Assembly: GCA_951812955.1 (NCBI GenBank) | Contig: OX638340.1 | Location: forward strand, 1,536,001 to 1,600,000 | Direction of reading: 5' to 3' | DNA from: an uncultured Gemmatimonadota bacterium | Lineage (GTDB): Bacteria; JAAXHH01 | DNA length: 64,000 nt | Shown here: piece by piece, positions 1 through 64,000 of the stretch | Numbering within the stretch: position 1 is the first letter of the stretch | Layout: each line of letters starts with the position of its first letter | Translations under genes and position numbers: made by a program | Notes under the pieces: generated by a model | What the model saw: the letters and a program-made list of their open reading frames with translations, nothing else | Told to the model about the DNA's origin: nothing | Databases searched by the model: none

Positions 1-1100
1 AGGAACGTGAGGAGTTCATCCGCCGGACCATCGAGGGCGTCAAGACCAAGCAGGCCCAGGGCCGTCGCAGCCATCTGGCGCGCCTGGAACGCATCGAAAA
101 ACCGCGAACCCGGCACCGCACCGCTTCCCTTGACTTCGGAGCGATGAAGCGAAGCGGGAGGGACGTGCTCCACCTGGACGGGGTGTCCAAGAGCTACGGC
201 ATGCGGACTTTGTTCGCGGAACTGCATTTCACCCAGCACCTCGGCGACCGCGTAGGACTGATCGGGTATAACGGGGTCGGAAAGACGACGCTGCTCCGGA
301 TGATCGTCGGCCAGGAAACGCCTTCTTCGGGGACCATCCATCTGGGTACGGGCGTGGACATCGGCTACTACGACCAGGAACGGGCCAGCCTCACCGGCGA
401 GCGGTCCGTACTGAACGAACTCTGGTCCGCCAAGCCCTCCATGAACGAGGGCACGGTAAGAAACCTCCTCGGGAGGTTCCTGTTCAGCGGCGACGACGTC
501 TTCAAGCAGGTCGAGATGCTGAGTGGGGGCGAGCAGGGACGATTGGCGCTGGCCAAGCTGATCCTCGGGGAACCGAATTTCCTGGTACTCGACGAGCCGA
601 CCAATCACCTCGACATCCTCTCCAGGCAGGCCCTCGAACAGGCCCTGGCCGACTATCCCGGCACGCTCCTGGTGGCGTCCCACGACAGGTACTTCCTCGA
701 CCAGGCGGTGAACGCGCTCCTGGTCTTCGAAGCAGAAGGCGTGAGCCACTGGCAGGGAACCTACTCGGAATACCGTGCCTTCAAGGAGGAGCAGCGACGT
801 TCCGAGGCAAAGGAGAAGGAGAGGGCGAAGGAGGATAAGCCGCGCCAGAAGACCGGAGCGACATACGATCCCCGTAAGAAAGAACGCAAGGAGCAGCGGA
901 TGATGGCCGATGCGCTGGAGGCGGCCATTCGGAAGAAAGAAGCGGAGATCGCCCGTCTCGAAGGCGACCTGGGCGAGGAAGGGACTTTCACCGACCACGA
1001 AACGGTCGCCCGGGTCGGCAATGCCTATGTGCGCGCCCGGCGGGAACTGGAGGACCTCTACGTGGAGTGGGAGGTCGTCACCATGGAACTGGAAGAATAA
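1..1100 (+). CDS. ABC-F family ATPase (EttA/Uup/YheS-like), 5' end truncated by the window edge. The visible part is the inter-domain linker, the second ABC domain and a charged coiled-coil C-terminus.
   Basis: The reading frame is open from position 3 (ERE EFIRRTIEGVKTKQAQGRR...). Walker A GYNGVGKTT, signature LSGGEQGRL, Walker B FLVLDEPTNHLD, KEKERAKEDK tail. Confidence 0.85.
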   Translation, partial: EREEFIRRTIEGVKTKQAQGRRSHLARLERIEKPRTRHRTASLDFGAMKRSGRDVLHLDGVSKSYGMRTLFAELHFTQHLGDRVGLIGYNGVGKTTLLRMIVGQETPSSGTIHLGTGVDIGYYDQERASLTGERSVLNELWSAKPSMNEGTVRNLLGRFLFSGDDVFKQVEMLSGGEQGRLALAKLILGEPNFLVLDEPTNHLDILSRQALEQALADYPGTLLVASHDRYFLDQAVNALLVFEAEGVSHWQGTYSEYRAFKEEQRRSEAKEKERAKEDKPRQKTGATYDPRKKERKEQRMMADALEAAIRKKEAEIARLEGDLGEEGTFTDHETVARVGNAYVRARRELEDLYVEWEVVTMELEE

Positions 1101-1214
1101 GCGTCTGGGCCTTATGCGCTCGCGTACAGAATAGTTATTCGAAAGAGCGGGAATCAGCGGAATAACAGAAACCGGAAGAGCTGGAAACATTGGAAGAATA
1201 AGATTGGAGGCAAC

Positions 1215-2192
1215 TTGTACGACGCCGTCATTATTGGAGCCGGACCGGCGGGACTCGCCGCGGCCTACGCGGCCAAACAGGCCGGGTTGGACTACGTGGT
1301 CGTGGAACGACAGTGCATCGTCCACACCATCTACCAGTTCCCGACTGGACTGATCTTCTATTCGACCCCGGAACTGATCTCGCTGGGCGACGTGCCCATG
1401 ATCGTCCAGGGGCTCAAACCCACCCGCGAAGAAGCGCTGAATTACTACCTCAAATTCGTCGAGTCCCAGGGGATCCAGGTCAACACATACGAAGAAGTCA
1501 AAAGCATCTCCGGAGAGGACGGCGATTTCGAGATCCGGTCCGTTTCGCAGCGGGAAGGCGACAGGCTATACCGTACACGCAAAGTCATCCTGGCCACCGG
1601 CGCCTTCGACAGCGCCAATCGGATCGGCGTGCCCGGCGAGGAACTGCCCAAGGTCTTCCACTACTTCAAAGAGGGCCATCCCTACTTCGACCGGGACGTC
1701 CTCGTCGTGGGCGGCAAGAGTTCGGCGGTCGAGACCGCCCTGACCCTGTACCGCGCTGGAGCGCGCGTCACAATGTCCTACCGCCGCAGCGGGTTCCGGG
1801 GCATCAAGTACTGGGTTCTGCCCGACCTGGAGAACCGCATTAGTGAAGGTTCCATCACGGCCCACATGAATTCCACGCTGAAGGAGATCAGGCAGGCCGA
1901 GGTGGTCCTGGACTTGGCCGGATCGGAGCGCGTGATCCCGAACGACTTCGTATTCTGCATGACCGGCCACGGTCCCGACGTGCCCTTTCTGAGCGGCACG
2001 GGCGTCGAGATCCAGCCCGACAACAACGTACCGGTGCACGATCCCGACACCTTCGAATCCAACGTCCCCGGTATCTACATAATCGGCGTCATCACGGCCG
2101 GCAACGTGAGCAGCGACATCTTTATCGAGAACAGCCGGTTGCACGGACCCAAGGTCGTCGAGCATATGCTGGCGCAGAGCGGCGTTTCGTAG
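1215..2192 (+). CDS. YpdA-family FAD/NAD(P)-binding oxidoreductase (thioredoxin-reductase-like; putative bacillithiol-disulfide reductase family)
   Basis: TTG start with GGAGG RBS at 1206-1210. N-terminal IIGAGPAGLAAA Rossmann motif; IYQFPTGLIFYSTPE block resembles YpdA. Confidence 0.7.
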   Translation: MYDAVIIGAGPAGLAAAYAAKQAGLDYVVVERQCIVHTIYQFPTGLIFYSTPELISLGDVPMIVQGLKPTREEALNYYLKFVESQGIQVNTYEEVKSISGEDGDFEIRSVSQREGDRLYRTRKVILATGAFDSANRIGVPGEELPKVFHYFKEGHPYFDRDVLVVGGKSSAVETALTLYRAGARVTMSYRRSGFRGIKYWVLPDLENRISEGSITAHMNSTLKEIRQAEVVLDLAGSERVIPNDFVFCMTGHGPDVPFLSGTGVEIQPDNNVPVHDPDTFESNVPGIYIIGVITAGNVSSDIFIENSRLHGPKVVEHMLAQSGVS

Positions 2193-2408
2193 TGCGGTCT
2201 GAGCATTCCGGGACCGATCCAGGGAAAAACGAGATGAGTATACGCCTGTATTTCAATGAGAACTGCCCCGATTGCGGGACGAAGAAAACTGGGATGCAAC
2301 GGTAACGCATGCGAGATTTGAAACGATTGCCTTGCTGTTCGTGGCGACATTAAATAAGGTTGCACAGATAACCCACGGCTATACTCATGTCATTGCAGAG
2401 GTATATCC

Positions 2409-2912
2409 ATGAATGAGAACAAGTCCTCTCCCAATCCCCTCGTCGGTGTGGTCATGGGCAGTAAGTCGGACTGGGACACCATGCAGAACGTCAGGGACGT
2501 GCTCGATCAATTCGACGTGCCCCACGAATGCCGGGTCGTCTCGGCCCACCGCACGCCCCTCTGGCTCGCCGAATACGCGGCCGAAGCCGAGGGTCGGGGA
2601 CTCGAAGTCATCATCGCGGGTGCCGGCGGCGCGGCCCACCTGCCCGGCATGATGGCGGCCCAGACCCTCCTACCCGTCCTCGGCGTGCCCGTGGAAAGCA
2701 AAGCGCTCAAGGGCATGGATTCCCTGCTCTCCATCGTCCAGATGCCTCGCGGCATTCCCGTGGGCACCCTGGCCATCGGCCAGTCCGGCGCAGTCAACGC
2801 GGGCCTGCTCGCCGTGGCCATCCTGGCCAACTCGCGATCGGACCTCAGGGAGAAACTGAGAAAGTTCCGTGAAGACCAGACTGGCAAAGTCTTGGGGGAT
2901 GAGCTTCCGTGA
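2409..2912 (+). CDS. purE: N5-carboxyaminoimidazole ribonucleotide mutase
   Basis: [14 protein letters not shown] and [13 protein letters not shown] motifs typical of PurE; 4-nt overlap with downstream purK. Confidence 0.9.
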
Positions 2913-4060
2913 GCGGAATAAATGATCCCATCCTCCCCGGTTCGACCATCGGCATTCTCGGCAGCGGCCAGCTCGGCCGCATGATCGCCATCGCCGCCCG
3001 GCGCATGGGTTACCGAGTCCACACCCTCTCGCCCGAAATAGACTCGCCCACCGGCCAGGTCGCCGACCGCGAAATCGTAGCAGCCTATGACGACGTGGAG
3101 GCCGTGAAGCGATTCGCCAGCGACGTGGACGTCATCACCCTGGAATTCGAGAACATCTCGGCTGCCTGTGTCGACGCCGCGTCACCCATAGCGCCGGTTC
3201 GGCCGAAAGGAAGCGTGCTCCATACGACCCAGAACCGCCTGAGAGAGAAGACTTTTCTGGCTGATCATGGTTTTCCGGTCGCGCCGGTTCGCCATGTCAA
3301 ATCCAGAGGCGAGTTGGCAGTGGCCGTCGAGGAAATCGGCACGCCTGCCGTGCTCAAGACGGCCGGATTCGGCTACGACGGCAAGGGGCAGGTAAGGATC
3401 ACCTCGGCGGACGACGTAGACAGTGCGTGGACATCCATGGCAGGGCAAGAAGCGGTGCTTGAAGCGTTCATCGACTTCGACCTGGAAATGTCGGTGGTGG
3501 CCGCTAGAGGATTGACCGGCGACTTCGCGCACTACGGCACTGTTGAGAACAAACATACCAACCACATACTCGACGTCACGACCGCACCGGCTGACGTGTC
3601 TGGTGCCGTAAACGTCACAGCCATTAACCTAACCAGGAAGGTATTCAAGGCCCTCGACGTCGTCGGTGTCGCCTGCGTCGAATACTTCCTCGACCGCGAC
3701 GAGAACCTCATCATCAACGAAATCGCACCTCGCGTCCACAACTCGGGACACTTTACCTTCGACGCCTGCGCTACGAGTCAGTTCGAACAGCAGGTTCGGG
3801 CCGTGTGCGGCCTGCCCCTGGGATCGACCGAACAGCCCCGGCCCGCGGCGATGGCCAACCTGCTGGGAGACCTGTGGGAGAACGGGGAGCCGGATTGGGC
3901 AGCCGCTTTGGCCATCCCGGAGGTCAAGTTGCACCTGTACGGAAAGCAGGAAGCCCGGCCTGGGAGGAAGATGGGGCATTTGACGGCGATGGCAGATACT
4001 CGGGAACAGGCGGTTGAGCGGGTGGTGGAGGGGAGGGGTAAACTTAGTGGATCTGATTGA
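2909..4060 (+). CDS. purK: N5-carboxyaminoimidazole ribonucleotide synthase (ATP-grasp)
   Basis: [11 protein letters not shown]-terminus, ATP-grasp central region, translationally coupled to purE. Confidence 0.9.
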
Positions 4061-4080
4061 ATTATGAGGGATTGTTCAAT

Positions 4081-4118
4081 CCTGGTTAAAAACTGTAACC
4101 GGGTATGTTATTTTGCCT
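4081..4118. terminator. Putative bidirectional intrinsic terminator between convergent purK and the Sel1-repeat gene
   Basis: Hairpin CCUGGUUA-aaaacug-UAACCGGG (8 bp stem including one U-G pair) followed by the U-rich tract tatgttattttg. Confidence 0.45.
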
Positions 4119-5880
4119 GAGGAATGCGTTCGCGAAGAGTGTTTGTAAGGTCTTTAGCCTGTTCCAGCATGCTTTCAGTCATATTCTGTCTAACCAATTC
4201 CAGGTTATGAACCGCTTTGCTGTCTCCACGCTCCGCTGAGAGGCCGATCCAGGCATAGGCCTTCACGAGATCCCGCATGGCGCTGTCGCCGCTGAAGTGT
4301 ATGATACCCATATTCGTCATGGCTTCTATTTTTCCCTGTTCGGCGGCCTTCAGATACCAGTTTACCGCCTCACTGTCGTTTTCGGGTACTCCTCTGCCCT
4401 TGTCGTAATACAGACCGAGATTGAACTGTGCCATTTCATGACCCTGGTCTGCAGCCGCGCGAAACCACCGTAACGCTTCCGGATGGTTTGTCGGCCTGCC
4501 TTCACCGAAGGCATACATGACGCCTAGATTGTACCGGGCGCCCACGTGCCCCGCCTCAGCGGCCATGCGATACCATCGATACGCTTCGAACCAATTCTGC
4601 ACCACGCCATCTCCCATGTGGTACATATACCCCAGTCTCTCCTGCGCGTCATCGACACCCTGATCAGCAGCCAGGCGATACCATCGAACAGCTTCGGCAT
4701 TATCCTCGGGTACGCCTCTACCTCTGTCGTAAATGAATCCTAAGAGATACTGGGCTGACTTGTCACCCTGTTCCGCGGCTTTGCGAAACCAGAGGTGTGC
4801 TTCAGTTTTATCTTCGGGCACGCCATTGCCTCTGTCGTAAATCAGCGCTAAACTATACTGGGCTTCCGTATGGCCCTGCTCGGCCGCCTTGCGGTACCAG
4901 TGAGCTGCCCTGGTTGCGTCCTCCGGCACACCATCACCACGGGCATACCTGGCCGCAAGATAGTACTGGGCGTCCGCATGATCCTGCTCCGCGGCCTTAA
5001 GGTACCAGTAAGCCGCTTGATCTGAGTCCTCCGGCACACCATCGCCGAAGGCATATCGCGCTGCCAGATAGGTTTGGGCCTGGGCGTTCCCCTGCTCGGC
5101 GGCTCTGCGATACCAGTAGGCGGCCTGCGCGGCGTCCTCAGGTACGCCCTCGCCCTGCGCATACATGATGCCCAGGTTGATCTGAGCTGCATCATGATCC
5201 TGTTCCGCGGCTTTACGATACCAGTAAACAGCCTTTACATCGTCTATCGGCACGCCATCTCCGGTATCGTAAAAAAGGCCCAGAAAATACTGGGCAGAAT
5301 CAAATCCCTGTTCAGCAGCCCGGGTGAACCACGTTAATGCCTTCGCGGTTTCCGCCTCCACTCCGGTACCGTACTTATACATGTATCCGATTCTGACTTG
5401 TGCATATTCATATCCCTGTTCGGCGGCTTTTTCGAACCAGCCAAATGCCACGGAAGCATCCTCGTCGACACCGACTCCGGACATGTACATGGTACCCAAA
5501 CGGTACTGGGCTCTAGCATGATCCTGTTCGGCGGCCTTGAGGTACCACCTCGCCGCCACGGTTTCATCCTTTGCTACACCTCTGCCCCCAGCATACATGA
5601 ATCCGACATTGTACTGGGCATCCGCGTGGCCCTGATCGGCAGCTTCCGTAAACCACTTGAACGCTTCCTCGTAATCTTGATCCACTCCGGCACCGTCATA
5701 GTACATGTCACCAAGCGAGTTTTGCGCCTCGGCATCGCCTGCCAGCGCCGCTTGCCGAGTTTCCTCAAGGTTGGCTTCCTCCTGGCCAACCACCTGTGCG
5801 GGTAAAAACACCGAGACGACAAGAGCAAGTACCATGAATCCAGCCAACCGCCGAGATCGTACAATAGATTGCTTACCCAA
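4108..5880 (-). CDS. Secreted Sel1-repeat (SLR/TPR-like) protein, about 15 tandem 36-aa repeats
   Basis: N-terminal signal peptide, then the reiterated motif AQ(Y/F)xLGxMYxxGxGVxxDxxxAxxWYRKAAEQG. Confidence 0.85.
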   Translation of the reverse strand: MGKQSIVRSRRLAGFMVLALVVSVFLPAQVVGQEEANLEETRQAALAGDAEAQNSLGDMYYDGAGVDQDYEEAFKWFTEAADQGHADAQYNVGFMYAGGRGVAKDETVAARWYLKAAEQDHARAQYRLGTMYMSGVGVDEDASVAFGWFEKAAEQGYEYAQVRIGYMYKYGTGVEAETAKALTWFTRAAEQGFDSAQYFLGLFYDTGDGVPIDDVKAVYWYRKAAEQDHDAAQINLGIMYAQGEGVPEDAAQAAYWYRRAAEQGNAQAQTYLAARYAFGDGVPEDSDQAAYWYLKAAEQDHADAQYYLAARYARGDGVPEDATRAAHWYRKAAEQGHTEAQYSLALIYDRGNGVPEDKTEAHLWFRKAAEQGDKSAQYLLGFIYDRGRGVPEDNAEAVRWYRLAADQGVDDAQERLGYMYHMGDGVVQNWFEAYRWYRMAAEAGHVGARYNLGVMYAFGEGRPTNHPEALRWFRAAADQGHEMAQFNLGLYYDKGRGVPENDSEAVNWYLKAAEQGKIEAMTNMGIIHFSGDSAMRDLVKAYAWIGLSAERGDSKAVHNLELVRQNMTESMLEQAKDLTNTLRERIPQAK

Positions 5881-5977
5881 ATCCCAACTCCCATTTGGTT
5901 GGTAGTTCAGAGCTTCGTCTGATCGACGCTCGACGAACGTCAGTCTGTCGTTATCCTATCGTCGCGGGACGCGACCG

Positions 5978-8050
5978 TCATTCGATTTCAGCCTGGTATA
6001 TCCTGTCGTGATACGTCTCGGCGAGCTTTTCCGCCTGGTCGATTTGTTCGGTGGACATGTAAATCCTGAAACTTTCAATGTTGCTATTGGCCAGACTGTC
6101 GCCCTGCACTGCGGCGACTTTAGTCCAGGCATAGCCCAGTATTTCGTTCTCCGGTACCCCTTTTGCATTGAAATAAAGATATCCCATGTTAATCTGTGCA
6201 TTCACAATACCCTGTTCCGCGGCCATTCTGTACCACAGAAGTGCTTCCTCTTCATTCTTTTGCACACCCTCACCATCCTCGTACAAGACCCCGAGATTGA
6301 ACTGAGCATCCCCATCACCCTGTACAGCTGCCTTGCGATACCACGAAGCGGCCTTATCATTGTTCTCCGGAACGCCGTTACCCAAATCGTATAAAAGTCC
6401 CAGGTTGAACTGGGCACCCGGATGTCCCTGGCCTGCCGACCTTGCATACCACCGTGCCGCTTCAGTGTAATCCTGAGGAAGGCCCAATCCGTTTTCGTGC
6501 ATATATCCTATATTGTTCTGGGCGTACGGTTCGTCCTGCTCCGCAGCCAAATTATACCACCTGATCGCGTCGGCATAATTCACCGGTACTCCGTAACCCT
6601 GTTCATACATGATACCCATGTTTAACTGCGCATCCCGATCTCCTTGGACTGCAGCCTTGTTGAACCAGGCCAGCGCCGCAGAATCATCTTGTGCAACCCC
6701 GTCACCCAACCTATACAAAATGCCCATTTTGTACTGGGCGAATACGTAATCCCGCTCTGCTGCGCGTTGAAACCACTGTGCAGCAAGCGATTTATCCAAT
6801 TCAACACCCAATCCATCTTCGTACATGACACCTAAGTTGTATTGGGCGATATAGTTTCCCTGGTCTGCAGCTTTTCTAACCCATTTTGCAGCCTCATTAA
6901 AGTCTCTCGGAACACCCTCTCCATTCTTGTACATAACTCCCAAAACATTCTGGGCATCCGCGTCCCCTTGTTCGGCAGCCTTACGATACCAGAAAACAGC
7001 CTCATCGTTCTGTTCTGGAACTCCCTCACCATTATCATACATGACCCCAAGACTGTACTGTGCATTCCCATTGCCCTGGTCTGCGGATTTTCGGTACCAA
7101 TTAACCGCTTTTTCGTCGGATTCCGGTACCCCCAGTCCTTCGTCGTACATGGATCCCAGGCTGTATTGTGAGCTTGAATGTCCCTGCTCGGCCGCCAGTC
7201 GGTACCAGTAAACTGCCTGCGCATCATCCTCCGGCACTCCGGTACCCAAATCGTATATCGCTCCGAGTTTGAACTGAGCATCCGAGTGATTCTGCTCAGA
7301 GGCCATACGATACCATATAACTGACTCGGCATCATCTTTCGAAATTCCTGTACCACCAAATTCGTACATCAATCCCATGTTATACTGGGCGGACGCATTC
7401 CCTTGCACAGCTGCTTTACGGTACCAACGGACTGCCTCGGTATCGTCTTCCTCTACGCCTAACCCGTTGTCATACATCAGGCCCAGGTTATTCTGCGCCA
7501 TGTTATGATCCTGCGTAGCAGCCTTAAGATACCACTCAACGGCTTTTGAGTCATCTTGCTCAACGCCGAGGCCATTAGCATAGAAAACCCCAATACCGAA
7601 TTGTGCGTCCGCGTCATTCTGCTCTGCAGACCTTAACATCCAGCGGAAACTCACAGAAGGATCACGTTGAACGCCTTCGCCATACAGGTACGCGTATCCC
7701 AGGTTGTACTGCGCGGCTGCATTATCCTTCTCAGCGGCTCTGCGATACCACTTCACCGCTTCTGCCGGGTCTTGGGGAACGCCATGACCACTGTCAATCA
7801 TAACACCAAGCATGAACTGGGCTTTTGCGTGATCCTGATCCGCAGCCTTACGATACCACACCAGTGCCGCAGAATAGTCCTCTTCTACACCATTGCCAAA
7901 GAAGTACATATCACCGAGCAAAACCTGAGCTTCTGTATCGCCCTGGCGCGCCGCCTGAAGTGTCTCATCGAAATCCGGCGACTCCTGTGCGGCTGACTGC
8001 GTGCTGAAGGCAGTCAGAATCGCCAAGGCAAGGTGTAGTGATTTCGTCAT
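5978..8050 (-). CDS. Secreted Sel1-repeat (SLR) protein, about 18 tandem repeats
   Basis: Signal peptide MTKSLHLALAILTAFSTQSAAQ. Same Sel1 consensus as the downstream paralogue. Confidence 0.85.
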   Translation of the reverse strand: MTKSLHLALAILTAFSTQSAAQESPDFDETLQAARQGDTEAQVLLGDMYFFGNGVEEDYSAALVWYRKAADQDHAKAQFMLGVMIDSGHGVPQDPAEAVKWYRRAAEKDNAAAQYNLGYAYLYGEGVQRDPSVSFRWMLRSAEQNDADAQFGIGVFYANGLGVEQDDSKAVEWYLKAATQDHNMAQNNLGLMYDNGLGVEEDDTEAVRWYRKAAVQGNASAQYNMGLMYEFGGTGISKDDAESVIWYRMASEQNHSDAQFKLGAIYDLGTGVPEDDAQAVYWYRLAAEQGHSSSQYSLGSMYDEGLGVPESDEKAVNWYRKSADQGNGNAQYSLGVMYDNGEGVPEQNDEAVFWYRKAAEQGDADAQNVLGVMYKNGEGVPRDFNEAAKWVRKAADQGNYIAQYNLGVMYEDGLGVELDKSLAAQWFQRAAERDYVFAQYKMGILYRLGDGVAQDDSAALAWFNKAAVQGDRDAQLNMGIMYEQGYGVPVNYADAIRWYNLAAEQDEPYAQNNIGYMHENGLGLPQDYTEAARWYARSAGQGHPGAQFNLGLLYDLGNGVPENNDKAASWYRKAAVQGDGDAQFNLGVLYEDGEGVQKNEEEALLWYRMAAEQGIVNAQINMGYLYFNAKGVPENEILGYAWTKVAAVQGDSLANSNIESFRIYMSTEQIDQAEKLAETYHDRIYQAEIE

Positions 8051-8218
8051 CTTGTCGACAGGCTCTGCTCAGTAGATCAAGCGAAGATAGATGTTCGGGA
8101 GGACACTATCAATCAACAGAATCCTTAAATGGACAGCAACTTTAAATGTATCGATTTGGCAAAATTCGGAATTTAAGATCTGTGGATTGTCGTTGAAAGC
8201 AACATGACAGCCGACGGC

Positions 8219-9310
8219 TTACACCATCCCCCTCAACAACCCAACCGCTTCATCCAGATACTCATCTTGAGTCAGATCCCCTTCGACCAGGTCGGGCCTG
8301 TGACCGCCCCACTGGGTAGCCAGTACCAGCGTCTCGCCGATATCCCATAGCGTCCACGCATTCGCGAAGACCGGCAGGCAGTCCATTTCCTGCTGCGTCA
8401 ATGGACGCACCCGGTTGTAGCCTTCCAGGAAACAACGCCAGATCTCGTCGGTCAAGTGATCGGGTACCGTCTCGATGATATTGTACAGGAAGGTCGCCAC
8501 GTCGTAGGACCGCCAGCCGAACGCACACTGGTCGAAGTCCAGGATGCAGTATCCGTTCTCGGGATGGTACAGGATGTTTCCGACGTGCAGGTCGGCATGG
8601 ATGAGACCGTATATCTCCTTGCCCTTGCCGAGCCCGTTGATTTGACGGCGCATGTGATCGGCGTAATCCTTGAAAAACGACAGGTCCTCTCCGCGCCGTT
8701 CTTTGAGAATGGATCCCAGCGTTTGCAACGGACCGTCCAGCAGGTATTGCAGATCAAAATGGTGACGACAATAAGGTTTCGGAAACTGATCCGCCCGCTG
8801 GTGGATTTCAGCCACAGCCGAACCGCAGGAGATCACGACCGGTTCGTTCACCTCGGGATGCCAGGTAACGTGCTCTTCGCCCTCGAAGAAGTGAAAGAGC
8901 GCACCGCATCGGGCACCGCCCGAGGTGTCTGTGGCAGCGCGCGGAGTATCCTCCATCACACTCAATCGCTGGCCGTCCAACCTTTCCACCGGATCGGGTA
9001 CGGCCAATTCGTACTCTCCCAGATATGCCAGCAGGTCGAGTTCGTACTGATAGGCCTCGGGATTACGGACGTAGAAGTCGTGGTCCGTATAGACCCTGTA
9101 AACGTATCGCCGACCCTTTGACGTAACGAGGTAGTTCCTGTTGGCTCCAGGCTCCAGTTCATTCACATCGATAGGTTCGGCGAGGCCGTAATGGGCCGCG
9201 AGGTAAGAAGCGATGGACGAGAGGGACGATTCTTGAGAATCCGAAGAATCCGAATGTCCGGATGAAGCAGAAGATGCGGATGATGCAGAAGAATCCATAG
9301 TCATCTCCAT
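8219..9310 (-). CDS. Phosphotransferase-family kinase (APH / homoserine-kinase-II / choline-kinase fold) with a Ser-rich low-complexity N-terminus
   Basis: Catalytic loop HADLHVGNILY and the Mg-binding ILDFDQCAFG (DFD) motif. N-terminal SSASSASSASSGHSDSSDSQESS tract. Confidence 0.7.
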   Translation of the reverse strand: MEMTMDSSASSASSASSGHSDSSDSQESSLSSIASYLAAHYGLAEPIDVNELEPGANRNYLVTSKGRRYVYRVYTDHDFYVRNPEAYQYELDLLAYLGEYELAVPDPVERLDGQRLSVMEDTPRAATDTSGGARCGALFHFFEGEEHVTWHPEVNEPVVISCGSAVAEIHQRADQFPKPYCRHHFDLQYLLDGPLQTLGSILKERRGEDLSFFKDYADHMRRQINGLGKGKEIYGLIHADLHVGNILYHPENGYCILDFDQCAFGWRSYDVATFLYNIIETVPDHLTDEIWRCFLEGYNRVRPLTQQEMDCLPVFANAWTLWDIGETLVLATQWGGHRPDLVEGDLTQDEYLDEAVGLLRGMV

Positions 9311-9384
9311 GATGGCGGTTTATACGGTTTTACTGTAATGTGTTTTGCAATCTTGACCGGGACAACAAGTTTAAGTTCATTGCT

Positions 9385-9479
9385 TGAATTGCGATGAGAT
9401 GCGTGAATCGCGATGAGATGCGTGAATCACGATGTACTGTGTGTATCACGGTGAACTGCGTGAATCACGGTAGGTTGCG
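9385..9479. repeat. Five tandem copies of a 19-bp unit TGAATCRCGRTGNNNTGCG in the divergent kinase/sulfatase promoter region
   Basis: Read directly: tgaattgcgatgagatgcg / tgaatcgcgatgagatgcg / tgaatcacgatgtactgtg / tgtatcacggtgaactgcg / tgaatcacggtaggttgcg. Confidence 0.8.
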
Positions 9480-9510
9480 CGTTGGACCGTAACTTCGAGA
9501 GGAGCACCCA

Positions 9511-10971
9511 TTGCCCAAACAACCCAATATCGTCGTCCTGATGTCCGATCAGCAGCGACTCGACACGGTGAGTTGCTACGGGCTGAACGACGTGTGCCGA
9601 ACGCCCCACATCGACGCCCTGGCCGCGCGCGGCGTCCGCTTCGACTGGGCATTCACGCCGACGGCGATCTGCTCACCGGCCCGCGCTTCCTTCTACACAG
9701 GCCTCTATCCGCACAAGCACGGCGTTTCTGCCAACGGTCTGTGCCTGAACGAAGGCGTGCGCGGGGTAAATCACTACCTGGCGGATGCAGGTTACCGTTG
9801 CGGGTACGCCGGCAAGTGGCACGTGGACCAGGAGACCGGTCCGTCCGGGTATGGGTTCACCGGCAAGGATTTCATGGGCTACGGATTCCCCGGAGGCCGC
9901 CTGCTGCCAGGCCTGCAGTTTGGCGGCAGTCTGCACGGACACAATCATTATGCCGATTATCTGAAAGAACATGGATATGACCCGCCACCCACGGTCTCGC
10001 ACCGCTTTGTCGGCACCAATCCCTCCAATCAACGGCAGGAGATGTTCGCCCTGCACGAAGGGCCGGTGGAGTCGTGCATCGAGTATTTCGTCGCCGAAGA
10101 GGCCAATCGCGTCCTCGACGAGGTGGCCACCGGAGAGGAGCCCTTCTTTCTGTGGGCCAATTTCTGGGGGCCGCACAGCCCTTCGCTGGTCCCGGAGCCC
10201 TACTTTTCAATGTATGATCCGAAGGCCATTCCCGAACACCCGGGATACGCCGAGACTTTCGAGAATAAGCCCTACAGGCAGCAATTAATCGAGAAGCTTT
10301 GGGGGCTCGGCGACTATGGATGGGAGGGTTTTCAGGAAATAGCCGCGCGCTACTTCGGGCACTGCACGCTCATCGACGACATGGTGGGGCGGGTGGTGGC
10401 TCACCTGGAAAAACTGGGTGTGCTCGACGACACCATCATTGTGTATACCGCCGATCACGGAGACTGCCTCGGCGCGCACAAGCTGATCGAGAAGGGCGAG
10501 TTCATGTACGATGAGATCTACCGCATACCCCTCGTCATCGCCCATCCCGATTGCCAGGCGCCCGGCACGGCCTGCGACGAGTTCGTCTACCTGCACGAAA
10601 TCATGCTCTCATCGCTCGACGCCGCAGGGCTCGAAGTACCCGCCGAACTCGACGGCCAGTCCTTCCTCCCAGCCATCGAGGGACGACCCTTTTCGAACGG
10701 CCGGGAAGAAGTCTACTGCGTGTTCGACCGCCATTTCACCGTCGCCAACCAGCGCATGGTCCGTACCCGGAAGCATCAGTTCACCTTCAATTCGGCCGAT
10801 CCGGGTGAGCTCTACGATCTGCAGCGCGACCCCTACCAGCTCGACAACGTATACGGTAAACCGGAATATGAAACCGTGCGACAGGACCTGATGGGGCGGA
10901 TGGATCGCTACATGGAGGATTTGGGCGATCCGTTGCGCGGATGGTATGGGCGAATCAAGGGGGCGTATTAG
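9511..10971 (+). CDS. Sulfatase (Cys-type, formylglycine-dependent arylsulfatase family)
   Basis: TTG start with GAGAGGAG RBS. IVVLMSDQQR N-terminus and the C-S-P-A-R (CxPxR) formylglycine motif. No obvious signal peptide. Confidence 0.9.
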   Translation: MPKQPNIVVLMSDQQRLDTVSCYGLNDVCRTPHIDALAARGVRFDWAFTPTAICSPARASFYTGLYPHKHGVSANGLCLNEGVRGVNHYLADAGYRCGYAGKWHVDQETGPSGYGFTGKDFMGYGFPGGRLLPGLQFGGSLHGHNHYADYLKEHGYDPPPTVSHRFVGTNPSNQRQEMFALHEGPVESCIEYFVAEEANRVLDEVATGEEPFFLWANFWGPHSPSLVPEPYFSMYDPKAIPEHPGYAETFENKPYRQQLIEKLWGLGDYGWEGFQEIAARYFGHCTLIDDMVGRVVAHLEKLGVLDDTIIVYTADHGDCLGAHKLIEKGEFMYDEIYRIPLVIAHPDCQAPGTACDEFVYLHEIMLSSLDAAGLEVPAELDGQSFLPAIEGRPFSNGREEVYCVFDRHFTVANQRMVRTRKHQFTFNSADPGELYDLQRDPYQLDNVYGKPEYETVRQDLMGRMDRYMEDLGDPLRGWYGRIKGAY

Positions 10972-11092
10972 CCACTTCGTGGGTAGGTAAGGGCAGATCA
11001 AAGGGGCGTACAAGTAGGTTTGCGGGTGGTTCAGGTAGATAGGGGCGTATTAGTAAGCGTCAGTTGCGAAGTGGGACGCTAACCCAAGTGGT

Positions 11093-12007
11093 TCAACCAG
11101 ATTCCATCTCCTGCGCCCATTTTCTCAGAGGAACATCGTCCAGGTTATCCGAAAGCCAGTGCCGGGAGGCAGGATGAAAGTCCGGATCCGGACCCATCGG
11201 ATCACCTTCTGGAGACAGGGCACCCAGCAACTGCCGCCGGATCGGTGAGCTTCTTTCGATGAGTGCGGGATCCTGCACGTCGAAGTCGGTGGGCCGAAGC
11301 CAGCGGTAGTGGTATCCCACGTGCATGATCTTTCGCGTCTTTCGCGACAGGTTCGGGCCGACGCAGTGCCATACCGCTGTACGCCACAACACCGCCGAAC
11401 CGATGGGCAGCTTGAGTTCGACCGCACCTTCCGGATCGACCCCATTTTCCCGCCCGAACAATTCGACGGGCCTGCGTCGATGGCTGCCCGGCACCAGCCA
11501 CAAGTTGCCGCAGTTGGATTCGGTCATGTCGTACAGCACATAGAAGACCTTGACCTCCATGAACGGTAGGCGTCCATCCAGAGAAGGCGCCATAAACAGG
11601 TCATCGCTCGCCAGGTCGGGATGCCACCCGACATTGCGGTATCCTGCCTCGTGGTCCTCGCCCTTGCCGACACCCGAAATGCGGTCCTTCAGGTCCTCCG
11701 GATAGGGAGGCCGAACGTCCAGGTGCGTGGTCCGGATCTGGATATTCCAACCGATTGAGTCCACCACTAAAGGCAATATACGCGGATGATCGATGAGGTC
11801 GAGAAAGGCCTCGTGATGCGCCAGGGCATTTCGCACCGCAAAGGGTTCATCGGATCCCAGGCCTGTCTTCGACCGAATCCGGTCGCCAACCTCGTCGATG
11901 GCCCGGAGTAGGCGGTCAAGTTCCGGTTGGTCAAAGAATTTGTCGAGGACGACAAAGCCTTTATCGTCAAAGTCTTTGGCTTGTTGGGGTGTCATTGCGA
12001 GGGGCAT
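11093..12007 (-). CDS. Phytanoyl-CoA dioxygenase (PhyH) family Fe(II)/2-oxoglutarate-dependent oxygenase
   Basis: PhyH-like N-terminus (FxxxGFVVL) with a double-stranded beta-helix core (WHPD... H...). Confidence 0.75.
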   Translation of the reverse strand: MPLAMTPQQAKDFDDKGFVVLDKFFDQPELDRLLRAIDEVGDRIRSKTGLGSDEPFAVRNALAHHEAFLDLIDHPRILPLVVDSIGWNIQIRTTHLDVRPPYPEDLKDRISGVGKGEDHEAGYRNVGWHPDLASDDLFMAPSLDGRLPFMEVKVFYVLYDMTESNCGNLWLVPGSHRRRPVELFGRENGVDPEGAVELKLPIGSAVLWRTAVWHCVGPNLSRKTRKIMHVGYHYRWLRPTDFDVQDPALIERSSPIRRQLLGALSPEGDPMGPDPDFHPASRHWLSDNLDDVPLRKWAQEMESG

Positions 12008-12095
12008 GGGGTCCTTCTCCGCGAACTAGTCAAGGCAATGGACATTTCACCAAACTAACCAACCTGGCTAACCGCCTGCTATTAAAACGATTTCG

Positions 12096-13196
12096 TTACC
12101 TTGCCAGCCACGTGCTGAAGCGCTCGTTCATCTCTTCGCCGTTGTCGCTCCACCATTCCCAGTCGTTATGCAGGGCGCGGACCACATTCTCCGGGGCCGT
12201 GGGCATGTGCGGTTTCATGTCCACGCCCGTCTCGGCATGGGTAGAGATCAGCGGCATGGCGGAGCGGCGCGTCGGACTGTAGGCGATGTACCGGCCAAGA
12301 TCAGCCATTGACCGGGCGGTTGAAGCGAATTTGAGAAAACGGATTGCGGCTTCGAGGTTGCGCGTGCCCTCGACGATGCCATAGCCGCTCGTATTCAGGA
12401 TCTGGCTGTCCCAGAGGATGACGAAGGGTTGTCCCTCGAGTACCTGGGCATTGAAGATGCGGCCGTTGGCTGCCGTGGTCATCGTCACCTCGCCATCGGC
12501 CAGCATCTGCGGGGGGTAGGCAGCGGTCTCCCACCAGACGATGTGCTCCTTGATGGTGTCCAGTTTGCGGAACGCGCGGCGAACACCTTCCTCGGTGTCA
12601 AGCGTGGTATACACCTCTTCGTGCGGCACGCCGTCCGCCATGAGCGCGAACTCAAGATTGGCCACGGGCGTACGTTTCATACCCCGCCTGCCCGGAAACT
12701 TTTCCAGGTCGAAGAAGTCGGCTATAGTGGCGGGTTTCACGTCGCCAATCCGCTCGTCGTTGTATGCGATCATCCTCGAAAAGAAGATCTTGGTAACGCC
12801 GCATTCCGTGACCGTACCCTCGACGAAATCATCCGCCGCGGGCGTACCATCGGCACCCGGTGGCAGATCGACGACGTTAATAGGAACGAGCAACCCTTCG
12901 TCGCAACCCCGGACGAGATCGGGCATGTTCAGATCAACCACATCCCAGTACACATTTCCCATCTCCACCTGGGCGCGGATTTGCGCCAAACCCCCGGTGA
13001 AGTCCTCCAAGTTGATGTTAATGCCTGTTTCCGCTTCGAATCGTTCGTGGTAGCCTTTGTCACAGGCGCGGGCGTAAGAGCCGCCGTAGCTGACTACGGT
13101 GAGGGGTTGGGCTTGGGCTGTGACACGACCTGGGAATAGTGAGATCAGTATGATCGCCAGCGTCCCATACAACCCATTACAAATCCATCTTATCAT
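12096..13196 (-). CDS. ABC transporter periplasmic substrate-binding protein (PotD/PotF-like SBP family); no ABC permease or ATPase adjacent
   Basis: Signal peptide, followed by a periplasmic-binding-protein fold of typical size. Confidence 0.65.
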   Translation of the reverse strand: MIRWICNGLYGTLAIILISLFPGRVTAQAQPLTVVSYGGSYARACDKGYHERFEAETGININLEDFTGGLAQIRAQVEMGNVYWDVVDLNMPDLVRGCDEGLLVPINVVDLPPGADGTPAADDFVEGTVTECGVTKIFFSRMIAYNDERIGDVKPATIADFFDLEKFPGRRGMKRTPVANLEFALMADGVPHEEVYTTLDTEEGVRRAFRKLDTIKEHIVWWETAAYPPQMLADGEVTMTTAANGRIFNAQVLEGQPFVILWDSQILNTSGYGIVEGTRNLEAAIRFLKFASTARSMADLGRYIAYSPTRRSAMPLISTHAETGVDMKPHMPTAPENVVRALHNDWEWWSDNGEEMNERFSTWLAR

Positions 13197-13793
13197 TTTT
13201 GTTCCAGCCAGAGCATTTCGAATTAGGCTATGACTAAAGTGTGGATTTCGTTTGTGACTAGGTATGAGGTATGGTTATGAATCTTACACAGACCGAGTCG
13301 TCAGTTTTATCTATAAGGTATCTACGGTGAAATGCAATCTACATTTACTGGAGAATGCCAGAAGGAATCAAATCAAAGAGCCATGTATCAAGCATCAAGA
13401 AATTGTGGCGTAGGAACGTGGATCTGAATTGAATACGTCAATCGTGTACAAAATGACAGTCGGAATACTCAATAGCCGTATCCCTGGTAAAAATCATCAT
13501 CGTTAACCTATAATGTGAAAATTGACAACCATGTCGTCATAAAACTATGAAATCTTACAACATGGTATACAAAATACGTAATACCAACCTAGCCGATCGC
13601 TTGCTCCGAACATCACCCAACCGTTTGCCCAACATTCCCCGCAACTACGCAGATCAGCGCATTAGCGTGCATGCAAAATATCGATATTTATACGGATAGT
13701 TTACGAGATTATTGCTATTCCCCCGACTGGTATGATACATACCTTGTGTAGTATGAGCATGCTGGTGATATCTCATCAAAGGAACCAAGTAGA

Positions 13794-14027
13794 ATGGAAC
13801 TCGCGCAGCTACTCATCACGCCAGGCACACTGCTGACGGCCTTCATCTTCTTCTGGAAACAGGCCAAAACCGGCAGGGACGAAATGAGGCGGGAATTGAA
13901 GGCAGATATGAAGGAATTGAAGGACGAGTTAAAGGTAGAAATAACTTCCGTCCAGACAGAAGTGCACGATATGAACGGACGTCTCGGCCGCGTCGAGGGC
14001 TTGCTGAAGGCAACGGGCTCCGGTTGA
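13794..14027 (+). CDS. Small hypothetical protein (N-terminal TM helix plus a charged coiled coil) inside an AT-rich island
   Basis: 77 aa ORF with a GGAACCAAG-type RBS region. No recognisable family. Confidence 0.3.
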   Translation: MELAQLLITPGTLLTAFIFFWKQAKTGRDEMRRELKADMKELKDELKVEITSVQTEVHDMNGRLGRVEGLLKATGSG

Positions 14028-14188
14028 TTGCGGCAGAATTGCCGACGCATCGTGGTTTATCTAATGGAACCCGTTATGCTCGCCGAAGAAGATATCGAAG
14101 CCCGGCCGATTGCGCGATTCTCAGATCTGCCGGATTCCAATGATCTGTGGCCATAGAGCATGTTGAGGTGCCGTGATGGTCAATCGCA

Positions 14189-14689
14189 CTACTTTCCATT
14201 CGCCTTCCAATAATCCGCCAGCGCCCTGCCTTTGATCTCCCTAAGTGAATCTCTCATTTTCTGTCTACCGGCTTCGTCATTGGTCACGACACCGAAAGTG
14301 CTGTAGTCGCCGGGCTCCATGTGCATCCTGACGAAAACGCCTTCAGCGTGCGACTCGAATCGTACAAAGTGACCGAACGCGATATTCATGTCGTAGACGT
14401 ATCCCTGAAGCTCGCCCGCGCTATTCTCGTTCTCGATGCAGTATATGTTGACATACAACACCAGTTCATCGAAATCCCACGATCTCTTGCGATTGATCCC
14501 CGCTTTTTCCAACTCGCTATCCACGATCGGTTCGAGGTTCCATCCGCATTGGGTATCCTCATGAAATTCAACAAACAGCTCGTCGGGTTTTTCGTTCTTA
14601 AGGTGGGAAAGATCCACTTTTGACTGAGCCCGCGCGTTGTATGTGAAAACCAGAACGCAGGTGGCTAACGACATTAGCAGGTATCTCAT
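14189..14689 (-). CDS. Secreted hypothetical protein
   Basis: Signal peptide MRYLLMSLATCVLVFTYNARAQ. Lower GC than its neighbours. No recognised domain. Confidence 0.45.
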   Translation of the reverse strand: MRYLLMSLATCVLVFTYNARAQSKVDLSHLKNEKPDELFVEFHEDTQCGWNLEPIVDSELEKAGINRKRSWDFDELVLYVNIYCIENENSAGELQGYVYDMNIAFGHFVRFESHAEGVFVRMHMEPGDYSTFGVVTNDEAGRQKMRDSLREIKGRALADYWKANGK

Positions 14690-14934
14690 ATAGTCATGCC
14701 CTTTCCAAGGGTTGGTTGTTCTAAATTCGACTGCAACAGGCCACCTGTTTTACATCAAGGTAGCTGTTGACGAAAATGCGTATGTGAAGTGGTGTTATAT
14801 TGCGATGGTTTGAATATACATTCTGGTATTCTTTGCGTCAGCTCAGATTCTACCTGGTTTCCCCTACCAGACCTGCTTTAGTCCAGCCTTGTTTCTCCCC
14901 AGCCTGGCTTCCTATCAGACTGCTTCCTGCTTGC

Positions 14935-16428
14935 CTAGCTCCCCGCCAGCTTCTCCCTAAGCAACTCGTTCACCAGCTTCGGATTCGCCTTGCCCTGGGT
15001 CGCGCGCATGACCTGACCCATGAAGAAGCCCAGGAGTTTGGTCTTGCCGGCCCGGTATTCGGCCACGTCGTCGGGATGTTCTGCGAGGATGCCGTCGACC
15101 ACCCCTTCGAGCTCTCCGGTGTCGGAGATCTGCACGAGTCCCTGTTCCTCGATGACCTCGGCCGGGGCTTGGCCGGTTTCCGCCATGGTGTCGAGGACGT
15201 CCTTGCCAATCTTGCCGCTGATCTTACCATCTTTGATCTGTGCGAGAAGCTGGGCAAGGTGAGTGGGAGGTATGCGTTCTTGCAGGGTTGCCTGGTCCAT
15301 GCGGCTTTCGTGCTGAACCCGAAGCAGTTCGCTGAGCATCCAGTTACTGACCGCCCGCGCATCGCCGGATGCCTGGCTGGCTGTATCGCCGGACCCTTCG
15401 CCGGTTACATGGCCGACGCAGGCTTCGAAATAGTCCGCCCGTGTCCGGTTTTCCGTCAGTTGCCGCGCCATGTCCGGCGGTAGTCCGTATTCGTCGACGA
15501 AGCGCTGCATACGCACGTCCGGGAGTTCGGGCAGGTCTTCGCCGATATCGTCGACCCAGGTCCGAGCGATTTCGACAGTAACGAGGTCAGGATCGGGGAA
15601 GTACCGGTAGTCGTGGGCTTCCTCTTTCGACCGCATGGGAAAAGTCTCCCGTGCTTCCTCGTTCCACAGGCGAGTCTGGCGCACGACCCGTCCTCCGTCG
15701 TCAAGCACTTCGGCCTGCCGTTCGATCTCGAACTCCAGCGCGCGCTCCATGGAACGCATAGAGTTCATGTTTTTAATCTCGACGAGTTCGCCCAGGGGAT
15801 CGCCGGGTTTGCGGATGGAGATGTTGGCGTCGCATCGCAGGCTGCCTTCTTCCATGTTGCCGTCGCAGACGCCGATGTACTGCAGAATCTGCCGCAACCG
15901 GGCGAGGTAGGCCGAGGCTTCGCGGGGGCTGCGGATATCGGGTTCGCTGACGATCTCCATGAGCGGCACGCCTGTCCGGTTGTAATCGATGTAGCTCAGA
16001 TCGGGATCGTAGCCGGGCTCGTTGTGGATGGATTTGCCGGCTTCCTCCTCAAGGTGGATCCGCCGAAGCCGGACGAATCGGGGGCCGTCTTCGCCCTCGA
16101 TTTCGACGCCGCCGTACAGAGAGATGGGCTCGCCCGCCCGGTCGTACTGCGAGATCTGGTAACCCTTGGGCAGGTCCGGATAGAAGTAGTTTTTGCGTGC
16201 GAAGGCGCTGGTCTCCGCCACTTGACCGTCCACGGCTAGCGCCATGCGAATGGTGTATTCCACGGCACGACGGTTCAGGACGGGCAGGACGCCGGGCATG
16301 CCGAGGCAGATGGGGCAGACCCGGGTGTTGGGCTCGCCGCCGAATGCCACGGAACATCCGCAAAAGATCTTCGAGTTCGTCAGGAGTTGGGCGTGCACTT
16401 CCAACCCGATTACGGCTTCGTAGTTCAT
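14935..16428 (-). CDS. gatB: Asp-tRNA(Asn)/Glu-tRNA(Gln) amidotransferase subunit B
   Basis: [16 protein letters not shown]-terminus at an internal ATG (16428), which overlaps the gatA stop as ATGA. The track ORF extends upstream spuriously. Confidence 0.9.
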
Positions 16429-17945
16429 GGCCGCGTCGCCTCCTCGAAGGCATACGCCGCGCGTAGAATCCGCTCCTCCCCGAAGTGGGGACCGATGATC
16501 TGCAGTCCTATGGGCATTCCGTCGGCGTCTTGGCCGCAAGGAAGGGAGATGGCCGGCACGCCGGCGAGGTTGATGGGCACGGTGTAGATATCCTGTAGAT
16601 ACATCTGCAAGGGATCGTCGATCTTCTCGCCGATCCGGAACGCGGTTGTGGGCGTAGTAGGCGCCACCATGAGATCGACCTTTTCGAATGCCTGGTCAAA
16701 GTCTCCCTTGATGAGCGTCCGTACGCGCTGGGCCTTATCATAGTAGGCGTCGTAATATCCGGAGCTGAGGACGTAGGTACCGAGCATGATGCGGCGCTTC
16801 ACCTCGAGGCCGAATCCCTCGCTACGGACCGAGCCGTACATGGCCTCCAGGCGGTCTTCAACCGGGATTTGCGTCGCTGCGCCAGTTCCCGGCGCACCGG
16901 TATTCCCGCCAACTTCTGCATTGTTTTCCGCTCCACCATCCTCACCCCGGTACCCGTACTTCACCCCGTCATAACGCGCCAGGTTGGAGGAGGCTTCGGC
17001 CGTTACCAGGATGTAGTACGTGGCCACGGCGTACTCGGTGTGCGGCAGGTGGACGCGCTCCACGCGGGCGCCGAGCGCTTCCATGCGTTCGATCGCGCGG
17101 CCGACGCTTTCCTTCACGGTGGCGTCCAGCCCCTCTGCCAGGTATTCATCGGGCACGCCGATGCGAAGGCCTTCTATGCCCTGCTTCAGGGTTGCCGTGT
17201 AATCCGGCACCGCTTCCGGTGACGACGTGGTATCCATGGCGTCGTGACCCGCGATGACGCCCAGGAGCGCCGCGCAGTCTTCCACGTTACGTGCCATGGG
17301 GCCGACCTGATCGAAGGACGATCCATAGGCGATGATACCGTAGCGGGAGACCCGCCCGTAGGTGGGCTTGAGTCCCACGACACCGCAGAAGGCCGCGGGC
17401 TGGCGTATCGAGCCGCCTGTGTCCTCGCCCAGGGCCAGGACCGCCGTGCCCGCCGCCAGGGCCGCGGCGGATCCGCCACTTGAACCGCCCGGTACGCGGG
17501 AGGTGTCCAGCGGATTCCGGCAGATGCCGAAGCCGGAGTTCTCGTTGGAAGACCCCATGCCGAACTGGTCCATGTTGGTCTTGCCGACGATCACGGCATC
17601 CGCCTGTCGCAGCCGGGCGATGACCGTGGCGTCATAGGGCGGTACAAATCCTTCCAGGATCCTGGAGGCGCAGGTGGTTTCCAAACCCTTCGTGCAGATG
17701 GCGTCCTTGATGGCGATGGGTACGCCGGCCAGCGGCCCGGTGGGTTCGCCGGCGGCGACTCGCCGGTCCACGCCCCTTGCGTCCTCGATCACCGATTCGG
17801 GCTGGACCGCGAGGTAGGCGTTTATAGCGGGGTCCTTCTCATCGATGAGGCGCAGGACTTCCCTGGCCGCCTCTTCCGCCGTCACTTCGCCGGACTTGAT
17901 CCGCGGCGCCAGTTCATGAGCCGCCATTTCGTTAAGGTGTTCCAA
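16425..17945 (-). CDS. gatA: Glutamyl-tRNA(Gln) amidotransferase subunit A (amidase signature family)
   Basis: Amidase signature [14 protein letters not shown]. The start may instead be ATG 17927 ([15 protein letters not shown]). No gatC seen in the window. Confidence 0.9.
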
Positions 17946-18088
17946 TGGTTACTCCCGCTTCATAGATCGACCGTGCTTACTCGACGCTTCCAAACCAATG
18001 CCAAAGTTGCTACTCGCCGAACGAGCAATTCTATTCAACGAACGCGCAACCAGCCAAGTATTGCGCTCGTCGGCGGACGACCAAACCT

Positions 18089-19912
18089 TTACCGCGCGAT
18101 CAGCAGGGTCACGCGTTGGGGTTCGGTGCCCGGCAGTTCCATCGGTGCTCCGTGCGCGTCCCGCTTCGTGAACGGGTGGTGCATGACGATATCCTGGCGC
18201 CCGTCCCTGTTCAGGTCCGTCATCCAGGCGTATTCCCCGTCGTTGGGCAATTCGACCGTCACCTTCTTTGGCTGCGCGGCGAACAGTTCCGGCCCGGGCA
18301 CGCCGGCGAAAACATGCAATTCTCGGTGGGTCCACTCGACCAGTAGGTCCAAGCGGCCGTCTCCCGTCACGTCCCCGATGAACAGGTTCTTGTTGAACGC
18401 ACGCCGGTAATCATCGCGGTCGTTGCGGAGCGCATGCCTGCCACCCATGAGCACGATGTCCAGGGGAACCCAGCCCGGTTCCCGCGGGCTCGGGGCGCCG
18501 TCCAGCTGGATGCGCCGTGTTGCGTTGGGCCGATCGGGGACGCTTCCCGCTTCCATCCTGTAGAAGGCGAGATTCAGCCAGACGTCGTCTCCCATGAAGC
18601 CCTTGATCCGTTTGAAGATACTGTTTTCGAGGTACTTTTTATCGATCGAGGTGACGACCAAGCCAGGTTCGCAGTCTCCGCCAAAATCCAAACGTTCCAT
18701 GGCGAGTTGGATGTTGCTTTCGGACTGAATCGCAATGTCAACACCGGATGCGAATCGAACGCCGCCGTTGGATCCGCGCGCTCCGAAGTGCACTTCGTAA
18801 GCAGATCGTTTATCGTCAATCTGTACACCCTCCAGGCTGTAGATCACCATGTCCGCTATGCCGTCCCTGTTCATATCCGTGAAGGAATGCAGCACCCTGC
18901 CCGTCATGGCTCCCGTTGCCAGTACGGTAAAATCATCGGAGTCGAAACGCACATCGGCCGTGAAGGTCGAGGGATCGGGGTCGAAAAATCCCTGGCCGCC
19001 CTGGAGATGTGCTTCGAAGCGGTCTCCGTTCCAGGACACCAGGTCGACGCGGCCGTCGCCGTTGTAATCGAATCCGTGAATCCGGCTCACGCTCCAGGGA
19101 TCGTAACGGTATCCGTCGGCACCCAGGATCGGGTCCAGGTCGGCGGGGGGACCGGTGACCACCGGATCGGCGAATGCGCCGCTTACCGTCTGCACGAATA
19201 CCTTGAATCCTTCGGCGCCGGGCACGACCAGGTCGACCCGGCCATCGCCGTTCACGTCCCGGGTGACGTCCACGTGCGGCACCTCACCCTGGTGGGGCGT
19301 TTTAAAACTGGTCGTAACGGACACGAGTTCGTATTCAGTCGCCGAATCCGGATCCCACGCATTGAGCCGGCCCGGTTCGCCGGTGATCAGACGATCGCGG
19401 TCTCCAATACGGGCAATGTCGACGAAGGTCACGCCGGGACGCAGCCGTGCATCCATCCGCATCTTCCAGGTTCCGCCTGTCCGCTGCGGCGAGCGCTTCA
19501 CGTTTCCTTCCGGTCGTTCGCCATTCCGGATTCCTTCATCCATCCCGGTACCTTCTTCGAAAGCAAAAACTTGCACACGACGGGCGCCGTCCTCTTCGAT
19601 CTGCACCACCGCCAGATCCGCCACGTCGCCACCCAGCAGGAATCCCGTCAGCACCGTCTGTCGCAACGCCGGACCGATGTCGATGAAATGGCGGTCAAAA
19701 GTGTACTCGGCAGATTGCGCGTCGGCACGGCTCAAGACATCGACCTGGCCCTGCGCGTCGGTGCTGCCCGGGTCAAGGGCGATTAAAACCACAACCATTA
19801 ACACAAGGAGCGACAACCGGGCTAGCAATCCGGCGCGACGCGGCTGGGGATCGTGTGTCGGAGGTATTGGATTGCGGATGGGAGTTGAGCGGCTGGAAAG
19901 TGGATTCGTCAT
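18089..19912 (-). CDS. FG-GAP / VCBS-repeat secreted protein (integrin-alpha-like beta-propeller)
   Basis: N-terminal hydrophobic anchor. Repeated Ca-binding-like motifs DVNGDGRVDLV, DYNGDGRVDLV, DMNRDGIADMV, DVTGDGRLDLLV and DLNRDGRQDIVM. Confidence 0.75.
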   Translation of the reverse strand: MTNPLSSRSTPIRNPIPPTHDPQPRRAGLLARLSLLVLMVVVLIALDPGSTDAQGQVDVLSRADAQSAEYTFDRHFIDIGPALRQTVLTGFLLGGDVADLAVVQIEEDGARRVQVFAFEEGTGMDEGIRNGERPEGNVKRSPQRTGGTWKMRMDARLRPGVTFVDIARIGDRDRLITGEPGRLNAWDPDSATEYELVSVTTSFKTPHQGEVPHVDVTRDVNGDGRVDLVVPGAEGFKVFVQTVSGAFADPVVTGPPADLDPILGADGYRYDPWSVSRIHGFDYNGDGRVDLVSWNGDRFEAHLQGGQGFFDPDPSTFTADVRFDSDDFTVLATGAMTGRVLHSFTDMNRDGIADMVIYSLEGVQIDDKRSAYEVHFGARGSNGGVRFASGVDIAIQSESNIQLAMERLDFGGDCEPGLVVTSIDKKYLENSIFKRIKGFMGDDVWLNLAFYRMEAGSVPDRPNATRRIQLDGAPSPREPGWVPLDIVLMGGRHALRNDRDDYRRAFNKNLFIGDVTGDGRLDLLVEWTHRELHVFAGVPGPELFAAQPKKVTVELPNDGEYAWMTDLNRDGRQDIVMHHPFTKRDAHGAPMELPGTEPQRVTLLIAR

Positions 19913-19924
19913 TTCGTCAGGGCA

Positions 19925-20200
19925 CTAGTACCAGCGATAGTAATAGGTGGCGAAACCGATACCGAGGATGCTAATGACGTTCACTTTCAGCGTGAAACCG
20001 AACGTGATGGAGAATATCACAAAGGGCAGTGTGGCCGGGGGGAAGGTATAGATGAACGCTTCCAGGAAGAACTTTTCCACCATGCTGCCGGGCATGAAAT
20101 ACTCAAGCAGCAGTCCGATCAGTTCGCCGAGCAGTCCGCCGAGGATGGCCCCCACCAGGATATAAAGCGCCAGTTTAGCGATCTTCTTAGATTGCGCCAT
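19925..20200 (-). CDS. Small two-TM membrane protein (hypothetical)
   Basis: Internal ATG at 20200 (MAQSKKIAKLALYILVGAILGG...). The longer track ORF upstream is Trp/Arg-rich and unlikely to be coding. Confidence 0.5.
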   Translation of the reverse strand: MAQSKKIAKLALYILVGAILGGLLGELIGLLLEYFMPGSMVEKFFLEAFIYTFPPATLPFVIFSITFGFTLKVNVISILGIGFATYYYRWY

Positions 20201-20318
20201 TAAAGGGTCTCCCCGGGTGGTAATTGGTTTACTGCGCGTGCGTCGGTCAACTGGCCTCCCGGAAGTCTGGCGCGTGCGGACATGTCGGGTATTTCCATCC
20301 CACTTCCGCAGTCTCCTT

Positions 20319-21077
20319 TTATTCTTCCACAGATAGCGCGACGTCTTCGTCGTGGCGGACCATGTGCAAGCCCCAGGCCGCGATGCCAGAAAGTATATAC
20401 AGCAGCACGATGGGGAAGATCGTGAGTTTCGGATCCCAGACCAGGGCCACCAGGGCCACGGCGATGACACTCAGCTTAAGGATGGACCACTTGCTCTTGA
20501 AGGCGAGCGACGGCAGGGTGCGGTAGGACAGGGGGCTGATCATGAGGATGGACAGCACGAGCATGAATCCCATGAACGGGCCTTCCAGGTGCAGTTCCTC
20601 CCATCGGTCCCAACAGAAGATGACGTACGACGCCACGGCGATGGCCGCCACGGGTATTGGCAGTCCCATGAAGTTGTCCTTCTCCTCGTTGATCCGCTCC
20701 ACGCGGCGGAGGGTCATCACGTTGTACCGGGCCAGCCGGATGGCGCCGCACATCAGGAAAAGGAGGCAGAGCACCCAGGTGATTTCGCCGAAGGGCTTAA
20801 GGGTATATACGAGTACTATGGGCGCGACGCCGAAGGATACCACGTCCGCCAGGGAATCGAGTTCGATGCCGAACCGGGTCGCCCCCTGGCTGAAGCGCGC
20901 GACCTTGCCGTCGATGCTATCCAGTAGCGCGGCGGCCATGATGAGCCAGGGCGCGCGTCCGGGGTCGCCGGTCAGGGCGTTGAACCCGTCTATACAGTAG
21001 AAGATGGCGGAAACCCCGCAGAAGATGCTGCCGAGCGTGAACACGTTCGGTAACGCGACGCGCATCCAGGTTTTCAT
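20319..21077 (-). CDS. pssA: CDP-diacylglycerol--serine O-phosphatidyltransferase (CDP-alcohol phosphotransferase family)
   Basis: DGxxARx8Gx3Dx3D motif: DSIDGKVARFSQGATRFGIELDSLADVVSFG. Multiple TM helices. 4-nt overlap with psd. Confidence 0.85.
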   Translation of the reverse strand: MKTWMRVALPNVFTLGSIFCGVSAIFYCIDGFNALTGDPGRAPWLIMAAALLDSIDGKVARFSQGATRFGIELDSLADVVSFGVAPIVLVYTLKPFGEITWVLCLLFLMCGAIRLARYNVMTLRRVERINEEKDNFMGLPIPVAAIAVASYVIFCWDRWEELHLEGPFMGFMLVLSILMISPLSYRTLPSLAFKSKWSILKLSVIAVALVALVWDPKLTIFPIVLLYILSGIAAWGLHMVRHDEDVALSVEE

Positions 21078-21715
21078 TTCAGTACTCCCAGTATCGTTTC
21101 GCCGCCCCGGACCCGGTCCCCGTTCTTAACCCGGATTTCGGCCCCGGCCGGTACGATGACGTCTATTCTCGATCCGAAGCGTATCAGGCCGAAACGGTCG
21201 CCGATACGCACCTCGTCGCCCTCGTTGACGTTGCAGACGATCCGCCGGGCAACGAAACCGACGATCTGCTTGATCAGGACGCGGCCCTCGTCTCCTTCGA
21301 TGCCCAGGACCATCTGGGCGTTGTCGCCCGAGGCCTCGTCTTTGAACGCGAGCTTGAATTTTCCTTCGATCCGCCGGCGCAATTTGACTACGCCAGTGAT
21401 GGGAATCCGGTTGACGTGCACGTTTGCGATGGACAGGAACACGCTGATCTGCGTGGCCGGTCCGCCGATGAAGGCGTCGTTTTCGATCTTCTCGACCGTT
21501 ACCACCTTGCCGTCGCCTCCGGAGATCACCAGGCCTTCGCCCGGGGGAACCCGTCTGGCCGGATCCCGGAAGAAGAAACCGACGAACAGGGCCAGGCCTC
21601 CGAACACAGACGCCAGTATGATCCAGATTGCTCCGGGGGCCAGATATCCGATCGCCAGACTGCCCGCCGCGAGTGCGGCCAGTGGTATGACCATGACCCA
21701 ACCGTCGCGTACCAT
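21074..21715 (-). CDS. psd: Phosphatidylserine decarboxylase family proenzyme (short form)
   Basis: N-terminal TM segment; PSD fold with a GSR self-cleavage-type motif (LIRFGSRIDV). Operonic with pssA. Confidence 0.8.
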   Translation of the reverse strand: MVRDGWVMVIPLAALAAGSLAIGYLAPGAIWIILASVFGGLALFVGFFFRDPARRVPPGEGLVISGGDGKVVTVEKIENDAFIGGPATQISVFLSIANVHVNRIPITGVVKLRRRIEGKFKLAFKDEASGDNAQMVLGIEGDEGRVLIKQIVGFVARRIVCNVNEGDEVRIGDRFGLIRFGSRIDVIVPAGAEIRVKNGDRVRGGETILGVLK

Positions 21716-21786
21716 GCCTTTTCCTTGCTATCCGGTTCCCGGCCGGATGTCCGCGGTCTCGGCACCTGCCGTTCCGTCCCCACGCA

Positions 21787-23091
21787 TCACAATTCGGCGA
21801 TATGCAGGACCAGGGGTATCATGCGCCCCTCCCGCTCGACTTCCAGCTCGATGGAATCGCCCACCAGGCTGCCGTACAGGGCTTCCCGCGCGTCGGGATA
21901 GCTGGTGATCACTTCCCCGTTGATTTTCCGTATGACGTCCATGACCATGATGCCGGCCAGGTCCGCCGGGCTGTTCGGGTCGATTTCATTCACCAGCACG
22001 CCCAGGCGGTTGACAATGTCCAGTTCCTGCGCCACGTATTCCGTGATGTCTATCACCGAGAGCCCCGTCCATCCACGTCTCGGTCCGCCATACTGTATCA
22101 GTTCGTCCGCAACGCGCCGAACCCGTTCGATGGGTATGGCGAAACCCACGCCCTCCGAACCGCCGCTTTCGGAGATGATGAACGTGTTGATGCCGATGAC
22201 CTCGCCGAAGGCGTTGACCAGCGGACCGCCGCTGTTGCCCGGATTGATGGTCGCGTCGGTCTGGATCATGTCCCGGTAGACCGTCCGGGATCCCTGCTGC
22301 CGGCGGAAGTTTCGTCCCAGGGCGCTGACCACCCCGACAGCCACGGCCGGCTGTGCGTCCTCGATGGCCAGGCCCAGCGGATTGCCGATGGTAATGGCCC
22401 ACTCGCCGGTCATGATGTCGTCCGACCGTCCCAGCGCCGCCACGGGGAGGTCTTCGCCTTCCACGTGGAGCACGGCCAGATCCGTCATGACGTCCACGCC
22501 GACCAGGGTGCAAGCCAGGCTGCGTCCGTCGGTCAGGACAGCCTGGATTCGCCGCGCTGTATAGTCTCCCAGTTGCACCACGTGGGCATTGGTGACGATG
22601 TAACCCGCGTCGTCGATAATTACGCCCGACCCCGTGTTCGGCTCCTCGCGGGTATAAAGACGCGGCACCACGAAATGACCGAAGAAGGGGTCGTCGGACA
22701 TGGGGGAGAATCCGCGTCGCTGCATCTGGAAAATCGCAACGATGCTCACGACTGCGGGACCCGCCCGCTCCACTGCGGTCACGATGGACGTGCGTCGTGA
22801 CGTGCTGATCGATTCGTTGGCTTCGATCAGACCTGCCGGCATTCGGCCGGATCCTACACGGCCGTAAGCGTCTTCACCCACCCCGGGAGCTCCGGCAGCG
22901 CCACTGCGCCCAATCGACCCAGCCGATTCGGACGGTTCCCGGTTTTCCGGCGTGGACGTCAGGGCCCGGGTAGCATTCCCGCCCGCCGGTCCTCCGCCGA
23001 GCGTGCTCAGCGCTTCGGGATAGGCCACGACCAGGAAAACGATGCCCACAAGCGCGCCTATGAAGGCCGCCAGAATATACCACACGGCCAT
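21787..23091 (-). CDS. htrA: HtrA/DegP-family trypsin-like serine protease with a PDZ domain
   Basis: TNAHVV (His), catalytic Asp region, GNSGGPLVN (Ser), then a PDZ domain. Start placed at ATG 23091 (MAVWYILAAF... TM anchor); the track ORF extends to 23232. Confidence 0.85.
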   Translation of the reverse strand: MAVWYILAAFIGALVGIVFLVVAYPEALSTLGGGPAGGNATRALTSTPENREPSESAGSIGRSGAAGAPGVGEDAYGRVGSGRMPAGLIEANESISTSRRTSIVTAVERAGPAVVSIVAIFQMQRRGFSPMSDDPFFGHFVVPRLYTREEPNTGSGVIIDDAGYIVTNAHVVQLGDYTARRIQAVLTDGRSLACTLVGVDVMTDLAVLHVEGEDLPVAALGRSDDIMTGEWAITIGNPLGLAIEDAQPAVAVGVVSALGRNFRRQQGSRTVYRDMIQTDATINPGNSGGPLVNAFGEVIGINTFIISESGGSEGVGFAIPIERVRRVADELIQYGGPRRGWTGLSVIDITEYVAQELDIVNRLGVLVNEIDPNSPADLAGIMVMDVIRKINGEVITSYPDAREALYGSLVGDSIELEVEREGRMIPLVLHIAEL

Positions 23092-23618
23092 CGGGGATCG
23101 CCTGGCCTTCGGGTAGCCCGTATGGCGTTCTTCCGTGTTCCGCATCGATCGGCACCGGGCATCCGTACCGCAACCTTGCAGAATCTGAACAACGCTGATT
23201 TCAGTTCGGAAATGCCGGGAAAAGTCCTGCACTTGAATGGCCCGGAAACACCATGTCCCAACGGTTCTCCGGCTCCCAAAACAGATACCTCATTATATGC
23301 GCGGAGGGGCTTCCAGTCAATACCTTTTTCCGGGGACCGGAGCGCCGCCGCGCCCATGGTGCGCGGGAACCTCGCCGGACGGTCAAGGATGGCTTTCCTG
23401 CAAGAGCTACTAAATCAAAATCTGTGATTTAACAAGGATTTAACCTCAGAGAAACACTTGCGAAACAATAAGGTTGTATATTAGATTTCTGTGTTTGTTT
23501 CTGCGAATACGTGCAAGAGGATGTGTAAATTACCGTGGCGATCCGGACTCCTGTAACCAGGCGGCCCGGTTACCCGGGCAACGATTCATGGAATATCCAA
23601 CAGGGAGGAGCAATACTC

Positions 23619-25034
23619 GTGACCCCTAATGAAGTCATCTCTTACGCAAAGGAAAATGGAGCGAAGATGGTCGACTTCCGGTTCATCGACGTGCCAGGAA
23701 CGTGGCAGCACTTCTCGGCGCCCATCGAAACGCTGGAAGAAGAGACTTTCGAAGAAGGCGTAGGATTCGACGGTTCGAGCGTCCGTGGATTCCAGACCAT
23801 CGACAAGAGCGACATGATCCTGATCCCCGATCCGCTGTCGGCCAAGATCGATCCCTTCATGGAAGCGAAAACGCTGATCCTGATCTGCAATGTCAAGGAC
23901 CCGGTGACGCTGGAAATGTACACGCGCGACCCGCGGTACGTCGCCCAGAAGGCCGAGGCCTACATGCAGTCCGTGGGCATCGCCGACACGGCTTTCTTCG
24001 GACCGGAAGCCGAGTTCTACATCTTCGACGACGTGCGGTTCGCCCAGAAGCCGAACGCCAGTTTCCATCGGGTGGATTCCAGCGAGGGATGGTGGAACAC
24101 CGGACGGAACGAAGGACCGAACCTCGGCAACAAGATACCTTACAAGCGTGGTTACTTCCCGGTGCCGCCGGTGGATACCCACCAGGACCTGCGCACCAAC
24201 ATGGTGCTGACGCTCCGGAGCATGGGCATCGAGTCGGAAGTCCACCACCACGAGGTGGGTACGGCGGGGCAGGCGGAGATCGATATTCGGTTCAACACTT
24301 TGCTGCGCATGTCTGACGATCTGCTCATGTACAAGTACATCGTCAAGAACGTCGCCCGGCAGGCCGGCAAGACGGTGACCTTCATGCCAAAGCCCATTTT
24401 CGAGGACAACGGGTCGGGCATGCACGTGCACCAGAGCCTGTGGAAAGACGGTCGGAACCTCTTCTTCGAGGCCGGCACGTACGCCGATCTGAGCGACATG
24501 GCCCGCCATTACATCGGCGGTCTGCTCAAGCACTGCTCCTCGGTCCTGGCCTTCGCCGCGCCGACGACGAACTCCTACCGGAGGCTCGTCCCGGGTTACG
24601 AAGCGCCCATCAACCTGATCTATTCGCAGCGCAACAGAAGCGCCTGCGTGCGGATCCCCATGTATTCGAAGAGCGAGAAGGCCAAAAGGATCGAGTTCCG
24701 TACGCCCGATCCAGGCGCGAATCCCTACCTGGCCTTCACCGCCATGATGATGGCCGGCCTGGACGGTATCGAGAACCGGATCGAGCCGCCGGAACCAATC
24801 GACCTCGATCTCTACGATCTCGAGCCTGAGCAGGCCGCGGAAGTGGCCCACACGCCGCAGGATCTGGGCGAGGCGCTGAACGCCCTGGAGGACGATCACG
24901 ACTACCTCCTCAAGGGAGACGTGTTCACGCCGGACCTGATCGATACCTATATCGAGTACAAGCGGGAGAACGAGTTGGACCAGATCCGCCTGCGCCCGCA
25001 CCCGTGGGAGTTCGGTCTCTACTACGACATCTAG
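23619..25034 (+). CDS. glnA: Glutamine synthetase type I
   Basis: GTG start after a GGGAGGAG RBS (23603-23610), chosen because the N-terminus ...[12 protein letters not shown] aligns with [11 protein letters not shown] and [13 protein letters not shown] motifs. The track ORF starts at an upstream ATG (23535). Confidence 0.9.
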
Positions 25035-25306
25035 GTCGTATGAGATCAGCGTTTCATCGCAGCACGCGCGCCTCCTCCGTTTCGACGCGGGGAGGCGCGG
25101 TCTTTTTCTGCCGGATCGCGGTGAATTACGATAACGCACGTCGCGGTGCATCATTTTAAGGCACATCCCGCCGGCAACGTCCGGCTCGGCTTCGCCCATC
25201 GGACGATGAGCATTAAGTCCACACGCATCGCGGTGCATCCAGTTTCGACGCTACGCGTTCAGGAACCACTGCAGACCACACACGTGAATTCAAACAGCCA
25301 ACGCCC

Positions 25307-26878
25307 ATGACGACTATTGATTTCGATCGCGACGCACTTGCGTCGACTATGCCGGACGCGGTGTCCGACCATTTGCGGTCCTCCGGATTCGGCGACCCGG
25401 CCGACGCCTGGCGAATCCTGGAGCAAATCGACCGGCGCGTGGCCCCGCTTGCGCGCCCGGGAAATCCCTTCCCTGCGCTGGTCGAAGCGGCGGCTGCGTC
25501 CCTGGAACCCGACCGGGCCCTCATCAGCCTGCACACGCTCTTTACCCGGTGCGGTGAAGATCATGTCCCGGCCCTGCTGGACCTGTTGGCCATCCCGTCG
25601 GAATCCCGAGACGCCCTGCTCACGATCCTCTCGTGCAGCCCGTACCTCAGTAACGTGCTCATCCAGGACGCGGGGTTCCTGCTCGACACCTTTGCCGGCG
25701 ATTCGTGGCGTGCACTGCAATCCGCGGAAGAGTTGGATGCTGAACTGACGGAGATGCTGCAGGGTGTGTCATCGCCGGACGAGGCCATGAAACCCCTGCG
25801 CACGTTCAAGAAACGGACCTACCTGCGCATCGCGGTGTGCGACCTGATGAAGCAATCCGGAACTCCGGCAGTCCTGGAACGGCTCACGGACGTGGCCGAC
25901 CTTTGCCTGCAGGCCGCCCACGACGTGTGCGGCATGAAACTGGAGGCGCGGCACGGACGGCCGATGCTCGAAGGATCGAAACCGAGCGGATTCGCCGTCA
26001 TCGGCATGGGCAAGCTCGGCGGCAGGGACCTGAACTTCAGTTCGGATATCGACCTGCTTTACGTCTACGACGCCACGGACGGCCGCACCGAAAAAGACGG
26101 AACTTCCACCTACGAATTCTATCCGAAACTCGCCCGGGCCATAACGGACCTCATCGGACGGCTCACGCCGGACGGGCAAGTGTTCCGCGTCGACCTGCGC
26201 CTGCGTCCGGAGGGACGGGCCGGCGATATCGCCAACTCGATCGAGGGCTACCGCTGGCACTATGAGATCCAGGGACAGGCCTGGCAGCGGCAGGCGCTCC
26301 TGAAGGCACGGTGTTCGGCAGGAAGCAGGGAGGTGGGCGGCCGGTTCCTCGAAACGATCCAGCCCTTCGTGTTCTACCCCGCCCTCGACCAGCCGCTGAT
26401 CCTTGAAGATATCAACCACATGCGGGAACGGATCGCGAAGGCGCTGATCGAACGGGGCAGCGGCGATTACCACGTCAAGCTGGGTAAGGGGGGCATCCGG
26501 GAGATCGAGTTCATCGCCCAGGGATTCCAACTCGTCTACGGCGGATCCCAGAGTTGGCCCTGGGAACGCGGAACCCGCAGGATGCTGGCCTCGCTGGCGG
26601 AAAAGGGGTACCTGTCCGATGACGAGGCATCCGACCTGGACGACGCCTATCTCTTCCTCCGGGACCTGGAAAACCGTATCCAGATGACCTCGGGCCACCA
26701 GACCCACGAGATTCCCCAGGACCGCGGCGCCCAGACCGTCCTGGCCGGCATGATGGGCCTGTCCTGGACGACTCCTGAAGAAAGGGAGGCCGCGCCGGAC
26801 AGGATGCTGTCGGCCTACGCGAGGCACACCGCCCGCGTCCACCAGATCTACGACCGGGTCTTCCACTCGGCGATGTGA
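25307..26878 (+). CDS. glnE: Glutamine synthetase adenylyltransferase-like protein with a single GlnE nucleotidyltransferase domain (half the size of canonical bifunctional GlnE)
   Basis: GMGKLGGRDLNFSSDIDLLYVY nucleotidyltransferase motif. About 520 aa, against about 950 aa for two-domain GlnE. Adjacent to glnA. Confidence 0.7.
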   Translation: MTTIDFDRDALASTMPDAVSDHLRSSGFGDPADAWRILEQIDRRVAPLARPGNPFPALVEAAAASLEPDRALISLHTLFTRCGEDHVPALLDLLAIPSESRDALLTILSCSPYLSNVLIQDAGFLLDTFAGDSWRALQSAEELDAELTEMLQGVSSPDEAMKPLRTFKKRTYLRIAVCDLMKQSGTPAVLERLTDVADLCLQAAHDVCGMKLEARHGRPMLEGSKPSGFAVIGMGKLGGRDLNFSSDIDLLYVYDATDGRTEKDGTSTYEFYPKLARAITDLIGRLTPDGQVFRVDLRLRPEGRAGDIANSIEGYRWHYEIQGQAWQRQALLKARCSAGSREVGGRFLETIQPFVFYPALDQPLILEDINHMRERIAKALIERGSGDYHVKLGKGGIREIEFIAQGFQLVYGGSQSWPWERGTRRMLASLAEKGYLSDDEASDLDDAYLFLRDLENRIQMTSGHQTHEIPQDRGAQTVLAGMMGLSWTTPEEREAAPDRMLSAYARHTARVHQIYDRVFHSAM

Positions 26879-27007
26879 CGCTTGTTCGTTTGATTCCACC
26901 TGAATCAATCCATGCCGCTCGATAGTCAAGAAACCGACCGTCAATTCCAGCCCGCTTTACATTTACTTACCAGGTTTGTGATGCTGGTGGTGCTTATGGG
27001 TAAGCCT

Positions 27008-29233
27008 ATGAGCGATACCGATCTTTCATCTCTTGTCGTCCGTGCCCAGACCGGCGACCGCGCAGCCTACGAAGGCATCGTACACCGTTTTCAGGATATG
27101 GCGGTAGGCTACGCCTCCGCATTGCTGGGCGATTTCCACTTGGCTGAAGACGCGGCACAGGAGTCCTTTGCTGATGCCTGGACTGAACTTCCGCGTCTGC
27201 AGAAACCGGCTGCATTTCCAGGATGGTTCAAACGGATTGTCTTTATGCGCTGTAGCCGCATATCTCGCTCACGGCAACCGGTGGGACAAGTGCGAGAGAC
27301 GGCAGGGTCGCTGGTTGCTAGCGGTCCCGAGGAGGAACTAGAGGCGCGCGAAGAGAAAACCATGGTCATGGGAGCGATTGGGCGGTTGCCCGAGGAAGAG
27401 AGAATGGCGACGGTGCTGTTTTATATATCGACATATTCCCACCGGGAAGTCGGCTCGTTTCTGGGCTTGTCGCCGTCGACGGTCAACAACCGGCTGCGAT
27501 CGGCCCGCAAACGTCTGAGAAAGGAGATGCTGAAAATGGCTGAACGGGAATTGCCTGGGCAGGCGCCCTCGCGCGACGAACGCTTCAAGCAGCGGGTCGC
27601 ACAATTGCTTCAGCCCGAAGACATGAAGACCGACCGCTACCAGTATGGGATCGAAGCGGTGGACGGCTACGAGGCCTGGGCGCTATTCTGCGCCAGCGGG
27701 GCCGGCGACCTGGAACGCGTCAGTGCGATGCTGGACCGGGACCCCAGGCTGGTCAATGCCCAGTACTGGTACCAGTTCCCCATCCACATGGCAGTGCGCG
27801 AGGGACATGCGGAGGTGGTCCAGCTTCTGTTGCAGGCCGGGGCCGATCCGGGACAGTCGCGCTATACCTACAATTCATGGGATAAGTTGCTGGCCATCGC
27901 CGAGGAGCGCGGCTACAGGGGAGTACAGGCCCTGCTGGAGGCGGCGATGCGGGAGCGCTTCGGGTACGATCCCGCCTTTATCCCGTTGGCCGAGATGATC
28001 AAAGGCCGCGACCGGGCACAGGTAGAGGAGATGTTGGCAGATCATCCCGAGCTCATCCACGCTTCCGACGCATTGGGCAACGGGCCCCTGCACTGGGCGG
28101 CCGTGACGCGCCAGAACGACCTTGTGGACTTCTTCGTCGCACGGGGTGCCGGCCTGGAAGTCCGCCGCGCCGATGGTAAGACCCCGCTGCTGGTCGCGCT
28201 CATCGGAGACTACTGGTTCCGGTCACGTGACTTGCCCGCGGAAGCCCCGCAAGACCCATGGGTCGTCACCCGCCACTTACTCGCTTGCGGCGTGGATTAC
28301 GTCCTGAGCGTCGCGTGTGCGGCTGGCGATGAAGACCGGGTCGAGGCGGTGCTGGAGTCCGATCCGATCCAGGCCCGCACCCTCGATCCCGGAAGGCGCA
28401 GTCCGCTTGCTTATGCAGCTGGCAACGGCCACACCCGGATCGTCGAAAGACTGTTGGACCTGGGCGCAGACCCCAACCTGCCGGAAGAGAACGCGCCCCG
28501 TGGCGGCGCGCTATTCGGCGCGTGCTCGGGCAACCACCTGGAGACGGCCGGACTGCTGCTTGAACGAGGTGCCGATCCCAACGCCGAGGTTGACTCATCC
28601 GGCTCCTGTTTGACCATTGTCGAGTACAATCATGGCACAAAAGGACAGCGGTTACAGGCCCTGTTGCGCGAATTCGGCGCCGAGATACCACCCTTCGCCA
28701 TGGACGACGCGGCACTTGAACGGGCCGTTCGCAAAGGGGATGGCATCGTCGCCCATCCACAGTTCCTGCACGAGTTGATGGGACGGAACAATCCTGCGCT
28801 CGTCGGCGTATTCCTGGAGACTACGCCCGACGTGAGCGATCTTTTTCGACTGACGGACATCTGGGGCGGCAACTACCCGTCAGACCCCGATACGATCCGC
28901 GCCCTGGCCGACCACGGCCTCGATCTGTGCCGCGCAAACTGGATTGGGCGCACCTTTCTGCACGGTTGTGCCGAAAAGGGAGATGTCGACGCGGCCCGCG
29001 TTTTTTTGGAGTTAGGGGCAGATATTGAGGCTGTCGAGTTGGAATACGGAGGTACGCCTCTGGCTGCCGCCGCGCGCACCGGGAAGGTGGAAATGGTGCG
29101 TTTCCTGTTAGATCAAGGTGCCGATCCGGCCGCACCAGTCAAGTCGCCCTGGGCGCAGCCGATATATTGGGCGGAGAAGGAAGGACACGAGGATGTGGTA
29201 GCGCTGCTCAAGGATCGCATGAACCCTGGTTAG
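27008..29233 (+). CDS. ECF-type sigma-70 factor (regions 2 and 4) fused to a C-terminal domain of about 500 aa built from about 9 ankyrin repeats
   Basis: Sigma region 2 (LVVRAQTGDRAAYEGIVHRFQ...FxxWFKRIV), region 4 HTH (EERMATVLFYISTYSHREVGSFLGLSPSTVNNRL). Ankyrin repeats such as GNGPLHWAAVTRQNDLVDFFVARGAGLE and GRTFLHGCAEKGDVDAARVFLELGADI. Alternative upstream ATGs at 26981 and 26912. Confidence 0.75.
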   Translation: MSDTDLSSLVVRAQTGDRAAYEGIVHRFQDMAVGYASALLGDFHLAEDAAQESFADAWTELPRLQKPAAFPGWFKRIVFMRCSRISRSRQPVGQVRETAGSLVASGPEEELEAREEKTMVMGAIGRLPEEERMATVLFYISTYSHREVGSFLGLSPSTVNNRLRSARKRLRKEMLKMAERELPGQAPSRDERFKQRVAQLLQPEDMKTDRYQYGIEAVDGYEAWALFCASGAGDLERVSAMLDRDPRLVNAQYWYQFPIHMAVREGHAEVVQLLLQAGADPGQSRYTYNSWDKLLAIAEERGYRGVQALLEAAMRERFGYDPAFIPLAEMIKGRDRAQVEEMLADHPELIHASDALGNGPLHWAAVTRQNDLVDFFVARGAGLEVRRADGKTPLLVALIGDYWFRSRDLPAEAPQDPWVVTRHLLACGVDYVLSVACAAGDEDRVEAVLESDPIQARTLDPGRRSPLAYAAGNGHTRIVERLLDLGADPNLPEENAPRGGALFGACSGNHLETAGLLLERGADPNAEVDSSGSCLTIVEYNHGTKGQRLQALLREFGAEIPPFAMDDAALERAVRKGDGIVAHPQFLHELMGRNNPALVGVFLETTPDVSDLFRLTDIWGGNYPSDPDTIRALADHGLDLCRANWIGRTFLHGCAEKGDVDAARVFLELGADIEAVELEYGGTPLAAAARTGKVEMVRFLLDQGADPAAPVKSPWAQPIYWAEKEGHEDVVALLKDRMNPG

Positions 29234-29425
29234 GACATTGTTAGAAAGTAACATAAAAAACAAAAACGCCCGGCCCTGGATTAAACCGCTCCAGGACCGG
29301 GCTTTTTTCTGTATTGAACAGCGCATCTTTCGTCTCGCGCTGACGTTCAGGACAAGTCTGAGCACACGCGCACTCACGCCCACACTCTCACGCGCTCACA
29401 TCCACGCCCCCACTCACGCTTACAC

Positions 29426-32400
29426 CTACGCCCAGGCTCGCTTGACGCTCGACGTGACCCAGTTGCTCAGGTCTTCGAATATCGTATAGACCGTCGGCAG
29501 CAGGATGAGCGTCAGTATACCCGAGGTGGTCAGGCCGCCAACCAGGGCCAGGCTGACCGGACCCCACTGGTTGGCGCCGCGGTCTTCCACTGGACCGAAG
29601 AACTCGGGGAAGAGAAGCGGAGCCACCATGGGCAACAGGCCGAAGATGGTGGTCAGGGACGTCATCAGGATGGGCCGCAACCGATGCCGGCCGCCCAGGA
29701 GGAGGGCCTCGGTGCGCGTCATCCCCTCTCTGCGCAAATGGTTAACGTGATCGATGAGGACGATAGCGTTGTTTACCGCAAGTCCCGACAGAACGATGAT
29801 CCCCAGGTATGAGTTCGTGTTCAGCGTCGTGCCGGACAGGTAGAAAACGATGAAAGCGCCAACCAGTCCGCACAGTACCGACAACAGAATCGTGAAGGGC
29901 TGGATGAAGGACTCCGAAATTGCCGCCATGATCAGGTAGATGAGCACCACAGAGAGCAGGATGGCGAAGAGGAACTCGCCCTGCGATTCACGCATCATGT
30001 TGAAATTGCGCCCCATGCTCCACGTGTACCCTGGAGGCAGTTCGATACCCTCCATCATCTCGGTCACCTGGGTGTTGATGCGCCGCGTGCCCGGTCCCGT
30101 CGTGTTGCCGCCCACTTCCACCTGAGATTCCCGGTCATGCCGCTCGATGACGTCGGGTCCCTTCTGCCGCGAAAAGCTGGCCAAGTTCCCCATGGGAATC
30201 ATCCCGCCTTCAGCCCGTTCGAAAGTCATGTTCTGCAGTTTCTGCAAGCTGGCACGGTCCTCTTCCTCGAGGTGCAACAGAATGTCCACCTCGCGGTCGT
30301 CGGCCTTGAATTTGCCCCTCGCCCGGCTGCTCAGCGCAGCCTGCACGGTACGGGCCGCCTGTCTCGGGGAAATGCCGTAGGTCTGTGCCATGGCCCGGTC
30401 GACCTGCACCTGGATCTCCTCGTCGCCTCGCTCCAGGCTGGTATCCACGTCCTTCAGTCCTGGGATGACCTCCATCCGGGTACGGAGATCATCGGCGATA
30501 TTGGAAAGCACCGACATGTTGTCGCCGCGCAGTTCCACGTCCACGCCCGACTGCCCGCCGCCATATCGGCGCATCCGGCCGGGTCTCCACCGCACGCCGG
30601 CAATCTCGGGCAGCGAGCTGGTGATCCTGGTCTGAAGCTCGGTGGCAGACTCCTGCCGATCCTCGGGCGGAGTCAGCACGATGCGGAGATTTGCCCGGCG
30701 AAGGCTGCCGTAGGACGAAATGGACTCGATGTGGAATTCGTCCTTGCGGTCCAGCAGGAGTGTTTCGACGTCCGTAAAGACTTCCCTGACGTCCTCAATG
30801 CTGTAGCTGCCCGGCAGATCCGCGGCTATCGCTATATCCCGCGTAGGCGCCCTGGGCTGGAACTCCGTCTCGATGTTCTGGTACAGCCAGTAGCTACCGT
30901 AAAGGATCGTACCGAAGGCAATCACGGTTACGAACCGGTGGCGCAGGTTCCAGGCAAGGACAGACGTGTAATATCCGGAAATCCGCGCGAAGAACGCCGA
31001 GGGCTTGCCCAGTGGCCGGTTGAACAGCCTCGAGGAAACCAGCGGAATGAGCGTCAGCGCGATGAAGACCGCCGCCACCATGACAATGCAGAATGTGACG
31101 ACGAAGTCCTTCATGAAGAGCATGAACCGGCTGCCGCCACCCAGGAATACGAGGGGCATGAAGACGCAAAGGGTCGTCGCCGTGGCCGCGATGATGGCCA
31201 TGGTTACCTCGCGGGTGCCCACCACGGCTGCTATCCGCGCCGGCAGGTTGGATTCCTGCCGGTGGCGGTAGATGCTTTCAAGCACCACCACGGCAGCGTC
31301 CACGAGCATGCCCACCGCCAGCATCAGGCCCATGAGCGAGATCAGGTTGATGGATACCGTGGACCCCGCCCCCTGTCGGAGCAGATACATGAAGGTGAAG
31401 GTACAGATGATCGATATCGGTATGGCCAGGCTGATAATCAGCGTGCTACGTAAGTTGCGCAGGAAGAGAAACAACACGATGACGGCCAGCATGCCGCCCA
31501 GAAGTCCCGTGTTCCTCAGGTCAGAAAGCCGGTCCGTTATGCTCTGGGACTGGTCGAAGAATACCCGGGTTTCCAGGCCCGCGAACCGGGGCTGCGTCAT
31601 GAGTTCATCCAACACGGACTGGGTGCGTTGGGCCACGTCCACGATGTTGGCCGTGGACGTCTTGTATACCCGGATCGTGACTGCATCCACCCCGTTCAGA
31701 CGCTGGAAACTGTCGTCTTCCGGGTAGTCGAACCTCACCTCCGCCACGTCGCGCAGCGACAGGGACGTACCGGGTATGGGCAGGTTCGCCACCTCGTCGG
31801 CCGCCCGGTATTCGTTTACGGATCGGACCGAATACTTCCGTCCGCCCTCGGTGACGGTCCCGGCCGTCAGGGTGACGTTGTTCTGCACCAGGGTCTGGCT
31901 GAGATTGAACAGATCGAGGTTGTGGGACTGCAGCTTCTCGTTGTCCACGTGCACGAGCAACTGCTTCTCGACCATCCCGCTGATTTCCACGTTCGCCACG
32001 CCATCCACGCGCTGGATCTGCGGCTGGATCACCTTGGTGACGATGTTGTAGAACTCCGCGGGGTCCCCGCTCCACGCCACGCTGAAATTGTAGATGGGCA
32101 TATCGTTCGGGTTCCAGCGCCGGATCCGGATGCGTTCGACGTCGGCGGGCAGTTCGCCCCGGACCTGATCGATCCGGTCCCGGACCTCCATGGCCGCCAT
32201 GTTCATGTCCGTCCCGGTCTCGAACTCGATGCGCACCCGCGCGTTGTCGTCGCGGGAGTTGGACTCCATGCTCTTCATGTTGCTCAGCGTGCCGAAGGCG
32301 TCCTCCAGCGGCCGCGTAATCAGCCGTTCCACTTCCTCGGGCGACGAGGAGGGGTAGGGCACGCTGACGTTCAGGGACGGGAAGGACATGTCCGGCAGGA

Positions 32401-32506
32401 ACATCAACGGTAGCTTGGTGTAGGATATCATACCCAGCGTGACGACACTGACGATGATCATGATCGTCGTCACCGGGCGGTTTACGGAAAACTCGGCTAT
32501 GCTCAT
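29426..32506 (-). CDS. RND efflux transporter permease subunit (AcrB/MdtC-like, HAE-type)
   Basis: 1026 aa, 12-TM RND architecture with large periplasmic loops. GMLVDAAVVVLES in TM4. 4-nt overlap with the upstream RND gene. Confidence 0.9.
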   Translation of the reverse strand: MSIAEFSVNRPVTTIMIIVSVVTLGMISYTKLPLMFLPDMSFPSLNVSVPYPSSSPEEVERLITRPLEDAFGTLSNMKSMESNSRDDNARVRIEFETGTDMNMAAMEVRDRIDQVRGELPADVERIRIRRWNPNDMPIYNFSVAWSGDPAEFYNIVTKVIQPQIQRVDGVANVEISGMVEKQLLVHVDNEKLQSHNLDLFNLSQTLVQNNVTLTAGTVTEGGRKYSVRSVNEYRAADEVANLPIPGTSLSLRDVAEVRFDYPEDDSFQRLNGVDAVTIRVYKTSTANIVDVAQRTQSVLDELMTQPRFAGLETRVFFDQSQSITDRLSDLRNTGLLGGMLAVIVLFLFLRNLRSTLIISLAIPISIICTFTFMYLLRQGAGSTVSINLISLMGLMLAVGMLVDAAVVVLESIYRHRQESNLPARIAAVVGTREVTMAIIAATATTLCVFMPLVFLGGGSRFMLFMKDFVVTFCIVMVAAVFIALTLIPLVSSRLFNRPLGKPSAFFARISGYYTSVLAWNLRHRFVTVIAFGTILYGSYWLYQNIETEFQPRAPTRDIAIAADLPGSYSIEDVREVFTDVETLLLDRKDEFHIESISSYGSLRRANLRIVLTPPEDRQESATELQTRITSSLPEIAGVRWRPGRMRRYGGGQSGVDVELRGDNMSVLSNIADDLRTRMEVIPGLKDVDTSLERGDEEIQVQVDRAMAQTYGISPRQAARTVQAALSSRARGKFKADDREVDILLHLEEEDRASLQKLQNMTFERAEGGMIPMGNLASFSRQKGPDVIERHDRESQVEVGGNTTGPGTRRINTQVTEMMEGIELPPGYTWSMGRNFNMMRESQGEFLFAILLSVVLIYLIMAAISESFIQPFTILLSVLCGLVGAFIVFYLSGTTLNTNSYLGIIVLSGLAVNNAIVLIDHVNHLRREGMTRTEALLLGGRHRLRPILMTSLTTIFGLLPMVAPLLFPEFFGPVEDRGANQWGPVSLALVGGLTTSGILTLILLPTVYTIFEDLSNWVTSSVKRAWA

Positions 32507-35500
32507 AGCTCTGCCACCTCCTGGGACACCGGTTGCCCGGTTGTTCTTGTGAATAGCTCGTATACCTTTGCCACGGCCGTCTCGATCGTCATGTAGATGA
32601 GCGGCACGAGGACCAGCGTCACCACCGTACCGGCGATCAGGCCGCCGATCACGGTGATGGCCATGGGCGCACGCAACTCGGCGCCTTCACCCACGCCGAT
32701 GGCCATGGGCAGCAAGCCGAGCACGGTGGTTGCCGTCGTCATCATGATGGGCCACAACCGAGTCTGCGCCGCCTCGACAATGGCGTCCTGCAGTTCCGTT
32801 CCCTTCCGGCGCAACTGGTTGATGTAGTCCACCAGCACGATAGCGTTGTTTACCACGATCCCGGTCAGCATGATCACTCCGATCAGCACAACCACGCTGA
32901 TCGTCTGGCCCGTGAGCACCAGCGTCGCTACTACGCCAATGATCGAGAACGGAAAAGTGAACATAATCACGAAGGGATGGAGCAGCGATTCGAACTGCGA
33001 CGCCATGACCAGATAGACGAGAAAGATCGAGAGCAGAATGGCGAACTGCAGGCTCGTGAAAGCCACCTGCATTTCCTCGTTCTGCCCCTTTATCCCCACG
33101 ACGAAATCGATAGGAAGCATGAAGCCGTCTATGATCCCCTGAATGTCTTCGGCCGCGTCTCCGAGCGAACGGCCCGACAAACCCGCGGACACGATGGCGA
33201 CCCGTTGCTGGTTGACCCTCCTGATCTCGCTCGGGCCCTGGGCGACACGGACTTCCGCCACGGCCGAGAGCGGAACGGACACCGCGCCTTCCGGGTTTAC
33301 CACCAGCCGCCGTATGGCGTCCAGGCTCAGCCGGGTCTCGTCCTCGGCCCACACACGGATGTCGATCTTCCGGTCCCGCCTCGTTAGCTCCGTGGCCACG
33401 TTGCCCTGGACCTTGTTCTGAACGATCTGGGTGACTGTGCCCAGGTTGAGGCCCAGGTTGGCAAGCTTCCTTCTATCGAAGAGGATCTGCACCTCGGGGT
33501 TTCCGCCTTCCATGCTGGCCTTCACGTCGGTCAGGCCGGGCACCAGGGACATCTCCGACGCGAGGTCTTCGGAAACTTCCGTCAGCCGGGTAAGGTTGTA
33601 TCCGCTGACTTCCACCTCCACCGGATTCTTGAAGCTGAAGAGCGCGGGACGGGCGAACTCGGGCGCTTCGATGCCGGGTATGGGTTCGAAACTGGTCCGC
33701 AAGCGGTTCATGACTTCCTCTTCCACCGCACCGCGGAGTCCGGGTTCAAGCCGGATGTGCAACTGCCCGATGTTCTCCCGTTCCTCGCCGGCGTTGCCGC
33801 CGGACTGGCCCATGGTTCCCGCCAGCACGTACACCGTGCTCACTTCCGGGTAGTCTGAGGCGATGTCCGACATGCGAATCAACACGTCCTCGGTTACCGG
33901 CAGCGGCGTACCCACGGGCAGCTTGACATTGACGAAGAACTCGCCCTGGCTCATCTGCGGGATCAGTTCGATACCGATCGTGGGAACGACATAGAGGGAA
34001 CCTGCCAGCACGGCGGTCCCTGCGAAAAGCGTGAGCGCGCGGTTGACCAGGGCCCATCGGAGGAAGGGCGGGTAGGCCCGGCGGATGACGGGGAAGATCC
34101 GGTCGAAAACCCAGCCCGCGGGCCAGAGTACGGTGCGCACGATCGCCCATGCCGACCAGAGCGTCCATCGCACGAGATAAAACACGCCGGTTACGACATA
34201 TCCCAGTACCTGGGAGAACCCGTTCCAGATCGCGCCGAAAATGGTACGGATCTTACCCAGCGCCGTAGTCGGTTCCTGCGCGGATTGATCGTCCGCGTCG
34301 TTTATGGACGCTTCCCGGTCTCGGTGCAGGATCGACGATATCACCGGTATCAGGGTGACGGCCACCAGGGTGGCCACGATGAGCGAGAAAGTGACGGCCA
34401 GCGCAAGGTCCCGAAACAACTGACCCGCGATGCCTTCCACAAAGACGATGGGCACGAAGACGCACACCGTGGTTAGCGTTGCGGCCACGACGGCCTGTCC
34501 GACCTCCGATGCGCCGAGGCGAACCCGTTCCGCAACGGGCTGATCTCCCCCTCGTCTTCGGTGCCGGTCGATGCCCTCCAGCACCACGATGGAGTTGTCC
34601 ACCAGCATTCCGACCCCCAGGGCCAGGCCGCCGAGGGACATGATGTTCAGCGAGACGTCGAAAACATAGAGAAAGAAAAACGTGGTGACCACCGAAATGG
34701 GGATGGACACGCCGATGATGAGACTGCTCGAACTACGTAGGAAGAGATACAGGACCAGGATGGCGAGTATACCGCCGTACAAGGCCGTCTTGAGCACTTC
34801 GTCCACCGACTGCTGGATGAAAATCGACTGGTCGAAGACGACTTCCAGATTCACCCCGGCGGTGAGTCCCTCCATGTCCGCCCGCACCGAGTCCAGCCGG
34901 TCCTTGACCACGCGCCCGACCTGGATCGTATTGGTTCCGGCTTCCTTGTAGATGGCGATCTCGATACTTTCCCGGCCGTCGATCCGCGCGGAGAGCTTGC
35001 GTTCCTTGTGGCTTTTTGAGACCGAGGCTACGTCGGAAAGCAGGATGGGCACGGTGTTGACCTGGCCGACGATGATATCGCCGATCTCGTCCACGGCCTG
35101 GAACTCGTTCAGGATTCGCACCAGGTATTCCGTCTCGCCGTCCTTGATGGTACCGCCCGCGATATTGACGTTTTCCTGCTCGAGCCGGGTGGCCACCTGG
35201 GTGATGGGAATCCCGAGGCTGGCCAGCCTGGATTCGTCCAGCTCTACGTGGATTTCTTCTTCCAGTCCACCGCTGATCTTGACGGCGGCGACGCCCTCGA
35301 GGGCTTCAAGCTCGCGCTTGATCTCCTCTTCCGCCATGATCCGAAGCGCGGTAAGGCTCTCGTTACCTGACAGGGCAATGCGCAGGATCGGGTCGAGGCT
35401 CGGGTCGAAGCGAAGCAGAATGGGCTTCTCGGCCGCCTGGGGCAAATTGAGCAGGTCGATCTTCTCCCGCACGTTCAGGCTGGCGAAGTCCATGTTGGTG

Positions 35501-35793
35501 CCCCACTCGAACTCCAGGATGACGTCGGACCGTTCCGGGCGCGATATGGAGCTGACGCGCACCACGCCGGTCACCACGCCCACCGCTTCCTCGATGGGTT
35601 CGGAAACGAGGTTCTCGATCTCGTTCGGTGCGGCGCCGATGTATTCGGTCCGCACCGTCAGGGTCGGGTACGTGATGTCCGGGAGCAGGTTGATGGGCAG
35701 CCGTGAGAATGCGATGGAGCCGAAGAGCAGCATCGCCGTCATCAACATGATGATCGTTACGGGCCTGCCGATGGAAAAACCGATGATTTTCAT
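32503..35793 (-). CDS. RND efflux transporter permease subunit (second paralogous subunit, MdtB/MdtC-like pair)
   Basis: 1096 aa. GMLVDNSIVVLEG in TM4. Tandem with the downstream RND gene, suggesting a heteromeric pump. Confidence 0.9.
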   Translation of the reverse strand: MKIIGFSIGRPVTIIMLMTAMLLFGSIAFSRLPINLLPDITYPTLTVRTEYIGAAPNEIENLVSEPIEEAVGVVTGVVRVSSISRPERSDVILEFEWGTNMDFASLNVREKIDLLNLPQAAEKPILLRFDPSLDPILRIALSGNESLTALRIMAEEEIKRELEALEGVAAVKISGGLEEEIHVELDESRLASLGIPITQVATRLEQENVNIAGGTIKDGETEYLVRILNEFQAVDEIGDIIVGQVNTVPILLSDVASVSKSHKERKLSARIDGRESIEIAIYKEAGTNTIQVGRVVKDRLDSVRADMEGLTAGVNLEVVFDQSIFIQQSVDEVLKTALYGGILAILVLYLFLRSSSSLIIGVSIPISVVTTFFFLYVFDVSLNIMSLGGLALGVGMLVDNSIVVLEGIDRHRRRGGDQPVAERVRLGASEVGQAVVAATLTTVCVFVPIVFVEGIAGQLFRDLALAVTFSLIVATLVAVTLIPVISSILHRDREASINDADDQSAQEPTTALGKIRTIFGAIWNGFSQVLGYVVTGVFYLVRWTLWSAWAIVRTVLWPAGWVFDRIFPVIRRAYPPFLRWALVNRALTLFAGTAVLAGSLYVVPTIGIELIPQMSQGEFFVNVKLPVGTPLPVTEDVLIRMSDIASDYPEVSTVYVLAGTMGQSGGNAGEERENIGQLHIRLEPGLRGAVEEEVMNRLRTSFEPIPGIEAPEFARPALFSFKNPVEVEVSGYNLTRLTEVSEDLASEMSLVPGLTDVKASMEGGNPEVQILFDRRKLANLGLNLGTVTQIVQNKVQGNVATELTRRDRKIDIRVWAEDETRLSLDAIRRLVVNPEGAVSVPLSAVAEVRVAQGPSEIRRVNQQRVAIVSAGLSGRSLGDAAEDIQGIIDGFMLPIDFVVGIKGQNEEMQVAFTSLQFAILLSIFLVYLVMASQFESLLHPFVIMFTFPFSIIGVVATLVLTGQTISVVVLIGVIMLTGIVVNNAIVLVDYINQLRRKGTELQDAIVEAAQTRLWPIMMTTATTVLGLLPMAIGVGEGAELRAPMAITVIGGLIAGTVVTLVLVPLIYMTIETAVAKVYELFTRTTGQPVSQEVAEL

Positions 35794-35839
35794 GTATAGA
35801 TTACCGTGTCACCTTGGAATTTGAGTTATTGTCGCAAAT

Positions 35840-36304
35840 TTAATGCTCGTCACCGATCAGTTCGTGAATCATCTGGACCAGTGCCTTGCTCGCCTCATCC
35901 ATGTTCGCCGACTCGCGGCGGGCCCCGAGGTAAAGATCCGCATACTGCTTGCAGATCGTAAGCGATGGCGCGAAGGCGCCGGCCGAATCCAGCTCGCGGC
36001 GCACACAGTCCACCGTACGATGAAACGTCTCGACCGTATCGAGGAACCCGTCCTTCAGTTCGGCCTCGCGCACTTTGCCCCAGATATCGGCCAGCACATC
36101 GCCTATTTCGGCCGGTTCGCAAACGCACAGGGTGTGCAGTTTCGGCCAGACCGCCCGGAACCGCTTCTCGACCTCTTCAAGCTTGTCCTCGCCGGGACTT
36201 TCAAGGGTCAGGGACCGCTGGATCAGTTTCTCGTATTCCGGTCCTTCCTGTGCCGCGGCGGGGATCGATATAGACGCAATAAGGAGCAATACTAACCAAC
36301 GCAT
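35840..36304 (-). CDS. Periplasmic hypothetical protein within the efflux operon
   Basis: Signal peptide MRWLVLLLIASISIPAAAQE. Four Cys. No recognisable family. Confidence 0.5.
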   Translation of the reverse strand: MRWLVLLLIASISIPAAAQEGPEYEKLIQRSLTLESPGEDKLEEVEKRFRAVWPKLHTLCVCEPAEIGDVLADIWGKVREAELKDGFLDTVETFHRTVDCVRRELDSAGAFAPSLTICKQYADLYLGARRESANMDEASKALVQMIHELIGDEH

Positions 36305-36380
36305 AATCTACCTCCCGTGACTGGGCATGTTGATTTCGCGTTCGTGTCTGACTCTTTGTGCTCGGTGATCGGTCAATTCG

Positions 36381-37994
36381 CTACTGCGGACGTCCGCCTC
36401 CATCCATCTTTCGCATATTGCGGAACTGCTCGATCATGAAAGCACGCTGCCTCTCTTCGTCCTCCGCGAAGCTCGGATCCTCTTCCACCTGCTTGTCGTA
36501 GGCCGCCTTGATCTCGGGATTCCGGAACATCCGCTCCTTCATCTGGGCGAGATCCATGTTCATCATACGGTTGCCGCCGCGCATGCCCCCGGTTCCGCCA
36601 CCGTCACCCTGTCCCGCGCCGCCCGCACCGGTCCTGCCGGATCCGCCGATTCCTTCCTGTGCCACCGGACGCCGTTCCGCGTTGCCCTGGCCGCCATCCG
36701 GGTTCGCCGTCGATGCTGCAGGCGCATCGGTCGATTCCGCACCCGAGCCGCCCCTACCTGCCGGCCGGGCGCCTGTTCCGCCATTCGTTCCTCCGGACCG
36801 TCCGCCCATTGCACCAGGCCTGCCGGCCATTCCCGATGGATCGCCGCCCATGCCACCGTCCATGCCTGCCGCGGCGGGCGGGGTCTGTCCAGCGATGCGT
36901 ACAGGCGCGCCGTTCCGGAGTCCTTCCTGGCCCACTGTAATGATGGAATCACCGTCGGACAGACCGGACAGCACCTCGACGTATTCCCCTTCGGCGATGC
37001 CGATTTCAAGGAGCCGCTTTTCGGCCGTGCCGTCCTGGAAAAGAAAGGCGTAGGATCCCTCCGCCTCGGCCACCAGGGCCTTCTTCTCGACCTGCAGCAC
37101 TTCTTCGTGGTTTGCGATCACCAGGTTGACGGTGGTAAACATGCCGGGTCTCAGCGTGCCTTGCCGATCCCTGATTTCCACCGTGACCTTTACCGTTCCG
37201 CTCTGGGGATCCACGACGGGACTGATCCGGGCGACCCGGCCCGCGTGGGTCTGGTCCGATCCCTCGACATTAATGCGCACGGACTGACCGGGCCGAACCT
37301 GTCCGATATCCTTTTCGGGCACGTATATGCGGGCAAGTAGCGGATCGAGATCCGCCGTCCGGAATACCACGTCATTCGCGTTCACCAGGTTTCCCACCTC
37401 GATCAACCGCTCCGTGATTATGCCGGAGAAAGGACTTCGAATCGTAGCGTATTCCAGTTGAAGCTTCGCCGACTCGTACTGGGTCTGTGCGGCCTCGTAC
37501 TGGAACTTCGTCTGTTCGAATTCCTGGCTGCTGAGCAGTTCCCGATCCAGCAGTTCCTGGGACCGATTGTAGTTCGATTCCAGGCTGTTCATGTTCACTT
37601 CCCGTTCCTTGAGCGTCAATTCCAGCGTGTCGGTGTCGAGCTGGGCAAGTGGCTGCCCTTCCTCCACGCGGTCGCCCTCCTCGACCAGGATGGTTTCCAC
37701 GAGCCCTTGCGTGCGGGAGACCACGTCCACGTGCCGCTCCGCCTCCAGCGAAGTGTAGGTCAGCAGCGTCGCGGCGATATTTCCCCGGCCCACGGTTTTC
37801 ACTTCGACCGGTATGGAAGCGCCGGTGCGCGCCATCGCGCCCATGCCGGGCCTGCCGCCGCGCTGAGCCTGATCTCCGTTTTCCTCCGCCTCCTCGTCGC
37901 CGCCGCAGGCGAGCGTGCCCGCCAACGCCAGTACCATCGACCAGGAAGCCAGTTTCCCTATCCCGAACCGCTTGAACATGAACTGCTCCTTCAA
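36381..37994 (-). CDS. RND efflux periplasmic adaptor (membrane fusion protein, HlyD family) with a long Gly/Met/Pro-rich C-terminal tail
   Basis: Lipoyl/beta-barrel MFP core (RPGMFTTVNLVIANHEEVL). About 170-aa tail rich in GG(M/T)GG and MxxM-like segments (GMDGGMGGDPSGMAGRPGAMGG ... MRGGNRMMNM). Confidence 0.85.
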   Translation of the reverse strand: MKEQFMFKRFGIGKLASWSMVLALAGTLACGGDEEAEENGDQAQRGGRPGMGAMARTGASIPVEVKTVGRGNIAATLLTYTSLEAERHVDVVSRTQGLVETILVEEGDRVEEGQPLAQLDTDTLELTLKEREVNMNSLESNYNRSQELLDRELLSSQEFEQTKFQYEAAQTQYESAKLQLEYATIRSPFSGIITERLIEVGNLVNANDVVFRTADLDPLLARIYVPEKDIGQVRPGQSVRINVEGSDQTHAGRVARISPVVDPQSGTVKVTVEIRDRQGTLRPGMFTTVNLVIANHEEVLQVEKKALVAEAEGSYAFLFQDGTAEKRLLEIGIAEGEYVEVLSGLSDGDSIITVGQEGLRNGAPVRIAGQTPPAAAGMDGGMGGDPSGMAGRPGAMGGRSGGTNGGTGARPAGRGGSGAESTDAPAASTANPDGGQGNAERRPVAQEGIGGSGRTGAGGAGQGDGGGTGGMRGGNRMMNMDLAQMKERMFRNPEIKAAYDKQVEEDPSFAEDEERQRAFMIEQFRNMRKMDGGGRPQ

Positions 37995-38136
37995 ATGTTA
38001 GACCCGGTGCACACCGGTCTCTTGATTTCTCCGGCCAACCTGCCCGCCCAAAGGGCTTTCCCTGCTACTTCAAAAGGACCCGGCCATCCGGACACGCCAT
38101 TGAATGGCACGGTGCCGGCCACTTCGGCCAGCCCCG

Positions 38137-38595
38137 CTATCTTCGACGGTATCCGCTTCTGAATCGCTCCTTGATCATGGTGAAGAACTTCGTCTGCTGT
38201 TCCGGGGTCAGCACCTCTTTGTGCGCCACGATGAAATCGAATACGATGGCCTCCCGTTCCGCCTGGAGCGAATCCATCTGCGCCTTGATCCGGTCGATCT
38301 CTCCGCGGTCTGTATCCGGCGCCATGAGCAGATCGTACAACTGGTCGCGTTTTTCTCGGTAACCTTCCCGGTAAGGCGTCAGTTGATCTCCGAGTCCGGA
38401 ACGCATTTGCCTGACCTGTTCCGCCTGTGTTTCAGTGAGACCGAGCCGTTCGGTTATGGACATCCTTCCCTCGCGCCGATCCTGCCGGTCGCGCCGTTCG
38501 TCGTCACCCCAGCGGTGATAGGCGCGGGTGGCCAGAGAGGCCAGGTTGATGACGGTCAGCAGGACCACGCCCCATATGATCAGTTTCTTCTTCAT
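38137..38595 (-). CDS. Spy/CpxP/ZraP-family periplasmic protein (LTxxQ motif)
   Basis: Signal/TM anchor, then two LTxxQ motifs (LGLTETQAEQV, VLTPEQQTKFF). Confidence 0.6.
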   Translation of the reverse strand: MKKKLIIWGVVLLTVINLASLATRAYHRWGDDERRDRQDRREGRMSITERLGLTETQAEQVRQMRSGLGDQLTPYREGYREKRDQLYDLLMAPDTDRGEIDRIKAQMDSLQAEREAIVFDFIVAHKEVLTPEQQTKFFTMIKERFRSGYRRR

Positions 38596-38668
38596 CTGCC
38601 CGGTTCTTTCCTCGATTTGCCGTCAGACTGAACGGCTTTTGTACCGGTGTGTTCGCTCATCTGCCGGA

Positions 38669-39172
38669 TTAATCCCCGATTTCGTCCAGGTCCGGCAGCA
38701 GATAGTCCAGCTCGACCGTCTCGGCCGAGATTTGCTGAAGATCATCGGCAAAAGAGTACGCCAGTATACCCGTTTCCGAAGGCATCGGTTCGACTTGCGC
38801 AGCTTCTCCTTCGGTGCCGCTGCCGAGATAGGCGCCGATCACGATTCCGGCGGCCATCGTGACGGCCATCAACGCCGGCCGGACGAGCAAGGCGATCCGC
38901 GTCCCGACCGTCGGACCAGGTTCGATGGAGTCCTCGCCTCGAAGAGCCGCCTCGAAACGCGTACGCAGCCGAAGGGTAGGTCCGGTCACGTGCAGAAGGC
39001 TATCGGAATGCCAGGTTTCCCGCAGCGCGTCTACCCGTTCACGGCATCGGGGGCAGGTACGCAGGTGCGCCTCGCACTGTACCCGTTCTTCCGACGGAAG
39101 TTCTCCGTCGATGTAGAGGATGATTCGATCTTCGAGGTGACGATGATTCACGATGGAAGCCCGCCTGGTCAT
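38669..39172 (-). CDS. Anti-sigma factor, zf-HC2 type, single-pass membrane protein
   Basis: HxxxCxxC zinc motif (CEAHLRTCPRCRE), a central TM helix (IALLVRPALMAVTMAAGIVIGAYL), located just downstream of the ECF sigma gene. Confidence 0.7.
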   Translation of the reverse strand: MTRRASIVNHRHLEDRIILYIDGELPSEERVQCEAHLRTCPRCRERVDALRETWHSDSLLHVTGPTLRLRTRFEAALRGEDSIEPGPTVGTRIALLVRPALMAVTMAAGIVIGAYLGSGTEGEAAQVEPMPSETGILAYSFADDLQQISAETVELDYLLPDLDEIGD

Positions 39173-39317
39173 GGTCGTGTGGGTTAATGGGACGGTGCCA
39201 CTACCCGTCCTGTTCGGTCACTACCCGTCCTGTCCCTTCCTAATGTGCTTAGACAATCCATCCGCTTCAACCATTCGTTTTTTGTGCATTGCCCAGCGGC
39301 AGAATCGGGGCGAACGT

Positions 39318-39908
39318 CTAAAGATCGCCCAGCAGCGGCCGCAGACGCTTGCCGAGGTTCGTCTTGGCCCGGTGCAGCAGGGACTCCACCGCGGAAGGCG
39401 AACATTCCATTACCTGGGCGATGGACTTGTATGACATTCGTTCGAAATGGGAGAGGATCAGGGCGGTACGCTGTCTTTCAGGAAGCGCGTCGATCGCCTT
39501 CCCGACGATGCGTTCCCTGTCCGCCTGCTGAAGTTCCTCCTCTGCGCCGACGCTCCGGTTACCGTGCGACGTCGCTTCATCGGCGCCTTCGTTCCAGAAG
39601 TCGAGGGCAAGCCACTGTAACCGGCGTTTCCGGCGCCGGACGTTCAGGCACTGGTTTACCGCGATACGGTAGAGCCAGGTGCCCGGGTCGGCATCCCCTC
39701 TGAACCGGTCGTATGCTTCCATGGCCCGGACGAAAACCTCCTGGGTAATGTCCTCCGCCTCCTGCGGATGTTCCATGAGCCGGTAGCAGGTCTGGTAGAT
39801 GCGCGCATGCCAGGCATCGAAGAGCCTTCGAAAGACCTCCTGCCGGTCTTCGGGAGCGTCTTCCCGGCGATCTCCGGATTGCTGTTTTTCGGCCACTGGC
39901 AACGGCAC
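39318..39908 (-). CDS. ECF sigma factor (RpoE-like sigma-70 family)
   Basis: Region 2 (FRRLFDAWHARIYQTCYRL...EDITQEVFVRAMEAYDRF) and a region 4 HTH (SYKSIAQVMECSPSAVESLLHRAKTNL). Confidence 0.85.
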   Translation of the reverse strand: MPLPVAEKQQSGDRREDAPEDRQEVFRRLFDAWHARIYQTCYRLMEHPQEAEDITQEVFVRAMEAYDRFRGDADPGTWLYRIAVNQCLNVRRRKRRLQWLALDFWNEGADEATSHGNRSVGAEEELQQADRERIVGKAIDALPERQRTALILSHFERMSYKSIAQVMECSPSAVESLLHRAKTNLGKRLRPLLGDL

Positions 39909-40231
39909 CTTTCAGTCTGTCCTGGCGGATCTGGGAAAACACGTGCGCCGTCAACAATACTGCGGGACGGACCATGAATTCCGCGGGCTATCTTACCCTT
40001 GCGCCTCGAACGAACGGTCGCTATAATGAAGACGTTCGAAAAACTACTGATTCCCATGCTGACGAACGCAATGGAACGCGATGCGACGGACCGTTCGACG
40101 GAGATCCCACGTCTTCCAGGGCTTTCGCCGGACCCGGTTTCCATCCAGAATATACCATTTGAACGCAGATTTCTTGTCTATATGTTGACCCGCCCGAAAG
40201 CGGAGAAGCCACGAAGCCTGCGCGACAGGGC

Positions 40232-41218
40232 ATGACGGAGGTGGACATGTCACCCATTACCGATGAGCAGATGGCATTCTTCAAAGACCAGGGATACCTG
40301 ATGGTGAGGGGGTTGCTGGATCAGGAGGAAGTACTCGATCCCGTGATCGAGGAATACGGTACCGTGCTCGATCAGTTGGCGGAAGAGCTTTTCCTGGCGG
40401 GTAAAATCGAATCGAAATACGAAGATCTGCCATTTGGCGAACGCATCACGAAAGTCTGGGGTGAAAGCGGCAAGGTCCATGCCCAGTGTTTCGATTTCAC
40501 CCTGCCCCAGGGCAACATCAAGGAAGACACGCCGTTCTGGTGCGGTCCGGCGGTGTTCAACGTCCTGACAGATCCGCGGCTGCTCGACGCCGTGGAGGCC
40601 TTCATCGGCCCCGAAATCTACTCCAACCCGGTCCAGCATGTACGCATCAAGCTTCCTGAACACTTGACGCCCATCAATCCGGCGACTGGGCGCATTCAGC
40701 TCGGCATATCCCCGTGGCACCAGGACAACGGCGTCGTCACGAAGGAGGCCGATGACACCCACATGCTCACGGTCTGGTTCTCGCTGAGGGAAGCGACGAT
40801 CGAACAGGGATGCCTCACCGTCATTCCCGAAAGCCACCGCGACGGCCTGCTGCACCACTGCCCTGACATCTGGGGCCTCGAAATTCCCGAGAAGGTGAAG
40901 GACCGGTCCGCCGCCGTTCCCATGCCGACCAAGCCCGGTGACGTCCTGTTCCTGCACAAGCACACCTGCCACTCGTCGCTGCCCAACAAGAGCAACGAGA
41001 TCCGGTGGAGCTACGACCTGAGGTACAACCCGATCGGCCAGGCCTCCGGACGGGGCGCCTTCCCGGGATTCGTGGCCCGCAGCCGGACCAATCCAGAGTG
41101 GGTCCTGACCGATCCCGTCGCGTGGAACCAGATGTGGCTGGATGCCAGGGACGCCCTCGCCGGCATGCCCAATCCGTCCTTCAACCGCTGGAGCAAGGAT
41201 CACGAAATCTGCGCGTGA
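40232..41218 (+). CDS. Phytanoyl-CoA dioxygenase (PhyH) family oxygenase (second copy in the window)
   Basis: FFKDQGYLMVRGLL N-terminus, HQDNG and later His characteristic of PhyH. Confidence 0.75.
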   Translation: MTEVDMSPITDEQMAFFKDQGYLMVRGLLDQEEVLDPVIEEYGTVLDQLAEELFLAGKIESKYEDLPFGERITKVWGESGKVHAQCFDFTLPQGNIKEDTPFWCGPAVFNVLTDPRLLDAVEAFIGPEIYSNPVQHVRIKLPEHLTPINPATGRIQLGISPWHQDNGVVTKEADDTHMLTVWFSLREATIEQGCLTVIPESHRDGLLHHCPDIWGLEIPEKVKDRSAAVPMPTKPGDVLFLHKHTCHSSLPNKSNEIRWSYDLRYNPIGQASGRGAFPGFVARSRTNPEWVLTDPVAWNQMWLDARDALAGMPNPSFNRWSKDHEICA

Positions 41219-41386
41219 CAGGTCATCCCGTCCGGTAAATCTGCGCGTGACGCGCCATCTGTGCCAGAATCCACCCGGGCAAAGCGCGGCAGGATATGAA
41301 TGAATCCGGCGCCCGCCATTGGTGCGAGGGTGGCCGCGTCCGCAAGCTGGGGAACCACAAGCCCGGCCGGAACGATTCAACGCGAT

Positions 41387-42241
41387 TCACTGAAAACGCA
41401 CACCCGCCTTCGCTGCGGATTCCACCAGAAACCGCCTGACCTCCTCCACCTGTCCATAGTCGGTCAGGTGTTCCACGACCACACACGTCCATTCCGGCAA
41501 GGCCGAAGCGCGGCACAACAGGCGCCCGTAGTCCAGCACGCCCTGTCCGGCGGGCCGTTCCTCGAGGTGTACGATCGACTGTACCTCCCGGGCCGCCGAG
41601 TCCTTGGCGTGGACGTTCACGATTCGGCTTCCAAGGCGGTCGAAGGCATCGTCCATAAAAGCGCCCGAATCATACAGCGAAAGGGGATCGAGGATGTTGG
41701 CCGGATCGAAGTTGATGCCGACTCCGGGTTGGTCGATCTCCTCTAAAAGCGCTACGGCGCGGTCCACGGTGGACAGGATCGTCATGAGCGACATCTCCGG
41801 CGCGACGGATATGCCGAAATCGGCCGCGAACGGCGCGATTTCCTTCAACGCGACGGCCAGACGATCCAGCGCTTCCTCGCCGTGATTCTCCAGATGGGGA
41901 TACCATGCGTTCGCGGGGTGCATGCCCCCGGCCTCCGTGAGTAACACCCGGCAACCGAGGGCCGCGGCCAGGGGCACGCGATCCCGCAGGATCTGCAAGT
42001 GGGCCGCCGATTCACCAGGATCCGGACGCACGAACGGAGTGCCCACGCTCCAGACCTGGCCGATGGCGATCCCTTCCCCGTCCAGGATCTTTCGGACCTT
42101 GCCGGCAGCGTCCTTATCGACGGCGACGGACCGTTCCAGGTCCACGCCCACCGCGGAGAAACCAAGGTCCCTGATCCAGCTCGCGGTCCCCTTCGTGATC
42201 CGGTCGAGCGGCGGAACGAAACTATCCAGGCAGAGTCTCAT
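41387..42241 (-). CDS. Sugar phosphate isomerase/epimerase (xylose-isomerase-like TIM barrel)
   Basis: AP-endonuclease-2 / TIM-barrel pattern (LGCRVLLTEAGG ... INFDPANI ... HAKD). Start placed at ATG 42241 (MRLCLD); the track ORF uses TTG 42253. Confidence 0.7.
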   Translation of the reverse strand: MRLCLDSFVPPLDRITKGTASWIRDLGFSAVGVDLERSVAVDKDAAGKVRKILDGEGIAIGQVWSVGTPFVRPDPGESAAHLQILRDRVPLAAALGCRVLLTEAGGMHPANAWYPHLENHGEEALDRLAVALKEIAPFAADFGISVAPEMSLMTILSTVDRAVALLEEIDQPGVGINFDPANILDPLSLYDSGAFMDDAFDRLGSRIVNVHAKDSAAREVQSIVHLEERPAGQGVLDYGRLLCRASALPEWTCVVVEHLTDYGQVEEVRRFLVESAAKAGVRFQ

Positions 42242-42289
42242 GGGAGATTCCAAATAACTGATTAACGCTTGTTTAATGAGTTAGTTACG

Positions 42290-42399
42290 CGGATGATCGA
42301 GTGCTGCCGCACGGATGACAGAGCGCCGCCTTACGGATGATCGAGCGCTGCCGCACGGATGATTGAGTGCTGCAACACGGATGATCGGGCGCTACCGCG
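42290..42399. repeat. Five tandem copies of a 22-bp unit CGGATGATCGAGYGCTGCCGCA upstream of an AT-rich promoter
   Basis: Read directly: cggatgatcgagtgctgccgca / cggatgacagagcgccgcctta / cggatgatcgagcgctgccgca / cggatgattgagtgctgcaaca / cggatgatcgggcgctaccgcg. Confidence 0.8.
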
Positions 42400-42407
42400 T
42401 GAAGAAA

Positions 42408-42437
42408 TTGACACTTTTGTATGTAATTTCATAATAT
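42408..42437 (+). promoter_or_regulatory. Candidate sigma-70-type promoter for the methyltransferase gene at 42512
   Basis: TTGACA (42408-42413), a 17-18 nt spacer, then the A/T-rich -10-like ATAATAT. The 42400-42480 stretch is strongly AT-rich. Confidence 0.3.
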
Positions 42438-42511
42438 ATGTATATTGAACGTGCGCAATAACGTATGCAATTATATTACGATTCCGCGCGAAGGCATATG
42501 CGAAGGAGGGC

Positions 42512-43153
42512 ATGCCGGTGAGCAGCAAGGAATTCTTTGATCGCGTCGCCCCGGACTGGGACGAAATGCGCGAGGGGTATTATTCCGAGGACGTCAGGGT
42601 GGGCGCCCTGGCGGCCGCAGCGGTCGAGAAGGGCAAAATCGCCGCGGACATCGGCGCCGGTACGGGCTTTATTTCGCAGGGTCTGATCGAGGAAGGGCTT
42701 CAGATCATCGCGGTCGACCAGTCAGAGGTCATCCTGAATGAAATGAAGGAAAAGTTCGCCCGATGGTCATCGATCGAATATCGCGTAGGGAACGCCCAGG
42801 ATATACCGATTCCTGATGAAACGGTCGACTACGCCTTTGCCAATATGTGTCTCCACCACGTTGAATCACCGCCTGTCGCCATCCGGGAAATGACAAGAAT
42901 CCTGAAACCGGCAGGAAAACTGGTGATCACGGACGCGGACGAGCATGAATTCGAGTTTCTGCGCGAAGAGCACCATGACCGCTGGCTGGGTTTCAAACGA
43001 TCCGATATCAGATCATGGTATCTGGAAGCGGGACTGGGAGAGGTAAGTGTCGAAAGCATAGGCTCCCTATGCGAAGTGCAGTCTTTATGTTGTGAAGAAT
43101 TCGCCCGTATCGGGATATTCGTGGCCTCGGGAGAGAAACGCGCAGGGCGTTGA
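42512..43153 (+). CDS. Class I SAM-dependent methyltransferase
   Basis: GGAGGG RBS. Motif I DIGAGTGF, and a LKPAGKLVITD motif. Confidence 0.8.
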   Translation: MPVSSKEFFDRVAPDWDEMREGYYSEDVRVGALAAAAVEKGKIAADIGAGTGFISQGLIEEGLQIIAVDQSEVILNEMKEKFARWSSIEYRVGNAQDIPIPDETVDYAFANMCLHHVESPPVAIREMTRILKPAGKLVITDADEHEFEFLREEHHDRWLGFKRSDIRSWYLEAGLGEVSVESIGSLCEVQSLCCEEFARIGIFVASGEKRAGR

Positions 43154-43256
43154 AGGCCACGCTGCGCGCCAGGTAGTGCTTGCTTTTGTACGGGCTACCG
43201 GCAAACTGCAAGGAATATCCGTCCTGCCCATCGAACCATTGAACCGGAACGCCAGC

Positions 43257-45107
43257 ATGCATCCTGCCACCGAACATATACACCTCGCCATCTGTCCTGA
43301 TCACAAGGCGCTTTCGCGGACCGTTGCCAGGGAGATCGTCGGGTACGCCCAGGCGCGCGCCGAGGCGGGGAAGATGGCCGTACTGGGCCTTTGTACGGGA
43401 TCCACGCCCATCGACGTGTACGGGGAACTGATCGCGCTGCACCGCGGCGGCGTCAGTTTCGAGAACATCGTCACCTTCAACCTCGACGAATACTACCCCA
43501 TGTCGCGGCAGTCGACCCAGAGTTACCACCGCTACATGCAGGAGTATCTCTTCGACCATGTGAACATACCCGAAGACCAGGTCTACATCCCGTTGGGCGA
43601 CCTCGCGCCGGAGGAGATCGAGGACCACTGCGCATGGTACGAGGAACGTATCCGATCCGTGGGCGGCATCGGCATCCAGCTCCTGGGCATCGGGCGCACC
43701 GGCCATATCGGGTTCAACGAGCCCGGTTCCCTGCCGAACACGCGCACCCGGTTGATCCGCCTGGACGAGAGTACCCGCAAGGACGCCGCTTCCGATTTCT
43801 TCGGCGAGGACAACGTGCCCATCGAGGCGGTGACCATGGGCGTCGGCACCATCCTCGACGCGGAACGCATCATCCTCATGGCCACGGGCGAGCACAAGGC
43901 GCCCATCATCCGCAAGGCGGTGGAGGGCGAGGTCAGTCCGCTCGTGGCGGCCAGTTACCTTCAGAACCATCCGAACACGACGTTCTTCATCGATCCGCCC
44001 GCGTCCAGCGAACTGACCCGGGTAAAGCGGCCCTGGCTGAACAACCACGCGGTGGAATGGTCCGACCAGCTTTCGCAACGGGCCGTGCTCTGGCTTTGCG
44101 AGCAGGCGGAGAAGCCCGTATTGCACCTGCAGCGCCGGGACTACAACGCATACGACCTCTACTCCCTGGTGGATACCGTCCAGACAGTCGACGAACTCAA
44201 CCGGAAGACCTTCGACGCGGTCCGCGCCAAGATCTACGGCCGCGAGGACTTTTTCACCAACAAGCGCTGCGTCTGCTTCTCGCCTCATCCGGACGACGAC
44301 GTCATCTCCATGGGCGGCACGCTGTACCGGTTGTCCGGCGCCGGGAACGACATTACCATCGCTTACATGACCAGCGGGAACATCGCCGTATTCGACGAAG
44401 ACGTGAAGCGGCTTATCGATTTCATCGGCCTGACCTTCCGGGACCTGGGATGCGCCCACGCGAAGTTCGACGGAATCGTGGATACGGTGAGTTCCTTCAT
44501 CGAGACGAAACTGCCCGGACAGGTGGATATCCCCGAAGTCCAGATCATCAAGACCAACATCCGCCGGTCCGAAGCCATCGCGGCGGCGTCGACGCTGAAC
44601 ATCCCGCCGGAAAAGACCCGGTTCCTGGACCTGCCCTTCTACAAGACCGGGCAGGTGAAGAAGCATCCCATCGGCGATGAAGACGTGCGGATCGTCCTCG
44701 ATATCCTGAACGACGTCCGTCCGGAAGTTGTTTTCGTCGCCGGCGACCTCTCCGACCCGCACGGAACCCACCGCATATGCAAGGAAGTCATCGACCGGGC
44801 CCTCACTGTCTACGACAGGACGGACCCCGACGTGTGGCTTTACCGGGGCGCGTGGCAGGAGTGGGAAGTGGACGAGGCGGACGTGTTCATTCCCCTCTCG
44901 TACGAAGATCTCCAACGCAAGATCCAGGCCATATTCCGGCACGAATCCCAGAAGGATACCGCCATGTTCCCCGGTGCGTACGACGACAGGGAGTTCTGGG
45001 AGCGGGTGCAGGACCGGAATACCCACACGGCTCGGCGTCTAGACAAACTGGGTTTCCCCCAGTACTACGCCATGGAAGCCTTCGTCCTCGAGCGCGGCGG
45101 GGCGTGA
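43257..45107 (+). CDS. nagB: Two-domain glucosamine-6-phosphate deaminase-like protein: NagB/SIS-type deaminase N-domain fused to an LmbE/PIG-L-like deacetylase-fold C-domain (the NagB-II architecture described in Bacteroidota)
   Basis: LGLCTGSTP...TFNLDEYY...GIGRTGHIGFNEPGS (NagB), then the C-terminal PHPDDDVISMGGT LmbE-like motif. Start placed at internal ATG 43257; the track start 43092 would overlap the previous gene by 60 nt. Confidence 0.75.
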   Translation: MHPATEHIHLAICPDHKALSRTVAREIVGYAQARAEAGKMAVLGLCTGSTPIDVYGELIALHRGGVSFENIVTFNLDEYYPMSRQSTQSYHRYMQEYLFDHVNIPEDQVYIPLGDLAPEEIEDHCAWYEERIRSVGGIGIQLLGIGRTGHIGFNEPGSLPNTRTRLIRLDESTRKDAASDFFGEDNVPIEAVTMGVGTILDAERIILMATGEHKAPIIRKAVEGEVSPLVAASYLQNHPNTTFFIDPPASSELTRVKRPWLNNHAVEWSDQLSQRAVLWLCEQAEKPVLHLQRRDYNAYDLYSLVDTVQTVDELNRKTFDAVRAKIYGREDFFTNKRCVCFSPHPDDDVISMGGTLYRLSGAGNDITIAYMTSGNIAVFDEDVKRLIDFIGLTFRDLGCAHAKFDGIVDTVSSFIETKLPGQVDIPEVQIIKTNIRRSEAIAAASTLNIPPEKTRFLDLPFYKTGQVKKHPIGDEDVRIVLDILNDVRPEVVFVAGDLSDPHGTHRICKEVIDRALTVYDRTDPDVWLYRGAWQEWEVDEADVFIPLSYEDLQRKIQAIFRHESQKDTAMFPGAYDDREFWERVQDRNTHTARRLDKLGFPQYYAMEAFVLERGGA

Positions 45108-45377
45108 CGTCCCCTCGGTGCGTTCGAGGCGTTTTTAACATGCGACGCGCCGGCCTCGGCCTCCCGACGAACCCCTCGAAAAGCAGTTGCTCTCCCGATC
45201 TTCAATCCATTATATTGGCCTGCTTGCTTGACGGCACCTGACCGGGGTCGCGACGGCGCTGAGATCCCGCACGGTGACATCCGCACGTCGAACGATCAGG
45301 ATGTCGAATCAAACTGGGTGTTGAACGATCCGGAAGTAGAACCATCGCCCGGGAACCGGGGACCATCGGAGGCACAA

Positions 45378-46325
45378 GTGCGCATAGCGGTATTCGGTAC
45401 AGGAGGCGTAGGCGGCTACTATGGAGGACGGCTTGCCGAGGCAGGAGAGGAAGTCGTATTCATCGCACGCGGCGAGCATCTGGAAGCCCTGCGGCAGAAC
45501 GGCATCCGCGTGGAAAGCACGAAGGGTGATTTCACGCTGCCCTCCATCGAAGCCATCGGGGATCCAAGGGAAGCCGGCGACGTGGACGTCGTCATGCTTT
45601 GCGTCAAGTGCTGGCAGGTGCCCGAAGCCCTCGACGGTCTCCGGCCCTTGCTCGGACCCGATACCTGTATCCTGCCCATGGAGAACGGGGTGGAGACGCC
45701 GGAGCAACTCGCCGCGGAGTTCGGCTGGCGGCACGTACTCGGCGGCGTCTGCGGGATCGTCTCGTTCATCGCCGAACCGGGTCTCATCCGGCATGTCGCC
45801 TACGAACCATTTGTCAATTTCGGGGAATGGGACAACCGCAGCAGCGAACGGGTCGACCGGTTGCGCCTGGCATTCGATCGCGCCAGGGGACTCATCGTCG
45901 ATACGCCGCCGGATATTCAGGCCGCCATGTGGCGCAAGTACATCCTCATCGCTTCGTGGAGCGGGATCGGCGGCGTGACCCGCGCGCCGATTGGCATCGT
46001 CCGCAGCCAGCCCGGCACCCGGCGGCTCCTCGAGACGGCCATGGAGGAGATCCACCGCGTGGCCACCGCCGTGGGCATCAGCCTGCCGGACGACATCGTA
46101 GCCCGGACCCTGGCCATTCTGGACAGCGTCGAATACGGCGGCACCGCCTCCATGCAGCGGGATATCATGGAAGGTAGATTCTCCGAGTTGGAAGCCCAGA
46201 CTGGCGCGCTGGTCCGCATGGGCAGGGAAGCGGGCGTGCCCACGCCGGTCAACGATTTCGTGTACCATTCGCTGCGGCCGATGGAACTTCGAACCCGAAA
46301 GCAGGTATCCTTCGAGACGCCCTGA
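45378..46325 (+). CDS. panE: 2-dehydropantoate 2-reductase (ketopantoate reductase, ApbA/PanE family)
   Basis: GTG start with a GGAGG RBS. IAVFGTGGVGGYYGG Rossmann motif and the ApbA C-terminal domain. Confidence 0.75.
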   Translation: MRIAVFGTGGVGGYYGGRLAEAGEEVVFIARGEHLEALRQNGIRVESTKGDFTLPSIEAIGDPREAGDVDVVMLCVKCWQVPEALDGLRPLLGPDTCILPMENGVETPEQLAAEFGWRHVLGGVCGIVSFIAEPGLIRHVAYEPFVNFGEWDNRSSERVDRLRLAFDRARGLIVDTPPDIQAAMWRKYILIASWSGIGGVTRAPIGIVRSQPGTRRLLETAMEEIHRVATAVGISLPDDIVARTLAILDSVEYGGTASMQRDIMEGRFSELEAQTGALVRMGREAGVPTPVNDFVYHSLRPMELRTRKQVSFETP

Positions 46326-46612
46326 GTCGCGGGCAGTATACATTCAGGGTCCGGAGTCGCGGGCAGTATCGTTTCAGGCGCACTGTGGCGCCCGGGGCGC
46401 GACCCGAGACGATCCGAGACGACCCGAGACTCATCTGACGACCGAGGCGCGATGTGGCGCCCGGGGTACGACCCGAGACTCATCTGACGACCGAGGCGCA
46501 CTGTGGCGCCCGGGGTACGACCCGAGACTCATCTGACGACCGAGGCGCGATGTGGCGCCCGGGGCGCGACCCGAGACGACCCGAGATGATCCGAGACACA
46601 TCTGACGACCGA
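46324..46612. repeat. Complex intergenic repeat array. It has two copies of GAGTCGCGGGCAGTAT, then four copies of a ~49-bp unit. Each unit contains a GGCGC-n6-GCGCC hairpin and GACCCGAGAC sub-repeats.
   Basis: Units GGCGC(a/g)(c/a)TGTGGCGCCCGGGG(t/c)(a/g)CGACCCGAGACTCATCTGACGACCGA begin near 46376, 46443, 46492 and 46541. The first and last units carry extra GA(C/T)CCGAGAC copies. Confidence 0.8.
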
Positions 46613-46635
46613 ACCGGCCTGCCGGAGCAACCCGC

Positions 46636-47634
46636 ATGAAGTCATTTCTTGAACGCATTGCCGACGATCGTCCCCTCCTTTACGACGGCGGTTTCGGCAC
46701 CGAGCTCTTCGTCCGGGGCATCGAACTGGCCAACAGCGCACTGGCCAACGAACTTTACCCCGACATTGTCAGAGACATCCATTTCGATTATATTGAAGCA
46801 GGCGCGGAAGTGGTGGGAACGAATACGTTCGTGGCGTCTTATCCCCATCTCGAAATGGCCGGGAAGGACGCCTCGGAATCCGAGCAGCTGATCCGGCTTT
46901 CCTTGGAACACGCCCGAGCCGCCATCGAGCGAAGCGGCAGGGAGGTGTACCTGGCCGGTTCCATCGGACCATTGCCGGGCGCCATCGAGGCCGACAGCGG
47001 CGACACGGAGTTCGGCATTGCCAACAGCATCGCCCGGGACGCCCACGAGCGCGTGGGAACGGTCCTGGCGGCAGGCGGGGTGGATTTCTTCTGTGTCGAG
47101 ACCATGTTCTCCGCCAACGAGGCGGCCCTGGCCATCGACGTATTGAGGCAGTTCGGCCTGCCCATCGCCGTGAACCAGACGTACAAATATACGAAGGACC
47201 GCGCCACGGGCGAGGTCGTTTACAAGACCGACTGGGGTCATTCGGCAGCCGATCTCCTGGAGATCCTGGCAGGCGGCGCGCAGTCTGGCGGTGGCGACCT
47301 GCTCGAGCATGTGCAGATCGTCGGCCTGAACTGCGGGGCGGAATCCCGGCGCGACGAGCACACGGGCATGCCTTACGCCATCAGCGGCATCGGCCAGTTG
47401 AAACGCGCCATGGAAGCCAGGGCAGAGGAACCGAAACGCATGATGGCCTACCCGAACGCCGGGAAGGCGCGTCTCGATGAGCAGCACCGGACCTATTACG
47501 ACAATACCCCGGAAGAGATGGCGGCCTCCGTACCGAATCTCCTCGAGGCCGGCGCTTTCTTCATCGGCGGCTGCTGCGGCACGGGCGTCGCCCACATCCG
47601 GGCCTTCCGCGAAGCGATGGACAGGATGGCATGA
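46636..47634 (+). CDS. Stand-alone homocysteine S-methyltransferase-domain protein (Pfam S-methyl_trans, like the MetH N-terminal Hcy-binding module), with zinc-thiolate ligands conserved
   Basis: DGGFGTEL N-terminus. Conserved Cys in VGLNCGAE and the GGCCGT motif (FFIGGCCGTGV). Confidence 0.85.
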   Translation: MKSFLERIADDRPLLYDGGFGTELFVRGIELANSALANELYPDIVRDIHFDYIEAGAEVVGTNTFVASYPHLEMAGKDASESEQLIRLSLEHARAAIERSGREVYLAGSIGPLPGAIEADSGDTEFGIANSIARDAHERVGTVLAAGGVDFFCVETMFSANEAALAIDVLRQFGLPIAVNQTYKYTKDRATGEVVYKTDWGHSAADLLEILAGGAQSGGGDLLEHVQIVGLNCGAESRRDEHTGMPYAISGIGQLKRAMEARAEEPKRMMAYPNAGKARLDEQHRTYYDNTPEEMAASVPNLLEAGAFFIGGCCGTGVAHIRAFREAMDRMA

Positions 47635-47900
47635 CGAAGTACCAGGTTCTTTACTGGCGTGACATTCCGGCGCAGGTGCGCGTCTACGGAGGACGGCGTC
47701 CACTTTCACGCCAGATGCCCGACTGGTTCCAGCAGGAAATCGACCGGGTGGCCATGCGGGACGGACTCACTGGTACCGACGCCTACCTGGACGAGTGGCA
47801 CTGGTCTGAAAAACAGGAATGGACCGGCGAAGAGAAAGAACCCGATACGGTGGCGGAAGCCATTTTGAAGCGGCTCGAAGACGGGTTCGACAAGGGATAA
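47631..47900 (+). CDS. Small conserved hypothetical protein (89 aa) translationally coupled (ATGA overlap) to the Hcy-methyltransferase gene
   Basis: ORF overlaps the upstream stop by 4 nt. No family assigned from sequence alone. Confidence 0.4.
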   Translation: MTKYQVLYWRDIPAQVRVYGGRRPLSRQMPDWFQQEIDRVAMRDGLTGTDAYLDEWHWSEKQEWTGEEKEPDTVAEAILKRLEDGFDKG

Positions 47901-47904
47901 AACC

Positions 47905-47994
47905 GGACGCGACGGGCAAGGAGCAAATGCGGCGGGCAGTTATCAAGTCCGTCCGCAACCAGCCACAGCAATGGTCGGACGCGACGGGCAAGGA
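47905..47994. repeat. Two direct copies of a ~22-bp element GGACGCGACGGGCAAGGAGCA(N)GGGCAG, 67 bp apart
   Basis: ccggacgcgacgggcaaggagcaaatgcggcgggcag and tcggacgcgacgggcaaggagcaggaccgggcag, immediately upstream of the ORF at 48035. Confidence 0.7.
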
Positions 47995-48034
47995 GCAGGA
48001 CCGGGCAGCATCGAAAACGTAAGAGGCGGCAGAT

Positions 48035-48673
48035 ATGGGTCAAACAGTCGACATAGGCAGGCGCATCGAACTGGTTCCGCTGGATCCCCATTTCGGGGAC
48101 ATATCCATCGGTCTTTACCGCCAGCACGACGATACCGGGCCGGTCTACCAGGTATACACCTACAGCCGGCGGGAAGGCGTCGAGGACCGTATCGCCTTTG
48201 TGGTAAAGGCCATGGGAGTACTGGGCGGGATGGAACAGGCCAGCGGCGGACGCCTTCGGTTCCCCTGCGGCCATGAACATCACATGGGGGTAAAGCGGGT
48301 GTTTCTCGAAGCCTGCAAGCTGGACCCTGCCGGCCCCGCGGAACCGCGGCCCCTGGAGATCCTCGACAAGAAATCGGGCCTTCAAATCCAGGTCCTGAGC
48401 GAGGGAGACGGCGTGTATCGCGTCACGGCCCATGGGGAAGGCAAGGACCGCGAGCGTCGCATTTCCTTCATCGCCGGTGGTCTGATGAAGCTGGCCGAGA
48501 TAGACGAGGTAAGCGGCACGCTGGACCAGGTGGTTTTTCCCTGCGCCCGTGTCCACGACGCGATGATCGGGCAATTGCTGGTCCGCGCGCCGAACGTCCG
48601 GGCCGTCCTGCGCGAGCAAGAGGCCGTGCTGAGTAGGGGCGTCCTGGCGGCGCCCAGCCAGCAGGATGGTTAG
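48035..48673 (+). CDS. Hypothetical protein (212 aa) inside the corrinoid methyltransferase cluster
   Basis: ORF with plausible coding composition. PCGHEHHMG His-rich motif. No family assigned. Confidence 0.45.
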   Translation: MGQTVDIGRRIELVPLDPHFGDISIGLYRQHDDTGPVYQVYTYSRREGVEDRIAFVVKAMGVLGGMEQASGGRLRFPCGHEHHMGVKRVFLEACKLDPAGPAEPRPLEILDKKSGLQIQVLSEGDGVYRVTAHGEGKDRERRISFIAGGLMKLAEIDEVSGTLDQVVFPCARVHDAMIGQLLVRAPNVRAVLREQEAVLSRGVLAAPSQQDG

Positions 48674-48751
48674 TAGTAACCATAGAGCCCGAATGATGAC
48701 TACGCGATCACGCGATCGTCGAAAGCTCGATCGATCGATAAGGAGGCAGTC

Positions 48752-49795
48752 ATGAGCGACGACCTCATCAGGGAGATGAAGGGCCGGGATCGGGTGCTGG
48801 CCGCCCTCAGGCGGGAGCCCGTGGATCGCACGCCCGTATGCAATCCGACGTCTGTCGCCACGGTGGAGCTGATGGACCTGGTCGACGCCCCCTTTCCGGA
48901 TGCCAACCGGGACCCGGAACTGATGGCCCGGCTGGCGGCCACCGGGTACACCGAGCTGGGTTTCGACAGCATCATGCCGGTCTTCACCATTATCCAGGAA
49001 TCCTCCGCGCTGGGCTGCAAGATCCAGTGGGAGCAAAAGGACAACTGGCCCACGGTTAAGATGCGCGAGCCTATCTGGGAAGACGTGGACGACATCAACG
49101 TCCCGTCCGATTTCCTTACGCACCAGGACACGAAATGCGTCCTCGACGCCATCAGCCTGCTCAAAAAGGAATACGGCGACGAGGTGGCCATCATCGGCAA
49201 GACCATGGGGCCGTGGTCGCTGGGTTACCACTGCTTCGGCGTGGAGCCCTTCCTGCTCATGTCCCTGGATGACCCCGGGAAGACCCACCTCGCCCTCGAC
49301 CGTATGAAGGAGGCCACAGTGGAGTTCGGCATCGCGCAGATCGAGGCCGGGGCGGACGCCCTGACCCTGCCGGACCACGCCACGGGCGACCTGGTGAGCG
49401 GCGAGTATTACCGGCGGTTCCTGAGGGACCTGCACATCGAACTCGTCGAACGGATCCCCATCCCGCTGATCATGCACATCTGCGGAAGGACCGTGGACCG
49501 CATGGGCTACATCGCGGAGACCGGCTTCGCAGCCTTTCACTACGATTCGAAAAACAAGCCCCAGGAATCCATGGAGGCCGTGGACGGCCAGATATCCCTC
49601 GTGGGCAACATCAACAACCCCGAGACGCTCTTCGCACGGGGTCCCGAAGAGGTGACCGGGGAAGTTTGCAGAAACCTGGAGCACGGGATTCACATGGTGG
49701 GACCGGAATGCGCGGTACCCCTCCAGGCGTCCATCGAGAACCTGAAGGCGATCCCCCAGGCCGTGAAAGACTGGCACCGCACACACGCGGCTTGA
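48752..49795 (+). CDS. Uroporphyrinogen-decarboxylase (URO-D) family methyltransferase, MtaA/MtbA/CmuA-like (corrinoid-dependent methyl transfer)
   Basis: URO-D/MtaA fold. HxC zinc motif (PLIMHICGRT) plus a downstream Cys (GPECAVP). Confidence 0.8.
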   Translation: MSDDLIREMKGRDRVLAALRREPVDRTPVCNPTSVATVELMDLVDAPFPDANRDPELMARLAATGYTELGFDSIMPVFTIIQESSALGCKIQWEQKDNWPTVKMREPIWEDVDDINVPSDFLTHQDTKCVLDAISLLKKEYGDEVAIIGKTMGPWSLGYHCFGVEPFLLMSLDDPGKTHLALDRMKEATVEFGIAQIEAGADALTLPDHATGDLVSGEYYRRFLRDLHIELVERIPIPLIMHICGRTVDRMGYIAETGFAAFHYDSKNKPQESMEAVDGQISLVGNINNPETLFARGPEEVTGEVCRNLEHGIHMVGPECAVPLQASIENLKAIPQAVKDWHRTHAA

Positions 49796-49935
49796 GGCGC
49801 AAAGGAGTCAGCTGTACGCGAGGCGCAAAGGCCACGCATTGAAAACGGGATCAGCCGCAGCGGCCGGTGCGGTCCGACTCACCGCGCGGCAGGCGGCAAA
49901 ATCGGCATGAACCAGGGAGGACCGGGAAGAAGCGC

Positions 49936-50700
49936 ATGGCAGAACTCAACGATATAGCCAACGACTTTCTTAAAGACGAAATAGAAGAGTTCATCGAAAG
50001 ACCCAACGAGCGGACGCGGATCATCGATGCCTTCGCCCGGGCGACGCCGGCCATGCAGGAGATCTCCGCGGCGCTCATCGACGGGGACAACGGCACGGTC
50101 GACACGCTTACCCGGGCGGCGCTGGACGATGGTATCGAGGCCCTGGAGGTGATGGACGACGGCCTGATCAACGGCATGAGCATCGTGGGCATCAAGTTCC
50201 GGGAGAACTTCATCTTCGTCCCGGAGGTCCTGGCCTGTGCCCGCGCCATGAAGGCCGGCATGGCCCACATCGAACCCATTCTCTCCGCCTCGGGCATCCA
50301 GCCGGTCGGCAAGGTCATCATGGGCACGGTCAAGGGCGACCTTCACGACATCGGTAAAAACCTGTGCATCATGATGCTGCGCGGCGCCGGGTTCGTGGTC
50401 CATGACCTCGGTGTAGACACCTCCGAGGACGAGTTCATGGACGCCGTGGAGGAACACGAAGCCCCCCTGGTGGGCATGTCGGCCCTGCTCACCACGACCA
50501 TGCCCAACATGGGCAAGACCATCGACGCTTTCATCGATAACGACATGCGTGAAGACGTAAAGATCATGGTGGGCGGCGCGTCGGTCACCCAGGAGTTCGC
50601 CGATGACATGGGCGCCGACGGCACCGCCGAAGACGCGGTTGGATGCGTGGAACTGGCCAACCGCCTCCTCGTGGAACTCAAGCAGGAACAGGAAGCCTGA
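49936..50700 (+). CDS. Cobalamin-binding corrinoid protein (MtaC/MtbC/MttC-like; B12-binding-2 cap plus a Rossmann B12-binding domain)
   Basis: DxHxxG (GDLHDIGKN), SxL (MSALL) and GG (MVGGAS) cobalamin-binding motifs. Start placed at the internal ATG giving MAELNDIANDFLKDE. Confidence 0.85.
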   Translation: MAELNDIANDFLKDEIEEFIERPNERTRIIDAFARATPAMQEISAALIDGDNGTVDTLTRAALDDGIEALEVMDDGLINGMSIVGIKFRENFIFVPEVLACARAMKAGMAHIEPILSASGIQPVGKVIMGTVKGDLHDIGKNLCIMMLRGAGFVVHDLGVDTSEDEFMDAVEEHEAPLVGMSALLTTTMPNMGKTIDAFIDNDMREDVKIMVGGASVTQEFADDMGADGTAEDAVGCVELANRLLVELKQEQEA

Positions 50701-50845
50701 GTAAGTTAATCGCACCTCACGGCCTGGCGGACCGGCGGTCCGATCCCGTTTCGGCGCGGGTGGTTAAGTGGCACGGCCGGGAAAGCAGCCGGGCTGGCAG
50801 ATTGGCGCGGCTGGCCGCAGCAGGATCCCTTCCCTACATTAATCC

Positions 50846-52873
50846 ATGAAAAAGATCGACAAGGCGGCGTACCAGAAGCGCCTGGACCGCATCACGGCCA
50901 TCTTCAAGGACATGATGGCTCACGCGACAGAACAGGCCACCTACCGCTGCCCATACAAAAACCGTTTTGACGAATGTACCGCCCGGTTCGGGTGCCGTAA
51001 CCAGCGCAAACCGAGGGAAGCCGGCGGCCTGCTCATGTGCGGAGGGGACGACAAACTCGACTACCGCGGCGCATGGGAGACGGAGGAAGCCCCGCACGAA
51101 AGACCGGAGCAGGTACATACGACGGATCAAAAACCGGACGCACGCCCGTCTGCGGTGCGAGAAGATGTTGTGGCTACGAGCATGGATGAAGCAGATCGTA
51201 CAGGACGGGCCGCGCCGAATGTGACCATGGATACGTCCTCAGATCCACCCGGCGGCACGGTAACCGACGGCACGACGACCCGGCCCGCGGTCATCGGCAA
51301 ATCCATCTTCGATTACGCCGACGACCTCGCCGTCCAGGTGCCCACCTCCTGTTTCCGCAACGGCATATGTCACGAGTGCATCGTGGAAATCAAACAAGGG
51401 ATGGAAGGGCTCGTGCCCAGGTCCAAGCCGGAATCCTTCCTGCGCGAGAACTACCGGCTCGCCTGCCAGGCGCGCGTGATCGACCCCAATGTGGACATCG
51501 CCTTCGCTCCGCTCCGCCGAACGCCCAAGATCCTGACCGTTACCGAAGAAAAGGAAACGCCGCTCGATCCCCTGGTCACCCGGCGGGGCGATGACATCTT
51601 CTACGACGGCGAGCAGGTCGACCTGTTCCGCGGACACGTGTACGGGCTCGCGATCGACCTGGGCACGACCACGGTGGTCATGGATTTCGTGGACCTGGAG
51701 ACCGGCCGGAGCGTCCACGTCTGTTCCTTCGAGAACCCCCAGCGCTTCGGCGGCAGCGACGTGATGCACCGCATCTCATACGACGGCGGGTTCGAGGACG
51801 AACTCTGGAACGCCATCATCAACGCCGTCAACCACGAGATCATGGACTGGTGCGAGCGGACGGAAACCGCGCGGCAGGAGATCTACGAGATCGTCGTGGC
51901 GGGCAACTCCACCATGCGCGACCTCTTCTTCCGCCTCGACGTACAGAGCATCGGCCAGAAACCCTACAAGTCGCAGATCGAAAACGAATACCTCGCGGGC
52001 GAACGAGATACCACGGCGCTGACCATCGGCACCCGGCGGCTCGGCCTGCGGGCCAATCCAAAGGCCCGTGTCTACGGCCTGCCCATTATCGCCAGCCACG
52101 TGGGCGGCGACGTGACGGCCGACCTGGCCACCGTCGACCTGGCTGCGCGGCCGGGCGTATCCATGCTGGTGGACGTGGGCACCAATACCGAGGTGGTCGT
52201 GGCAGGCAACGGACGCATGGTCACGGCTTCGTGCCCCGCCGGTCCCGCCTTCGAGGGCGGCGGAATCAAGTACGGCATGCCAGGCTACGAAGGCGCCATT
52301 GAAACATTGAAGTGGGAAGACGGGCGGTTCGACTGGCGCACCATCGGAGACTCCGCGCCCCAGGGCATCTGCGGCTCCGGGCTGATCGATCTCCTCGCCG
52401 AACTGCGCCGCCACGGCATGATGAGCCCGAAGGGGGTGTTCCCCGACCGGAAACAATTCGAGGTGCCCGTCGTAGCCGAATCCGGCATCACCCTGTCCCG
52501 GCAGGACGCCAGCAACCTGGCCCAGGCCAAGGCAGCCAACTACTGCGGCCAATACATCGTCCTCCGCGCCTTCGGCGTCGCGCCGGGCGACGTGGACCGG
52601 CTCTTCCTTGCGGGCGGTTTCGCCAACTACGTGGACGTGCGAAACGCCATCGACATCGGGTTCCTGGCCCCCGTGCCCGAAGACCGCATCTTCAAGGTCG
52701 GCAACGCCGCCGTCCAGGGTGCCCGGGAGATCCTCCTCTCCCGTTCGCGCCGCAAGGAAATGGAAACGCAGGTCAAGGACATCGAGCACATCGAGCTCGA
52801 GACTACCCCCGACTTTTTCGAGATCTTCGTCGAAGCCTGCCAGTTCAAGCCTATGCCGGGCGTGCTGGTGTAG
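50846..52873 (+). CDS. RACo/RamA-like ATP-dependent reductive activator of corrinoid enzymes ([2Fe-2S] ferredoxin domain plus ASKHA ATPase, DUF4445), with an extra Cys-rich N-terminal extension
   Basis: Plant-type ferredoxin cysteines SCFRNGICHECIVE...LACQARV. ASKHA phosphate-1 motif GLAIDLGTTTVV. A C-terminal DUF4445-like region. N-terminal about 70 aa with 5 Cys (CPYKNRFDECTARFGC...CGG). Confidence 0.75.
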   Translation: MKKIDKAAYQKRLDRITAIFKDMMAHATEQATYRCPYKNRFDECTARFGCRNQRKPREAGGLLMCGGDDKLDYRGAWETEEAPHERPEQVHTTDQKPDARPSAVREDVVATSMDEADRTGRAAPNVTMDTSSDPPGGTVTDGTTTRPAVIGKSIFDYADDLAVQVPTSCFRNGICHECIVEIKQGMEGLVPRSKPESFLRENYRLACQARVIDPNVDIAFAPLRRTPKILTVTEEKETPLDPLVTRRGDDIFYDGEQVDLFRGHVYGLAIDLGTTTVVMDFVDLETGRSVHVCSFENPQRFGGSDVMHRISYDGGFEDELWNAIINAVNHEIMDWCERTETARQEIYEIVVAGNSTMRDLFFRLDVQSIGQKPYKSQIENEYLAGERDTTALTIGTRRLGLRANPKARVYGLPIIASHVGGDVTADLATVDLAARPGVSMLVDVGTNTEVVVAGNGRMVTASCPAGPAFEGGGIKYGMPGYEGAIETLKWEDGRFDWRTIGDSAPQGICGSGLIDLLAELRRHGMMSPKGVFPDRKQFEVPVVAESGITLSRQDASNLAQAKAANYCGQYIVLRAFGVAPGDVDRLFLAGGFANYVDVRNAIDIGFLAPVPEDRIFKVGNAAVQGAREILLSRSRRKEMETQVKDIEHIELETTPDFFEIFVEACQFKPMPGVLV

Positions 52874-53122
52874 GGTGGATTGTCGACCTCGGGTATTCTA
52901 TACTAGATCTGGGATGGGAATTCAACTATTGCTATAGATCGGGTTAAAGTACTCACTGATGCATGTTCAGCCTGAGGCCTCCACAAAGAAATCATCGGTT
53001 CGAAAGGTCTGCATTTTGAGTTCCTGAATGTATTGTGATGTCTTTTATGTTGCGTGTTTTCAATATGTACAGTATTCGTTAGAAATATAGATAGTGGTGC
53101 CAACATTTTCATCGAGATTGCT

Positions 53123-53347
53123 ATGCGTCGATTCAAGATCATTGTTGAAGAACATCAGGATGGTTACGTAGCGTATCCATTAGGGCTCTCCGGAATAGTT
53201 GTTGGCCAGGGTGATACGTACGACAACGCGGTAGCGGATGTCAAATCTGCTATAGAATTCCATATCGAGAGCTTTGGAACAACGGTATTTGAGGAAGAAT
53301 CTGACGTTCTTCGCGCTTTCGTCACTGATGCGGAGTTCGTAGACTGA
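53123..53347 (+). CDS. HicB-like (UPF0150) type II antitoxin
   Basis: MRRFKIIVEEHQDGYVAYPLGLSGIVVGQGDTYDNAVADVKSAIEFHIE matches the HicB/UPF0150 fold pattern. Internal ATG 53123 chosen. Confidence 0.55.
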   Translation: MRRFKIIVEEHQDGYVAYPLGLSGIVVGQGDTYDNAVADVKSAIEFHIESFGTTVFEEESDVLRAFVTDAEFVD

Positions 53348-53541
53348 TGGCAGGTTTTCCTGTCGACGCACCTCGTCAACGAGTTAAACGTACTCTGAGC
53401 AAACTGGGATTCAAGGTCGTCCGTGAAGGCAATCATATAAACAGTTCTTGTTTCCGCTCTATGCGGAATTACTGTAGTCCATGGCTTTGTTGCCAGCAAC
53501 TCGCTGAGATTCCCCCCTATCGGATATTCCAAAAACACTGA
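53347..53541 (+). CDS. HicA-like toxin gene, possibly degenerate (N-terminal HicA motif followed by a non-matching C-terminus)
   Basis: RQRVKRTLSKLGFKVVREGNHI resembles the HicA mRNA-interferase N-terminus. The rest (NSSCFRSMRNYCSPWLCCQQ) does not resemble HicA. Start overlaps the HicB-like stop. Confidence 0.35.
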   Translation: MAGFPVDAPRQRVKRTLSKLGFKVVREGNHINSSCFRSMRNYCSPWLCCQQLAEIPPYRIFQKH

Positions 53542-53550
53542 ACCCGCAAA

Positions 53551-54495
53551 ATGTTCCACCTCCGTCCCGCCCGTCCCTCGTCCGATGAATCGGGCATCGC
53601 TTCCGTCGTCAACGCCTTCGAACAGAATCCGGTTTCAGTAGATACCGTACGCGAGTGGCTGACCCATGGTGCGCCGGGCAGAATCAGCTATCGCCAGGTG
53701 GCTGTGACCCGTGACGACGTCGTTGCAGGTTACGCGGTGTCGGTGCATGAAACCTGGAATCCGGAAGGGCAGTTCTATGCCTGGGTGGGCGTGGCGCCTG
53801 CGTGGCGGGGACGAGGTATCGGCTCAGCGCTGTACATAGACTTGATGCAATTTCTGGAGCAACACGACGCCGGTACGATTACGAGCGAGGTCCGGGACGA
53901 CTGCGCCATCTCGCTGGCATTCGCCGAGCGACACGGATTCGAAAAAGACCGGCATCTGTTTCAGTCGAGCCTGGACCTCGAAGCCTTCGACGAATCACCC
54001 TATCTGGGCACGCTTGGCGGAGTCGCCGAGGCGGGTATACGTGTGCGCTCAATTGCGGATTTCGGCGACACGCCGGACGCTCGCAGGAAACTCTACGAAG
54101 TCAACGCGATAACCGACCAGGACGTGCCTGGCTGGATCGGACCCGGGCTTTCCTTTGAGGAATTCAACGAGTGGGTGTACGTTTCGGAATGGTACCGGCC
54201 GGATGGCCAGTTGCTTGCGGCCGATGGGGATCGCTGGGTCGGGATCTGTGCGGTGCGGCTATACCCCGATGCGTGCCTGGCCTTCAACGTGCACACCGGG
54301 GTGATCCGGGCGTATCGAAAGCGTCATGTCGCGGTGGCGCTGAAACTGGCCGCGATTCGCTATGCCAGGAATCAAGGCGCGCGATCACTCAGTACGCACA
54401 ACGATTCGATGAACGGCCCCATGCTGGCGCTCAACCGGAAATTAGGTTATGTCCCGGAGCCGGGACGGTATACGCTGCGTGGGACGATGACCTGA
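53551..54495 (+). CDS. GNAT-family N-acetyltransferase with tandem GNAT domains
   Basis: Acetyl-CoA-binding motif WRGRGIGSALY in domain 1 and a second GNAT-like half (RKRHVAVALKLAAIRYARNQGARSL). Confidence 0.7.
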   Translation: MFHLRPARPSSDESGIASVVNAFEQNPVSVDTVREWLTHGAPGRISYRQVAVTRDDVVAGYAVSVHETWNPEGQFYAWVGVAPAWRGRGIGSALYIDLMQFLEQHDAGTITSEVRDDCAISLAFAERHGFEKDRHLFQSSLDLEAFDESPYLGTLGGVAEAGIRVRSIADFGDTPDARRKLYEVNAITDQDVPGWIGPGLSFEEFNEWVYVSEWYRPDGQLLAADGDRWVGICAVRLYPDACLAFNVHTGVIRAYRKRHVAVALKLAAIRYARNQGARSLSTHNDSMNGPMLALNRKLGYVPEPGRYTLRGTMT

Positions 54496-54575
54496 AGCCC
54501 TCCGGTACATCTCAGTCATTCAATTCGAGAATGAAGTCCTTTCCAGGCTCACGACACGCAGAACGCGGACGCCCC

Positions 54576-54977
54576 TTACCCTCCCATCATCGCAATACGC
54601 CGTGCCATCCACTCTACGTAGGCCGTACGTGTCATTCCCCGCCTGTCTGCCTCGCTATCTATAAACACCGCCACGCCTTCGTCAATCGCCATATGTATGC
54701 GCACGCTACGCCCGGACTGACGGATTAACGGCACTGTCGTCAGGGCCTCTCCCGGCTCTGTACTAACCTGCTCCAGTTTACTTGGTTGGATTACCCTGTC
54801 CCCATCAGTTTCCGTTTCAATTACGTAATCTCGTAGTGCTTCTTCAGCGTTCAGCAATGCCTCGTCGATGGTGTCGCCCATAGCGGCGATTCCTGGAAGA
54901 TCCGGGAAGGATACGCCATAGGCACCCATTTCACCATCTATCAATGCCGGATATCGGATAGCATTAAATACCTGCAT
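54576..54977 (-). CDS. hicB: HicB-family antitoxin with a C-terminal ribbon-helix-helix-like DNA-binding tail
   Basis: YPALIDGEMGAYGVSFPDLPGIAAMGDTIDEAL HicB N-domain. C-terminal RGMTRTAYVEWMARR. Confidence 0.75.
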   Translation of the reverse strand: MQVFNAIRYPALIDGEMGAYGVSFPDLPGIAAMGDTIDEALLNAEEALRDYVIETETDGDRVIQPSKLEQVSTEPGEALTTVPLIRQSGRSVRIHMAIDEGVAVFIDSEADRRGMTRTAYVEWMARRIAMMGG

Positions 54978-55001
54978 GTCTGAACCCTCCTACATCAAGG
55001 A

Positions 55002-55244
55002 CTAGATCTGCCAGTTTGCTTTCTTCGCAATGGTTCGTACGACACCTGGCGATATTCTCCTGTGTCTCGGCAGCGTAATTACACCTCGATTACATGGATG
55101 GCGGTAAACGTCATGCTTGGCCCCATGCCGGAACAGGTACCAACCTTCCTTTTTAATCGTCGCTCGATTTTGGTCGTGTTGGATTCCATTAAGCCACGCA
55201 ATTTTGTGCAAATATATGCACATAATGAGTTTCTTGTCAATCAT
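55002..55244 (-). CDS. hicA: HicA-family mRNA-interferase toxin
   Basis: KKEGWYLFRHGAKHDVYRHPCNRGVITLPRHRRISPGVVRTIAKKA matches the HicA pattern (GW...G.H....HP......P.H). Directly upstream of hicB. Confidence 0.75.
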   Translation of the reverse strand: MIDKKLIMCIYLHKIAWLNGIQHDQNRATIKKEGWYLFRHGAKHDVYRHPCNRGVITLPRHRRISPGVVRTIAKKANWQI

Positions 55245-55366
55245 TTCTTATTCAGTCGAGTTTCTTGTTAAAACCTCGACTAATGGAGTAATGACACCGT
55301 GGTGGACACAGCCAGTGCGAGATGTACATACGCGGAGTATCTACATTGTAGACACAGGAGGCTCGA

Positions 55367-55606
55367 ATGAAATCCCGTGTGAAGAAATGGGGCAACAGCC
55401 TGGCACTTCGCATCCCGAAACCTGTCACGGTCCAGATGGGCGTCAAGGACGATTCACCCGTTGTACTCGTGCTCCGGGGCAAGGAATTGACCCTTGTACC
55501 GTTGGAACGAACTCATCTGAAACTCCCCGAGTTGCTTTCGGGCATCTCGAGACATAACCTGCACGGAAGAACTAGCATCGGAAGCCCCGGTGCCGGTGAA
55601 GCATAA
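55367..55606 (+). CDS. mazE: MazE/PemI-family antitoxin (AbrB/SpoVT-type swapped hairpin)
   Basis: KKWGNSLALRIPK signature. Stop overlaps the mazF start. Confidence 0.75.
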   Translation: MKSRVKKWGNSLALRIPKPVTVQMGVKDDSPVVLVLRGKELTLVPLERTHLKLPELLSGISRHNLHGRTSIGSPGAGEA

Positions 55607-55962
55607 TGGGTACAACGACCTACGTACCCGTTCGGGGCGAGGTGGTGTGGGTCTACTCCCGAGCGCGGGAGGGATCATACCTGCCTTCGAGGCGTCCCGC
55701 CGTTACCATATCTCCCGAACCCTACAATCGTCGGACCGGCCTGGCTCTTTTCTGCCCGGTCACTGGCGAAGAGAAGGGATATCCCTTCGAAGTCAAGATT
55801 CCACCCGGACTGCCGGTGCCCGGGGTTATCCTGTCCGATCAGTTGGAAAGCGTGGACTGGCGATCCGGTGCGATGGAACGGATCTGTGCGCTGCCCTCGG
55901 AGACGATGGATGAAGTCCTCCGAAAATCCGCGGCGCTGCTCGATGGGGAAGACCGGCCTTGA
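55606..55962 (+). CDS. mazF: MazF/PemK-family endoribonuclease toxin
   Basis: VPVRGEVVWVYS...RPAVTISPEPYNRRTGLALFCPVTGEEKGYPFEV...SDQLESVDWRS fits the PemK/MazF consensus. Confidence 0.8.
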   Translation: MGTTTYVPVRGEVVWVYSRAREGSYLPSRRPAVTISPEPYNRRTGLALFCPVTGEEKGYPFEVKIPPGLPVPGVILSDQLESVDWRSGAMERICALPSETMDEVLRKSAALLDGEDRP

Positions 55963-56032
55963 CGGGAAACAGCAATAGTGTCATTACTTCAGATGAGAGC
56001 ATTCGAGAACTGCATGGCACCGGGGAACAACC

Positions 56033-57025
56033 TTGTCTCAGCCAACCATGAAACGCGTCATCAAACCCGAAGGCCTCCACCGGATCGAGATCGAAGAGGT
56101 GCCAATACCCGAGCCGGGTGCCGGAGAAATCCGTGTGAAGGCTGCCTGCAGCCTGATCAGCCGGGGTTCGGAACTGGGTGGCCGTTATACGCGGGAACAC
56201 GCGGTTAGCCCGGACATCATGGGCTATTCCATGGCGGGGACGGTGGACGCCCTGGGGGAAGGCATCGAACACCTGGAAATCGGGGACCGCGTCGTCGCGC
56301 TGGCGCCCCACGCCCAGTACGTCGTCCGGCCTGCCCGGCTCGTTTTTCCGTGGGACCAGACTGTCGTCATGCCCATGCCGGCGGACCTTTCCTTCGACAG
56401 CGCGCCTTACTACCCGCTCACGGCCGGTGCGGTTACCTGGGTGGAAGTGGAGGATATTCAGCCCCAGGACACGGTTGTCGTGCTCGGCCAGGGTCTCGTT
56501 GGCAACCTGATCCTTCAGGTCATCAAGGCGAATGGAGCCGGCAGGGTGGTGGCCGTGGACGCACTGGCCAATCGGTGTGCCTTGGCAGCGGAGTTTGGTG
56601 CCGATACGGTAGTCAACGCCCGCGAGGAAGATCCCGTCAAGGCCGTGAAGCGCCTTACCAACGGATTAGGGGCCGACATCGTGATCTACGCCGTGGGCGG
56701 TCCGGCTGGACCTACAGCGTTTGAGCAGGGACTCGACATGCTCGCCATTGGCGGGCTGATCCACCTGATCGGACTGTACGAGGACCAGCCTCTTTCTCTG
56801 CCTTCAGGTAAGATTCAGGGACGCAAACTGCTGGGAGGTTACTTCCGGACTCAAGCGGGTGCCCGCCAGTCCCGACGCGCCATGGAACTCCTCGCCTCGG
56901 GCGCGATCCGGACCGATCGAATGACCACGCACCGCTTTACCTGGCGCCAGGCAGCCGACGCTTTTGCGCTACTTTACGAGAAACCGAGCGACGCGTTAGG
57001 CGTCCTGCTCGATTGGCAGGATTGA
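56033..57025 (+). CDS. Zinc-binding alcohol dehydrogenase-like (MDR superfamily) oxidoreductase
   Basis: GroES-like N-domain and a Rossmann VVLGQGLVGNL motif. Confidence 0.75.
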   Translation: MSQPTMKRVIKPEGLHRIEIEEVPIPEPGAGEIRVKAACSLISRGSELGGRYTREHAVSPDIMGYSMAGTVDALGEGIEHLEIGDRVVALAPHAQYVVRPARLVFPWDQTVVMPMPADLSFDSAPYYPLTAGAVTWVEVEDIQPQDTVVVLGQGLVGNLILQVIKANGAGRVVAVDALANRCALAAEFGADTVVNAREEDPVKAVKRLTNGLGADIVIYAVGGPAGPTAFEQGLDMLAIGGLIHLIGLYEDQPLSLPSGKIQGRKLLGGYFRTQAGARQSRRAMELLASGAIRTDRMTTHRFTWRQAADAFALLYEKPSDALGVLLDWQD

Positions 57026-57028
57026 GCG

Positions 57029-57922
57029 CTAAACCAATCCCAGCCTCGTCAACAGGTCGTTCAGGTCCGCCAGGGTCCCGTCGTCCAGCGGAACGAAGGG
57101 CTGGCGAGCCCGGGCGGTCTTGATGGCGCCCCGTCTCTGGTAGACGTTCTTGCGGATGGAAAGCCCGATACCGGGCTGGCCCTCGAAGCGGATCAACGGG
57201 CAATACCTGTAAAAGGTCTCGGTAGCGCCGTCGATGTCGCCGGACATGTACTTCGTGTGGATGTCCTTCAGGATGTCCGGGTAGGCGAAGCCGGTCATGG
57301 TGCCCATGCATCCATGGCGCAGTTCCTCGAGGAGCATGACGCCGCCCAGGCCGCCGAAGATCTCCATGTTCGGATTGGCCGCGAGCACCTGGCTGGCCTT
57401 CCTCGGAGATGGTTCCTCCTCCAGCTTGAGAAACCGGCACTGCGGGGAGCGGTCGGCGATGGCCGCGATGAAGTCGATGCTCATCAGGACCCCGCTGCTG
57501 GTGGGGTGATCCTGTACCACGATCGGCAACGACACGGCGTCGGCCACCTTGAGGTAGTGGGCGAGCAATGCCTCGTCCGTGCCCTTGGCCAGCTTGGACG
57601 GCGCCACCATGAGCGAGGAGGCGCCCAGTTCTTCCGCCCGTCTGCTGAGCGCAACGCAACCGTCCGTTCCCGTGTGGCTGGTTCCCACGCAGATGGGGAT
57701 GCGGCCATTCGCCGCCTCGACCACGCCGGCGATCACCTGGTCCCGTTCGGATTCCACCAGCTTGCTGGTCTCACCCATGACGCCAAGTATGGTTATACCG
57801 TCGATACCCAGATCGATCAGGAAATGGGTCAGCGTCGACAGGCTGCCCGTGTCCAGGCTGCCGTCCTCTTCGAACGGGGTTGGGGCGATGGTATACACGC
57901 CCTTAGGGTCTTGGTCTGCCAT
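57029..57922 (-). CDS. Dihydrodipicolinate synthase / N-acetylneuraminate lyase (DapA) family class I aldolase
   Basis: GVYTIAPTPF...GIDGITILGVMGE and a Schiff-base Lys region (GLGGVMLLE). Start placed at ATG 57922 (MADQDPK). Confidence 0.75.
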   Translation of the reverse strand: MADQDPKGVYTIAPTPFEEDGSLDTGSLSTLTHFLIDLGIDGITILGVMGETSKLVESERDQVIAGVVEAANGRIPICVGTSHTGTDGCVALSRRAEELGASSLMVAPSKLAKGTDEALLAHYLKVADAVSLPIVVQDHPTSSGVLMSIDFIAAIADRSPQCRFLKLEEEPSPRKASQVLAANPNMEIFGGLGGVMLLEELRHGCMGTMTGFAYPDILKDIHTKYMSGDIDGATETFYRYCPLIRFEGQPGIGLSIRKNVYQRRGAIKTARARQPFVPLDDGTLADLNDLLTRLGLV

Positions 57923-58000
57923 GCGAATTCCTTTCAAAATCAAAATTTGAAACTGAGGTTAGGAAGCTGGTTCCGTGATGCCGTGAGCCAGTTCTTTCGA

Positions 58001-59377
58001 TCAGCCGGGTTTCAGCCAGCGGCCGTGGCCTGGCCGACCCGTGATTTTGCCGTCCTCGTATACCGTCTCGCCGCGGACCATGGTACGCTGGACGCGGCCC
58101 TTCATGGGCATGCCATGCACGATGCGCATGACATCCCTTGCCTTGGTGAAGCAGGTGTTCCGGTCAAAGGTCCACCGCGCGTCCATGTCCACGAAGGTGA
58201 GATCGGCGTCGTTTCCGATCGAGATGCGCCCTTTCCCGGGGAGCCTGAAGATCTCGGCCTGGCGGGTTGACATCAGCCTGACGAGGTCGGTAATGGGCAG
58301 GCGGCCGTCATTGACCGCGGTCAGCATCAGGGGCGCCATGGATTCGAGTCCGGGCAGTCCGGGCGGAATGGCGAAGATGTCGTCCCCTTCCTTTTCCTCG
58401 GGCCGGAAGGGAGAATGGTCGCTGCCGACGAATTCCAGGGTTCCGTCATGCAGGTAGGACCAGAGCGCTTCGACCTCTTCGGCGGGACGCAGGGCGGGAT
58501 TGCACTTGGCGAAACCGCGGTGCACGGACAAGACCTGGTCGGTCAGGAAGAGATACTGGGGACAGGTCTCCGCGATGACGTCTAGCCCCCTGGCCTTGGC
58601 CTCCTTTACCATCTGTGCGGCACGCGGACTTGACAGGTGTACGACCTCCACCGGACCGCCGGCCTCGGCGGCCAGGCTCATCATGATCGCGACCGATGTG
58701 TCTTCCACGATGGACGGCCGGCTTTCGGCGTGGGCCAGGCCATCGTTGCGGCCCTCCGCGGACAATCGGGCGATGAGCGTCTCGATCATGGGCCAGTTCT
58801 CGCAGTGGAAGCTGTGGCGCAGGCCCGTGGCGGCCGTGGCCGCCATCACGTCCCGCAGCAGCGAGTAGTCCAGGCACCAGAGGCCGAAGAACTCGCCCTC
58901 GCGGTGGGTCGGCGGCGCGGTCAGGAAGGTCTTGAAGGCCACGGCACCCGCGTCGGCCACCTCGGCGATCAGGTCCACGTTCTGATGTCCGGCGGCGCCG
59001 TAGAGACCGAAATCGATCAACGTAGTTTCGCCGATGGCCTCGCCCCGTTTGCGTACGCCCTCGGCGGAACTGGCGGCAACCGGCGAGATGGGCATTTCCA
59101 GCAGGGTCGTTATGCCGCCCGCGGCTGCGGCACTCGTACCGGAGACGGGGTCCTCCCGCTCTTCGTGGCCGGGCGACCGGAGATGGACGTGGGGATCGAT
59201 CAGGCCGGGCAGGACGTGCAATCCCTTCGCTGAGATCTGCCGGGAGGAGTCGGGCCGGGCATCGGGCTCGAGTACACCGGCGATGCGGCCGTCCCGCACG
59301 GCGATCGTGGCGGCTGTTACGCCTTCCTGGTTGACCACCAGGCCATCGGTTACGATGAGGTCAAATGTGGTAGCCAT
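58001..59377 (-). CDS. Cyclic amidohydrolase (allantoinase / dihydroorotase / hydantoinase family)
   Basis: DPHVHLR metal-binding HxH, carbamylated-Lys context AFKTF, conserved downstream His/Asp pattern. Confidence 0.8.
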   Translation of the reverse strand: MATTFDLIVTDGLVVNQEGVTAATIAVRDGRIAGVLEPDARPDSSRQISAKGLHVLPGLIDPHVHLRSPGHEEREDPVSGTSAAAAGGITTLLEMPISPVAASSAEGVRKRGEAIGETTLIDFGLYGAAGHQNVDLIAEVADAGAVAFKTFLTAPPTHREGEFFGLWCLDYSLLRDVMAATAATGLRHSFHCENWPMIETLIARLSAEGRNDGLAHAESRPSIVEDTSVAIMMSLAAEAGGPVEVVHLSSPRAAQMVKEAKARGLDVIAETCPQYLFLTDQVLSVHRGFAKCNPALRPAEEVEALWSYLHDGTLEFVGSDHSPFRPEEKEGDDIFAIPPGLPGLESMAPLMLTAVNDGRLPITDLVRLMSTRQAEIFRLPGKGRISIGNDADLTFVDMDARWTFDRNTCFTKARDVMRIVHGMPMKGRVQRTMVRGETVYEDGKITGRPGHGRWLKPG

Positions 59378-59553
59378 GGCTTACTCCCGTTGGCGCAGGC
59401 GTCGACAACCGCCTGCATGTTTGAACCGCGATGGGACGCGAGAAACCCGAGTCGAAACATCAGCGTGGCGGCGGGACCAGGCGGGCTGCCCAAAGCACCC
59501 GATGCGCCGGACCGGTCGGGCAAGGCAGTCCAGGCGGGCCGCCAGCAACGGCC

Positions 59554-60570
59554 TCATCCGTCCATGTCCACAATCATCACCCAGGCCGGCGACGGTCCCA
59601 CGTCATACACGCCGATCGGCGAGAGCGCGCCCGTATCCTGATCAATACTGTAAGCGGCGAGTCGGCCCGATTCCTGGCCCGCGGCGTAGAGGAACCGGCC
59701 CCGCGGATCCAGGTTGAAGGCCCGCGGCATTTTTTCGGTCGGCGCCTGGCCAATGGCGGTCAGGAGTCCGGAGACCGGATCGATCGCGAACCCGGCGATG
59801 CTGTCGTGACCCCGGTTGCTCGCGTAAACGAACCGGCCCGAAGGATGGATGTGGATCTGCGAACAGGTGTTTTCACCAGTAAAATCCAATGGCAACGTCG
59901 ATACTGTCTGCAGCGCCTCCAGCGTTCCCCGGTCCGGGTCGAACCGATAGGCCGTCATGCTGCTTCCCTGTTCATTGTCGGCGTAGAGCACGTTCAGCGT
60001 GGGATGATGACAGTAATGACGCGGACCCGTATCCGGGGGCTGGGCGACCCTGGGCGGATCGTTTGGCGTCAGCCTGCCCGTGTTTTCGTCGAACCGGAAC
60101 TGGTAGATCATGTTCGACTCGGCCACATGGGGCACGAAGGCGAAACGGTTCGAAGCGTCGGTCTGAATGTAATGGGCGCATCGGGCCGTCTCCTGCCGGT
60201 CAACGGGCGGCGCCTGGACCATGCCGTCGTCCCCGATGGCGTGAACGCCCGCCACGGCCAGTCCATAGGAAGCGGACAGGAGAAAACGCCCGGTGTTGTC
60301 CAGGGCCATGTACGTCGTGTCCCAGTCGAAGGGCGTGGTGCCCTGCAGCGATATGCTACCTGTATTTCGATCCAGGCTATACGTCTGCACAGACGGCTCG
60401 CCACGTAGTCCGGCATACAGGTGTTCAAGGTCGGTATCCACGACCTGGGGCATCACGCCGGCCCCCGCGGCGACATCTTCTTTGTGGGCCAAACCGCCGC
60501 TTTCGGGATCCATTTCGTAGATGGCGATTTTGCCCTCGCCGGTGATGGACAGGTACAAGTAAAACGCCAT
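59554..60570 (-). CDS. Beta-propeller lactonase (6-phosphogluconolactonase / 3-carboxymuconate-cyclase-like family)
   Basis: Seven-bladed lactonase pattern with recurring G-R-F / hydrophobic-strand motifs. About 340 aa. Confidence 0.7.
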   Translation of the reverse strand: MAFYLYLSITGEGKIAIYEMDPESGGLAHKEDVAAGAGVMPQVVDTDLEHLYAGLRGEPSVQTYSLDRNTGSISLQGTTPFDWDTTYMALDNTGRFLLSASYGLAVAGVHAIGDDGMVQAPPVDRQETARCAHYIQTDASNRFAFVPHVAESNMIYQFRFDENTGRLTPNDPPRVAQPPDTGPRHYCHHPTLNVLYADNEQGSSMTAYRFDPDRGTLEALQTVSTLPLDFTGENTCSQIHIHPSGRFVYASNRGHDSIAGFAIDPVSGLLTAIGQAPTEKMPRAFNLDPRGRFLYAAGQESGRLAAYSIDQDTGALSPIGVYDVGPSPAWVMIVDMDG

Positions 60571-60779
60571 CGAATTCCCCTTCCCGCACGGCTGCGAGCC
60601 ATGGCACCGCAGTATCGGTATACCTCGTATTAAAAACGGCAGGTCTGATCGAAAAACAGGAAATCAATTTGCAGGCCGCCCGTCTGACCGTCAAGCCTCA
60701 TTTCCCGGTACAACCGTTGCCTTCCAGGTCATTCAAAACACCGCGGCGCGTTTAAATCCAGATCGCATAACACTACCCA

Positions 60780-61628
60780 TCAGCGCTTCCTGGCGATGAT
60801 GTCCTGCCGCGTCGTACTGGCGGTAGTCACCACGACGTTTTCCGCGGAGAAGGCCTCGGTGTCCTCAGTGGGTGGACCGTACAGGGCGTAGGATCCGGCG
60901 GGCATGAAGTAGGCCGAGTACTGTCCGCCTTCGTCAGAATAGACCGTCACCGAATCCGTCCTGCCGGGTTGAAACAAGGTTATGGGGTACCCACTCAGCG
61001 TCACGTCGTCCCGGAGGACCGCCGGCGTGGTGTTGTCGTGCTTGACGCTGCCTGAAACCTGGCCGGAGCTCGCCAGGTCGACCAGGCGGCCTGCCGGCGA
61101 GAACCTCATCCCGGTAATGTCGTGGACCCGTTGGATATCGCCCTCAAATGTGATCGAACGTATCAGGTCGAAATCGATTACGACGTCCGCCTTCCTGCCG
61201 CGCTCGACGACCACCGAGGTGTTTGCTTCGGCGATCATCTCCCTGCCCTGCGGATCCGTATACACTTCGTTGAACTGCACGCCATTCAACAGGGTCACCG
61301 TGACTTCGTGGATGTTGAGGCGTGCGGCGTCGTATCTACCCTCGACCAGGGAGAACACTTCCAGGACCCGCGTATCGCTTCCCCCCAGTTCGAACAGGTC
61401 GACGGTATGGGTCAAGGTGCCGGGGGTTCCGAACTCGCTGTTTGCCGTGGAACGAACGGACACGCCCGACATGACCACCACGACCGATCTGACGTGGTGC
61501 GGGATCGGAGTCTGAGCAGCCAGGCGCAACTGCAGGTCACTGATGACGCTTGATGTCGGGTCGCCGCAACCTGGGATAGCGGTCACCAGGAGCAGGATCA
61601 GAAGGCAATGACAGATTCGTTTTTTCAT
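60780..61628 (-). CDS. Lipoprotein, hypothetical (possibly a DUF4382-like beta-sandwich)
   Basis: Signal peptide with a lipobox LLVTAIPGC. Confidence 0.45.
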   Translation of the reverse strand: MKKRICHCLLILLLVTAIPGCGDPTSSVISDLQLRLAAQTPIPHHVRSVVVVMSGVSVRSTANSEFGTPGTLTHTVDLFELGGSDTRVLEVFSLVEGRYDAARLNIHEVTVTLLNGVQFNEVYTDPQGREMIAEANTSVVVERGRKADVVIDFDLIRSITFEGDIQRVHDITGMRFSPAGRLVDLASSGQVSGSVKHDNTTPAVLRDDVTLSGYPITLFQPGRTDSVTVYSDEGGQYSAYFMPAGSYALYGPPTEDTEAFSAENVVVTTASTTRQDIIARKR

Positions 61629-61933
61629 GATCCGGATAGTCCATGAAGTCCGGCACGCACTGATTTATCCAACCTGTTCCGCAATCGGTTCAGCCTGAAA
61701 AGTACAGTTTCTTGACGTCTGTGTAAACTTGTTCCTTTTAAGCAGTTAACGCGATTTCCCGGAGCTTCGGCCACCGTATCTCCTGTCGTAAGCAGGTTAG
61801 GCGCAGGGTAAGCGACGGAAGCCTTAAAGGGTCTATTGAATCAAATGACTGCGGGGTAATCACTTTCTATTGCCAAAGAGACCGCATTTACCTATATCTA
61901 TAGAATTGTGAACTTCACAGCCGGAGTTTTTCG

Positions 61934-62437
61934 ATGATCGACGCCAGCCGGAAATTTCTCTTCGCCATCGCCGCCACGCTGCTCGTGGTTACACTTAGCG
62001 TTTCGGGCGAACTCTCGGAGGCCGTCCCGGAGCCCCCGGTCGACGCACCAACGGGCGCATCAGCCAACAAACCCATCCAGGTAGACTGGAACCTCCTGTC
62101 CAGCCTCAACTACCGTACCGGCAAACCAAGCGCGGAGTTGGCGGCGCTCGATGGCAAATTCGTAAAGGTCCCCGGATTTACGGTAACGCTTGAAGACTGG
62201 GCGTCCTCTGCGAAGGAATTCCTCCTCGTTCCCTATGTCGGCGCCTGCATCCACACGCCCCCGCCCCCGCCCAACCAGCTCGTCTACATAGAGATGGTGA
62301 AGGGCAAATGGGCGTTTCTGGACGGGTGGAACCCGGTGTGGGTCGAGGGCGTACTCAAGATCGAGATGACCAAGAGCGTGTACGGCCCCGTCGGCTTCAC
62401 CATCACCGGCCAGCGGGTCTATCCGTACGAGTACTGA
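61934..62437 (+). CDS. DUF3299-like secreted protein, the usual upstream partner of ABC-FtsX transporters
   Basis: Signal peptide, a PPPPPN motif, located next to the ABC/FtsX genes. Confidence 0.5.
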   Translation: MIDASRKFLFAIAATLLVVTLSVSGELSEAVPEPPVDAPTGASANKPIQVDWNLLSSLNYRTGKPSAELAALDGKFVKVPGFTVTLEDWASSAKEFLLVPYVGACIHTPPPPPNQLVYIEMVKGKWAFLDGWNPVWVEGVLKIEMTKSVYGPVGFTITGQRVYPYEY

Positions 62438-62584
62438 TCCGCGATGCGGACACCGACGTGATCTGCAGAGCAGACACCTGTTTGACCAGCGATGCGGACA
62501 GTTGTGTGAATTTTGCGCGCGCACTCGCTGAGCCGGGTACCCGCCGTTTTTCGTGGATCTACGCTTCGAGGGGATAAGCTATAG

Positions 62585-63268
62585 ATGAGTTTCACAGTCG
62601 ACGTCCGACGCCTGCGCTTCCGCTACGGAGGCGGCCCCTGGGTGTTGGACATCCCCGAGTTGACCCTCGAGCGGGGGACACGCGCGTTCCTGTTCGGTCC
62701 CAGCGGCAGCGGCAAGACGACGCTACTCGGTGTGCTGGCGGGGGTCCTGGAAGCGACTGAGGGCGAGATCAGGGTGCTGGGCGAAGACCTTGCCTCACTG
62801 TCGGGAGCACGGCGGGACGCCTTCCGGGCGGAGCACATCGGCTATGTCTTCCAGATGTTCAACCTCATCCCCTACCTGTCGGTGCTCGACAATATCGCCC
62901 TTCCTGTTCGCATGCACGCGGGGCGCCGGGCCCGGCTGGACGGCAAGGGTGTGAAGGAGACCGCCGCGCTGCTTGCCGAACACCTCCAGATCGGAAACCT
63001 GCTGGATAACCAGGTGACCGAACTTTCGGTGGGACAGCAGCAAAGGGTTGCGGCCTGCCGTGCGCTCATCGGGGCCCCGGAGCTCATCGTCGCCGATGAA
63101 CCGACCTCCTCCCTGGACTTCGACCGCCGCGAGGCCTTCCTCGATCTGCTCTTCCAGGAATGCGAGCGTGCCGGCGCAACGTTGGTGTTCGTGAGCCACG
63201 ACCGCACGCTGGAGGGCAAGTTCTCCCGCACCATCTCGCTTCCCGACATCAACAAGGCGTTGCGCTGA
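62585..63268 (+). CDS. ABC transporter ATP-binding protein (LolD/MacB/FtsE-like)
   Basis: Walker A GPSGSGKTT, signature LSVGQQQRV, Walker B LIVADEPTSSLD. Confidence 0.9.
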   Translation: MSFTVDVRRLRFRYGGGPWVLDIPELTLERGTRAFLFGPSGSGKTTLLGVLAGVLEATEGEIRVLGEDLASLSGARRDAFRAEHIGYVFQMFNLIPYLSVLDNIALPVRMHAGRRARLDGKGVKETAALLAEHLQIGNLLDNQVTELSVGQQQRVAACRALIGAPELIVADEPTSSLDFDRREAFLDLLFQECERAGATLVFVSHDRTLEGKFSRTISLPDINKALR

Positions 63269-64000
63269 TGGTGATTCTGGACCTCGCGCTCAAGTCGCTC
63301 CGCAACCGCGCCTTCAGCACCTCGCTCACGGTAGGCTCCATCGCCCTCAGCGTCGCCCTCATGATCGGCGTCGAGAACGTGCGCATGGGCATGCGCGAGA
63401 GTTTCTCAAACACCATCAGCCAGACCGATCTGATCGTCGGTACCAAGGGCGGCACGATTCAGTTGCTATTGTATTCGGTCTTCGGCTTGGGATCACCCAC
63501 GGAGAATGTTTCGTGGGAGGCCTACAGGCAGTGGGCGGAGCATCCCGCGGTCGCTTGGACCATCCCATACAGTCTTGGGGACAGTCACAGAGGATTCCGG
63601 GTCATCGGCACGAACCAGGACTTCCATCGTCACTACCGCTACCGCGGAGGTCAGGAAATCGCGCTGGCGGAGGGAAGGGCGAACGTGGATCTATTCGATG
63701 TAACCCTGGGCGCGGACGTGGCAGCCGAGTTGAATTACGCGTTGGGCGACGAGATTGCGGTGACGCACGGGCTCGGTGAGGTGGGTTTCCTGAACCACGA
63801 CCACATGCCCTTCACGGTCGTGGGCGTCCTCGCCAAGACATTCACCCCCGTTGACCGAGCGATCTACGTGTCCCTCGAGGGCATGGAGGCCATCCACTGG
63901 GAGGGCGGTGCCCCTCCGGCGTCGGACGACGAACACGTCCACGATGAGACGGATGCGGCCACCGCGGACGATGGACACGTCCACGATGAGGCGGATGCGG
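63268..64000 (+). CDS. ABC transporter permease, FtsX/MacB-like, with a His/Asp-rich repeat in its periplasmic domain (partial, runs off the window)
   Basis: ATG overlaps the ATPase stop (TGATG). The frame is open to the window end. TM1 SLTVGSIALSVALMIGV. Repeated DDEHVHDETDAATADDGHVHDEADA. Confidence 0.7.
   Translation, partial: MVILDLALKSLRNRAFSTSLTVGSIALSVALMIGVENVRMGMRESFSNTISQTDLIVGTKGGTIQLLLYSVFGLGSPTENVSWEAYRQWAEHPAVAWTIPYSLGDSHRGFRVIGTNQDFHRHYRYRGGQEIALAEGRANVDLFDVTLGADVAAELNYALGDEIAVTHGLGEVGFLNHDHMPFTVVGVLAKTFTPVDRAIYVSLEGMEAIHWEGGAPPASDDEHVHDETDAATADDGHVHDEADA

Follow-up and report, generated by a model that had tools for sequence, protein, structure and literature searches.

ECF sigma factors have a core of about 170 to 190 amino acids with regions 2 and 4 only. 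Members that carry a fused extension are the sigma counterpart of "one-component systems," and few extension types have been studied: SnoaL, TPR, and Cys-rich. Among the groups with a TPR extension is ECF42, of which Sven_0747 of Streptomyces venezuelae and ECF-10 of Pseudomonas putida are examples. The ECF42 extension has been proposed to regulate the sigma factor by binding another protein (PMC8999054; main text of PMC7826278). In ECF57 and ECF01-Gob (Planctomycetes), which occur in PVC-type and related phyla, the extensions are WD40-like repeats, and ECF42 and ECF57 are the precedents for repeat-type protein-interaction extensions (PMC8999054). In proteins of the ECF41, ECF56, and ECF294 type, such as SigJ of M. 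tuberculosis, the extension is SnoaL, a small ligand-type domain that clamps sigma2/sigma4. Ankyrin is mentioned neither in the main text of PMC7826278 nor in the 2022 review (PMC8999054), and none of the ECF literature that we searched describes an extension of the ankyrin type.

Within the window (the whole stretch of DNA analyzed, 64 kb), an uninterrupted open frame spans positions 26912 to 29233 of the forward strand. The ATG at 27008 is the start codon shared across orthologues, and an alternative ATG at 26996 is absent or out of frame in them. The resulting coding sequence (27008..29233, +), a single open reading frame supported by its retained start and by its homologues, encodes 741 amino acids plus stop. 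The initial annotation had read this gene as a sigma factor fused to a C-terminal ankyrin domain of about 500 amino acids, and the fusion is borne out, with a module of 556 amino acids; we refer to the gene as sigma-Ank. Neither a transmembrane (TM) segment nor a signal peptide is predicted in the protein. Because frameshifts interrupt four homologues in MAG assemblies, one might suspect that a sigma gene and an ankyrin gene were merged here through a frameshift or an assembly error. We consider the probability of such an artefact to be practically negligible, and the comparative data refute it. The window, five syntenic relatives, and complete chromosomes from long reads (HiFi-type) all show an unbroken frame, which recurs in dozens of distant homologues. 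Complete chromosomes with the fused form include OZ244790.1, OZ244619.1, and OZ220690.1. At least 69 fused proteins (a lower bound, with identities of 33 to 83%) were counted, and the sequence of the sigma/Ank junction is conserved. Both halves of the gene are under purifying selection, with dN/dS values of 0.08 to 0.23 overall (0.12 to 0.23 in the sigma half and 0.08 to 0.16 in the ankyrin half).

The N-terminus aligns to canonical sigma-2 and sigma-4 regions, as had been claimed for it. Region 2 (27080..27256, +; residues 25 to 83) is recognized by Pfam PF04542 (Sigma70_r2), by TIGR02937, and by alignment to solved ECF sigma factors, and region 4 (27365..27523, +; residues 120 to 172) by PF08281 (Sigma70_r4_2, residues 120 to 170) and PF04545. 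The linker between them (27275..27325, +; residues 90 to 106) is predicted to be disordered and is the sole stretch of the full-length model with pLDDT below 50. The generic ECF model TIGR02937 is matched over profile positions 2 to 165 of 165 (61.9 bits; cutoff, 42.9), and the structures of SigW, SigE, RpoE, and CnrH can be aligned with the sigma part over its full length. No Pfam match to sigma r1.1 or r3 was found in the 741-amino-acid protein; only regions 2 and 4 are present, as expected of an ECF (group IV) sigma factor. These alignments indicate that the sigma half is complete. The named NCBIfam sigma equivalogs and subfamilies (SigW, SigE, SigM, SigK, RpoE, and others) all score far under their cutoffs, the best of them being PRK05602 (82.3 bits against 208).

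The rest of the protein is an autonomous ankyrin module (27563..29230, +; residues 186 to 741), delimited by Pfam Ank matches, the structural model, fold matches, and stand-alone proteins. It has the tandem 33-residue helix-turn-helix solenoid of ankyrin-repeat proteins, and Pfam Ank-family matches span residues 258 to 737. In AlphaFold models, about 15 helical-hairpin units, arranged in four blocks, come after a conserved N-terminal cap (APSRD..F...QP..M.T..Y.YG..VDG..AW); the earlier count of about nine repeats fits those recognizable from sequence but falls short of the number in the models. When modeled alone, the module reaches a pLDDT of 93.7 and a pTM of 0.91, its fold matches are exclusively ankyrin proteins, and the same module is found as stand-alone proteins of about 550 amino acids. 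The models predict that it is a single rigid, autonomous body. The pTM of the full-length model is 0.79, compared with 0.91 for the module only. Because a value of about 0.69 would be expected, on a rough estimate, if the sigma quarter were unplaced, this comparison predicts that at least part of sigma packs against the ankyrin module. No clear sigma-specific interface emerged from the contrast in conservation between fused and sigma-less modules: column entropies of fused and stand-alone forms are correlated (r = 0.92), and the blocks at residues 219 to 278 and 660 to 719 alone are more conserved in fused proteins, by 0.13 to 0.26 bits.

Similar to ECF42, the sigma-Ank protein combines an ECF core with a long alpha-solenoid protein-interaction extension, the type of extension is group-wide, and an anti-sigma factor is absent. 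The two differ in that the extension is ankyrin instead of TPR (Pfam matches are to Ank families only, with no TPR match) and has about 556 rather than about 200 amino acids. Moreover, the conserved YCII-type neighbor of ECF42 is absent near sigma-Ank genes, and the ankyrin extension is widely free-standing, with repeated loss of sigma, a pattern not reported for ECF42. Proteins of the ECF41, ECF56, and ECF294 type likewise combine a sigma factor with a regulator (putative in sigma-Ank) in one polypeptide and dispense with an anti-sigma factor, and they show typical ECF autoregulation, which is probable for sigma-Ank as well. Here, in contrast, the extension is a large repeat scaffold, and Pfam gave no match to the SnoaL domain that marks ECF41, ECF56, ECF294, ECF295, and ECF205. 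ECF57 and ECF01-Gob resemble sigma-Ank in that their ECF core carries repeats of the protein-interaction type, but their extensions are WD40 beta-propellers, often with TM segments, whereas the sigma-Ank extension is all-alpha and TM-free. MzaA of the MZA anti-phage system (NCBIfam NF041931), which is named as a sigma-70-family protein, may be another protein that combines ankyrin repeats with a sigma-70-family domain: positions 13 to 89 of its 726-position profile match ankyrin repeats of sigma-Ank (residues 658 to 736), with a score of 65.8 bits, far below the cutoff of 800. However, the ankyrin-matching part is N-terminal in the MzaA profile and C-terminal to sigma here, and Mza neighbors are absent.

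Upstream of sigma-Ank lies a half-size GlnE-like gene (25307-26878), and an RND pump gene (29426-32506) is convergent with it on the opposite strand; neither is an anti-sigma factor, in agreement with the initial annotation. A bidirectional intrinsic terminator hairpin (29262..29308; RNA fold of −27 kcal/mol, z = −4.6), with an A-run before and a U-run after it, is common to sigma-Ank and the convergent RND operon. The synteny of glnA, the glnE-like gene, and the RND pump is limited to close relatives. In a survey of homologues and their neighborhoods, no anti-sigma gene adjoins the sigma-Ank gene in the window or in any related clade, the clades share no conserved neighbor cluster, and the fused genes have no zf-HC2/RskA-type gene beside them; the conserved neighborhood thus offers no cognate anti-sigma factor. 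Pairing of stand-alone ankyrin proteins with a separate sigma gene was also considered and rejected: no sigma remnant or ECF gene was found within ±8 kb of the truncated or distant stand-alone genes, except at one Verrucomicrobiales locus.

ECF sigma factors act at bipartite promoters, in which AAC is common in the −35 element, and autoregulation is common among them. Directly before sigma-Ank, a Gibbs motif search and the derived PWM identified a family-specific bipartite promoter-like element (26965..26998, +), with TTACCAG (26967-26973) as its −35-like part and GGTGCTT (26989-26995) as its −10-like part. The general form of the motif is xxAACC or TTACC, a spacer of about 15 to 17 nt, and then GGnxCTT. 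A mere 12 nt separate the end of the element from the start codon, so that the transcript would have little or no leader. The Gibbs score was 350 compared with 262 to 279 for shuffled sequences, although kinship among the input sequences inflates it. The element is the top PWM match on both strands of the 64-kb window (21.8 bits, with 15.9 for the next). Across 2.4 Mb of loci, 21 of the 24 PWM matches are directly upstream of fused genes, including sequences outside the training set. The motif is found upstream of fused genes across phyla, is absent from sigma-less copies, and precedes no other gene in the window or in the ±8 kb flanks of about 80 loci. A metagenome scan added three more instances (3 family sites among the 120 matches listed, the rest being chance), with no non-self intergenic sites among the matches listed. 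In addition, a consensus scan found no generic sigma-70 promoter for the gene. Because the motif precedes only fused genes, it implies autoregulation, and the conservation of an ECF-type promoter before the gene suggests that the sigma domain works and is under its own control. Most likely, the sigma-Ank protein transcribes its own gene from the predicted promoter (positive autoregulation). The sequence AGAAGGCCTTCT is hypothesized to be an operator.

Fused homologues are found in MAGs of Latescibacterota, Poribacteria, "Gemmatimonadetes," Verrucomicrobiota, and Acidobacteriota; the hosts are sponge-associated and related uncultured bacteria, and lake and soil MAGs are represented too. The top 150 representatives include about 40 to 45 fused clusters at 50% identity, and several genomes hold two or three paralogues (up to three per genome). 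A C-terminal extension of 556 amino acids, where more than 50 would qualify, is conserved across these homologues. Divergences of the sigma and ankyrin parts are correlated (Spearman 0.60, parallel identity bins), which indicates one ancient fusion. From these comparisons, sigma-Ank proteins appear to be a coherent, ancient, and previously undescribed family. Sigma-less proteins are similar in abundance to fused ones (87 and 69, respectively), and the two forms are intermixed across the tree, switching at least 35 times. On sister chromosomes, the orthologue is truncated at its 5′ end, with no sigma remnant left and the downstream context unchanged; OX638377.1, OZ247580.1, and OZ242361.1 carry this truncated form. 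These patterns indicate that the sigma half has been lost many times. Ten sigma-less orthologues are intact open reading frames, with dN/dS values of 0.08 to 0.16 (about 0.1). Given that sigma-less modules are intact, are under the same constraints, and evolve under purifying selection, the module has a function of its own, and this autonomy indicates that the ankyrin part is more than a dedicated in-cis anti-sigma factor. The repeated loss of sigma could also reflect a dispensable sigma function.

We propose that the ankyrin module binds a cytoplasmic protein partner and that, in the fused form, partner binding would be linked to whether sigma is available to RNA polymerase. The sigma-Ank protein would activate its own promoter with no anti-sigma factor involved, and the sigma domain would add a transcriptional output to a partner-binding function that the module has independently. 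In our analysis, the best model is one of this kind, in which a module that binds a partner is tied to an autoregulated sigma factor, with a logic like that of ECF42. We put the chances at about even that the whole explanation is correct, that is, that a cytoplasmic ECF (group IV) sigma factor and a rigid 556-residue ankyrin module act in one polypeptide through autoregulation and partner binding. A search of the 64-kb window and of ±8 kb around about 80 loci turned up neither a partner protein nor any regulon member besides the gene itself.

The same observations can be read with the ankyrin module as the functional product, a cytoplasmic adaptor or scaffold, and the sigma domain transcribing only its own gene with no wider regulon; the amount of module made would then track free (or partner-bound) protein. 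We consider this possible, if unlikely. The confinement of the motif to fused genes, the lack of a conserved neighborhood, the sigma-less copies without a motif, and the repeated loss of sigma from a module that stays constrained all favor it. Nevertheless, the motif search covered ±8 kb per gene and ECF regulons are often dispersed, and the strong conservation of the DNA-recognition regions of sigma across phyla is equally expected with a real regulon. We know of no ECF sigma factor with itself as its sole target. In a more specific form, which we regard as quite unlikely, the sigma domain would be a "self-expression" accessory on an autonomous ankyrin adaptor, and the gene, as its own sole target, would form a one-gene feedback that measures occupancy. 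Occupancy by a cellular, host-derived, or phage-derived protein would then set the synthesis of the protein, and whether a lineage gains or loses the feedback would depend simply on whether the 5′ segment with sigma and promoter is kept or deleted. The initial annotation, which read the gene as a self-regulated or partner-regulated sigma factor, took the extension to act in cis where other ECF factors have an anti-sigma factor. The conserved extension, the missing anti-sigma factor, and the co-divergence of sigma and ankyrin parts agree with that claim, but as a full account of the extension it is not supported. In its pure form, in which, as in ECF41, the solenoid clamps sigma2/sigma4 until a signal releases it and has no independent role, the claim also draws on the packing suggested by the full-length pTM and on the ECF41 precedent (PMC8999054). 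It fares less well against the stand-alone modules, which are as frequent as the fused ones, are under purifying selection without sigma, and show equal site-wise constraints; furthermore, a rigid body of 556 amino acids far exceeds what is needed to clamp 185 residues. We judge the pure form distinctly improbable.

Sigma-less and fused ankyrin proteins could also act in trans, on each other or on other sigma factors; toward fused paralogues, the stand-alone modules would then be soluble factors of the anti-sigma or anti-anti-sigma kind. Four loci with tandem pairs of a fused and an Ank-only gene, one Verrucomicrobiales stand-alone gene divergent from an ECF/RskA pair, and the genomes with two or three paralogues are consistent with such partner switching. 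It nonetheless seems very unlikely, given that among about 25 stand-alone loci an ECF gene lies within ±8 kb in L002/L003 only, and that no second family member was seen on the chromosomes with truncated copies among the best 80 of 393 candidate relatives. Ankyrin proteins of sponge symbionts are thought to act on host phagocytosis (PMC8163846, PMC3909097), and sigma-Ank genes occur in the same lineages (Poribacteria and Latescibacterota) and match the same Pfam families as these "eukaryote-like" proteins, so that they are counted in surveys of them. The largely sponge-associated hosts could accordingly point to a secreted effector on the sponge host, and the partial matches to MzaA and to two PADLOC ankyrin models to an anti-phage component. 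We see either role as remote. An effector is at odds with an N-terminus that is a complete sigma factor, with the absence of both a signal peptide and a TM segment, and with the spread of the family to lake and soil MAGs; unlike the sponge-symbiont effectors, sigma-Ank would be cytoplasmic, sigma-fused, and autoregulated. As for defense, the MzaA match involves ankyrin residues only, the PADLOC models are generic ankyrin models, and no defense genes are nearby; membership in a defense system was rejected.

If sigma-Ank proteins couple partner binding to an autoregulated sigma factor as we propose, the known types of ECF extension would be joined by a large sensor that works purely by binding protein. 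The family is common across uncultured phyla, its promoter motif can be predicted and seems to be orthogonal to other promoters, and the sigma-less orthologues in sister genomes are natural "deletion mutants"; with these properties, comparative work and heterologous hosts both offer direct tests of what the extension does. These observations also caution against counting every ankyrin gene of a sponge symbiont as a host-directed effector. If the sigma domain does serve only the expression of its own gene, sigma-Ank would be the first sigma factor with itself as its regulon, and some of the ankyrin proteins that are called "eukaryote-like" in sponge symbionts would be cytoplasmic regulatory machinery.

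Positions 26912 to 29233 of the window (+ strand) form a single open frame with no interruption. Alignment of the upstream regions of orthologues identified the ATG at 27008 as the conserved start, yielding a protein of 741 aa; the alternative ATG at 26996, chosen by one gene caller, is in frame in the window, whereas relatives have it mutated or in another frame. Pfam matches comprise Sigma70_r2 (residues 25 to 83), Sigma70_r4_2 (residues 120 to 170) and five ankyrin families (residues 258 to 737). The protein also passes the generic ECF model TIGR02937 over the full model length (61.9 bits versus a cutoff of 42.9), no named sigma equivalog is near its own cutoff for it, and its residues 1 to 190 give a full-length alignment with ECF sigmas of known structure. 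[quoted passage not shown] A second ECF sigma gene of ordinary length (~39339 to 39842, - strand; ORF of ~197 aa) reaches 70.6 bits against the family's sigma HMM.

The fusion of ECF sigma and ankyrin (Ank) domains in this sigma-Ank gene (27008 to 29233) is real, as initially annotated. The gene order of the window is common to five relatives, whose neighbouring genes are 83 to 95% identical, and a search of 5.8 billion proteins retrieved 2291 relatives, many of them full-length fused proteins (41 to 99% identity). A genome scan limited to one genome per species (80 loci from 393 candidate relatives) found the corresponding fused frame in Latescibacterota, "Gemmatimonadetes", Poribacteria and Handelsmanbacteria, as well as in one Verrucomicrobiota MAG (Moanabacter) and one Acidobacteriota MAG (Pyrinomonadaceae); genomes often carry two or three paralogues. 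Both halves have low dN/dS (sigma, 0.12 to 0.23; ankyrin, 0.08 to 0.16), which, together with the continuous frame and the fused homologues, argues against a two-gene split or frameshift artefact. The sigma and ankyrin halves diverge in parallel across 69 fused proteins (Spearman 0.60, with nearly equal identity bins), as expected of one ancient fusion and not of repeated domain shuffling. The sigma domains of the family score 172 to 280 bits on the family HMM, whereas other ECFs encoded at these loci reach 38 to 122 bits. One 2.8-kb contig binned as "Gammaproteobacteria" (L006, JAPPHC010000045.1) carries two pieces of the Latescibacterota-type locus, a sigma-Ank gene 80% identical and an RND fragment 98% identical, and is probably mis-binned.

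The flanking genes are those initially described: glnA and a GlnE-like gene precede the sigma-Ank gene on the same strand; downstream, two convergent RND pumps are set apart from it by a strong hairpin followed by a U-run (-27 kcal/mol, z = -4.6). The GlnE-like gene (25307 to 26878, +; 523 aa), directly downstream of glnA, is half-size: its match to the 946-position PRK11072 profile is confined to positions 25 to 438, meaning that one nucleotidyltransferase half of GlnE is present. All five syntenic relatives keep this gene. This setting is limited to one narrow clade. When all ORFs of about 80 loci were clustered, no neighbour was conserved across clades and none was anti-sigma-like, in agreement with the earlier statement that no anti-sigma gene is adjacent. 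In Poribacteria, one or two more ECF sigma genes (476 to 494 aa) follow the sigma-Ank gene directly in tandem (10493 to 11977 and 12162 to 13592 in locus L077; similar in L078, L080 and L082). Because their ~300-aa C-terminal extensions have no Pfam match, they represent another uncharacterised extension-bearing ECF type.

Two clades with unrelated upstream genes have a common block consisting of TTTACCAGA, ~14 nt, GGTGCTTATGGGTAA, a few nt and the ATG. The bipartite pattern was found again before paralogues of 33 to 50% identity in other phyla, with "-35 AAC" variants that include GCGAACC, CGTAACC and TTGTAACRCC; a "-35 AAC" is typical of ECF promoters. An unbiased Gibbs search of 30 non-redundant upstream regions gave a motif score of 350 versus 262 to 279 for dinucleotide shuffles; kinship among some sequences raises this score, but the motif is common to clades with otherwise unalignable flanks. 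A PWM built from 21 sites has a single strong match in the window (26965 to 26998, 21.8 bits; next best, 15.9). In 2.4 Mb of loci, 21 of the 24 matches of at least 17 bits lie directly before fused genes, and none lies before a sigma-less ankyrin gene or any other gene. Among these 21 are sites outside the training set (23.6 bits in L045 and 22.3 bits in L026), and a metagenome pattern scan added at least three more instances before family genes among the matches listed, which are mostly chance matches. No sigma-70-type promoter was found for the sigma-Ank gene. Since autoregulation is common among ECF sigma factors (PMC7826278), the simplest reading of these sequences is that the motif is recognised by the sigma half, which would thereby transcribe its own gene. 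The end of the -10-like element is 12 nt from the ATG at 27008 in the window's clade (~26989 to 27010), which predicts an mRNA with little or no leader; other paralogues have a distance of 40 to 100 nt.

In distant sigma-Ank paralogues from several phyla, a perfect 12-bp palindrome, AGAAGGCCTTCT, follows the -10-like element at a constant spacing of ~5 nt. Eight of its 10 occurrences in 1.2 Mb of loci (at most one mismatch) are at that promoter position (L025:1109, L040:7933, L045:7741, L050:7966, L072:287, L074:7953, L076:4545 and L093:1079), and it is absent from the window's clade. The palindrome may serve as an operator that overlaps the transcription start and adds a second control layer.

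The ankyrin module also occurs without sigma: ankyrin-only proteins of ~550 to 570 aa account for about half of the close relatives. Latescibacterota chromosomes (6 to 7 Mb) have a second conserved locus, in which the gene is followed by a SASA esterase and an ABC transporter; it is fused in some species and sigma-less in sister species, where the orthologue starts inside the would-be last sigma-4 helix and nothing of sigma remains upstream. An insertion hot spot ~1 kb upstream of the gene (L007 to L019) holds small cargo varying by species (a DUF433/DUF5615 toxin-antitoxin pair, an AbiEi-like gene, an aldo-keto reductase and a 414-aa ORF), and sigma loss goes together with these 5'-flank rearrangements. 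All 10 truncated ORFs are intact, and their dN/dS (0.08 to 0.16 at dS of 0.16 to 0.7) is indistinguishable from that of fused copies. The 163 complete-module proteins include 69 fused, 87 alone, 4 with a partial sigma and 3 with another N terminus. Fused and stand-alone forms are interleaved in the module tree, with one stable stand-alone clade (n = 25) and at least 35 changes by parsimony, a rough figure given a neighbour-joining tree without support values and possibly wrong MAG gene calls. Per-column entropy is nearly equal in both forms (r = 0.92; means, 2.08 and 2.11); only the first and last module blocks show slightly higher conservation in the fused form. Within 8 kb on either side of distant stand-alone genes, no ECF gene was found except at one Verrucomicrobiales locus. 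Because sigma-less modules persist intact and equally constrained, the module must have some function independent of a covalently attached sigma, and the sigma-plus-promoter segment behaves like a 5' unit that can be detached.

A complete, constrained ECF sigma with its own specific promoter and no anti-sigma, joined to a rigid, autonomous ankyrin module, is either evident or strongly indicated. The module would bind a cytoplasmic protein partner, and in the fused form partner binding would be coupled to sigma availability; we prefer this model with moderate confidence, and the same logic has been proposed for TPR-bearing ECF42 proteins (PMC8999054). Its main rival, in which the sigma domain only autoregulates module production and has no other regulon, would account for the absence of non-self motif sites, but the space searched for such sites is small, and we consider it rather improbable. 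The initial annotation inferred a self-regulated or partner-regulated sigma factor, citing ECF groups whose extension acts in cis in place of an anti-sigma factor. The lack of an anti-sigma neighbour agrees with that proposal, but a pure built-in anti-sigma fits poorly with sigma-less modules that persist under unchanged constraints, and this role seems distinctly improbable. Less probable still is partner switching in trans between fused and stand-alone paralogues, an idea suggested by a few tandem pairs. Such pairs of a fused gene and an ankyrin-only or frameshifted paralogue (L024:8217-11799, L036:7920-12100, L040:3207-12355 and L052:7684-12617) may reflect local duplication and, possibly, functional pairing. 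The protein is unlikely to be a secreted effector, part of a defence system or an artefact; neither a hydrophobic segment nor a signal peptide was found in it.

Like other ECFs with regulatory extensions, the family combines a conserved extension, no anti-sigma and an extension type that follows sigma phylogeny; it differs from ECF41 in lacking a SnoaL domain and from ECF42 in lacking a TPR domain. Identity with MzaA was rejected (65.8 bits versus a cutoff of 800, in the Ank region only). The ECF re-classification, in its main text (PMC7826278), and a 2022 review (PMC8999054) name SnoaL, TPR, Cys-rich, DUF1835, multi-TM and WD40-like extensions and never ankyrin. Full-text literature searches combining ECF sigma factors and ankyrin returned nothing relevant. 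The family may belong to an existing minor ECF group.

The sigma-Ank fusion is a solid observation, and its mechanism is only partly resolved. As to context and SIGNIFICANCE, many source MAG names are typical of sponge microbiome studies, and from these isolate names we take the MAGs to be probably of sponge origin. Latescibacterota (including PAUC34f) and Poribacteria are classic sponge symbionts, whose ankyrin genes are classed among the "eukaryote-like" host-interaction factors (PMC8163846, PMC3909097). As the sigma-Ank family shows, some of these "eukaryote-like" ankyrin genes encode cytoplasmic, transcription-linked proteins.

What the first reader, a model, noticed from the sequence alone, without database searches (positions are those of the whole stretch)
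29426..39908. Seven-gene envelope-stress/efflux module: ECF sigma, zf-HC2 anti-sigma, Spy/CpxP-like LTxxQ protein, membrane fusion protein, periplasmic unknown and two tandem RND permeases, with no outer-membrane factor
Seen in sequence: all seven genes are on the minus strand with short gaps or 4-nt overlaps. Established knowledge: sigma / anti-sigma / periplasmic-sensor trios controlling RND pumps are known, e.g. cnrYXH-cnrCBA in Cupriavidus. Paired RND permeases (MdtB/MdtC) form heteromeric pumps. Inference: the Spy/CpxP/ZraP-like LTxxQ protein would act as the periplasmic sensor or chaperone, and the pump as a stress- or metal-inducible heteromeric RND system that borrows an outer-membrane channel encoded elsewhere.
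Basis: partly seen in the sequence, partly recalled or inferred. Interest (0 to 1): 0.55.

Follow-up and report, generated by a model that had tools for sequence, protein, structure and literature searches.

The report
Stress-sigma cassette wired to RND efflux pump
A seven-gene operon in an uncultured sponge/coral-associated bacterium joins a known type of envelope-stress switch (ECF sigma factor, anti-sigma factor, membrane-anchored Spy/CpxP-like protein) to a two-permease RND efflux pump; it is a real and tidy variant of known systems, with no sign that it senses metals.

Summary
Seven minus-strand genes (29426-39908) encode an ECF sigma, a zf-HC2 anti-sigma, a PF13801/LTXXQ protein, a lipoprotein membrane-fusion protein, a 154-aa secreted orphan and two RND permeases overlapping by 4 nt. 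Opposite-strand genes flank the cluster, and no outer-membrane factor lies in the 64 kb.

Six genes keep their order in all 14 related loci (Gemmatimonadota/Latescibacterota MAGs). The orphan is present in only 7 of the 15 loci counted with the window.

The sigma/anti-sigma/LTXXQ trio matches the published ECF281 context. It also resembles Phocaeicola vulgatus CirYZ-Spy, whose regulon has been tested. In other phyla the same trio usually sits beside MacB-type ABC efflux pumps that carry their own outer-membrane factor.

The metal reading fails every residue test:
- no CnrX ligands;
- no CusA methionine triad;
- no HME DFG-DGA-VEN motif;
- ZneA site residues absent.

Only a Met/Gly-rich tail on the fusion protein and Cys/His residues in the orphan keep it alive.

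Most likely this is an autoregulated envelope-stress operon transcribed from conserved promoter-like blocks upstream of the sigma gene. It probably borrows a channel encoded elsewhere. It is a new variant of a known kind and of moderate interest.

The parts
40149..40180 (-). P1: conserved sigma-70-like promoter block (TAGACA/TTGACA ... TGGTATATT), about 250 nt upstream of the sigma gene
   Evidence: Conserved in 13 of 14 orthologous upstream regions while the spacer between the two elements varies. Sequence read. The 20-nt spacing is longer than the E. coli consensus, so the consensus scan did not call it. Function is inferred.
39991..40015 (-). P2: conserved G(T/A)TC-N16-TAAGA(T) block about 90 nt upstream of the sigma start; candidate ECF-autoregulated promoter
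   Evidence: Conserved block in the ortholog alignment. The exact pattern occurs once on both strands of the 64-kb window. Among the 11 related loci scanned it matched upstream of the sigma gene, and nowhere else, in 7. Three loci (L011, L013, L017) carry a variant without an exact match. In L021 the only match lies elsewhere. Its role as a promoter is inferred, not shown.
39318..39896 (-). ECF sigma factor (192 aa from GTG 39896; longest ORF reaches 39908)
   Evidence: Sigma70_r2 and r4_2. TIGR02937 111 bits against a cut-off of 42.9. Start placed from the conserved RBS AAGGTG and ortholog ATG/GTG starts. 27% identical to CnrH.
38669..39172 (-). Class I (zf-HC2) single-pass anti-sigma factor with a ~50-aa periplasmic tail
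   Evidence: PF13490 2.3e-10. H-x3-C-x2-C is present here but lost in the L011, L013, L014 and L017 orthologs. The membrane segment with the G-x-Y-L-G motif and the periplasmic motif (D-x-Phi-x-D/E-Phi-x3-S-Phi) are conserved into other phyla. No similarity to CnrY.
38137..38595 (-). Spy/CpxP/CnrX-superfamily protein (two LTXXQ motifs: LTETQ 53-57, LTPEQ 129-133) with a conserved N-terminal membrane helix
   Evidence: PF13801 56 bits and PF07813 33 bits, both above cut-off. AlphaFold2 domain 47-148 has pLDDT about 90. The Foldseek top hits (ranks 1-39) are all Spy, CpxP, CnrX, ZraP, NccX or the VirG-like protein. The N-terminal segment is the most conserved part: column identity 0.98 against 0.87. 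CnrX metal ligands are absent.
36381..37979 (-). Lipoprotein membrane-fusion protein (532 aa) with a Gly/Met-rich linker and a conserved ~55-aa C-terminal motif
   Evidence: TIGR01730 262 bits; HlyD_D23 and HlyD_3. Start ATG 37979 and lipobox L-A-C from the alignment. Tail composition: Met 5-10% against 1.4-2.7% in the core, Gly 17-28%. The tail has no Pfam hit.
35840..36304 (-). 154-aa secreted/periplasmic all-helical orphan; an accessory gene, present in only some orthologous operons
32503..35793 (-). RND permease A (1096 aa), with a ~60-aa hydrophobic insertion between TM6 and TM7
   Evidence: ACR_tran 818 bits. Best solved relatives are MdtB (379 bits) and ZneA (329 bits). TM4 reads VDNS and TM10 reads VVNNAIV, so the equivalents of AcrB D408 and K940 are absent. 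Insertion shown.
29426..32506 (-). RND permease B (1026 aa); its start overlaps the stop of permease A by 4 nt
   Evidence: ACR_tran 740 bits. Best solved relative MdtB, 317 bits. 31.7% identical to permease A. TM4 reads VDAA and TM10 reads AVNNAIV.
29271..29288 (-). Terminator-like hairpin with a T-run, 138 nt after the last gene
   Evidence: Consensus scan. It is one of two minus-strand terminator-like sites; the other (34451-34468) lies inside the RND-A gene. The total number of sites does not exceed the shuffles, so the evidence is weak.

Best explanation
This is one operon. An envelope-stress switch of the ECF281 / CirYZ-Spy type is fused to the genes of a tripartite-type RND efflux pump.

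Proposed mechanism:
1. At rest, the single-pass anti-sigma factor holds the ECF sigma at the inner membrane through its N-terminal anti-sigma domain.
2. Its membrane helix and short conserved periplasmic tail are contacted by the membrane-anchored Spy/CpxP-like protein. That protein acts as co-sensor or modulator, as CnrX does for CnrY and CpxP does for CpxA.
3. A periplasmic or membrane insult changes this contact. The insult is most likely organic toxicants or damaged envelope proteins rather than metal ions.
4. The anti-sigma factor is inactivated and the sigma is released.
5. The sigma transcribes its own operon from the conserved promoter block upstream of the sigma gene.
6. No second conserved promoter, no significant RNA structure and no convincing terminator lies between the regulators and the pump (the one consensus terminator-like match, inside the RND-A gene, is within the number expected by chance). 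The same transcript therefore also yields the lipoprotein adaptor, the orphan (where present) and the two translationally coupled RND permeases.
7. The pump docks to an outer-membrane channel encoded elsewhere.

Shown here: gene content, order, conservation, superfamily membership, absence of metal-site residues, absence of a nearby outer-membrane factor.

Inferred: co-transcription, autoregulation, the sensor role of the LTXXQ protein, the nature of the signal, heteromeric permease assembly.
For: 1. Domain architecture.
2. The six-gene core is syntenic in all 14 related loci at 83-96% DNA identity, and in L021 at 51% identity of the LTXXQ protein.
3. The layout 'sigma, zf anti-sigma at +1, PF13801 at +2' is the published definition of the ECF281 context (PMC7826278).
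4. In Phocaeicola vulgatus a sigma/anti-sigma pair is co-transcribed with a Spy-like gene. Deleting the anti-sigma factor up-regulates the sigma gene, the spy gene and neighbouring genes (PMC13114119). An equivalent three-gene operon is co-induced in Azospirillum (PMC12826043).
5. In 7 of 9 informative distant contexts (Ignavibacteriae, WOR-3, Stahlbacteria, Thermoanaerobaculia, Aerophobetes and others) the trio directly adjoins efflux-pump genes. In five of these an MFP gene is seen (L023, L025, L027, L030 and the P0056 context), with a MacB-type ABC permease in four of them; in L028 and L031 only an OMF gene is seen before the contig ends.
6. Two conserved promoter-like blocks lie upstream of the sigma gene. 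The P2 pattern is unique in the window.
7. The LTXXQ-MFP spacer varies in length and sequence and has no significant structure, with z-scores from -1.1 to +1.5.
8. The N-terminal helix of the LTXXQ protein is its most conserved region, with a polar Asn17. The anti-sigma membrane helix and periplasmic tail motif are conserved across phyla.
9. The zinc-finger ligands are lost in four orthologs. This argues against a cytoplasmic thiol/zinc input.
10. All metal-site tests failed.
Against: - There is no transcript or promoter-activity data. P1 has a non-canonical 20-nt spacer, and P2 does not match any ECF promoter consensus that I could verify.
- Gaps of 142-157 nt before the fusion-protein gene could hide a poorly conserved independent promoter.
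- The LTXXQ protein could have a cleaved signal peptide (possible SLA|T or TRA|Y sites) and act only as a soluble chaperone.
- The homolog sets used for the membrane-helix conservation argument were seeded partly on that segment (patterns). This biases the distant comparisons.
- The Met-rich fusion-protein tail and the invariant Cys/His of the orphan fit soft-metal binding.
- Both permeases lack the canonical proton-relay Asp408/Lys940, so their energetics, and even their transport activity, are unverified.
Confidence: 0.6

Rival explanations
1. Metal-responsive system of the CnrYXH-CnrCBA kind. The PF13801 protein senses periplasmic Cu/Ag/Zn/Ni/Co. The pump exports metal cations. The orphan acts like the CusF metallochaperone, and the Met-rich adaptor tail captures the metal.
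For: - PF13801 is the CnrX family.
- The ECF classification paper links ECF281 to heavy-metal stress.
- RND-A's second-best solved relative is ZneA (329 bits), and it scores 480 bits on TIGR00914.
- The adaptor tail has 5-10% Met.
- The orphan has invariant H57, C60, C62, H147 and H154 and sits where cusF-like genes sit in metal RND operons.
- One distant trio (L002) is followed by YHYH and SCO1/SenC genes.
Against: - CnrX ligands H42, H46, E63 and H119 are R, T, R and F/Y here. The periplasmic domain has one His and no Cys.
- BLASTP against CnrX and CnrY finds nothing.
- TIGR00914 scores are below the cut-off of 701 for both permeases.
- The DFG-DGA-VEN motif, present in CnrA, is absent.
- The CusA residues M573, M623 and M672 are absent.
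- ZneA D602, D654 and D658 are absent.
- Four distant copies of the trio carry MacB-type ABC pumps, which are not metal exporters as far as is known.
- The orphan is missing from more than half of the orthologous operons. Its distant paralogs keep only C60 and C118, which suggests a disulfide.
Confidence: 0.17
2. The trio is a self-contained stress module whose Spy-like protein is only an effector chaperone. The anti-sigma factor senses the signal by itself. The LTXXQ protein is cleaved from its signal peptide and refolds or holds damaged periplasmic proteins. It has no part in signalling.
For: - By sequence the protein is closer to Spy, CpxP and ZraP (19-24% identity in fold matches; profile E about 1e-4) than to CnrX (12-14%; E 0.5).
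- NCBI and JGI name homologs 'Spy/CpxP family protein refolding chaperone'.
- In P. vulgatus the Spy-like gene is the most induced member of the regulon.
- Plausible signal-peptidase sites follow the hydrophobic segment (sequence reading).
- The trio also occurs with no adjacent pump (L034, L002).
Against: - The hydrophobic segment is the best-conserved part of the protein. Residues W8, L12, L13, N17 and L21 are invariant down to 32% identity. This is unusual for a cleaved signal peptide and typical of a specific membrane-helix contact.
- Full-length NccX is among the fold matches.
- The fixed position directly after the anti-sigma gene across phyla suggests a stoichiometric partner.
Confidence: 0.3
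3. Regulators and pump are neighbours but are controlled separately. The pump has its own promoter and regulator elsewhere, and the conserved adjacency reflects inheritance within one narrow clade only.
For: - A 142-157-nt spacer precedes the adaptor gene.
- The 14 loci that share the RND arrangement all belong to one genus- or family-level clade at 83-96% DNA identity, so synteny alone is weak evidence of co-regulation.
Against: - Independent, non-homologous pairings of the trio with efflux pumps occur in at least five other phyla.
- The spacer has no conserved motif, and the P2 pattern was not found there in any scanned locus.
- No convincing terminator lies between the genes. The only minus-strand terminator-like match inside the operon lies within the RND-A gene (34451-34468), and the number of matches does not exceed the shuffles.
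- All seven genes share a strand between two opposite-strand neighbours.
Confidence: 0.12

Closest known systems
ECF281 group of ECF sigma factors (Casas-Pastor et al. 2021, PMC7826278)
   Same: The defining genomic context matches: a zinc-finger anti-sigma factor at +1 and a PF13801 'heavy-metal resistance' protein at +2 of the ECF gene.
   Different: The published description does not mention a pump in the ECF281 context; it mentions one only for ECF291/CnrH. Here an adaptor and two RND permeases follow in the same operon. The 'heavy-metal' label is not borne out by residues. Assignment of this sigma to the ECF281 HMM could not be tested.
Phocaeicola vulgatus CirY/CirZ with co-transcribed Spy-like gene (PMC13114119, 2026)
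   Same: An ECF sigma, an anti-sigma factor and a Spy-like protein lie in one transcription unit. The unit is autoregulated, as shown by an anti-sigma deletion, and is induced by host-associated envelope stress.
   Different: The CirY regulon contains peptidoglycan-related hydrolase genes, not an efflux pump. It comes from a different phylum.
CnrYXH-CnrCBAT of Cupriavidus metallidurans pMOL28
   Same: An ECF sigma, a small single-pass anti-sigma factor and a membrane-anchored PF13801-fold periplasmic protein control an adjacent RND pump. CnrX aligns colinearly with the LTXXQ protein through the membrane helix and both motifs.
   Different: - Gene order is Y-X-H-C-B-A there and sigma/anti-sigma/X/B/(orphan)/A/A here.
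- CnrY is not a zf-HC2 protein and shows no similarity.
- All the CnrX Ni/Co ligands are replaced.
- CnrA carries DFG-DGA-VEN and these permeases do not.
- cnr encodes its own outer-membrane factor CnrC and has one permease.
MdtABC (E. coli) / MuxABC-OpmB (P. aeruginosa) two-permease RND pumps
   Same: One adaptor gene is followed by two adjacent paralogous RND permease genes with abutting or overlapping reading frames. MdtB is the best solved relative of both permeases.
   Different: - The two permeases are 32% identical to each other, against 50% for MdtB/MdtC. They are about 26% identical to MdtB/MdtC.
- NCBIfam equivalog scores are 382-427 bits against cut-offs of 1584-1774.
- The equivalents of D408 and K940 are missing.
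- MdtABC is controlled by the BaeSR two-component system, not by an ECF sigma (established knowledge).
CpxP-CpxA, Spy and ZraP-ZraSR (Enterobacteria)
   Same: The same fold family and the same two LTXXQ motifs. CpxP and ZraP modulate a membrane sensor from the periplasm (established knowledge).
   Different: - The partner here is an anti-sigma factor, not a histidine kinase.
- The protein keeps a conserved hydrophobic N-terminus, probably an anchor.
- Scores are far below the equivalog cut-offs: Spy 27 of 174, CpxP 18 of 160, ZraP 21 of 200.
- The His-rich ZraP-type motifs are absent.
CusCFBA (E. coli): a small periplasmic protein inside an RND operon
   Same: A small secreted protein gene sits within the adaptor/permease gene block.
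   Different: - CusF showed no similarity at E<=1e-5 to any ORF of the window or the related loci.
- The orphan is all-helical, whereas CusF is a beta-barrel (established knowledge).
- The orphan is dispensable in 8 of the 15 orthologous loci counted with the window.
- Its distant paralogs lie in accessory islands, not pump operons.

Membership tests
Spy/CpxP/ZraP/CnrX superfamily (Pfam PF13801 Metal_resist / PF07813 LTXXQ) | Pfam model scores above the gathering cut-off | tested here: met
   PF13801 56.1 bits against 29.2; PF07813 32.9 bits against 24.3.
Spy/CpxP/ZraP/CnrX superfamily (Pfam PF13801 Metal_resist / PF07813 LTXXQ) | Two LTXXQ-type motifs on a helical-hairpin fold | tested here: met
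   LTETQ at 53-57 and LTPEQ at 129-133, with L53, Q57, Q133 and Q134 invariant. The AlphaFold2 domain has pLDDT about 90. Foldseek ranks 1-39 are all Spy, CpxP, CnrX, ZraP, NccX or the VirG-like protein, with target TM-scores 0.51-0.88 and about 0.65-0.88 for all but the NccX chain.
Spy, CpxP or ZraP orthologs (NCBIfam equivalogs) | Score above the curated equivalog cut-off | tested here: not met
   Spy NF007769 27 against 174; CpxP NF007687 17.8 against 160; ZraP NF008584 21.1 against 200; 'CpxP family' NF009391 46.8 against 148.
CnrX-type periplasmic metal sensor | Ni/Co coordination set H42, H46, E63, H119 (plus M123) | tested here: not met
   In the alignment with CnrX from pMOL28 the positions read R, T, R, F/Y and H in the window clade. 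The periplasmic domain has one His and no Cys.
CnrX-type periplasmic metal sensor | N-terminal membrane anchor, partnered with a small single-pass anti-sigma factor | tested here: inconclusive
   A hydrophobic N-terminus is present and is the most conserved region. Cleavage cannot be excluded. The partner is a zf-HC2 anti-sigma factor with no similarity to CnrY.
ECF sigma factors, group ECF281 | ECF core (regions 2 and 4 only) | tested here: met
   Sigma70_r2 and r4_2. TIGR02937 111.3 against 42.9.
ECF sigma factors, group ECF281 | zf-HC2 anti-sigma factor at +1 and a PF13801 protein at +2 | tested here: met
   Definition taken from PMC7826278.
ECF sigma factors, group ECF281 | The sigma sequence is assigned to the ECF281 group HMM | not testable with these tools
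   The ECF Hub group models are not available here, and the paper's supplements are not held.
Zinc-binding (ZAS) class I anti-sigma factors | H-x3-C-x2-C motif in the anti-sigma domain | tested here: met
   H36-x3-C40-x2-C43 in the window protein; PF13490 40.8 against 22.2. The ligands are replaced in the L011, L013, L014 and L017 orthologs, so zinc binding is probably not essential to the mechanism.
HAE1 multidrug RND permeases (AcrB/MexB type) | Family model above cut-off, and the proton relay D407, D408, K940, R971, T978 | tested here: not met
   TIGR00915 scores 420 and 434 bits against 940. NF033617 scores 640 and 678 against 1250. D408 is N or A and K940 is N in both paralogs and in all orthologs. 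D407, R971 and T978 are kept. Only the superfamily model ACR_tran is met.
HME (heavy-metal efflux) RND permeases (CzcA/CnrA/ZneA/CusA) | TIGR00914 above cut-off; TM4 DFG-x3-DGA-x3-VEN (divalent type) or the M573/M623/M672 triad (CusA type) | tested here: not met
   TIGR00914 scores 376 and 480 bits against 701. TM4 reads LGVGMLVDNSIVVLEG and LAVGMLVDAAVVVLES, against LDFGLIIDGAVIIVEN in CnrA. The CusA Met triad positions read N/I/L and A/R/Y. ZneA D602 aligns to G, and D654 and D658 fall in a deletion. The ZneA residue roles come from memory of Pak et al. 2013; the residue identities were confirmed in the PDB sequence.
MdtB/MdtC-type heteromeric RND pair | Orthology to MdtB and MdtC | tested here: not met
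   NF007798 scores 382 and 417 against 1584. NF007905 scores 401 and 427 against 1774. Identity is about 26%.
MdtB/MdtC-type heteromeric RND pair | Two paralogous permease genes in tandem behind one adaptor gene | tested here: met
   A 4-nt overlap at 32503-32506, which is conserved in 12 of the 13 related loci that hold both RND genes.
MdtB/MdtC-type heteromeric RND pair | Formation of a mixed trimer | not testable with these tools
   This needs co-purification or cryo-EM.
RND membrane-fusion (adaptor) proteins | TIGR01730 above cut-off; lipoyl and beta-barrel domains | tested here: met
   262 bits against 94.9. HlyD_D23, HlyD_3 and Biotin_lipoyl_2. The lipobox L-A-C is conserved.
Complete tripartite efflux operon | An outer-membrane factor (PF02321) encoded in or next to the operon | tested here: not met
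   The OMF profile found no hit at E<=10 among the ORFs of at least 50 aa of the 64-kb window or of the 14 orthologous loci. It did detect the OMFs in L023, L025, L027, L028, L030 and L031.

The most novel reading that the evidence does not exclude
The sigma / zf-anti-sigma / membrane-anchored Spy-like trio is a phylum-spanning sensor cassette dedicated to tripartite efflux pumps, whatever their energy source (RND here, MacB-type ABC elsewhere). It would report pump load or substrate accumulation in the periplasm rather than general misfolding or metals. In this clade it may read the pump directly through the adaptor's conserved Met-rich C-terminal domain, which is tethered by a flexible Gly-rich linker. 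The permeases themselves would belong to an uncharacterised RND branch that runs on a non-canonical proton relay, with a single TM4 Asp and Asn in place of Lys940.
Probability: 0.15. Interest if true: 0.65.

Novelty: new variant of a known kind. Interest (0 to 1): 0.35.

Why it matters
The ECF281-type trio is widespread but has almost no functional data. It carries a 'heavy-metal' label that rests only on the Pfam family name.

This locus and its relatives show that the trio is repeatedly hard-wired to envelope-spanning efflux pumps of two different energy classes, and that it lacks every known metal-site signature. That redirects experiments on the cassette toward efflux and envelope stress. 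It also warns against automatic 'heavy metal sensor' annotations.

The host clade is made up of uncultured sponge and coral symbionts. An inducible efflux system there may matter for tolerance of host or neighbour secondary metabolites.

None of this overturns current understanding. It is an incremental, testable refinement.

Tried and rejected
1. CusF-like or other known function for the 154-aa orphan: rejected.
- No Pfam or NCBIfam hit, even at E<=10.
- A profile search of 1.8 billion representatives gave only 19 hits.
- Contexts of distant paralogs are accessory islands with IS1595, HicA and small peptidases, not pumps.

2. Remnants of the orphan gene in operons that lack it: none found by tblastn at E<=10.

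3. A cis-regulatory RNA in the leader or spacers: no evidence.
- No Rfam match at E<=1 over 35700-40400.
- The LTXXQ-adaptor spacer folds no better than shuffles in 8 loci.

4. An ECF-type bipartite promoter motif shared by distant copies of the trio: enumeration of 5-mer / 14-19-nt spacer / 4-mer pairs gave nothing above noise.

5. A second copy of the P2 motif before the pump genes: none.

6. Relationship of the adaptor's C-terminal motif to the LTXXQ family: hhalign probability 0.3%.

7. CnrYXH orthology: BLASTP of the anti-sigma factor against CnrY and of the LTXXQ protein against CnrX found nothing significant. The sigma is 27% identical to CnrH, the generic ECF level.

8. Supplementary description of ECF281: not held.

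9. The third homolog-search slot, the metagenome scan and one fold-search slot were left unused, because no open question would have been settled by them.

Full report
**Observation**

The seven minus-strand ORFs are present at the stated coordinates. Pfam and NCBIfam give clear assignments:
- an ECF sigma (39318-39908);
- a zf-HC2 anti-sigma factor (38669-39172);
- a PF13801/PF07813 protein with two LTXXQ motifs (38137-38595);
- an RND adaptor (36381-37994);
- a 154-aa protein with a signal-like N-terminus and no family (35840-36304);
- two ACR_tran permeases (32503-35793 and 29426-32506) whose frames overlap by 4 nt.

The other gaps are 46-157 nt. The neighbours on both sides are on the opposite strand: an ECF-sigma::ankyrin fusion at 26912-29233 and a PhyH dioxygenase at 40232-41218. 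The block is therefore cleanly delimited.

Ortholog alignments refine two starts. The adaptor starts at ATG 37979, behind a GAAGGAG ribosome-binding site, and has a conserved lipobox L-A-C. The sigma gene starts at GTG 39896.

**Origin and conservation**

Homologs of the orphan and of the LTXXQ protein come almost only from MAGs labelled Gemmatimonadetes or Candidatus Latescibacterota. Isolate names such as SB0665_bin_8, IRC1_bin_16 and Plut_88884 suggest sponge or coral sources, though the records shown do not state a host. The nearest locus (L008, OY762445.1) is 95.6% identical in DNA and the others are 83-88% identical.

All 14 related loci carry sigma, anti-sigma, LTXXQ, adaptor, RND-A and RND-B in the same order (RND-B is cut off by the contig end in L010). 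This includes L021, where the LTXXQ protein is only 51% identical.

The orphan is present only in the window, L008, L010, L015, L016, L017 and, truncated, L020. No remnant is detectable in the other loci. It is a real gene: 19 aligned homologs show 64-92% identity and 66 invariant columns. It is nonetheless an accessory gene.

**The regulatory trio**

The layout 'ECF sigma, zinc-finger anti-sigma at +1, PF13801 protein at +2' is what the ECF reclassification gives as the context of group ECF281. That group was split from the old ECF20, which also gave rise to ECF291/CnrH (PMC7826278).

An experimentally studied example of such a trio exists in Phocaeicola vulgatus. The genes cirY, cirZ and a Spy-like gene are co-transcribed and strongly induced during colitis. 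Deleting the anti-sigma gene cirZ up-regulates cirY, spy and two neighbouring genes (PMC13114119). A similar three-gene operon is co-induced in Azospirillum brasilense (PMC12826043).

The trio is therefore a known kind of module, though its signal is unknown.

**The LTXXQ protein**

Superfamily membership rests on three results:
- A profile of 17 homologs hits Spy (1.3e-4) and ZraP (2.4e-4), and more weakly CnrX (0.5), among solved structures.
- The AlphaFold2 model of residues 47-148 has pLDDT about 90.
- Its top 39 Foldseek matches are exclusively Spy, CpxP, CnrX, ZraP, NccX and the VirG-like protein.

Membership of the superfamily is established. Orthology to Spy, CpxP or ZraP is not, because the equivalog scores are far below the cut-offs.

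I fetched cnrYXHCBA from pMOL28. Aligned with authentic CnrX, the protein is colinear through the membrane helix and both motifs. However, the Ni/Co ligands H42, H46, E63 and H119 are replaced by R, T, R and F/Y. The periplasmic domain contains one His and no Cys.

The N-terminal hydrophobic segment is the most conserved region of the protein, with column identity 0.98 against 0.87 among close homologs. W8, L12, L13, N17 and L21 are invariant down to 32% identity. I read this as a retained membrane anchor that makes a specific helix-helix contact. One caveat applies: the homolog searches were partly seeded on this segment.

**The anti-sigma factor**

The anti-sigma factor has four parts: an N-terminal zf-HC2 domain, a linker, one membrane helix with a conserved G-x-Y-L-G motif, and a ~50-residue acidic periplasmic tail. 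The tail carries a short motif that is conserved into Ignavibacteriae, WOR-3 and Aerophobetes.

Four orthologs have lost the H-x3-C-x2-C ligands. A cytoplasmic zinc/thiol switch is therefore unlikely to be the input, and the conserved periplasmic and membrane parts are the likelier input side.

**Link between trio and pump**

Outside this clade, the same trio adjoins efflux-pump genes in the following contexts:
- L025: OMF, adaptor, MacB fusion.
- L030: OMF, adaptor, ABC, two FtsX-type permeases.
- L023: adaptor, ABC, two FtsX-type permeases, with an OMF-adaptor-RND operon divergent upstream.
- L027: OMF, adaptor.
- L028 and L031: an OMF gene directly after the trio.
- The P0056 contig: adaptor, ABC, FtsX directly upstream of the trio.

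Two contexts have no pump, L002 and L034.

Seven of nine informative distant contexts therefore pair the trio with a tripartite-type efflux system, with a MacB-type ABC permease seen in four. This is the strongest comparative argument that the adjacency is functional. It also speaks against a metal-specific role.

**Transcription signals**

The ~350-nt region upstream of the sigma gene contains two blocks conserved among orthologs:
- P1: TAGACA/TTGACA ... TGGTATATT at 40180-40149.
- P2: G(T/A)TC-N16-TAAGAT at 40015-39991.

The P2 pattern occurs once in the whole window. Among the 11 related loci scanned, an exact match lies upstream of the sigma gene, and nowhere else, in 7. Three loci carry a variant without an exact match, and in L021 the only match lies elsewhere.

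The spacer before the adaptor gene varies from about 36 to 160 nt. It has no conserved motif and folds no better than shuffled sequence. Consensus scanning finds two minus-strand terminator-like sites, one inside the RND-A gene (34451-34468) and one after RND-B (29288-29271). The total does not exceed what shuffles give, so this evidence is weak. No Rfam family matches.

The simplest reading is a single transcription unit driven from upstream of the sigma gene, with a basal and an autoregulated promoter. This is an inference.

**The pump**

Both permeases are most similar to MdtB among solved structures. RND-A is next most similar to ZneA. They are 31.7% identical to each other and 21-27% identical to MdtB, MdtC, AcrB and CusA.

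No subfamily model reaches its cut-off. The residue tests gave the following:
- The CusA methionine triad is absent.
- The HME TM4 motif DFG-x3-DGA-x3-VEN, which CnrA shows in the same alignment, is absent.
- ZneA D602 aligns to Gly, and D654 and D658 fall in a deletion.
- The canonical HAE1 proton relay is incomplete in both paralogs and in all orthologs. TM4 has a single Asp (VD-N/A/S) and the Lys940 position is Asn.

RND-A also carries a ~60-residue Trp-rich hydrophobic insertion between TM6 and TM7.

After the conserved core, the adaptor has a Gly-rich linker of variable length and a strongly conserved ~55-residue C-terminal motif. The tail has 5-10% Met, against about 2% in the core, and matches no family.

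No outer-membrane factor is encoded in the window or near any ortholog. The MacB-linked relatives, by contrast, usually carry one.

**The orphan**

The model is a seven-helix bundle with no informative structural neighbour. Distant family members (E from 1e-10 to 1e-4) keep only the C60/C118 pair, probably a disulfide. They lie in accessory regions with IS1595 transposases, a HicA toxin and small trypsin-like peptidases. One of them is in the same MAG as L010.

The orphan appears to be a lineage-specific secreted protein that was inserted into the operon in some strains. A CusF-like role is not supported, although H57, C60, C62, H147 and H154 are invariant among the operon-borne copies.

**Verdict**

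The finding is real and correctly described. The analogy to cnrYXH-cnrCBA is apt at the level of logic. But the locus is not a member of the Cnr system, of the HME or CusA permeases, or of the MdtBC orthologous group.

It is best filed as an ECF281-type / CirYZ-Spy-type envelope-stress cassette fused in one operon to an uncharacterised two-permease RND pump without its own channel.

What is modestly new:
- the recurrent pairing of this cassette with efflux pumps of two energy classes;
- the evidence against the 'heavy-metal' label;
- the odd adaptor tail and proton-relay residues.

I score interest at 0.35.

Noticed in passing
window 26912-29233 (+): A 773-aa protein with an ECF sigma core (Sigma70_r2 57-115, r4_2 152-202) fused to a long C-terminal ankyrin-repeat region (~290-770). 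No membrane segment is evident. The gene is convergent with the last RND gene and is absent from this position in L018 and L017. Ankyrin is not among the C-terminal extensions discussed in the ECF reclassification paper. It may be an undescribed type of ECF regulatory extension.
   Followed up: partly
window 4108-5880 (-) and 5978-8050 (-): Two large Sel1-repeat proteins (13 and 16 repeats) lie in a stretch of lower G+C (0.51-0.55 against about 0.61). Together with the ankyrin protein, these eukaryote-like repeat proteins would fit a host-associated lifestyle, which the isolate names of the related MAGs also hint at.
   Followed up: no
window 21787-23232 (-): An HtrA/DegP/DegS-like protease (Trypsin_2 plus PDZ) lies about 6 kb from the operon. 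It could be the site-1 protease acting on the anti-sigma factor, but nothing here links the two.
   Followed up: no
window 36381-36881 (-), C-terminal ~167 residues of the adaptor: A variable Gly-rich linker is followed by a conserved ~55-aa Met-rich helical motif (RMMxMDLxQMKERMFQNP..AYDKQVEEDP..ERQRAF). The motif has no family match and no relation to the LTXXQ profile. It is absent from the adaptors of the MacB-linked relatives, which are 358-396 aa long.
   Followed up: partly
window 29426-35793 (-), TM4 and TM10 of both permeases: Both RND paralogs, in all orthologs, lack the equivalents of AcrB Asp408 and Lys940. TM4 reads VD-N/A/S and TM10 reads V-N-N-A-I. The 'VEN' of TM4 is replaced by LEG or LES. 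RND-A has a ~60-aa Trp-rich insertion between TM6 and TM7. This may mark an uncharacterised RND branch.
   Followed up: partly
L043 6001-6624, L045 6001-6459, L046 6001-6501, L007 2087-2542: Distant paralogs of the 154-aa orphan sit in accessory-looking regions next to IS1595 transposases, a HicA toxin and small Trypsin_2 peptidases, in the same kinds of samples. One is in the same MAG as L010. They may be a family of secreted helical proteins of mobile islands.
   Followed up: partly
L009 12218-12349: The adaptor-RND-A spacer of this ortholog, which lacks the orphan, contains three to four tandem copies of a ~20-nt unit (AACACGGCAACTCATAATGT).
   Followed up: no
L047 27904-28026 (pMOL28) and L002 10567-11340: A YHYH-domain gene lies next to the PF13801-containing regulatory genes both in pMOL28, just upstream of cnrY, and in a distant trio context, where SCO1/SenC follows. 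This may be a recurring association in the metal-linked members of the family.
   Followed up: no

What the first reader, a model, noticed from the sequence alone, without database searches (positions are those of the whole stretch)
46324..52873. Corrinoid-protein methyltransferase cluster pairing two zinc-thiolate methyltransferase modules (MetH-type Hcy domain plus UroD/MtaA-like) with a RACo activator, and no pterin-binding module
Seen in sequence: a co-directional cluster of six genes. (1) A stand-alone Hcy S-methyltransferase-domain protein with zinc ligands intact (LNCG Cys plus GGCCGT). (2) A translationally coupled 89-aa unknown. (3) A 212-aa unknown. (4) A URO-D/MtaA-family methyltransferase with the HxC zinc motif. 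(5) A corrinoid protein with DxHxxG/SxL/GG. (6) A RACo-type [2Fe-2S]+ASKHA reductive activator. Established knowledge: the MtaC/RACo/URO-D parts are the hallmark of corrinoid methyl-transfer shuttles (methanogen MtaABC, bacterial O-demethylases, glycine-betaine MtgABC). The Hcy-binding module is normally a domain of MetH. Here there is no MeTr/pterin-binding module, and two thiol-activating zinc methyltransferases sit around one corrinoid protein. Inference: a modular, folate-independent methionine-forming route. A methyl donor (substrate unknown) would be demethylated by the URO-D-like enzyme onto the corrinoid protein, then passed to homocysteine by the Hcy module. Alternatively it is a thiol-to-thiol methyl shuttle for methylated sulfur compounds. 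The two uncharacterised proteins, the RACo N-terminal Cys-rich extension and the preceding hairpin repeat array add novelty.
Basis: partly seen in the sequence, partly recalled or inferred. Interest (0 to 1): 0.8.

Follow-up and report, generated by a model that had tools for sequence, protein, structure and literature searches.

The report
Corrinoid methyl hub feeding methionine synthesis
This is a real six-gene vitamin-B12 methyl-transfer cluster that joins the parts of a "split" methionine synthase to a methanogen-type methyltransferase and its constant, uncharacterised 212-aa partner; it recurs in sponge-symbiont phyla and in ocean SAR202 bacteria, but its methyl substrate is unknown and no paper describing it was found.

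Summary
Six co-directional genes lie at 46636-52873:
- H: Hcy methyltransferase (PF02574)
- V: 89-aa protein, which is Pfam PF13769, not an unknown
- ORF3: 212 aa, no family
- U: MtaA/CmuA-family methyltransferase
- C: corrinoid protein
- R: RACo activase with an extra N-terminal 4-Cys module

All metal and cofactor ligands are present and invariant in relatives.

H, C and R are the known parts of a split cobalamin methionine synthase, as in Phaeobacter and Ruegeria MtgC/D/E plus RamA.

What is new is the ORF3-U pair. It is adjacent in 79 of 80 related loci, and the one exception is a contig end.

The lack of a pterin module is local. Most other lineages carry MTHFR and a pterin-binding methyltransferase in the same operon (3-U-C-N-R-F-P-H-V). 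Compact versions without them occur in the window's clade, Opitutales and SAR202. Whether the window genome has a pterin module elsewhere could not be determined.

Most likely this is a RACo-activated corrinoid hub. H makes methionine, and U with ORF3 links the hub to an unknown, probably sulfur-type, substrate.

The upstream repeat array is strain-specific. I rate it a new variant of a known kind, interest about 0.6.

The parts
46321..46612 (.). Intergenic tandem/hairpin repeat array between panE and H (two 28-nt units, then 49-nt units with a GGCGC-N6-GCGCC hairpin core). It is strain-specific and probably not part of the system.
   Evidence: The core motif occurs 4 times against 0 expected. 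Among 83 loci it is found only in L004, the 97%-identical relative.
46636..47634 (+). H: stand-alone homocysteine S-methyltransferase module (332 aa) with Zn ligands C233, C313 and C314.
   Evidence: PF02574, 171 bits. The best solved relatives are the Hcy domains of MetH. The ligands are invariant in 39-40 loci.
47631..47900 (+). V: 89-aa PF13769 ('Virulence_fact') protein, translationally coupled to H by an ATGA overlap. It has no cysteines and is rich in conserved Trp/Tyr.
48035..48673 (+). ORF3: 212-aa protein of an unnamed family and constant upstream partner of U. It has two tandem beta3-alpha-alpha repeats, each with an FPCxxxH motif (C78/H82, C170/H174-D175), and a conserved disordered tail RGVLAAPSQQ.
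48752..49795 (+). U: MtaA/CmuA-family (URO-D fold) zinc methyltransferase, 347 aa, with ligands H242, C244 and C320.
   Evidence: 31.6% identical to M. mazei MtaA 4ay7 over 329 aa. It is the best-conserved gene of the cluster outside the window's own clade, with median 83% identity there. NCBI names it 'MtaA/CmuA family methyltransferase'.
49936..50700 (+). C: corrinoid (cobalamin-binding) protein, 254 aa, with cap + Rossmann domains and DxHxxG/SxL/GG. The ORF is open from a GTG at 49867.
   Evidence: PF02607+PF02310. Best solved relative is 1y80 at 211 bits. 44-52% identical to B12-binding proteins on alphaproteobacterial and Gemmatirosa replicons. Motifs.
50846..51100 (+). N: N-terminal ~85-aa four-cysteine module of the activase (C35, C44, C50, C65), followed by a variable low-complexity linker.
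   Evidence: Present in all 59 loci with the activase. It is in frame with the RACo core in most and a separate ORF in another frame in 13. It is called as a separate 79-105-aa gene in SAR202, L088 and L089. No Pfam or PDB match. The cysteines are invariant.
51272..52849 (+). R: RACo-type reductive activase core, with a [2Fe-2S] ferredoxin domain (C169/175/178/207), the RACo middle domain and the ASKHA ATPase domain.
   Evidence: PF00111, PF17651 and PF14574. 240 bits to RACo 3zyy. The cysteines are invariant.

Best explanation
The cluster encodes a RACo-activated corrinoid methyl-transfer hub of the split-methionine-synthase type.

Shown by sequence and synteny: corrinoid protein C is the methyl carrier. 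The activase (N module + R) has the domains known to reduce Co(II) to Co(I) with ATP. H has the intact Hcy-Zn site of MetH-type modules. U is an MtaA-like zinc methyltransferase.

Inferred:
1. H, helped by the small protein V, takes the methyl group from CH3-Co(III)-C and makes methionine.
2. U, working with its constant partner ORF3, connects the same corrinoid protein to a second substrate. This is most likely a methyl-thioether or thiol-type compound, acting as an extra methyl donor: X-S-CH3 + Co(I) gives X-SH + CH3-Co(III).
3. In most lineages the operon also carries a pterin-binding methyltransferase and MTHFR. The hub is therefore normally coupled in both directions to the folate C1 pool, as in the Ruegeria MtgB-C-D-E scheme with U+ORF3 in the place of MtgB.

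In the window's lineage the folate genes are not nearby, leaving the compact unit H-V-3-U-C-(N)R.
For: - Domains and ligands.
- Synteny: 3-U-C-R is contiguous wherever the contig allows, and H-V lies directly upstream or 3-7 kb downstream.
- Full operons 3-U-C-N-R-F-P-H-V, with start-stop overlaps in L088; L089 and L090 have the same order but no H nearby.
- The same unit, V-H-3-U-C-N-R, occurs in 33%-GC SAR202 with U 63%, C 64% and R 52% identical but H only 28%. The link to an Hcy methyltransferase has therefore been kept across very deep divergence.
- C is 44-52% identical to B12-binding proteins on alphaproteobacterial and Gemmatirosa replicons. One of these sits next to a trimethylamine-methyltransferase-family gene.
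- A V domain is fused to a corrinoid protein in Gemmatirosa.
- Split MetH with a RamA-like activase is genetically established (PMC5764234). A shared corrinoid protein serving both a demethylase and methionine synthesis is established in Ruegeria (PMC12478193).
- U is 31.6% identical to MtaA. MtaA-like enzymes act on thiols or thioethers in either direction, for example MtpA with MMPA (10.1101/548461).
- A divergent FCD-type GntR regulator sits upstream of ORF3 in 43 of the 83 loci examined. This fits a substrate-induced operon.
Against: - No biochemical or genetic data exist for any member.
- The substrate and direction of U are unknown.
- Methylation of Co(I) by thioethers is thermodynamically unfavourable (10.1101/548461).
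- ORF3's role is not known, and its Cys/His motif is lost in some distant members.
- I could not show that the window genome has, or lacks, a pterin methyltransferase, MetH or MetE elsewhere.
- 17 Poribacteria loci have ORF3-U alone, so the pair can also work away from C and R.
Confidence: 0.55

Rival explanations
1. A strictly folate-independent methionine synthase. In the window's lineage, Opitutales and SAR202, U+ORF3 replace the pterin module altogether. The only route to methionine is X-CH3 to U to C to H to Met, with no methyl-tetrahydrofolate involved.
For: - Compact H-V-3-U-C-R units with no F or P within +/-10 kb occur in three unrelated lineages.
- The SAR202 copy sits among housekeeping genes (argS, cysS, ispDF), which suggests a biosynthetic role.
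- No F or P occurs in the 64-kb window.
- Folate-independent methionine synthases that draw on corrinoid proteins exist in other families (PMC7857596).
Against: - Orthologous H, C and R sit in one operon with P and MTHFR in most lineages. The ancestral system is therefore folate-coupled.
- Absence from 20-64 kb says little about a 3.8-Mb genome.
- Split-MetH genes are scattered in Phaeobacter too (PMC5764234).
Confidence: 0.2
2. U is on the acceptor side. Like MtaA or MtbA in methanogens, and like the Mlp enzymes proposed for methyl-S/Se metabolism, it passes the methyl group from CH3-Co(III)-C to a thiol or selenol. Candidates are sulfide, mercaptopropionate, or a cysteine of ORF3. The methyl group comes from methyl-THF through the pterin module. 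H and U would then be two parallel outlets of one hub.
For: - U is an MtaA-like protein.
- Methyl transfer from methyl-cobalamin to thiolate is the favourable direction (10.1101/548461).
- Kountz & Balskus propose that the methyl group carried on the corrinoid protein of mlp clusters is passed on to a thiol such as sulfide (PMC10418091).
- No MT1-type gene (MttB or MtaB family) is in any of the clusters, whereas P, a methyl donor to corrinoids, often is.
Against: - Compact clusters lack P.
- A GntR/FCD regulator and an MTHFR next to the genes look catabolic.
- No obvious benefit or acceptor is indicated by the neighbours.
Confidence: 0.15
3. Juxtaposition without coupling. H (+V) is a direct, cobalamin-free Hcy methyltransferase of the BHMT/MmuM kind that merely lies beside an unrelated U-C-R corrinoid system.
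For: - H scores below every curated equivalog cutoff. It matches Bmt, MmuM and YitJ-type models as well as MetH.
- PF02574 enzymes with direct donors exist.
Against: - The H-V pair stays linked to 3-U-C-R, or to P, in at least six phyla and in different orders.
- V is fused to a corrinoid protein in Gemmatirosa, next to RACo and another H.
- Related stand-alone H proteins are genetically part of the split MetH (PMC5764234, PMC12478193).
Confidence: 0.05

Closest known systems
Split cobalamin-dependent methionine synthase and the MtgB-C-D-E hub of Roseobacters (Phaeobacter inhibens, Ruegeria pomeroyi; PMC5764234, PMC12478193)
   Same: Both have a stand-alone PF02574 Hcy module, a stand-alone PF02607+PF02310 corrinoid protein and a RamA/RACo-type activase instead of the MetH reactivation domain. 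In relatives of the window there is also a separate PF00809 module and an adjacent MTHFR. One corrinoid protein is shared between methionine synthesis and a demethylase.
   Different: The demethylase position is held by an MtaA-like URO-D enzyme plus ORF3 rather than an MttB-family MtgB. No DUF1638 was found. Extra parts are V (PF13769) and the N 4-Cys module. The genes form one operon rather than being scattered. The host phyla differ (Latescibacterota, Poribacteria, Gemmatimonadota, Acidobacteriota, Opitutales, SAR202).
Type 1 mlp gene clusters (MtaA-like proteins + corrinoid protein + Ram/RACE, no H4folate methyltransferase; Kountz & Balskus, PMC10418091)
   Same: Both have a bacterial MtaA-like zinc methyltransferase clustered with a corrinoid protein and a RACo-type activase. 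Both lack a folate methyltransferase in the cluster, and both have a proposed link to methyl-sulfur or methionine metabolism.
   Different: Type 1 clusters need at least two Mlps (Mlp2 and Mlp3) and occur in obligate anaerobes, mostly Firmicutes. This cluster has one Mlp, an ORF3 partner, and an Hcy methyltransferase with V.
Methanogen methyl-thiol systems: MtaA/MtaC, MtsA/MtsB, and MtpA/MtpC for methylmercaptopropionate (10.1101/548461; PDB 4ay7)
   Same: Same URO-D fold and the same HxC...C zinc site. Methyl exchange occurs between a corrinoid protein and a thiol or thioether.
   Different: The final acceptor here is homocysteine through a MetH-type module, not coenzyme M. U falls below the MtaA and MtbA equivalog cutoffs (234 against 400; 196 against 600). 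These systems have no ORF3 counterpart.
Chloromethane pathway CmuA/CmuB/MetF2 of Methylorubrum extorquens CM4
   Same: The operon logic of the full form matches: an MtaA/CmuA-family methyltransferase + corrinoid + pterin methyltransferase + MTHFR.
   Different: CmuA is a fused methyltransferase-corrinoid protein. U gave no tblastn match to plasmid pCMU01 at E<=1e-5, although that plasmid is in the collection searched.
Core (folate-independent) methionine synthases MesA-D (PMC7857596)
   Same: Methionine would be formed from a methyl-corrinoid protein rather than directly from methyl-folate.
   Different: Those enzymes are MetE-type. Here the Hcy module is MetH-type (PF02574).

Membership tests
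Split cobalamin-dependent methionine synthase (MtgC/D/E + RamA type) | Stand-alone PF02574 Hcy module with three Zn cysteines | tested here: met
   (171 bits). C233, C313 and C314 are present and invariant.
Split cobalamin-dependent methionine synthase (MtgC/D/E + RamA type) | Stand-alone corrinoid protein (PF02607+PF02310) with DxHxxG | tested here: met
   44-52% identical to B12-binding proteins on alphaproteobacterial and Gemmatirosa replicons.
Split cobalamin-dependent methionine synthase (MtgC/D/E + RamA type) | Separate pterin-binding (PF00809) methyl-THF module | tested here: inconclusive
   Absent from the 64-kb window. Present in the same operon in many related lineages. The rest of the window genome could not be searched.
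Split cobalamin-dependent methionine synthase (MtgC/D/E + RamA type) | RamA/RACo-type ATP-dependent reductive activase instead of the MetH AdoMet domain | tested here: met
   PF00111+PF17651+PF14574. 240 bits to RACo 3zyy.
Split cobalamin-dependent methionine synthase (MtgC/D/E + RamA type) | DUF1638 accessory protein | tested here: not met
   No protein of the cluster hits PF07796. It could be encoded elsewhere.
Split cobalamin-dependent methionine synthase (MtgC/D/E + RamA type) | Genes required for methionine prototrophy | not testable with these tools
   Needs genetics in a cultured carrier.
MtaA/CmuA family methyltransferases (TIGR01463) | Score above the curated cutoff and the HxC...C zinc site | tested here: met
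   242.8 against 235.4, and NF004889 258 against 244. H242, C244 and C320 align with MtaA and are invariant in 78 loci.
Methanogen MtaA / MtbA (methylcobamide:CoM methyltransferase equivalogs) | Equivalog-level score | tested here: not met
   NF040654 234 against 400; NF041608 196 against 600.
Uroporphyrinogen decarboxylase HemE | HemE equivalog score | tested here: not met
   TIGR01464 67 against 303. MtaA is far closer than any solved HemE.
Type 1 mlp gene cluster | At least an Mlp2 and an Mlp3 together with a corrinoid protein and Ram/RACE | tested here: not met
   Only one URO-D gene per cluster. Definition from PMC10418091.
Glycine betaine MtgABC / MttB-superfamily demethylase systems | An MttB-family (PF06253) substrate methyltransferase, and an MtgC-specific corrinoid score | tested here: not met
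   No such gene in the cluster. MtgC models score 188 against 370 and 180 against 310.
CmuA chloromethane methyltransferase | Fused methyltransferase-corrinoid protein similar to CmuA | tested here: not met
   U and C are separate genes. No match of U to pCMU01 at E<=1e-5.
RACo reductive activator | [2Fe-2S] domain + middle domain + ASKHA domain | tested here: met
   Cys169/175/178/207 are invariant. The extra N module is not part of described RACo.

The most novel reading that the evidence does not exclude
A widespread marine methionine synthase that needs vitamin B12 but no folate. An MtaA-like zinc enzyme, with a previously unseen 212-aa partner of new fold, would strip methyl groups from an abundant methyl-sulfur compound (MMPA, methanethiol, DMS or similar). 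It would hand them, through one corrinoid protein, straight to homocysteine. The system would be maintained by an activase with a new four-cysteine module. It would operate in sponge symbionts and in pelagic SAR202.
Probability: 0.2. Interest if true: 0.8.

Novelty: new variant of a known kind. Interest (0 to 1): 0.6.

Why it matters
Corrinoid methyltransferase hubs decide which methylated compounds bacteria can use and how they make methionine. Only in 2025 was such a hub shown to tie glycine-betaine breakdown to methionine synthesis in Roseobacters.

This cluster looks like a second, unrelated input module for the same kind of hub. The genome-collection scan found 372 relatives of ORF3, and the best 80 come mainly from the phyla that dominate sponge microbiomes; the system also occurs in surface-ocean SAR202.

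Identifying its substrate would add a route to the marine methyl-sulfur or other C1 budget. It would also assign functions to three unstudied protein modules: ORF3, PF13769 and the activase N module. A related cluster in the cultured Gemmatirosa kalamazoonensis makes part of this testable.

Tried and rejected
1. Riboswitch control: Rfam at gathering scores found nothing in the window or in seven related loci.
2. Promoter and terminator scans across the cluster gave background numbers only.
4. V and the N module: no solved-structure match.
5. I tried to learn whether the window's genome has a pterin methyltransferase. I looked for that genome's contig lengths among the top hits of a pterin-methyltransferase search. 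None matched, but only 120 of more than 3000 hits are shown, so this is inconclusive.
6. Methyl-halide (CmuA-like) hypothesis: rejected at the level of similarity. Not excluded biochemically.
7. Functional role for the upstream hairpin repeats: rejected, because the repeats occur only in this strain and its nearest relative.
8. Literature searches found no description of the cluster. Terms tried were PF13769, K14080 with sponge, mtaA with Poribacteria or Latescibacteria, and SAR202 with corrinoid.
9. The idea that ORF3 is the Gemmatirosa 403-aa unknown, or occurs elsewhere in the window: a profile search found nothing.

Full report
**Observation**

The region holds six co-directional + strand genes.

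- H (46636-47634) is a stand-alone homocysteine S-methyltransferase domain: PF02574, 171 bits. Its three zinc cysteines are C233 in LNCG and C313/C314 in GGCCGT.
- V (47631-47900) overlaps the H stop by ATGA. It is not an orphan. It belongs to Pfam PF13769 'Virulence_fact', 59 bits against a cutoff of 25.
- ORF3 (48035-48673, 212 aa) hits nothing in Pfam or NCBIfam, even at E=10.
- U (48752-49795) is a URO-D-fold protein. It passes the curated MtaA/CmuA cutoffs (TIGR01463 243 against 235; NF004889 258 against 244). It fails HemE (67 against 303) and the MtaA and MtbA equivalogs.
- The closest solved relative of U is M. mazei MtaA, 4ay7 (182 bits, 31.6% identity over 329 residues). H242-x-C244 and C320 align with the HxC and C motif positions of MtaA.
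- C (most likely 49936-50700, 254 aa) has the B12 cap and Rossmann domains with DxHxxG, SxL and GG.
- R (50846-52873) has a [2Fe-2S] ferredoxin domain, the RACo middle domain and the ASKHA domain. It scores 240 bits to RACo 3zyy. An additional N-terminal four-cysteine segment precedes these domains.

All these ligand positions are invariant in every related locus that carries the gene. The upstream tandem/hairpin repeat is real. Its core occurs 4 times against 0 expected.

**Where it comes from**

The exact proteins lie on a 3.81-Mb contig. A scan of the genome collection (one genome for each of 185,579 species) with an ORF3 profile found 372 loci that encode a relative of ORF3. The best 80 come from MAGs labelled Latescibacterota, Gemmatimonadota, Poribacteria, Opitutales and Acidobacteriota.

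Many of these bins have names typical of sponge-microbiome studies. Poribacteria are a sponge-associated candidate phylum (PMC3909097). The window also carries a 13-repeat Sel1 protein, a sulfatase and toxin-antitoxin pairs. I read these as typical of sponge symbionts, from my own knowledge and not tested here.

A distant ORF3 subfamily led to 33%-GC SAR202/Dehalococcoidia contigs that include Tara Oceans surface samples. The system is therefore not confined to sponges.

**Anatomy across relatives**

tblastn of the window's proteins against the loci shows ORF3 directly upstream of U in 79 of 80 loci. The median gap is 35 nt. The one exception ends at the contig edge.

C and the activase follow wherever the contig allows. 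The exceptions are 17 Poribacteria loci that carry the ORF3-U pair alone.

Three arrangements exist:

- The window's clade, plus a few other Gemmatimonadota and Latescibacterota: (nagB-)panE-H-V-3-U-C-R.
- Opitutales: H-V-3-U-C-R.
- Poribacteria, other Latescibacterota, Acidobacteriota and Gemmatimonadota: GntR(FCD)< 3-U-C-R, then optionally a PhyH gene, then F-P, and then V and H in varying order.

Here F is MTHFR+DUF5981 and P is a PF00809 pterin-binding methyltransferase. Locus L088 shows 3-U-C-N-R-F-P-H-V as one tight operon with overlapping starts and stops. L089 and L090 have the same order without H nearby.

SAR202 has V-H-3-U-C-N-R between argS and a 2-hydroxyacid dehydrogenase. Identities to the window there are U 63%, C 64%, R 52%, N 47%, V 35%, H 28% and ORF3 26%.

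Outside the window's own clade, U is the most conserved gene, at a median of 83%. ORF3 is at 62% and H at 67%.

**The accessory parts**

The N module of the activase is present in all 59 loci that have the activase. It is fused in most and is a separate ORF in another frame in 13. It is called as a separate 79-105-aa gene in SAR202, L088 and L089. It is therefore an independent, conserved four-cysteine module, with no family or structure match.

V belongs to a large family of more than 6000 proteins. The 120 best hits are all single-domain proteins of about 85-105 aa. It always sits next to H or P. In the cultured Gemmatirosa kalamazoonensis it is fused to the C-terminus of a corrinoid protein. 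That fusion lies in a cluster of URO-D-family gene, C::V, RACo, an unknown and H. I take the fusion as a hint that V works at the corrinoid protein. Its model (pLDDT 92) has no solved-fold match.

**What it is**

H, C and the activase are the recognised parts of a split cobalamin-dependent methionine synthase:

- In Phaeobacter inhibens, separate Hcy, pterin and B12-binding proteins plus a RamA-like DUF4445 protein are needed for methionine synthesis (PMC5764234).

The window's C is 44-52% identical to B12-binding proteins on alphaproteobacterial and Gemmatirosa replicons. One example, in Aminobacter, sits beside a trimethylamine-methyltransferase-family gene.

The full operons of relatives contain everything such a synthase needs (F, P, C, H, N-R), plus ORF3-U. 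The simplest reading is a corrinoid hub in which ORF3-U is an additional port. It would be analogous in position to MtgB but unrelated in fold.

U is MtaA-like. By the criterion of Kountz & Balskus it counts as an 'Mlp', having more than 25% identity to a characterised CoM methyltransferase (PMC10418091). Characterised members of that branch handle thiols or thioethers. One is MtpA, which exchanges methyl between cobalamin and mercaptopropionate/MMPA (10.1101/548461). I therefore favour a sulfur-type substrate.

Direction is open:

- Donor-side use fits the divergent FCD-GntR regulator, the neighbouring MTHFR and the compact clusters without P.
- Acceptor-side use fits thermodynamics and the absence of any other MT1-type gene.

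The 'folate-independent' inference rests on the lack of a pterin module. That lack is true for the window and for +/-10 kb in its clade, Opitutales and SAR202. But orthologous genes sit with P and MTHFR in most other lineages. I could not examine the rest of the genome; an indirect attempt was inconclusive.

The cluster is not a type 1 mlp cluster, because it has a single Mlp. It is not an MtgABC system, because it has no MttB-family gene. It is not CmuA-like, because U gave no match to pCMU01.

The repeat array occurs only here and in the 97%-identical relative L004. It is irrelevant to the system. No riboswitch was detected.

**Novelty**

Public annotation names the genes one by one: 'MtaA/CmuA family methyltransferase', 'corrinoid protein', 'ASKHA domain-containing protein', 'homocysteine S-methyltransferase family protein', 'virulence factor' and 'hypothetical protein'. 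My literature searches found no description of the ensemble.

The modules are of known kinds. The combination, the constant ORF3-U pair and the N module are new. I class it as a new variant of a known kind.

The unknown substrate limits what can be claimed. Three things make it worth follow-up: the breadth of distribution, the tie to methionine synthesis kept across deep divergence, and a cultured organism with a related cluster.

Noticed in passing
L093 (Gemmatirosa kalamazoonensis KBS708 plasmid 1, NZ_CP007129.1) 6731-12918: A cultured soil bacterium has a related pterin-less cluster: a divergent URO-D-family gene, a corrinoid protein fused to a PF13769 domain, RACo without the N module, a 403-aa protein with no family, and an Hcy methyltransferase. 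It has no ORF3 homologue.
   Followed up: partly
window 54576-55244 (-) and 55367-55962 (+): Two type II toxin-antitoxin pairs, HicB/HicA and MazE/PemK-MazF, lie about 1.7-3 kb downstream of the cluster, after a GNAT acetyltransferase gene (53551-54495).
   Followed up: yes
window 4108-5880 (-), with the tandem repeats at 4700-5125: A 590-aa protein with 13 Sel1 repeats, which explains the 108-nt DNA tandem repeats. A sulfatase lies at 9511-10971 and two PhyH-family dioxygenases lie at 11093-12007 (-) and 40232-41218 (+). By my own knowledge these are typical of sponge symbionts.
   Followed up: partly
window 42290-42398 and 9381-9469: Short intergenic tandem repeats: 22 nt x 5 upstream of a SAM-methyltransferase gene, and 19 nt x 4.7 upstream of the sulfatase gene. 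This genome seems prone to such arrays, including the one upstream of H.
   Followed up: no
window 43092-45107 (+): A 671-aa fusion of a glucosamine-6-phosphate deaminase-like domain with a PIG-L deacetylase domain (NF002557, 848 bits). It is syntenic with panE and the cluster throughout the window's clade. A functional link is unlikely.
   Followed up: partly
L070 and L072 (Acidobacteriota contig CBDFLD010000014.1): Two copies of the ORF3-U-C-R-F cluster lie about 60 kb apart on one contig.
   Followed up: no
L058, L059, L061, L062, L064-L068, L077-L083 and others (Poribacteria): 17 loci carry the ORF3-U pair alone, without the corrinoid protein or activase nearby. U there is still about 80-84% identical to the window's.
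   Followed up: partly
window 45228-46325; L025 16287-17354; L084 12369-13367: Three unrelated families of 2-oxoacid/2-hydroxyacid oxidoreductases sit next to the cluster in different lineages: PanE/ApbA in the window's clade, Ldh_2 in Poribacteria and 2-Hacid_dh in SAR202. This may be a hint to the substrate or a coincidence.
   Followed up: no
L001 2675-4702: In one metagenome contig with the identical U, the activase gene carries an in-frame stop between the N module and the core, and is called as two genes (106 + 548 aa).
   Followed up: partly
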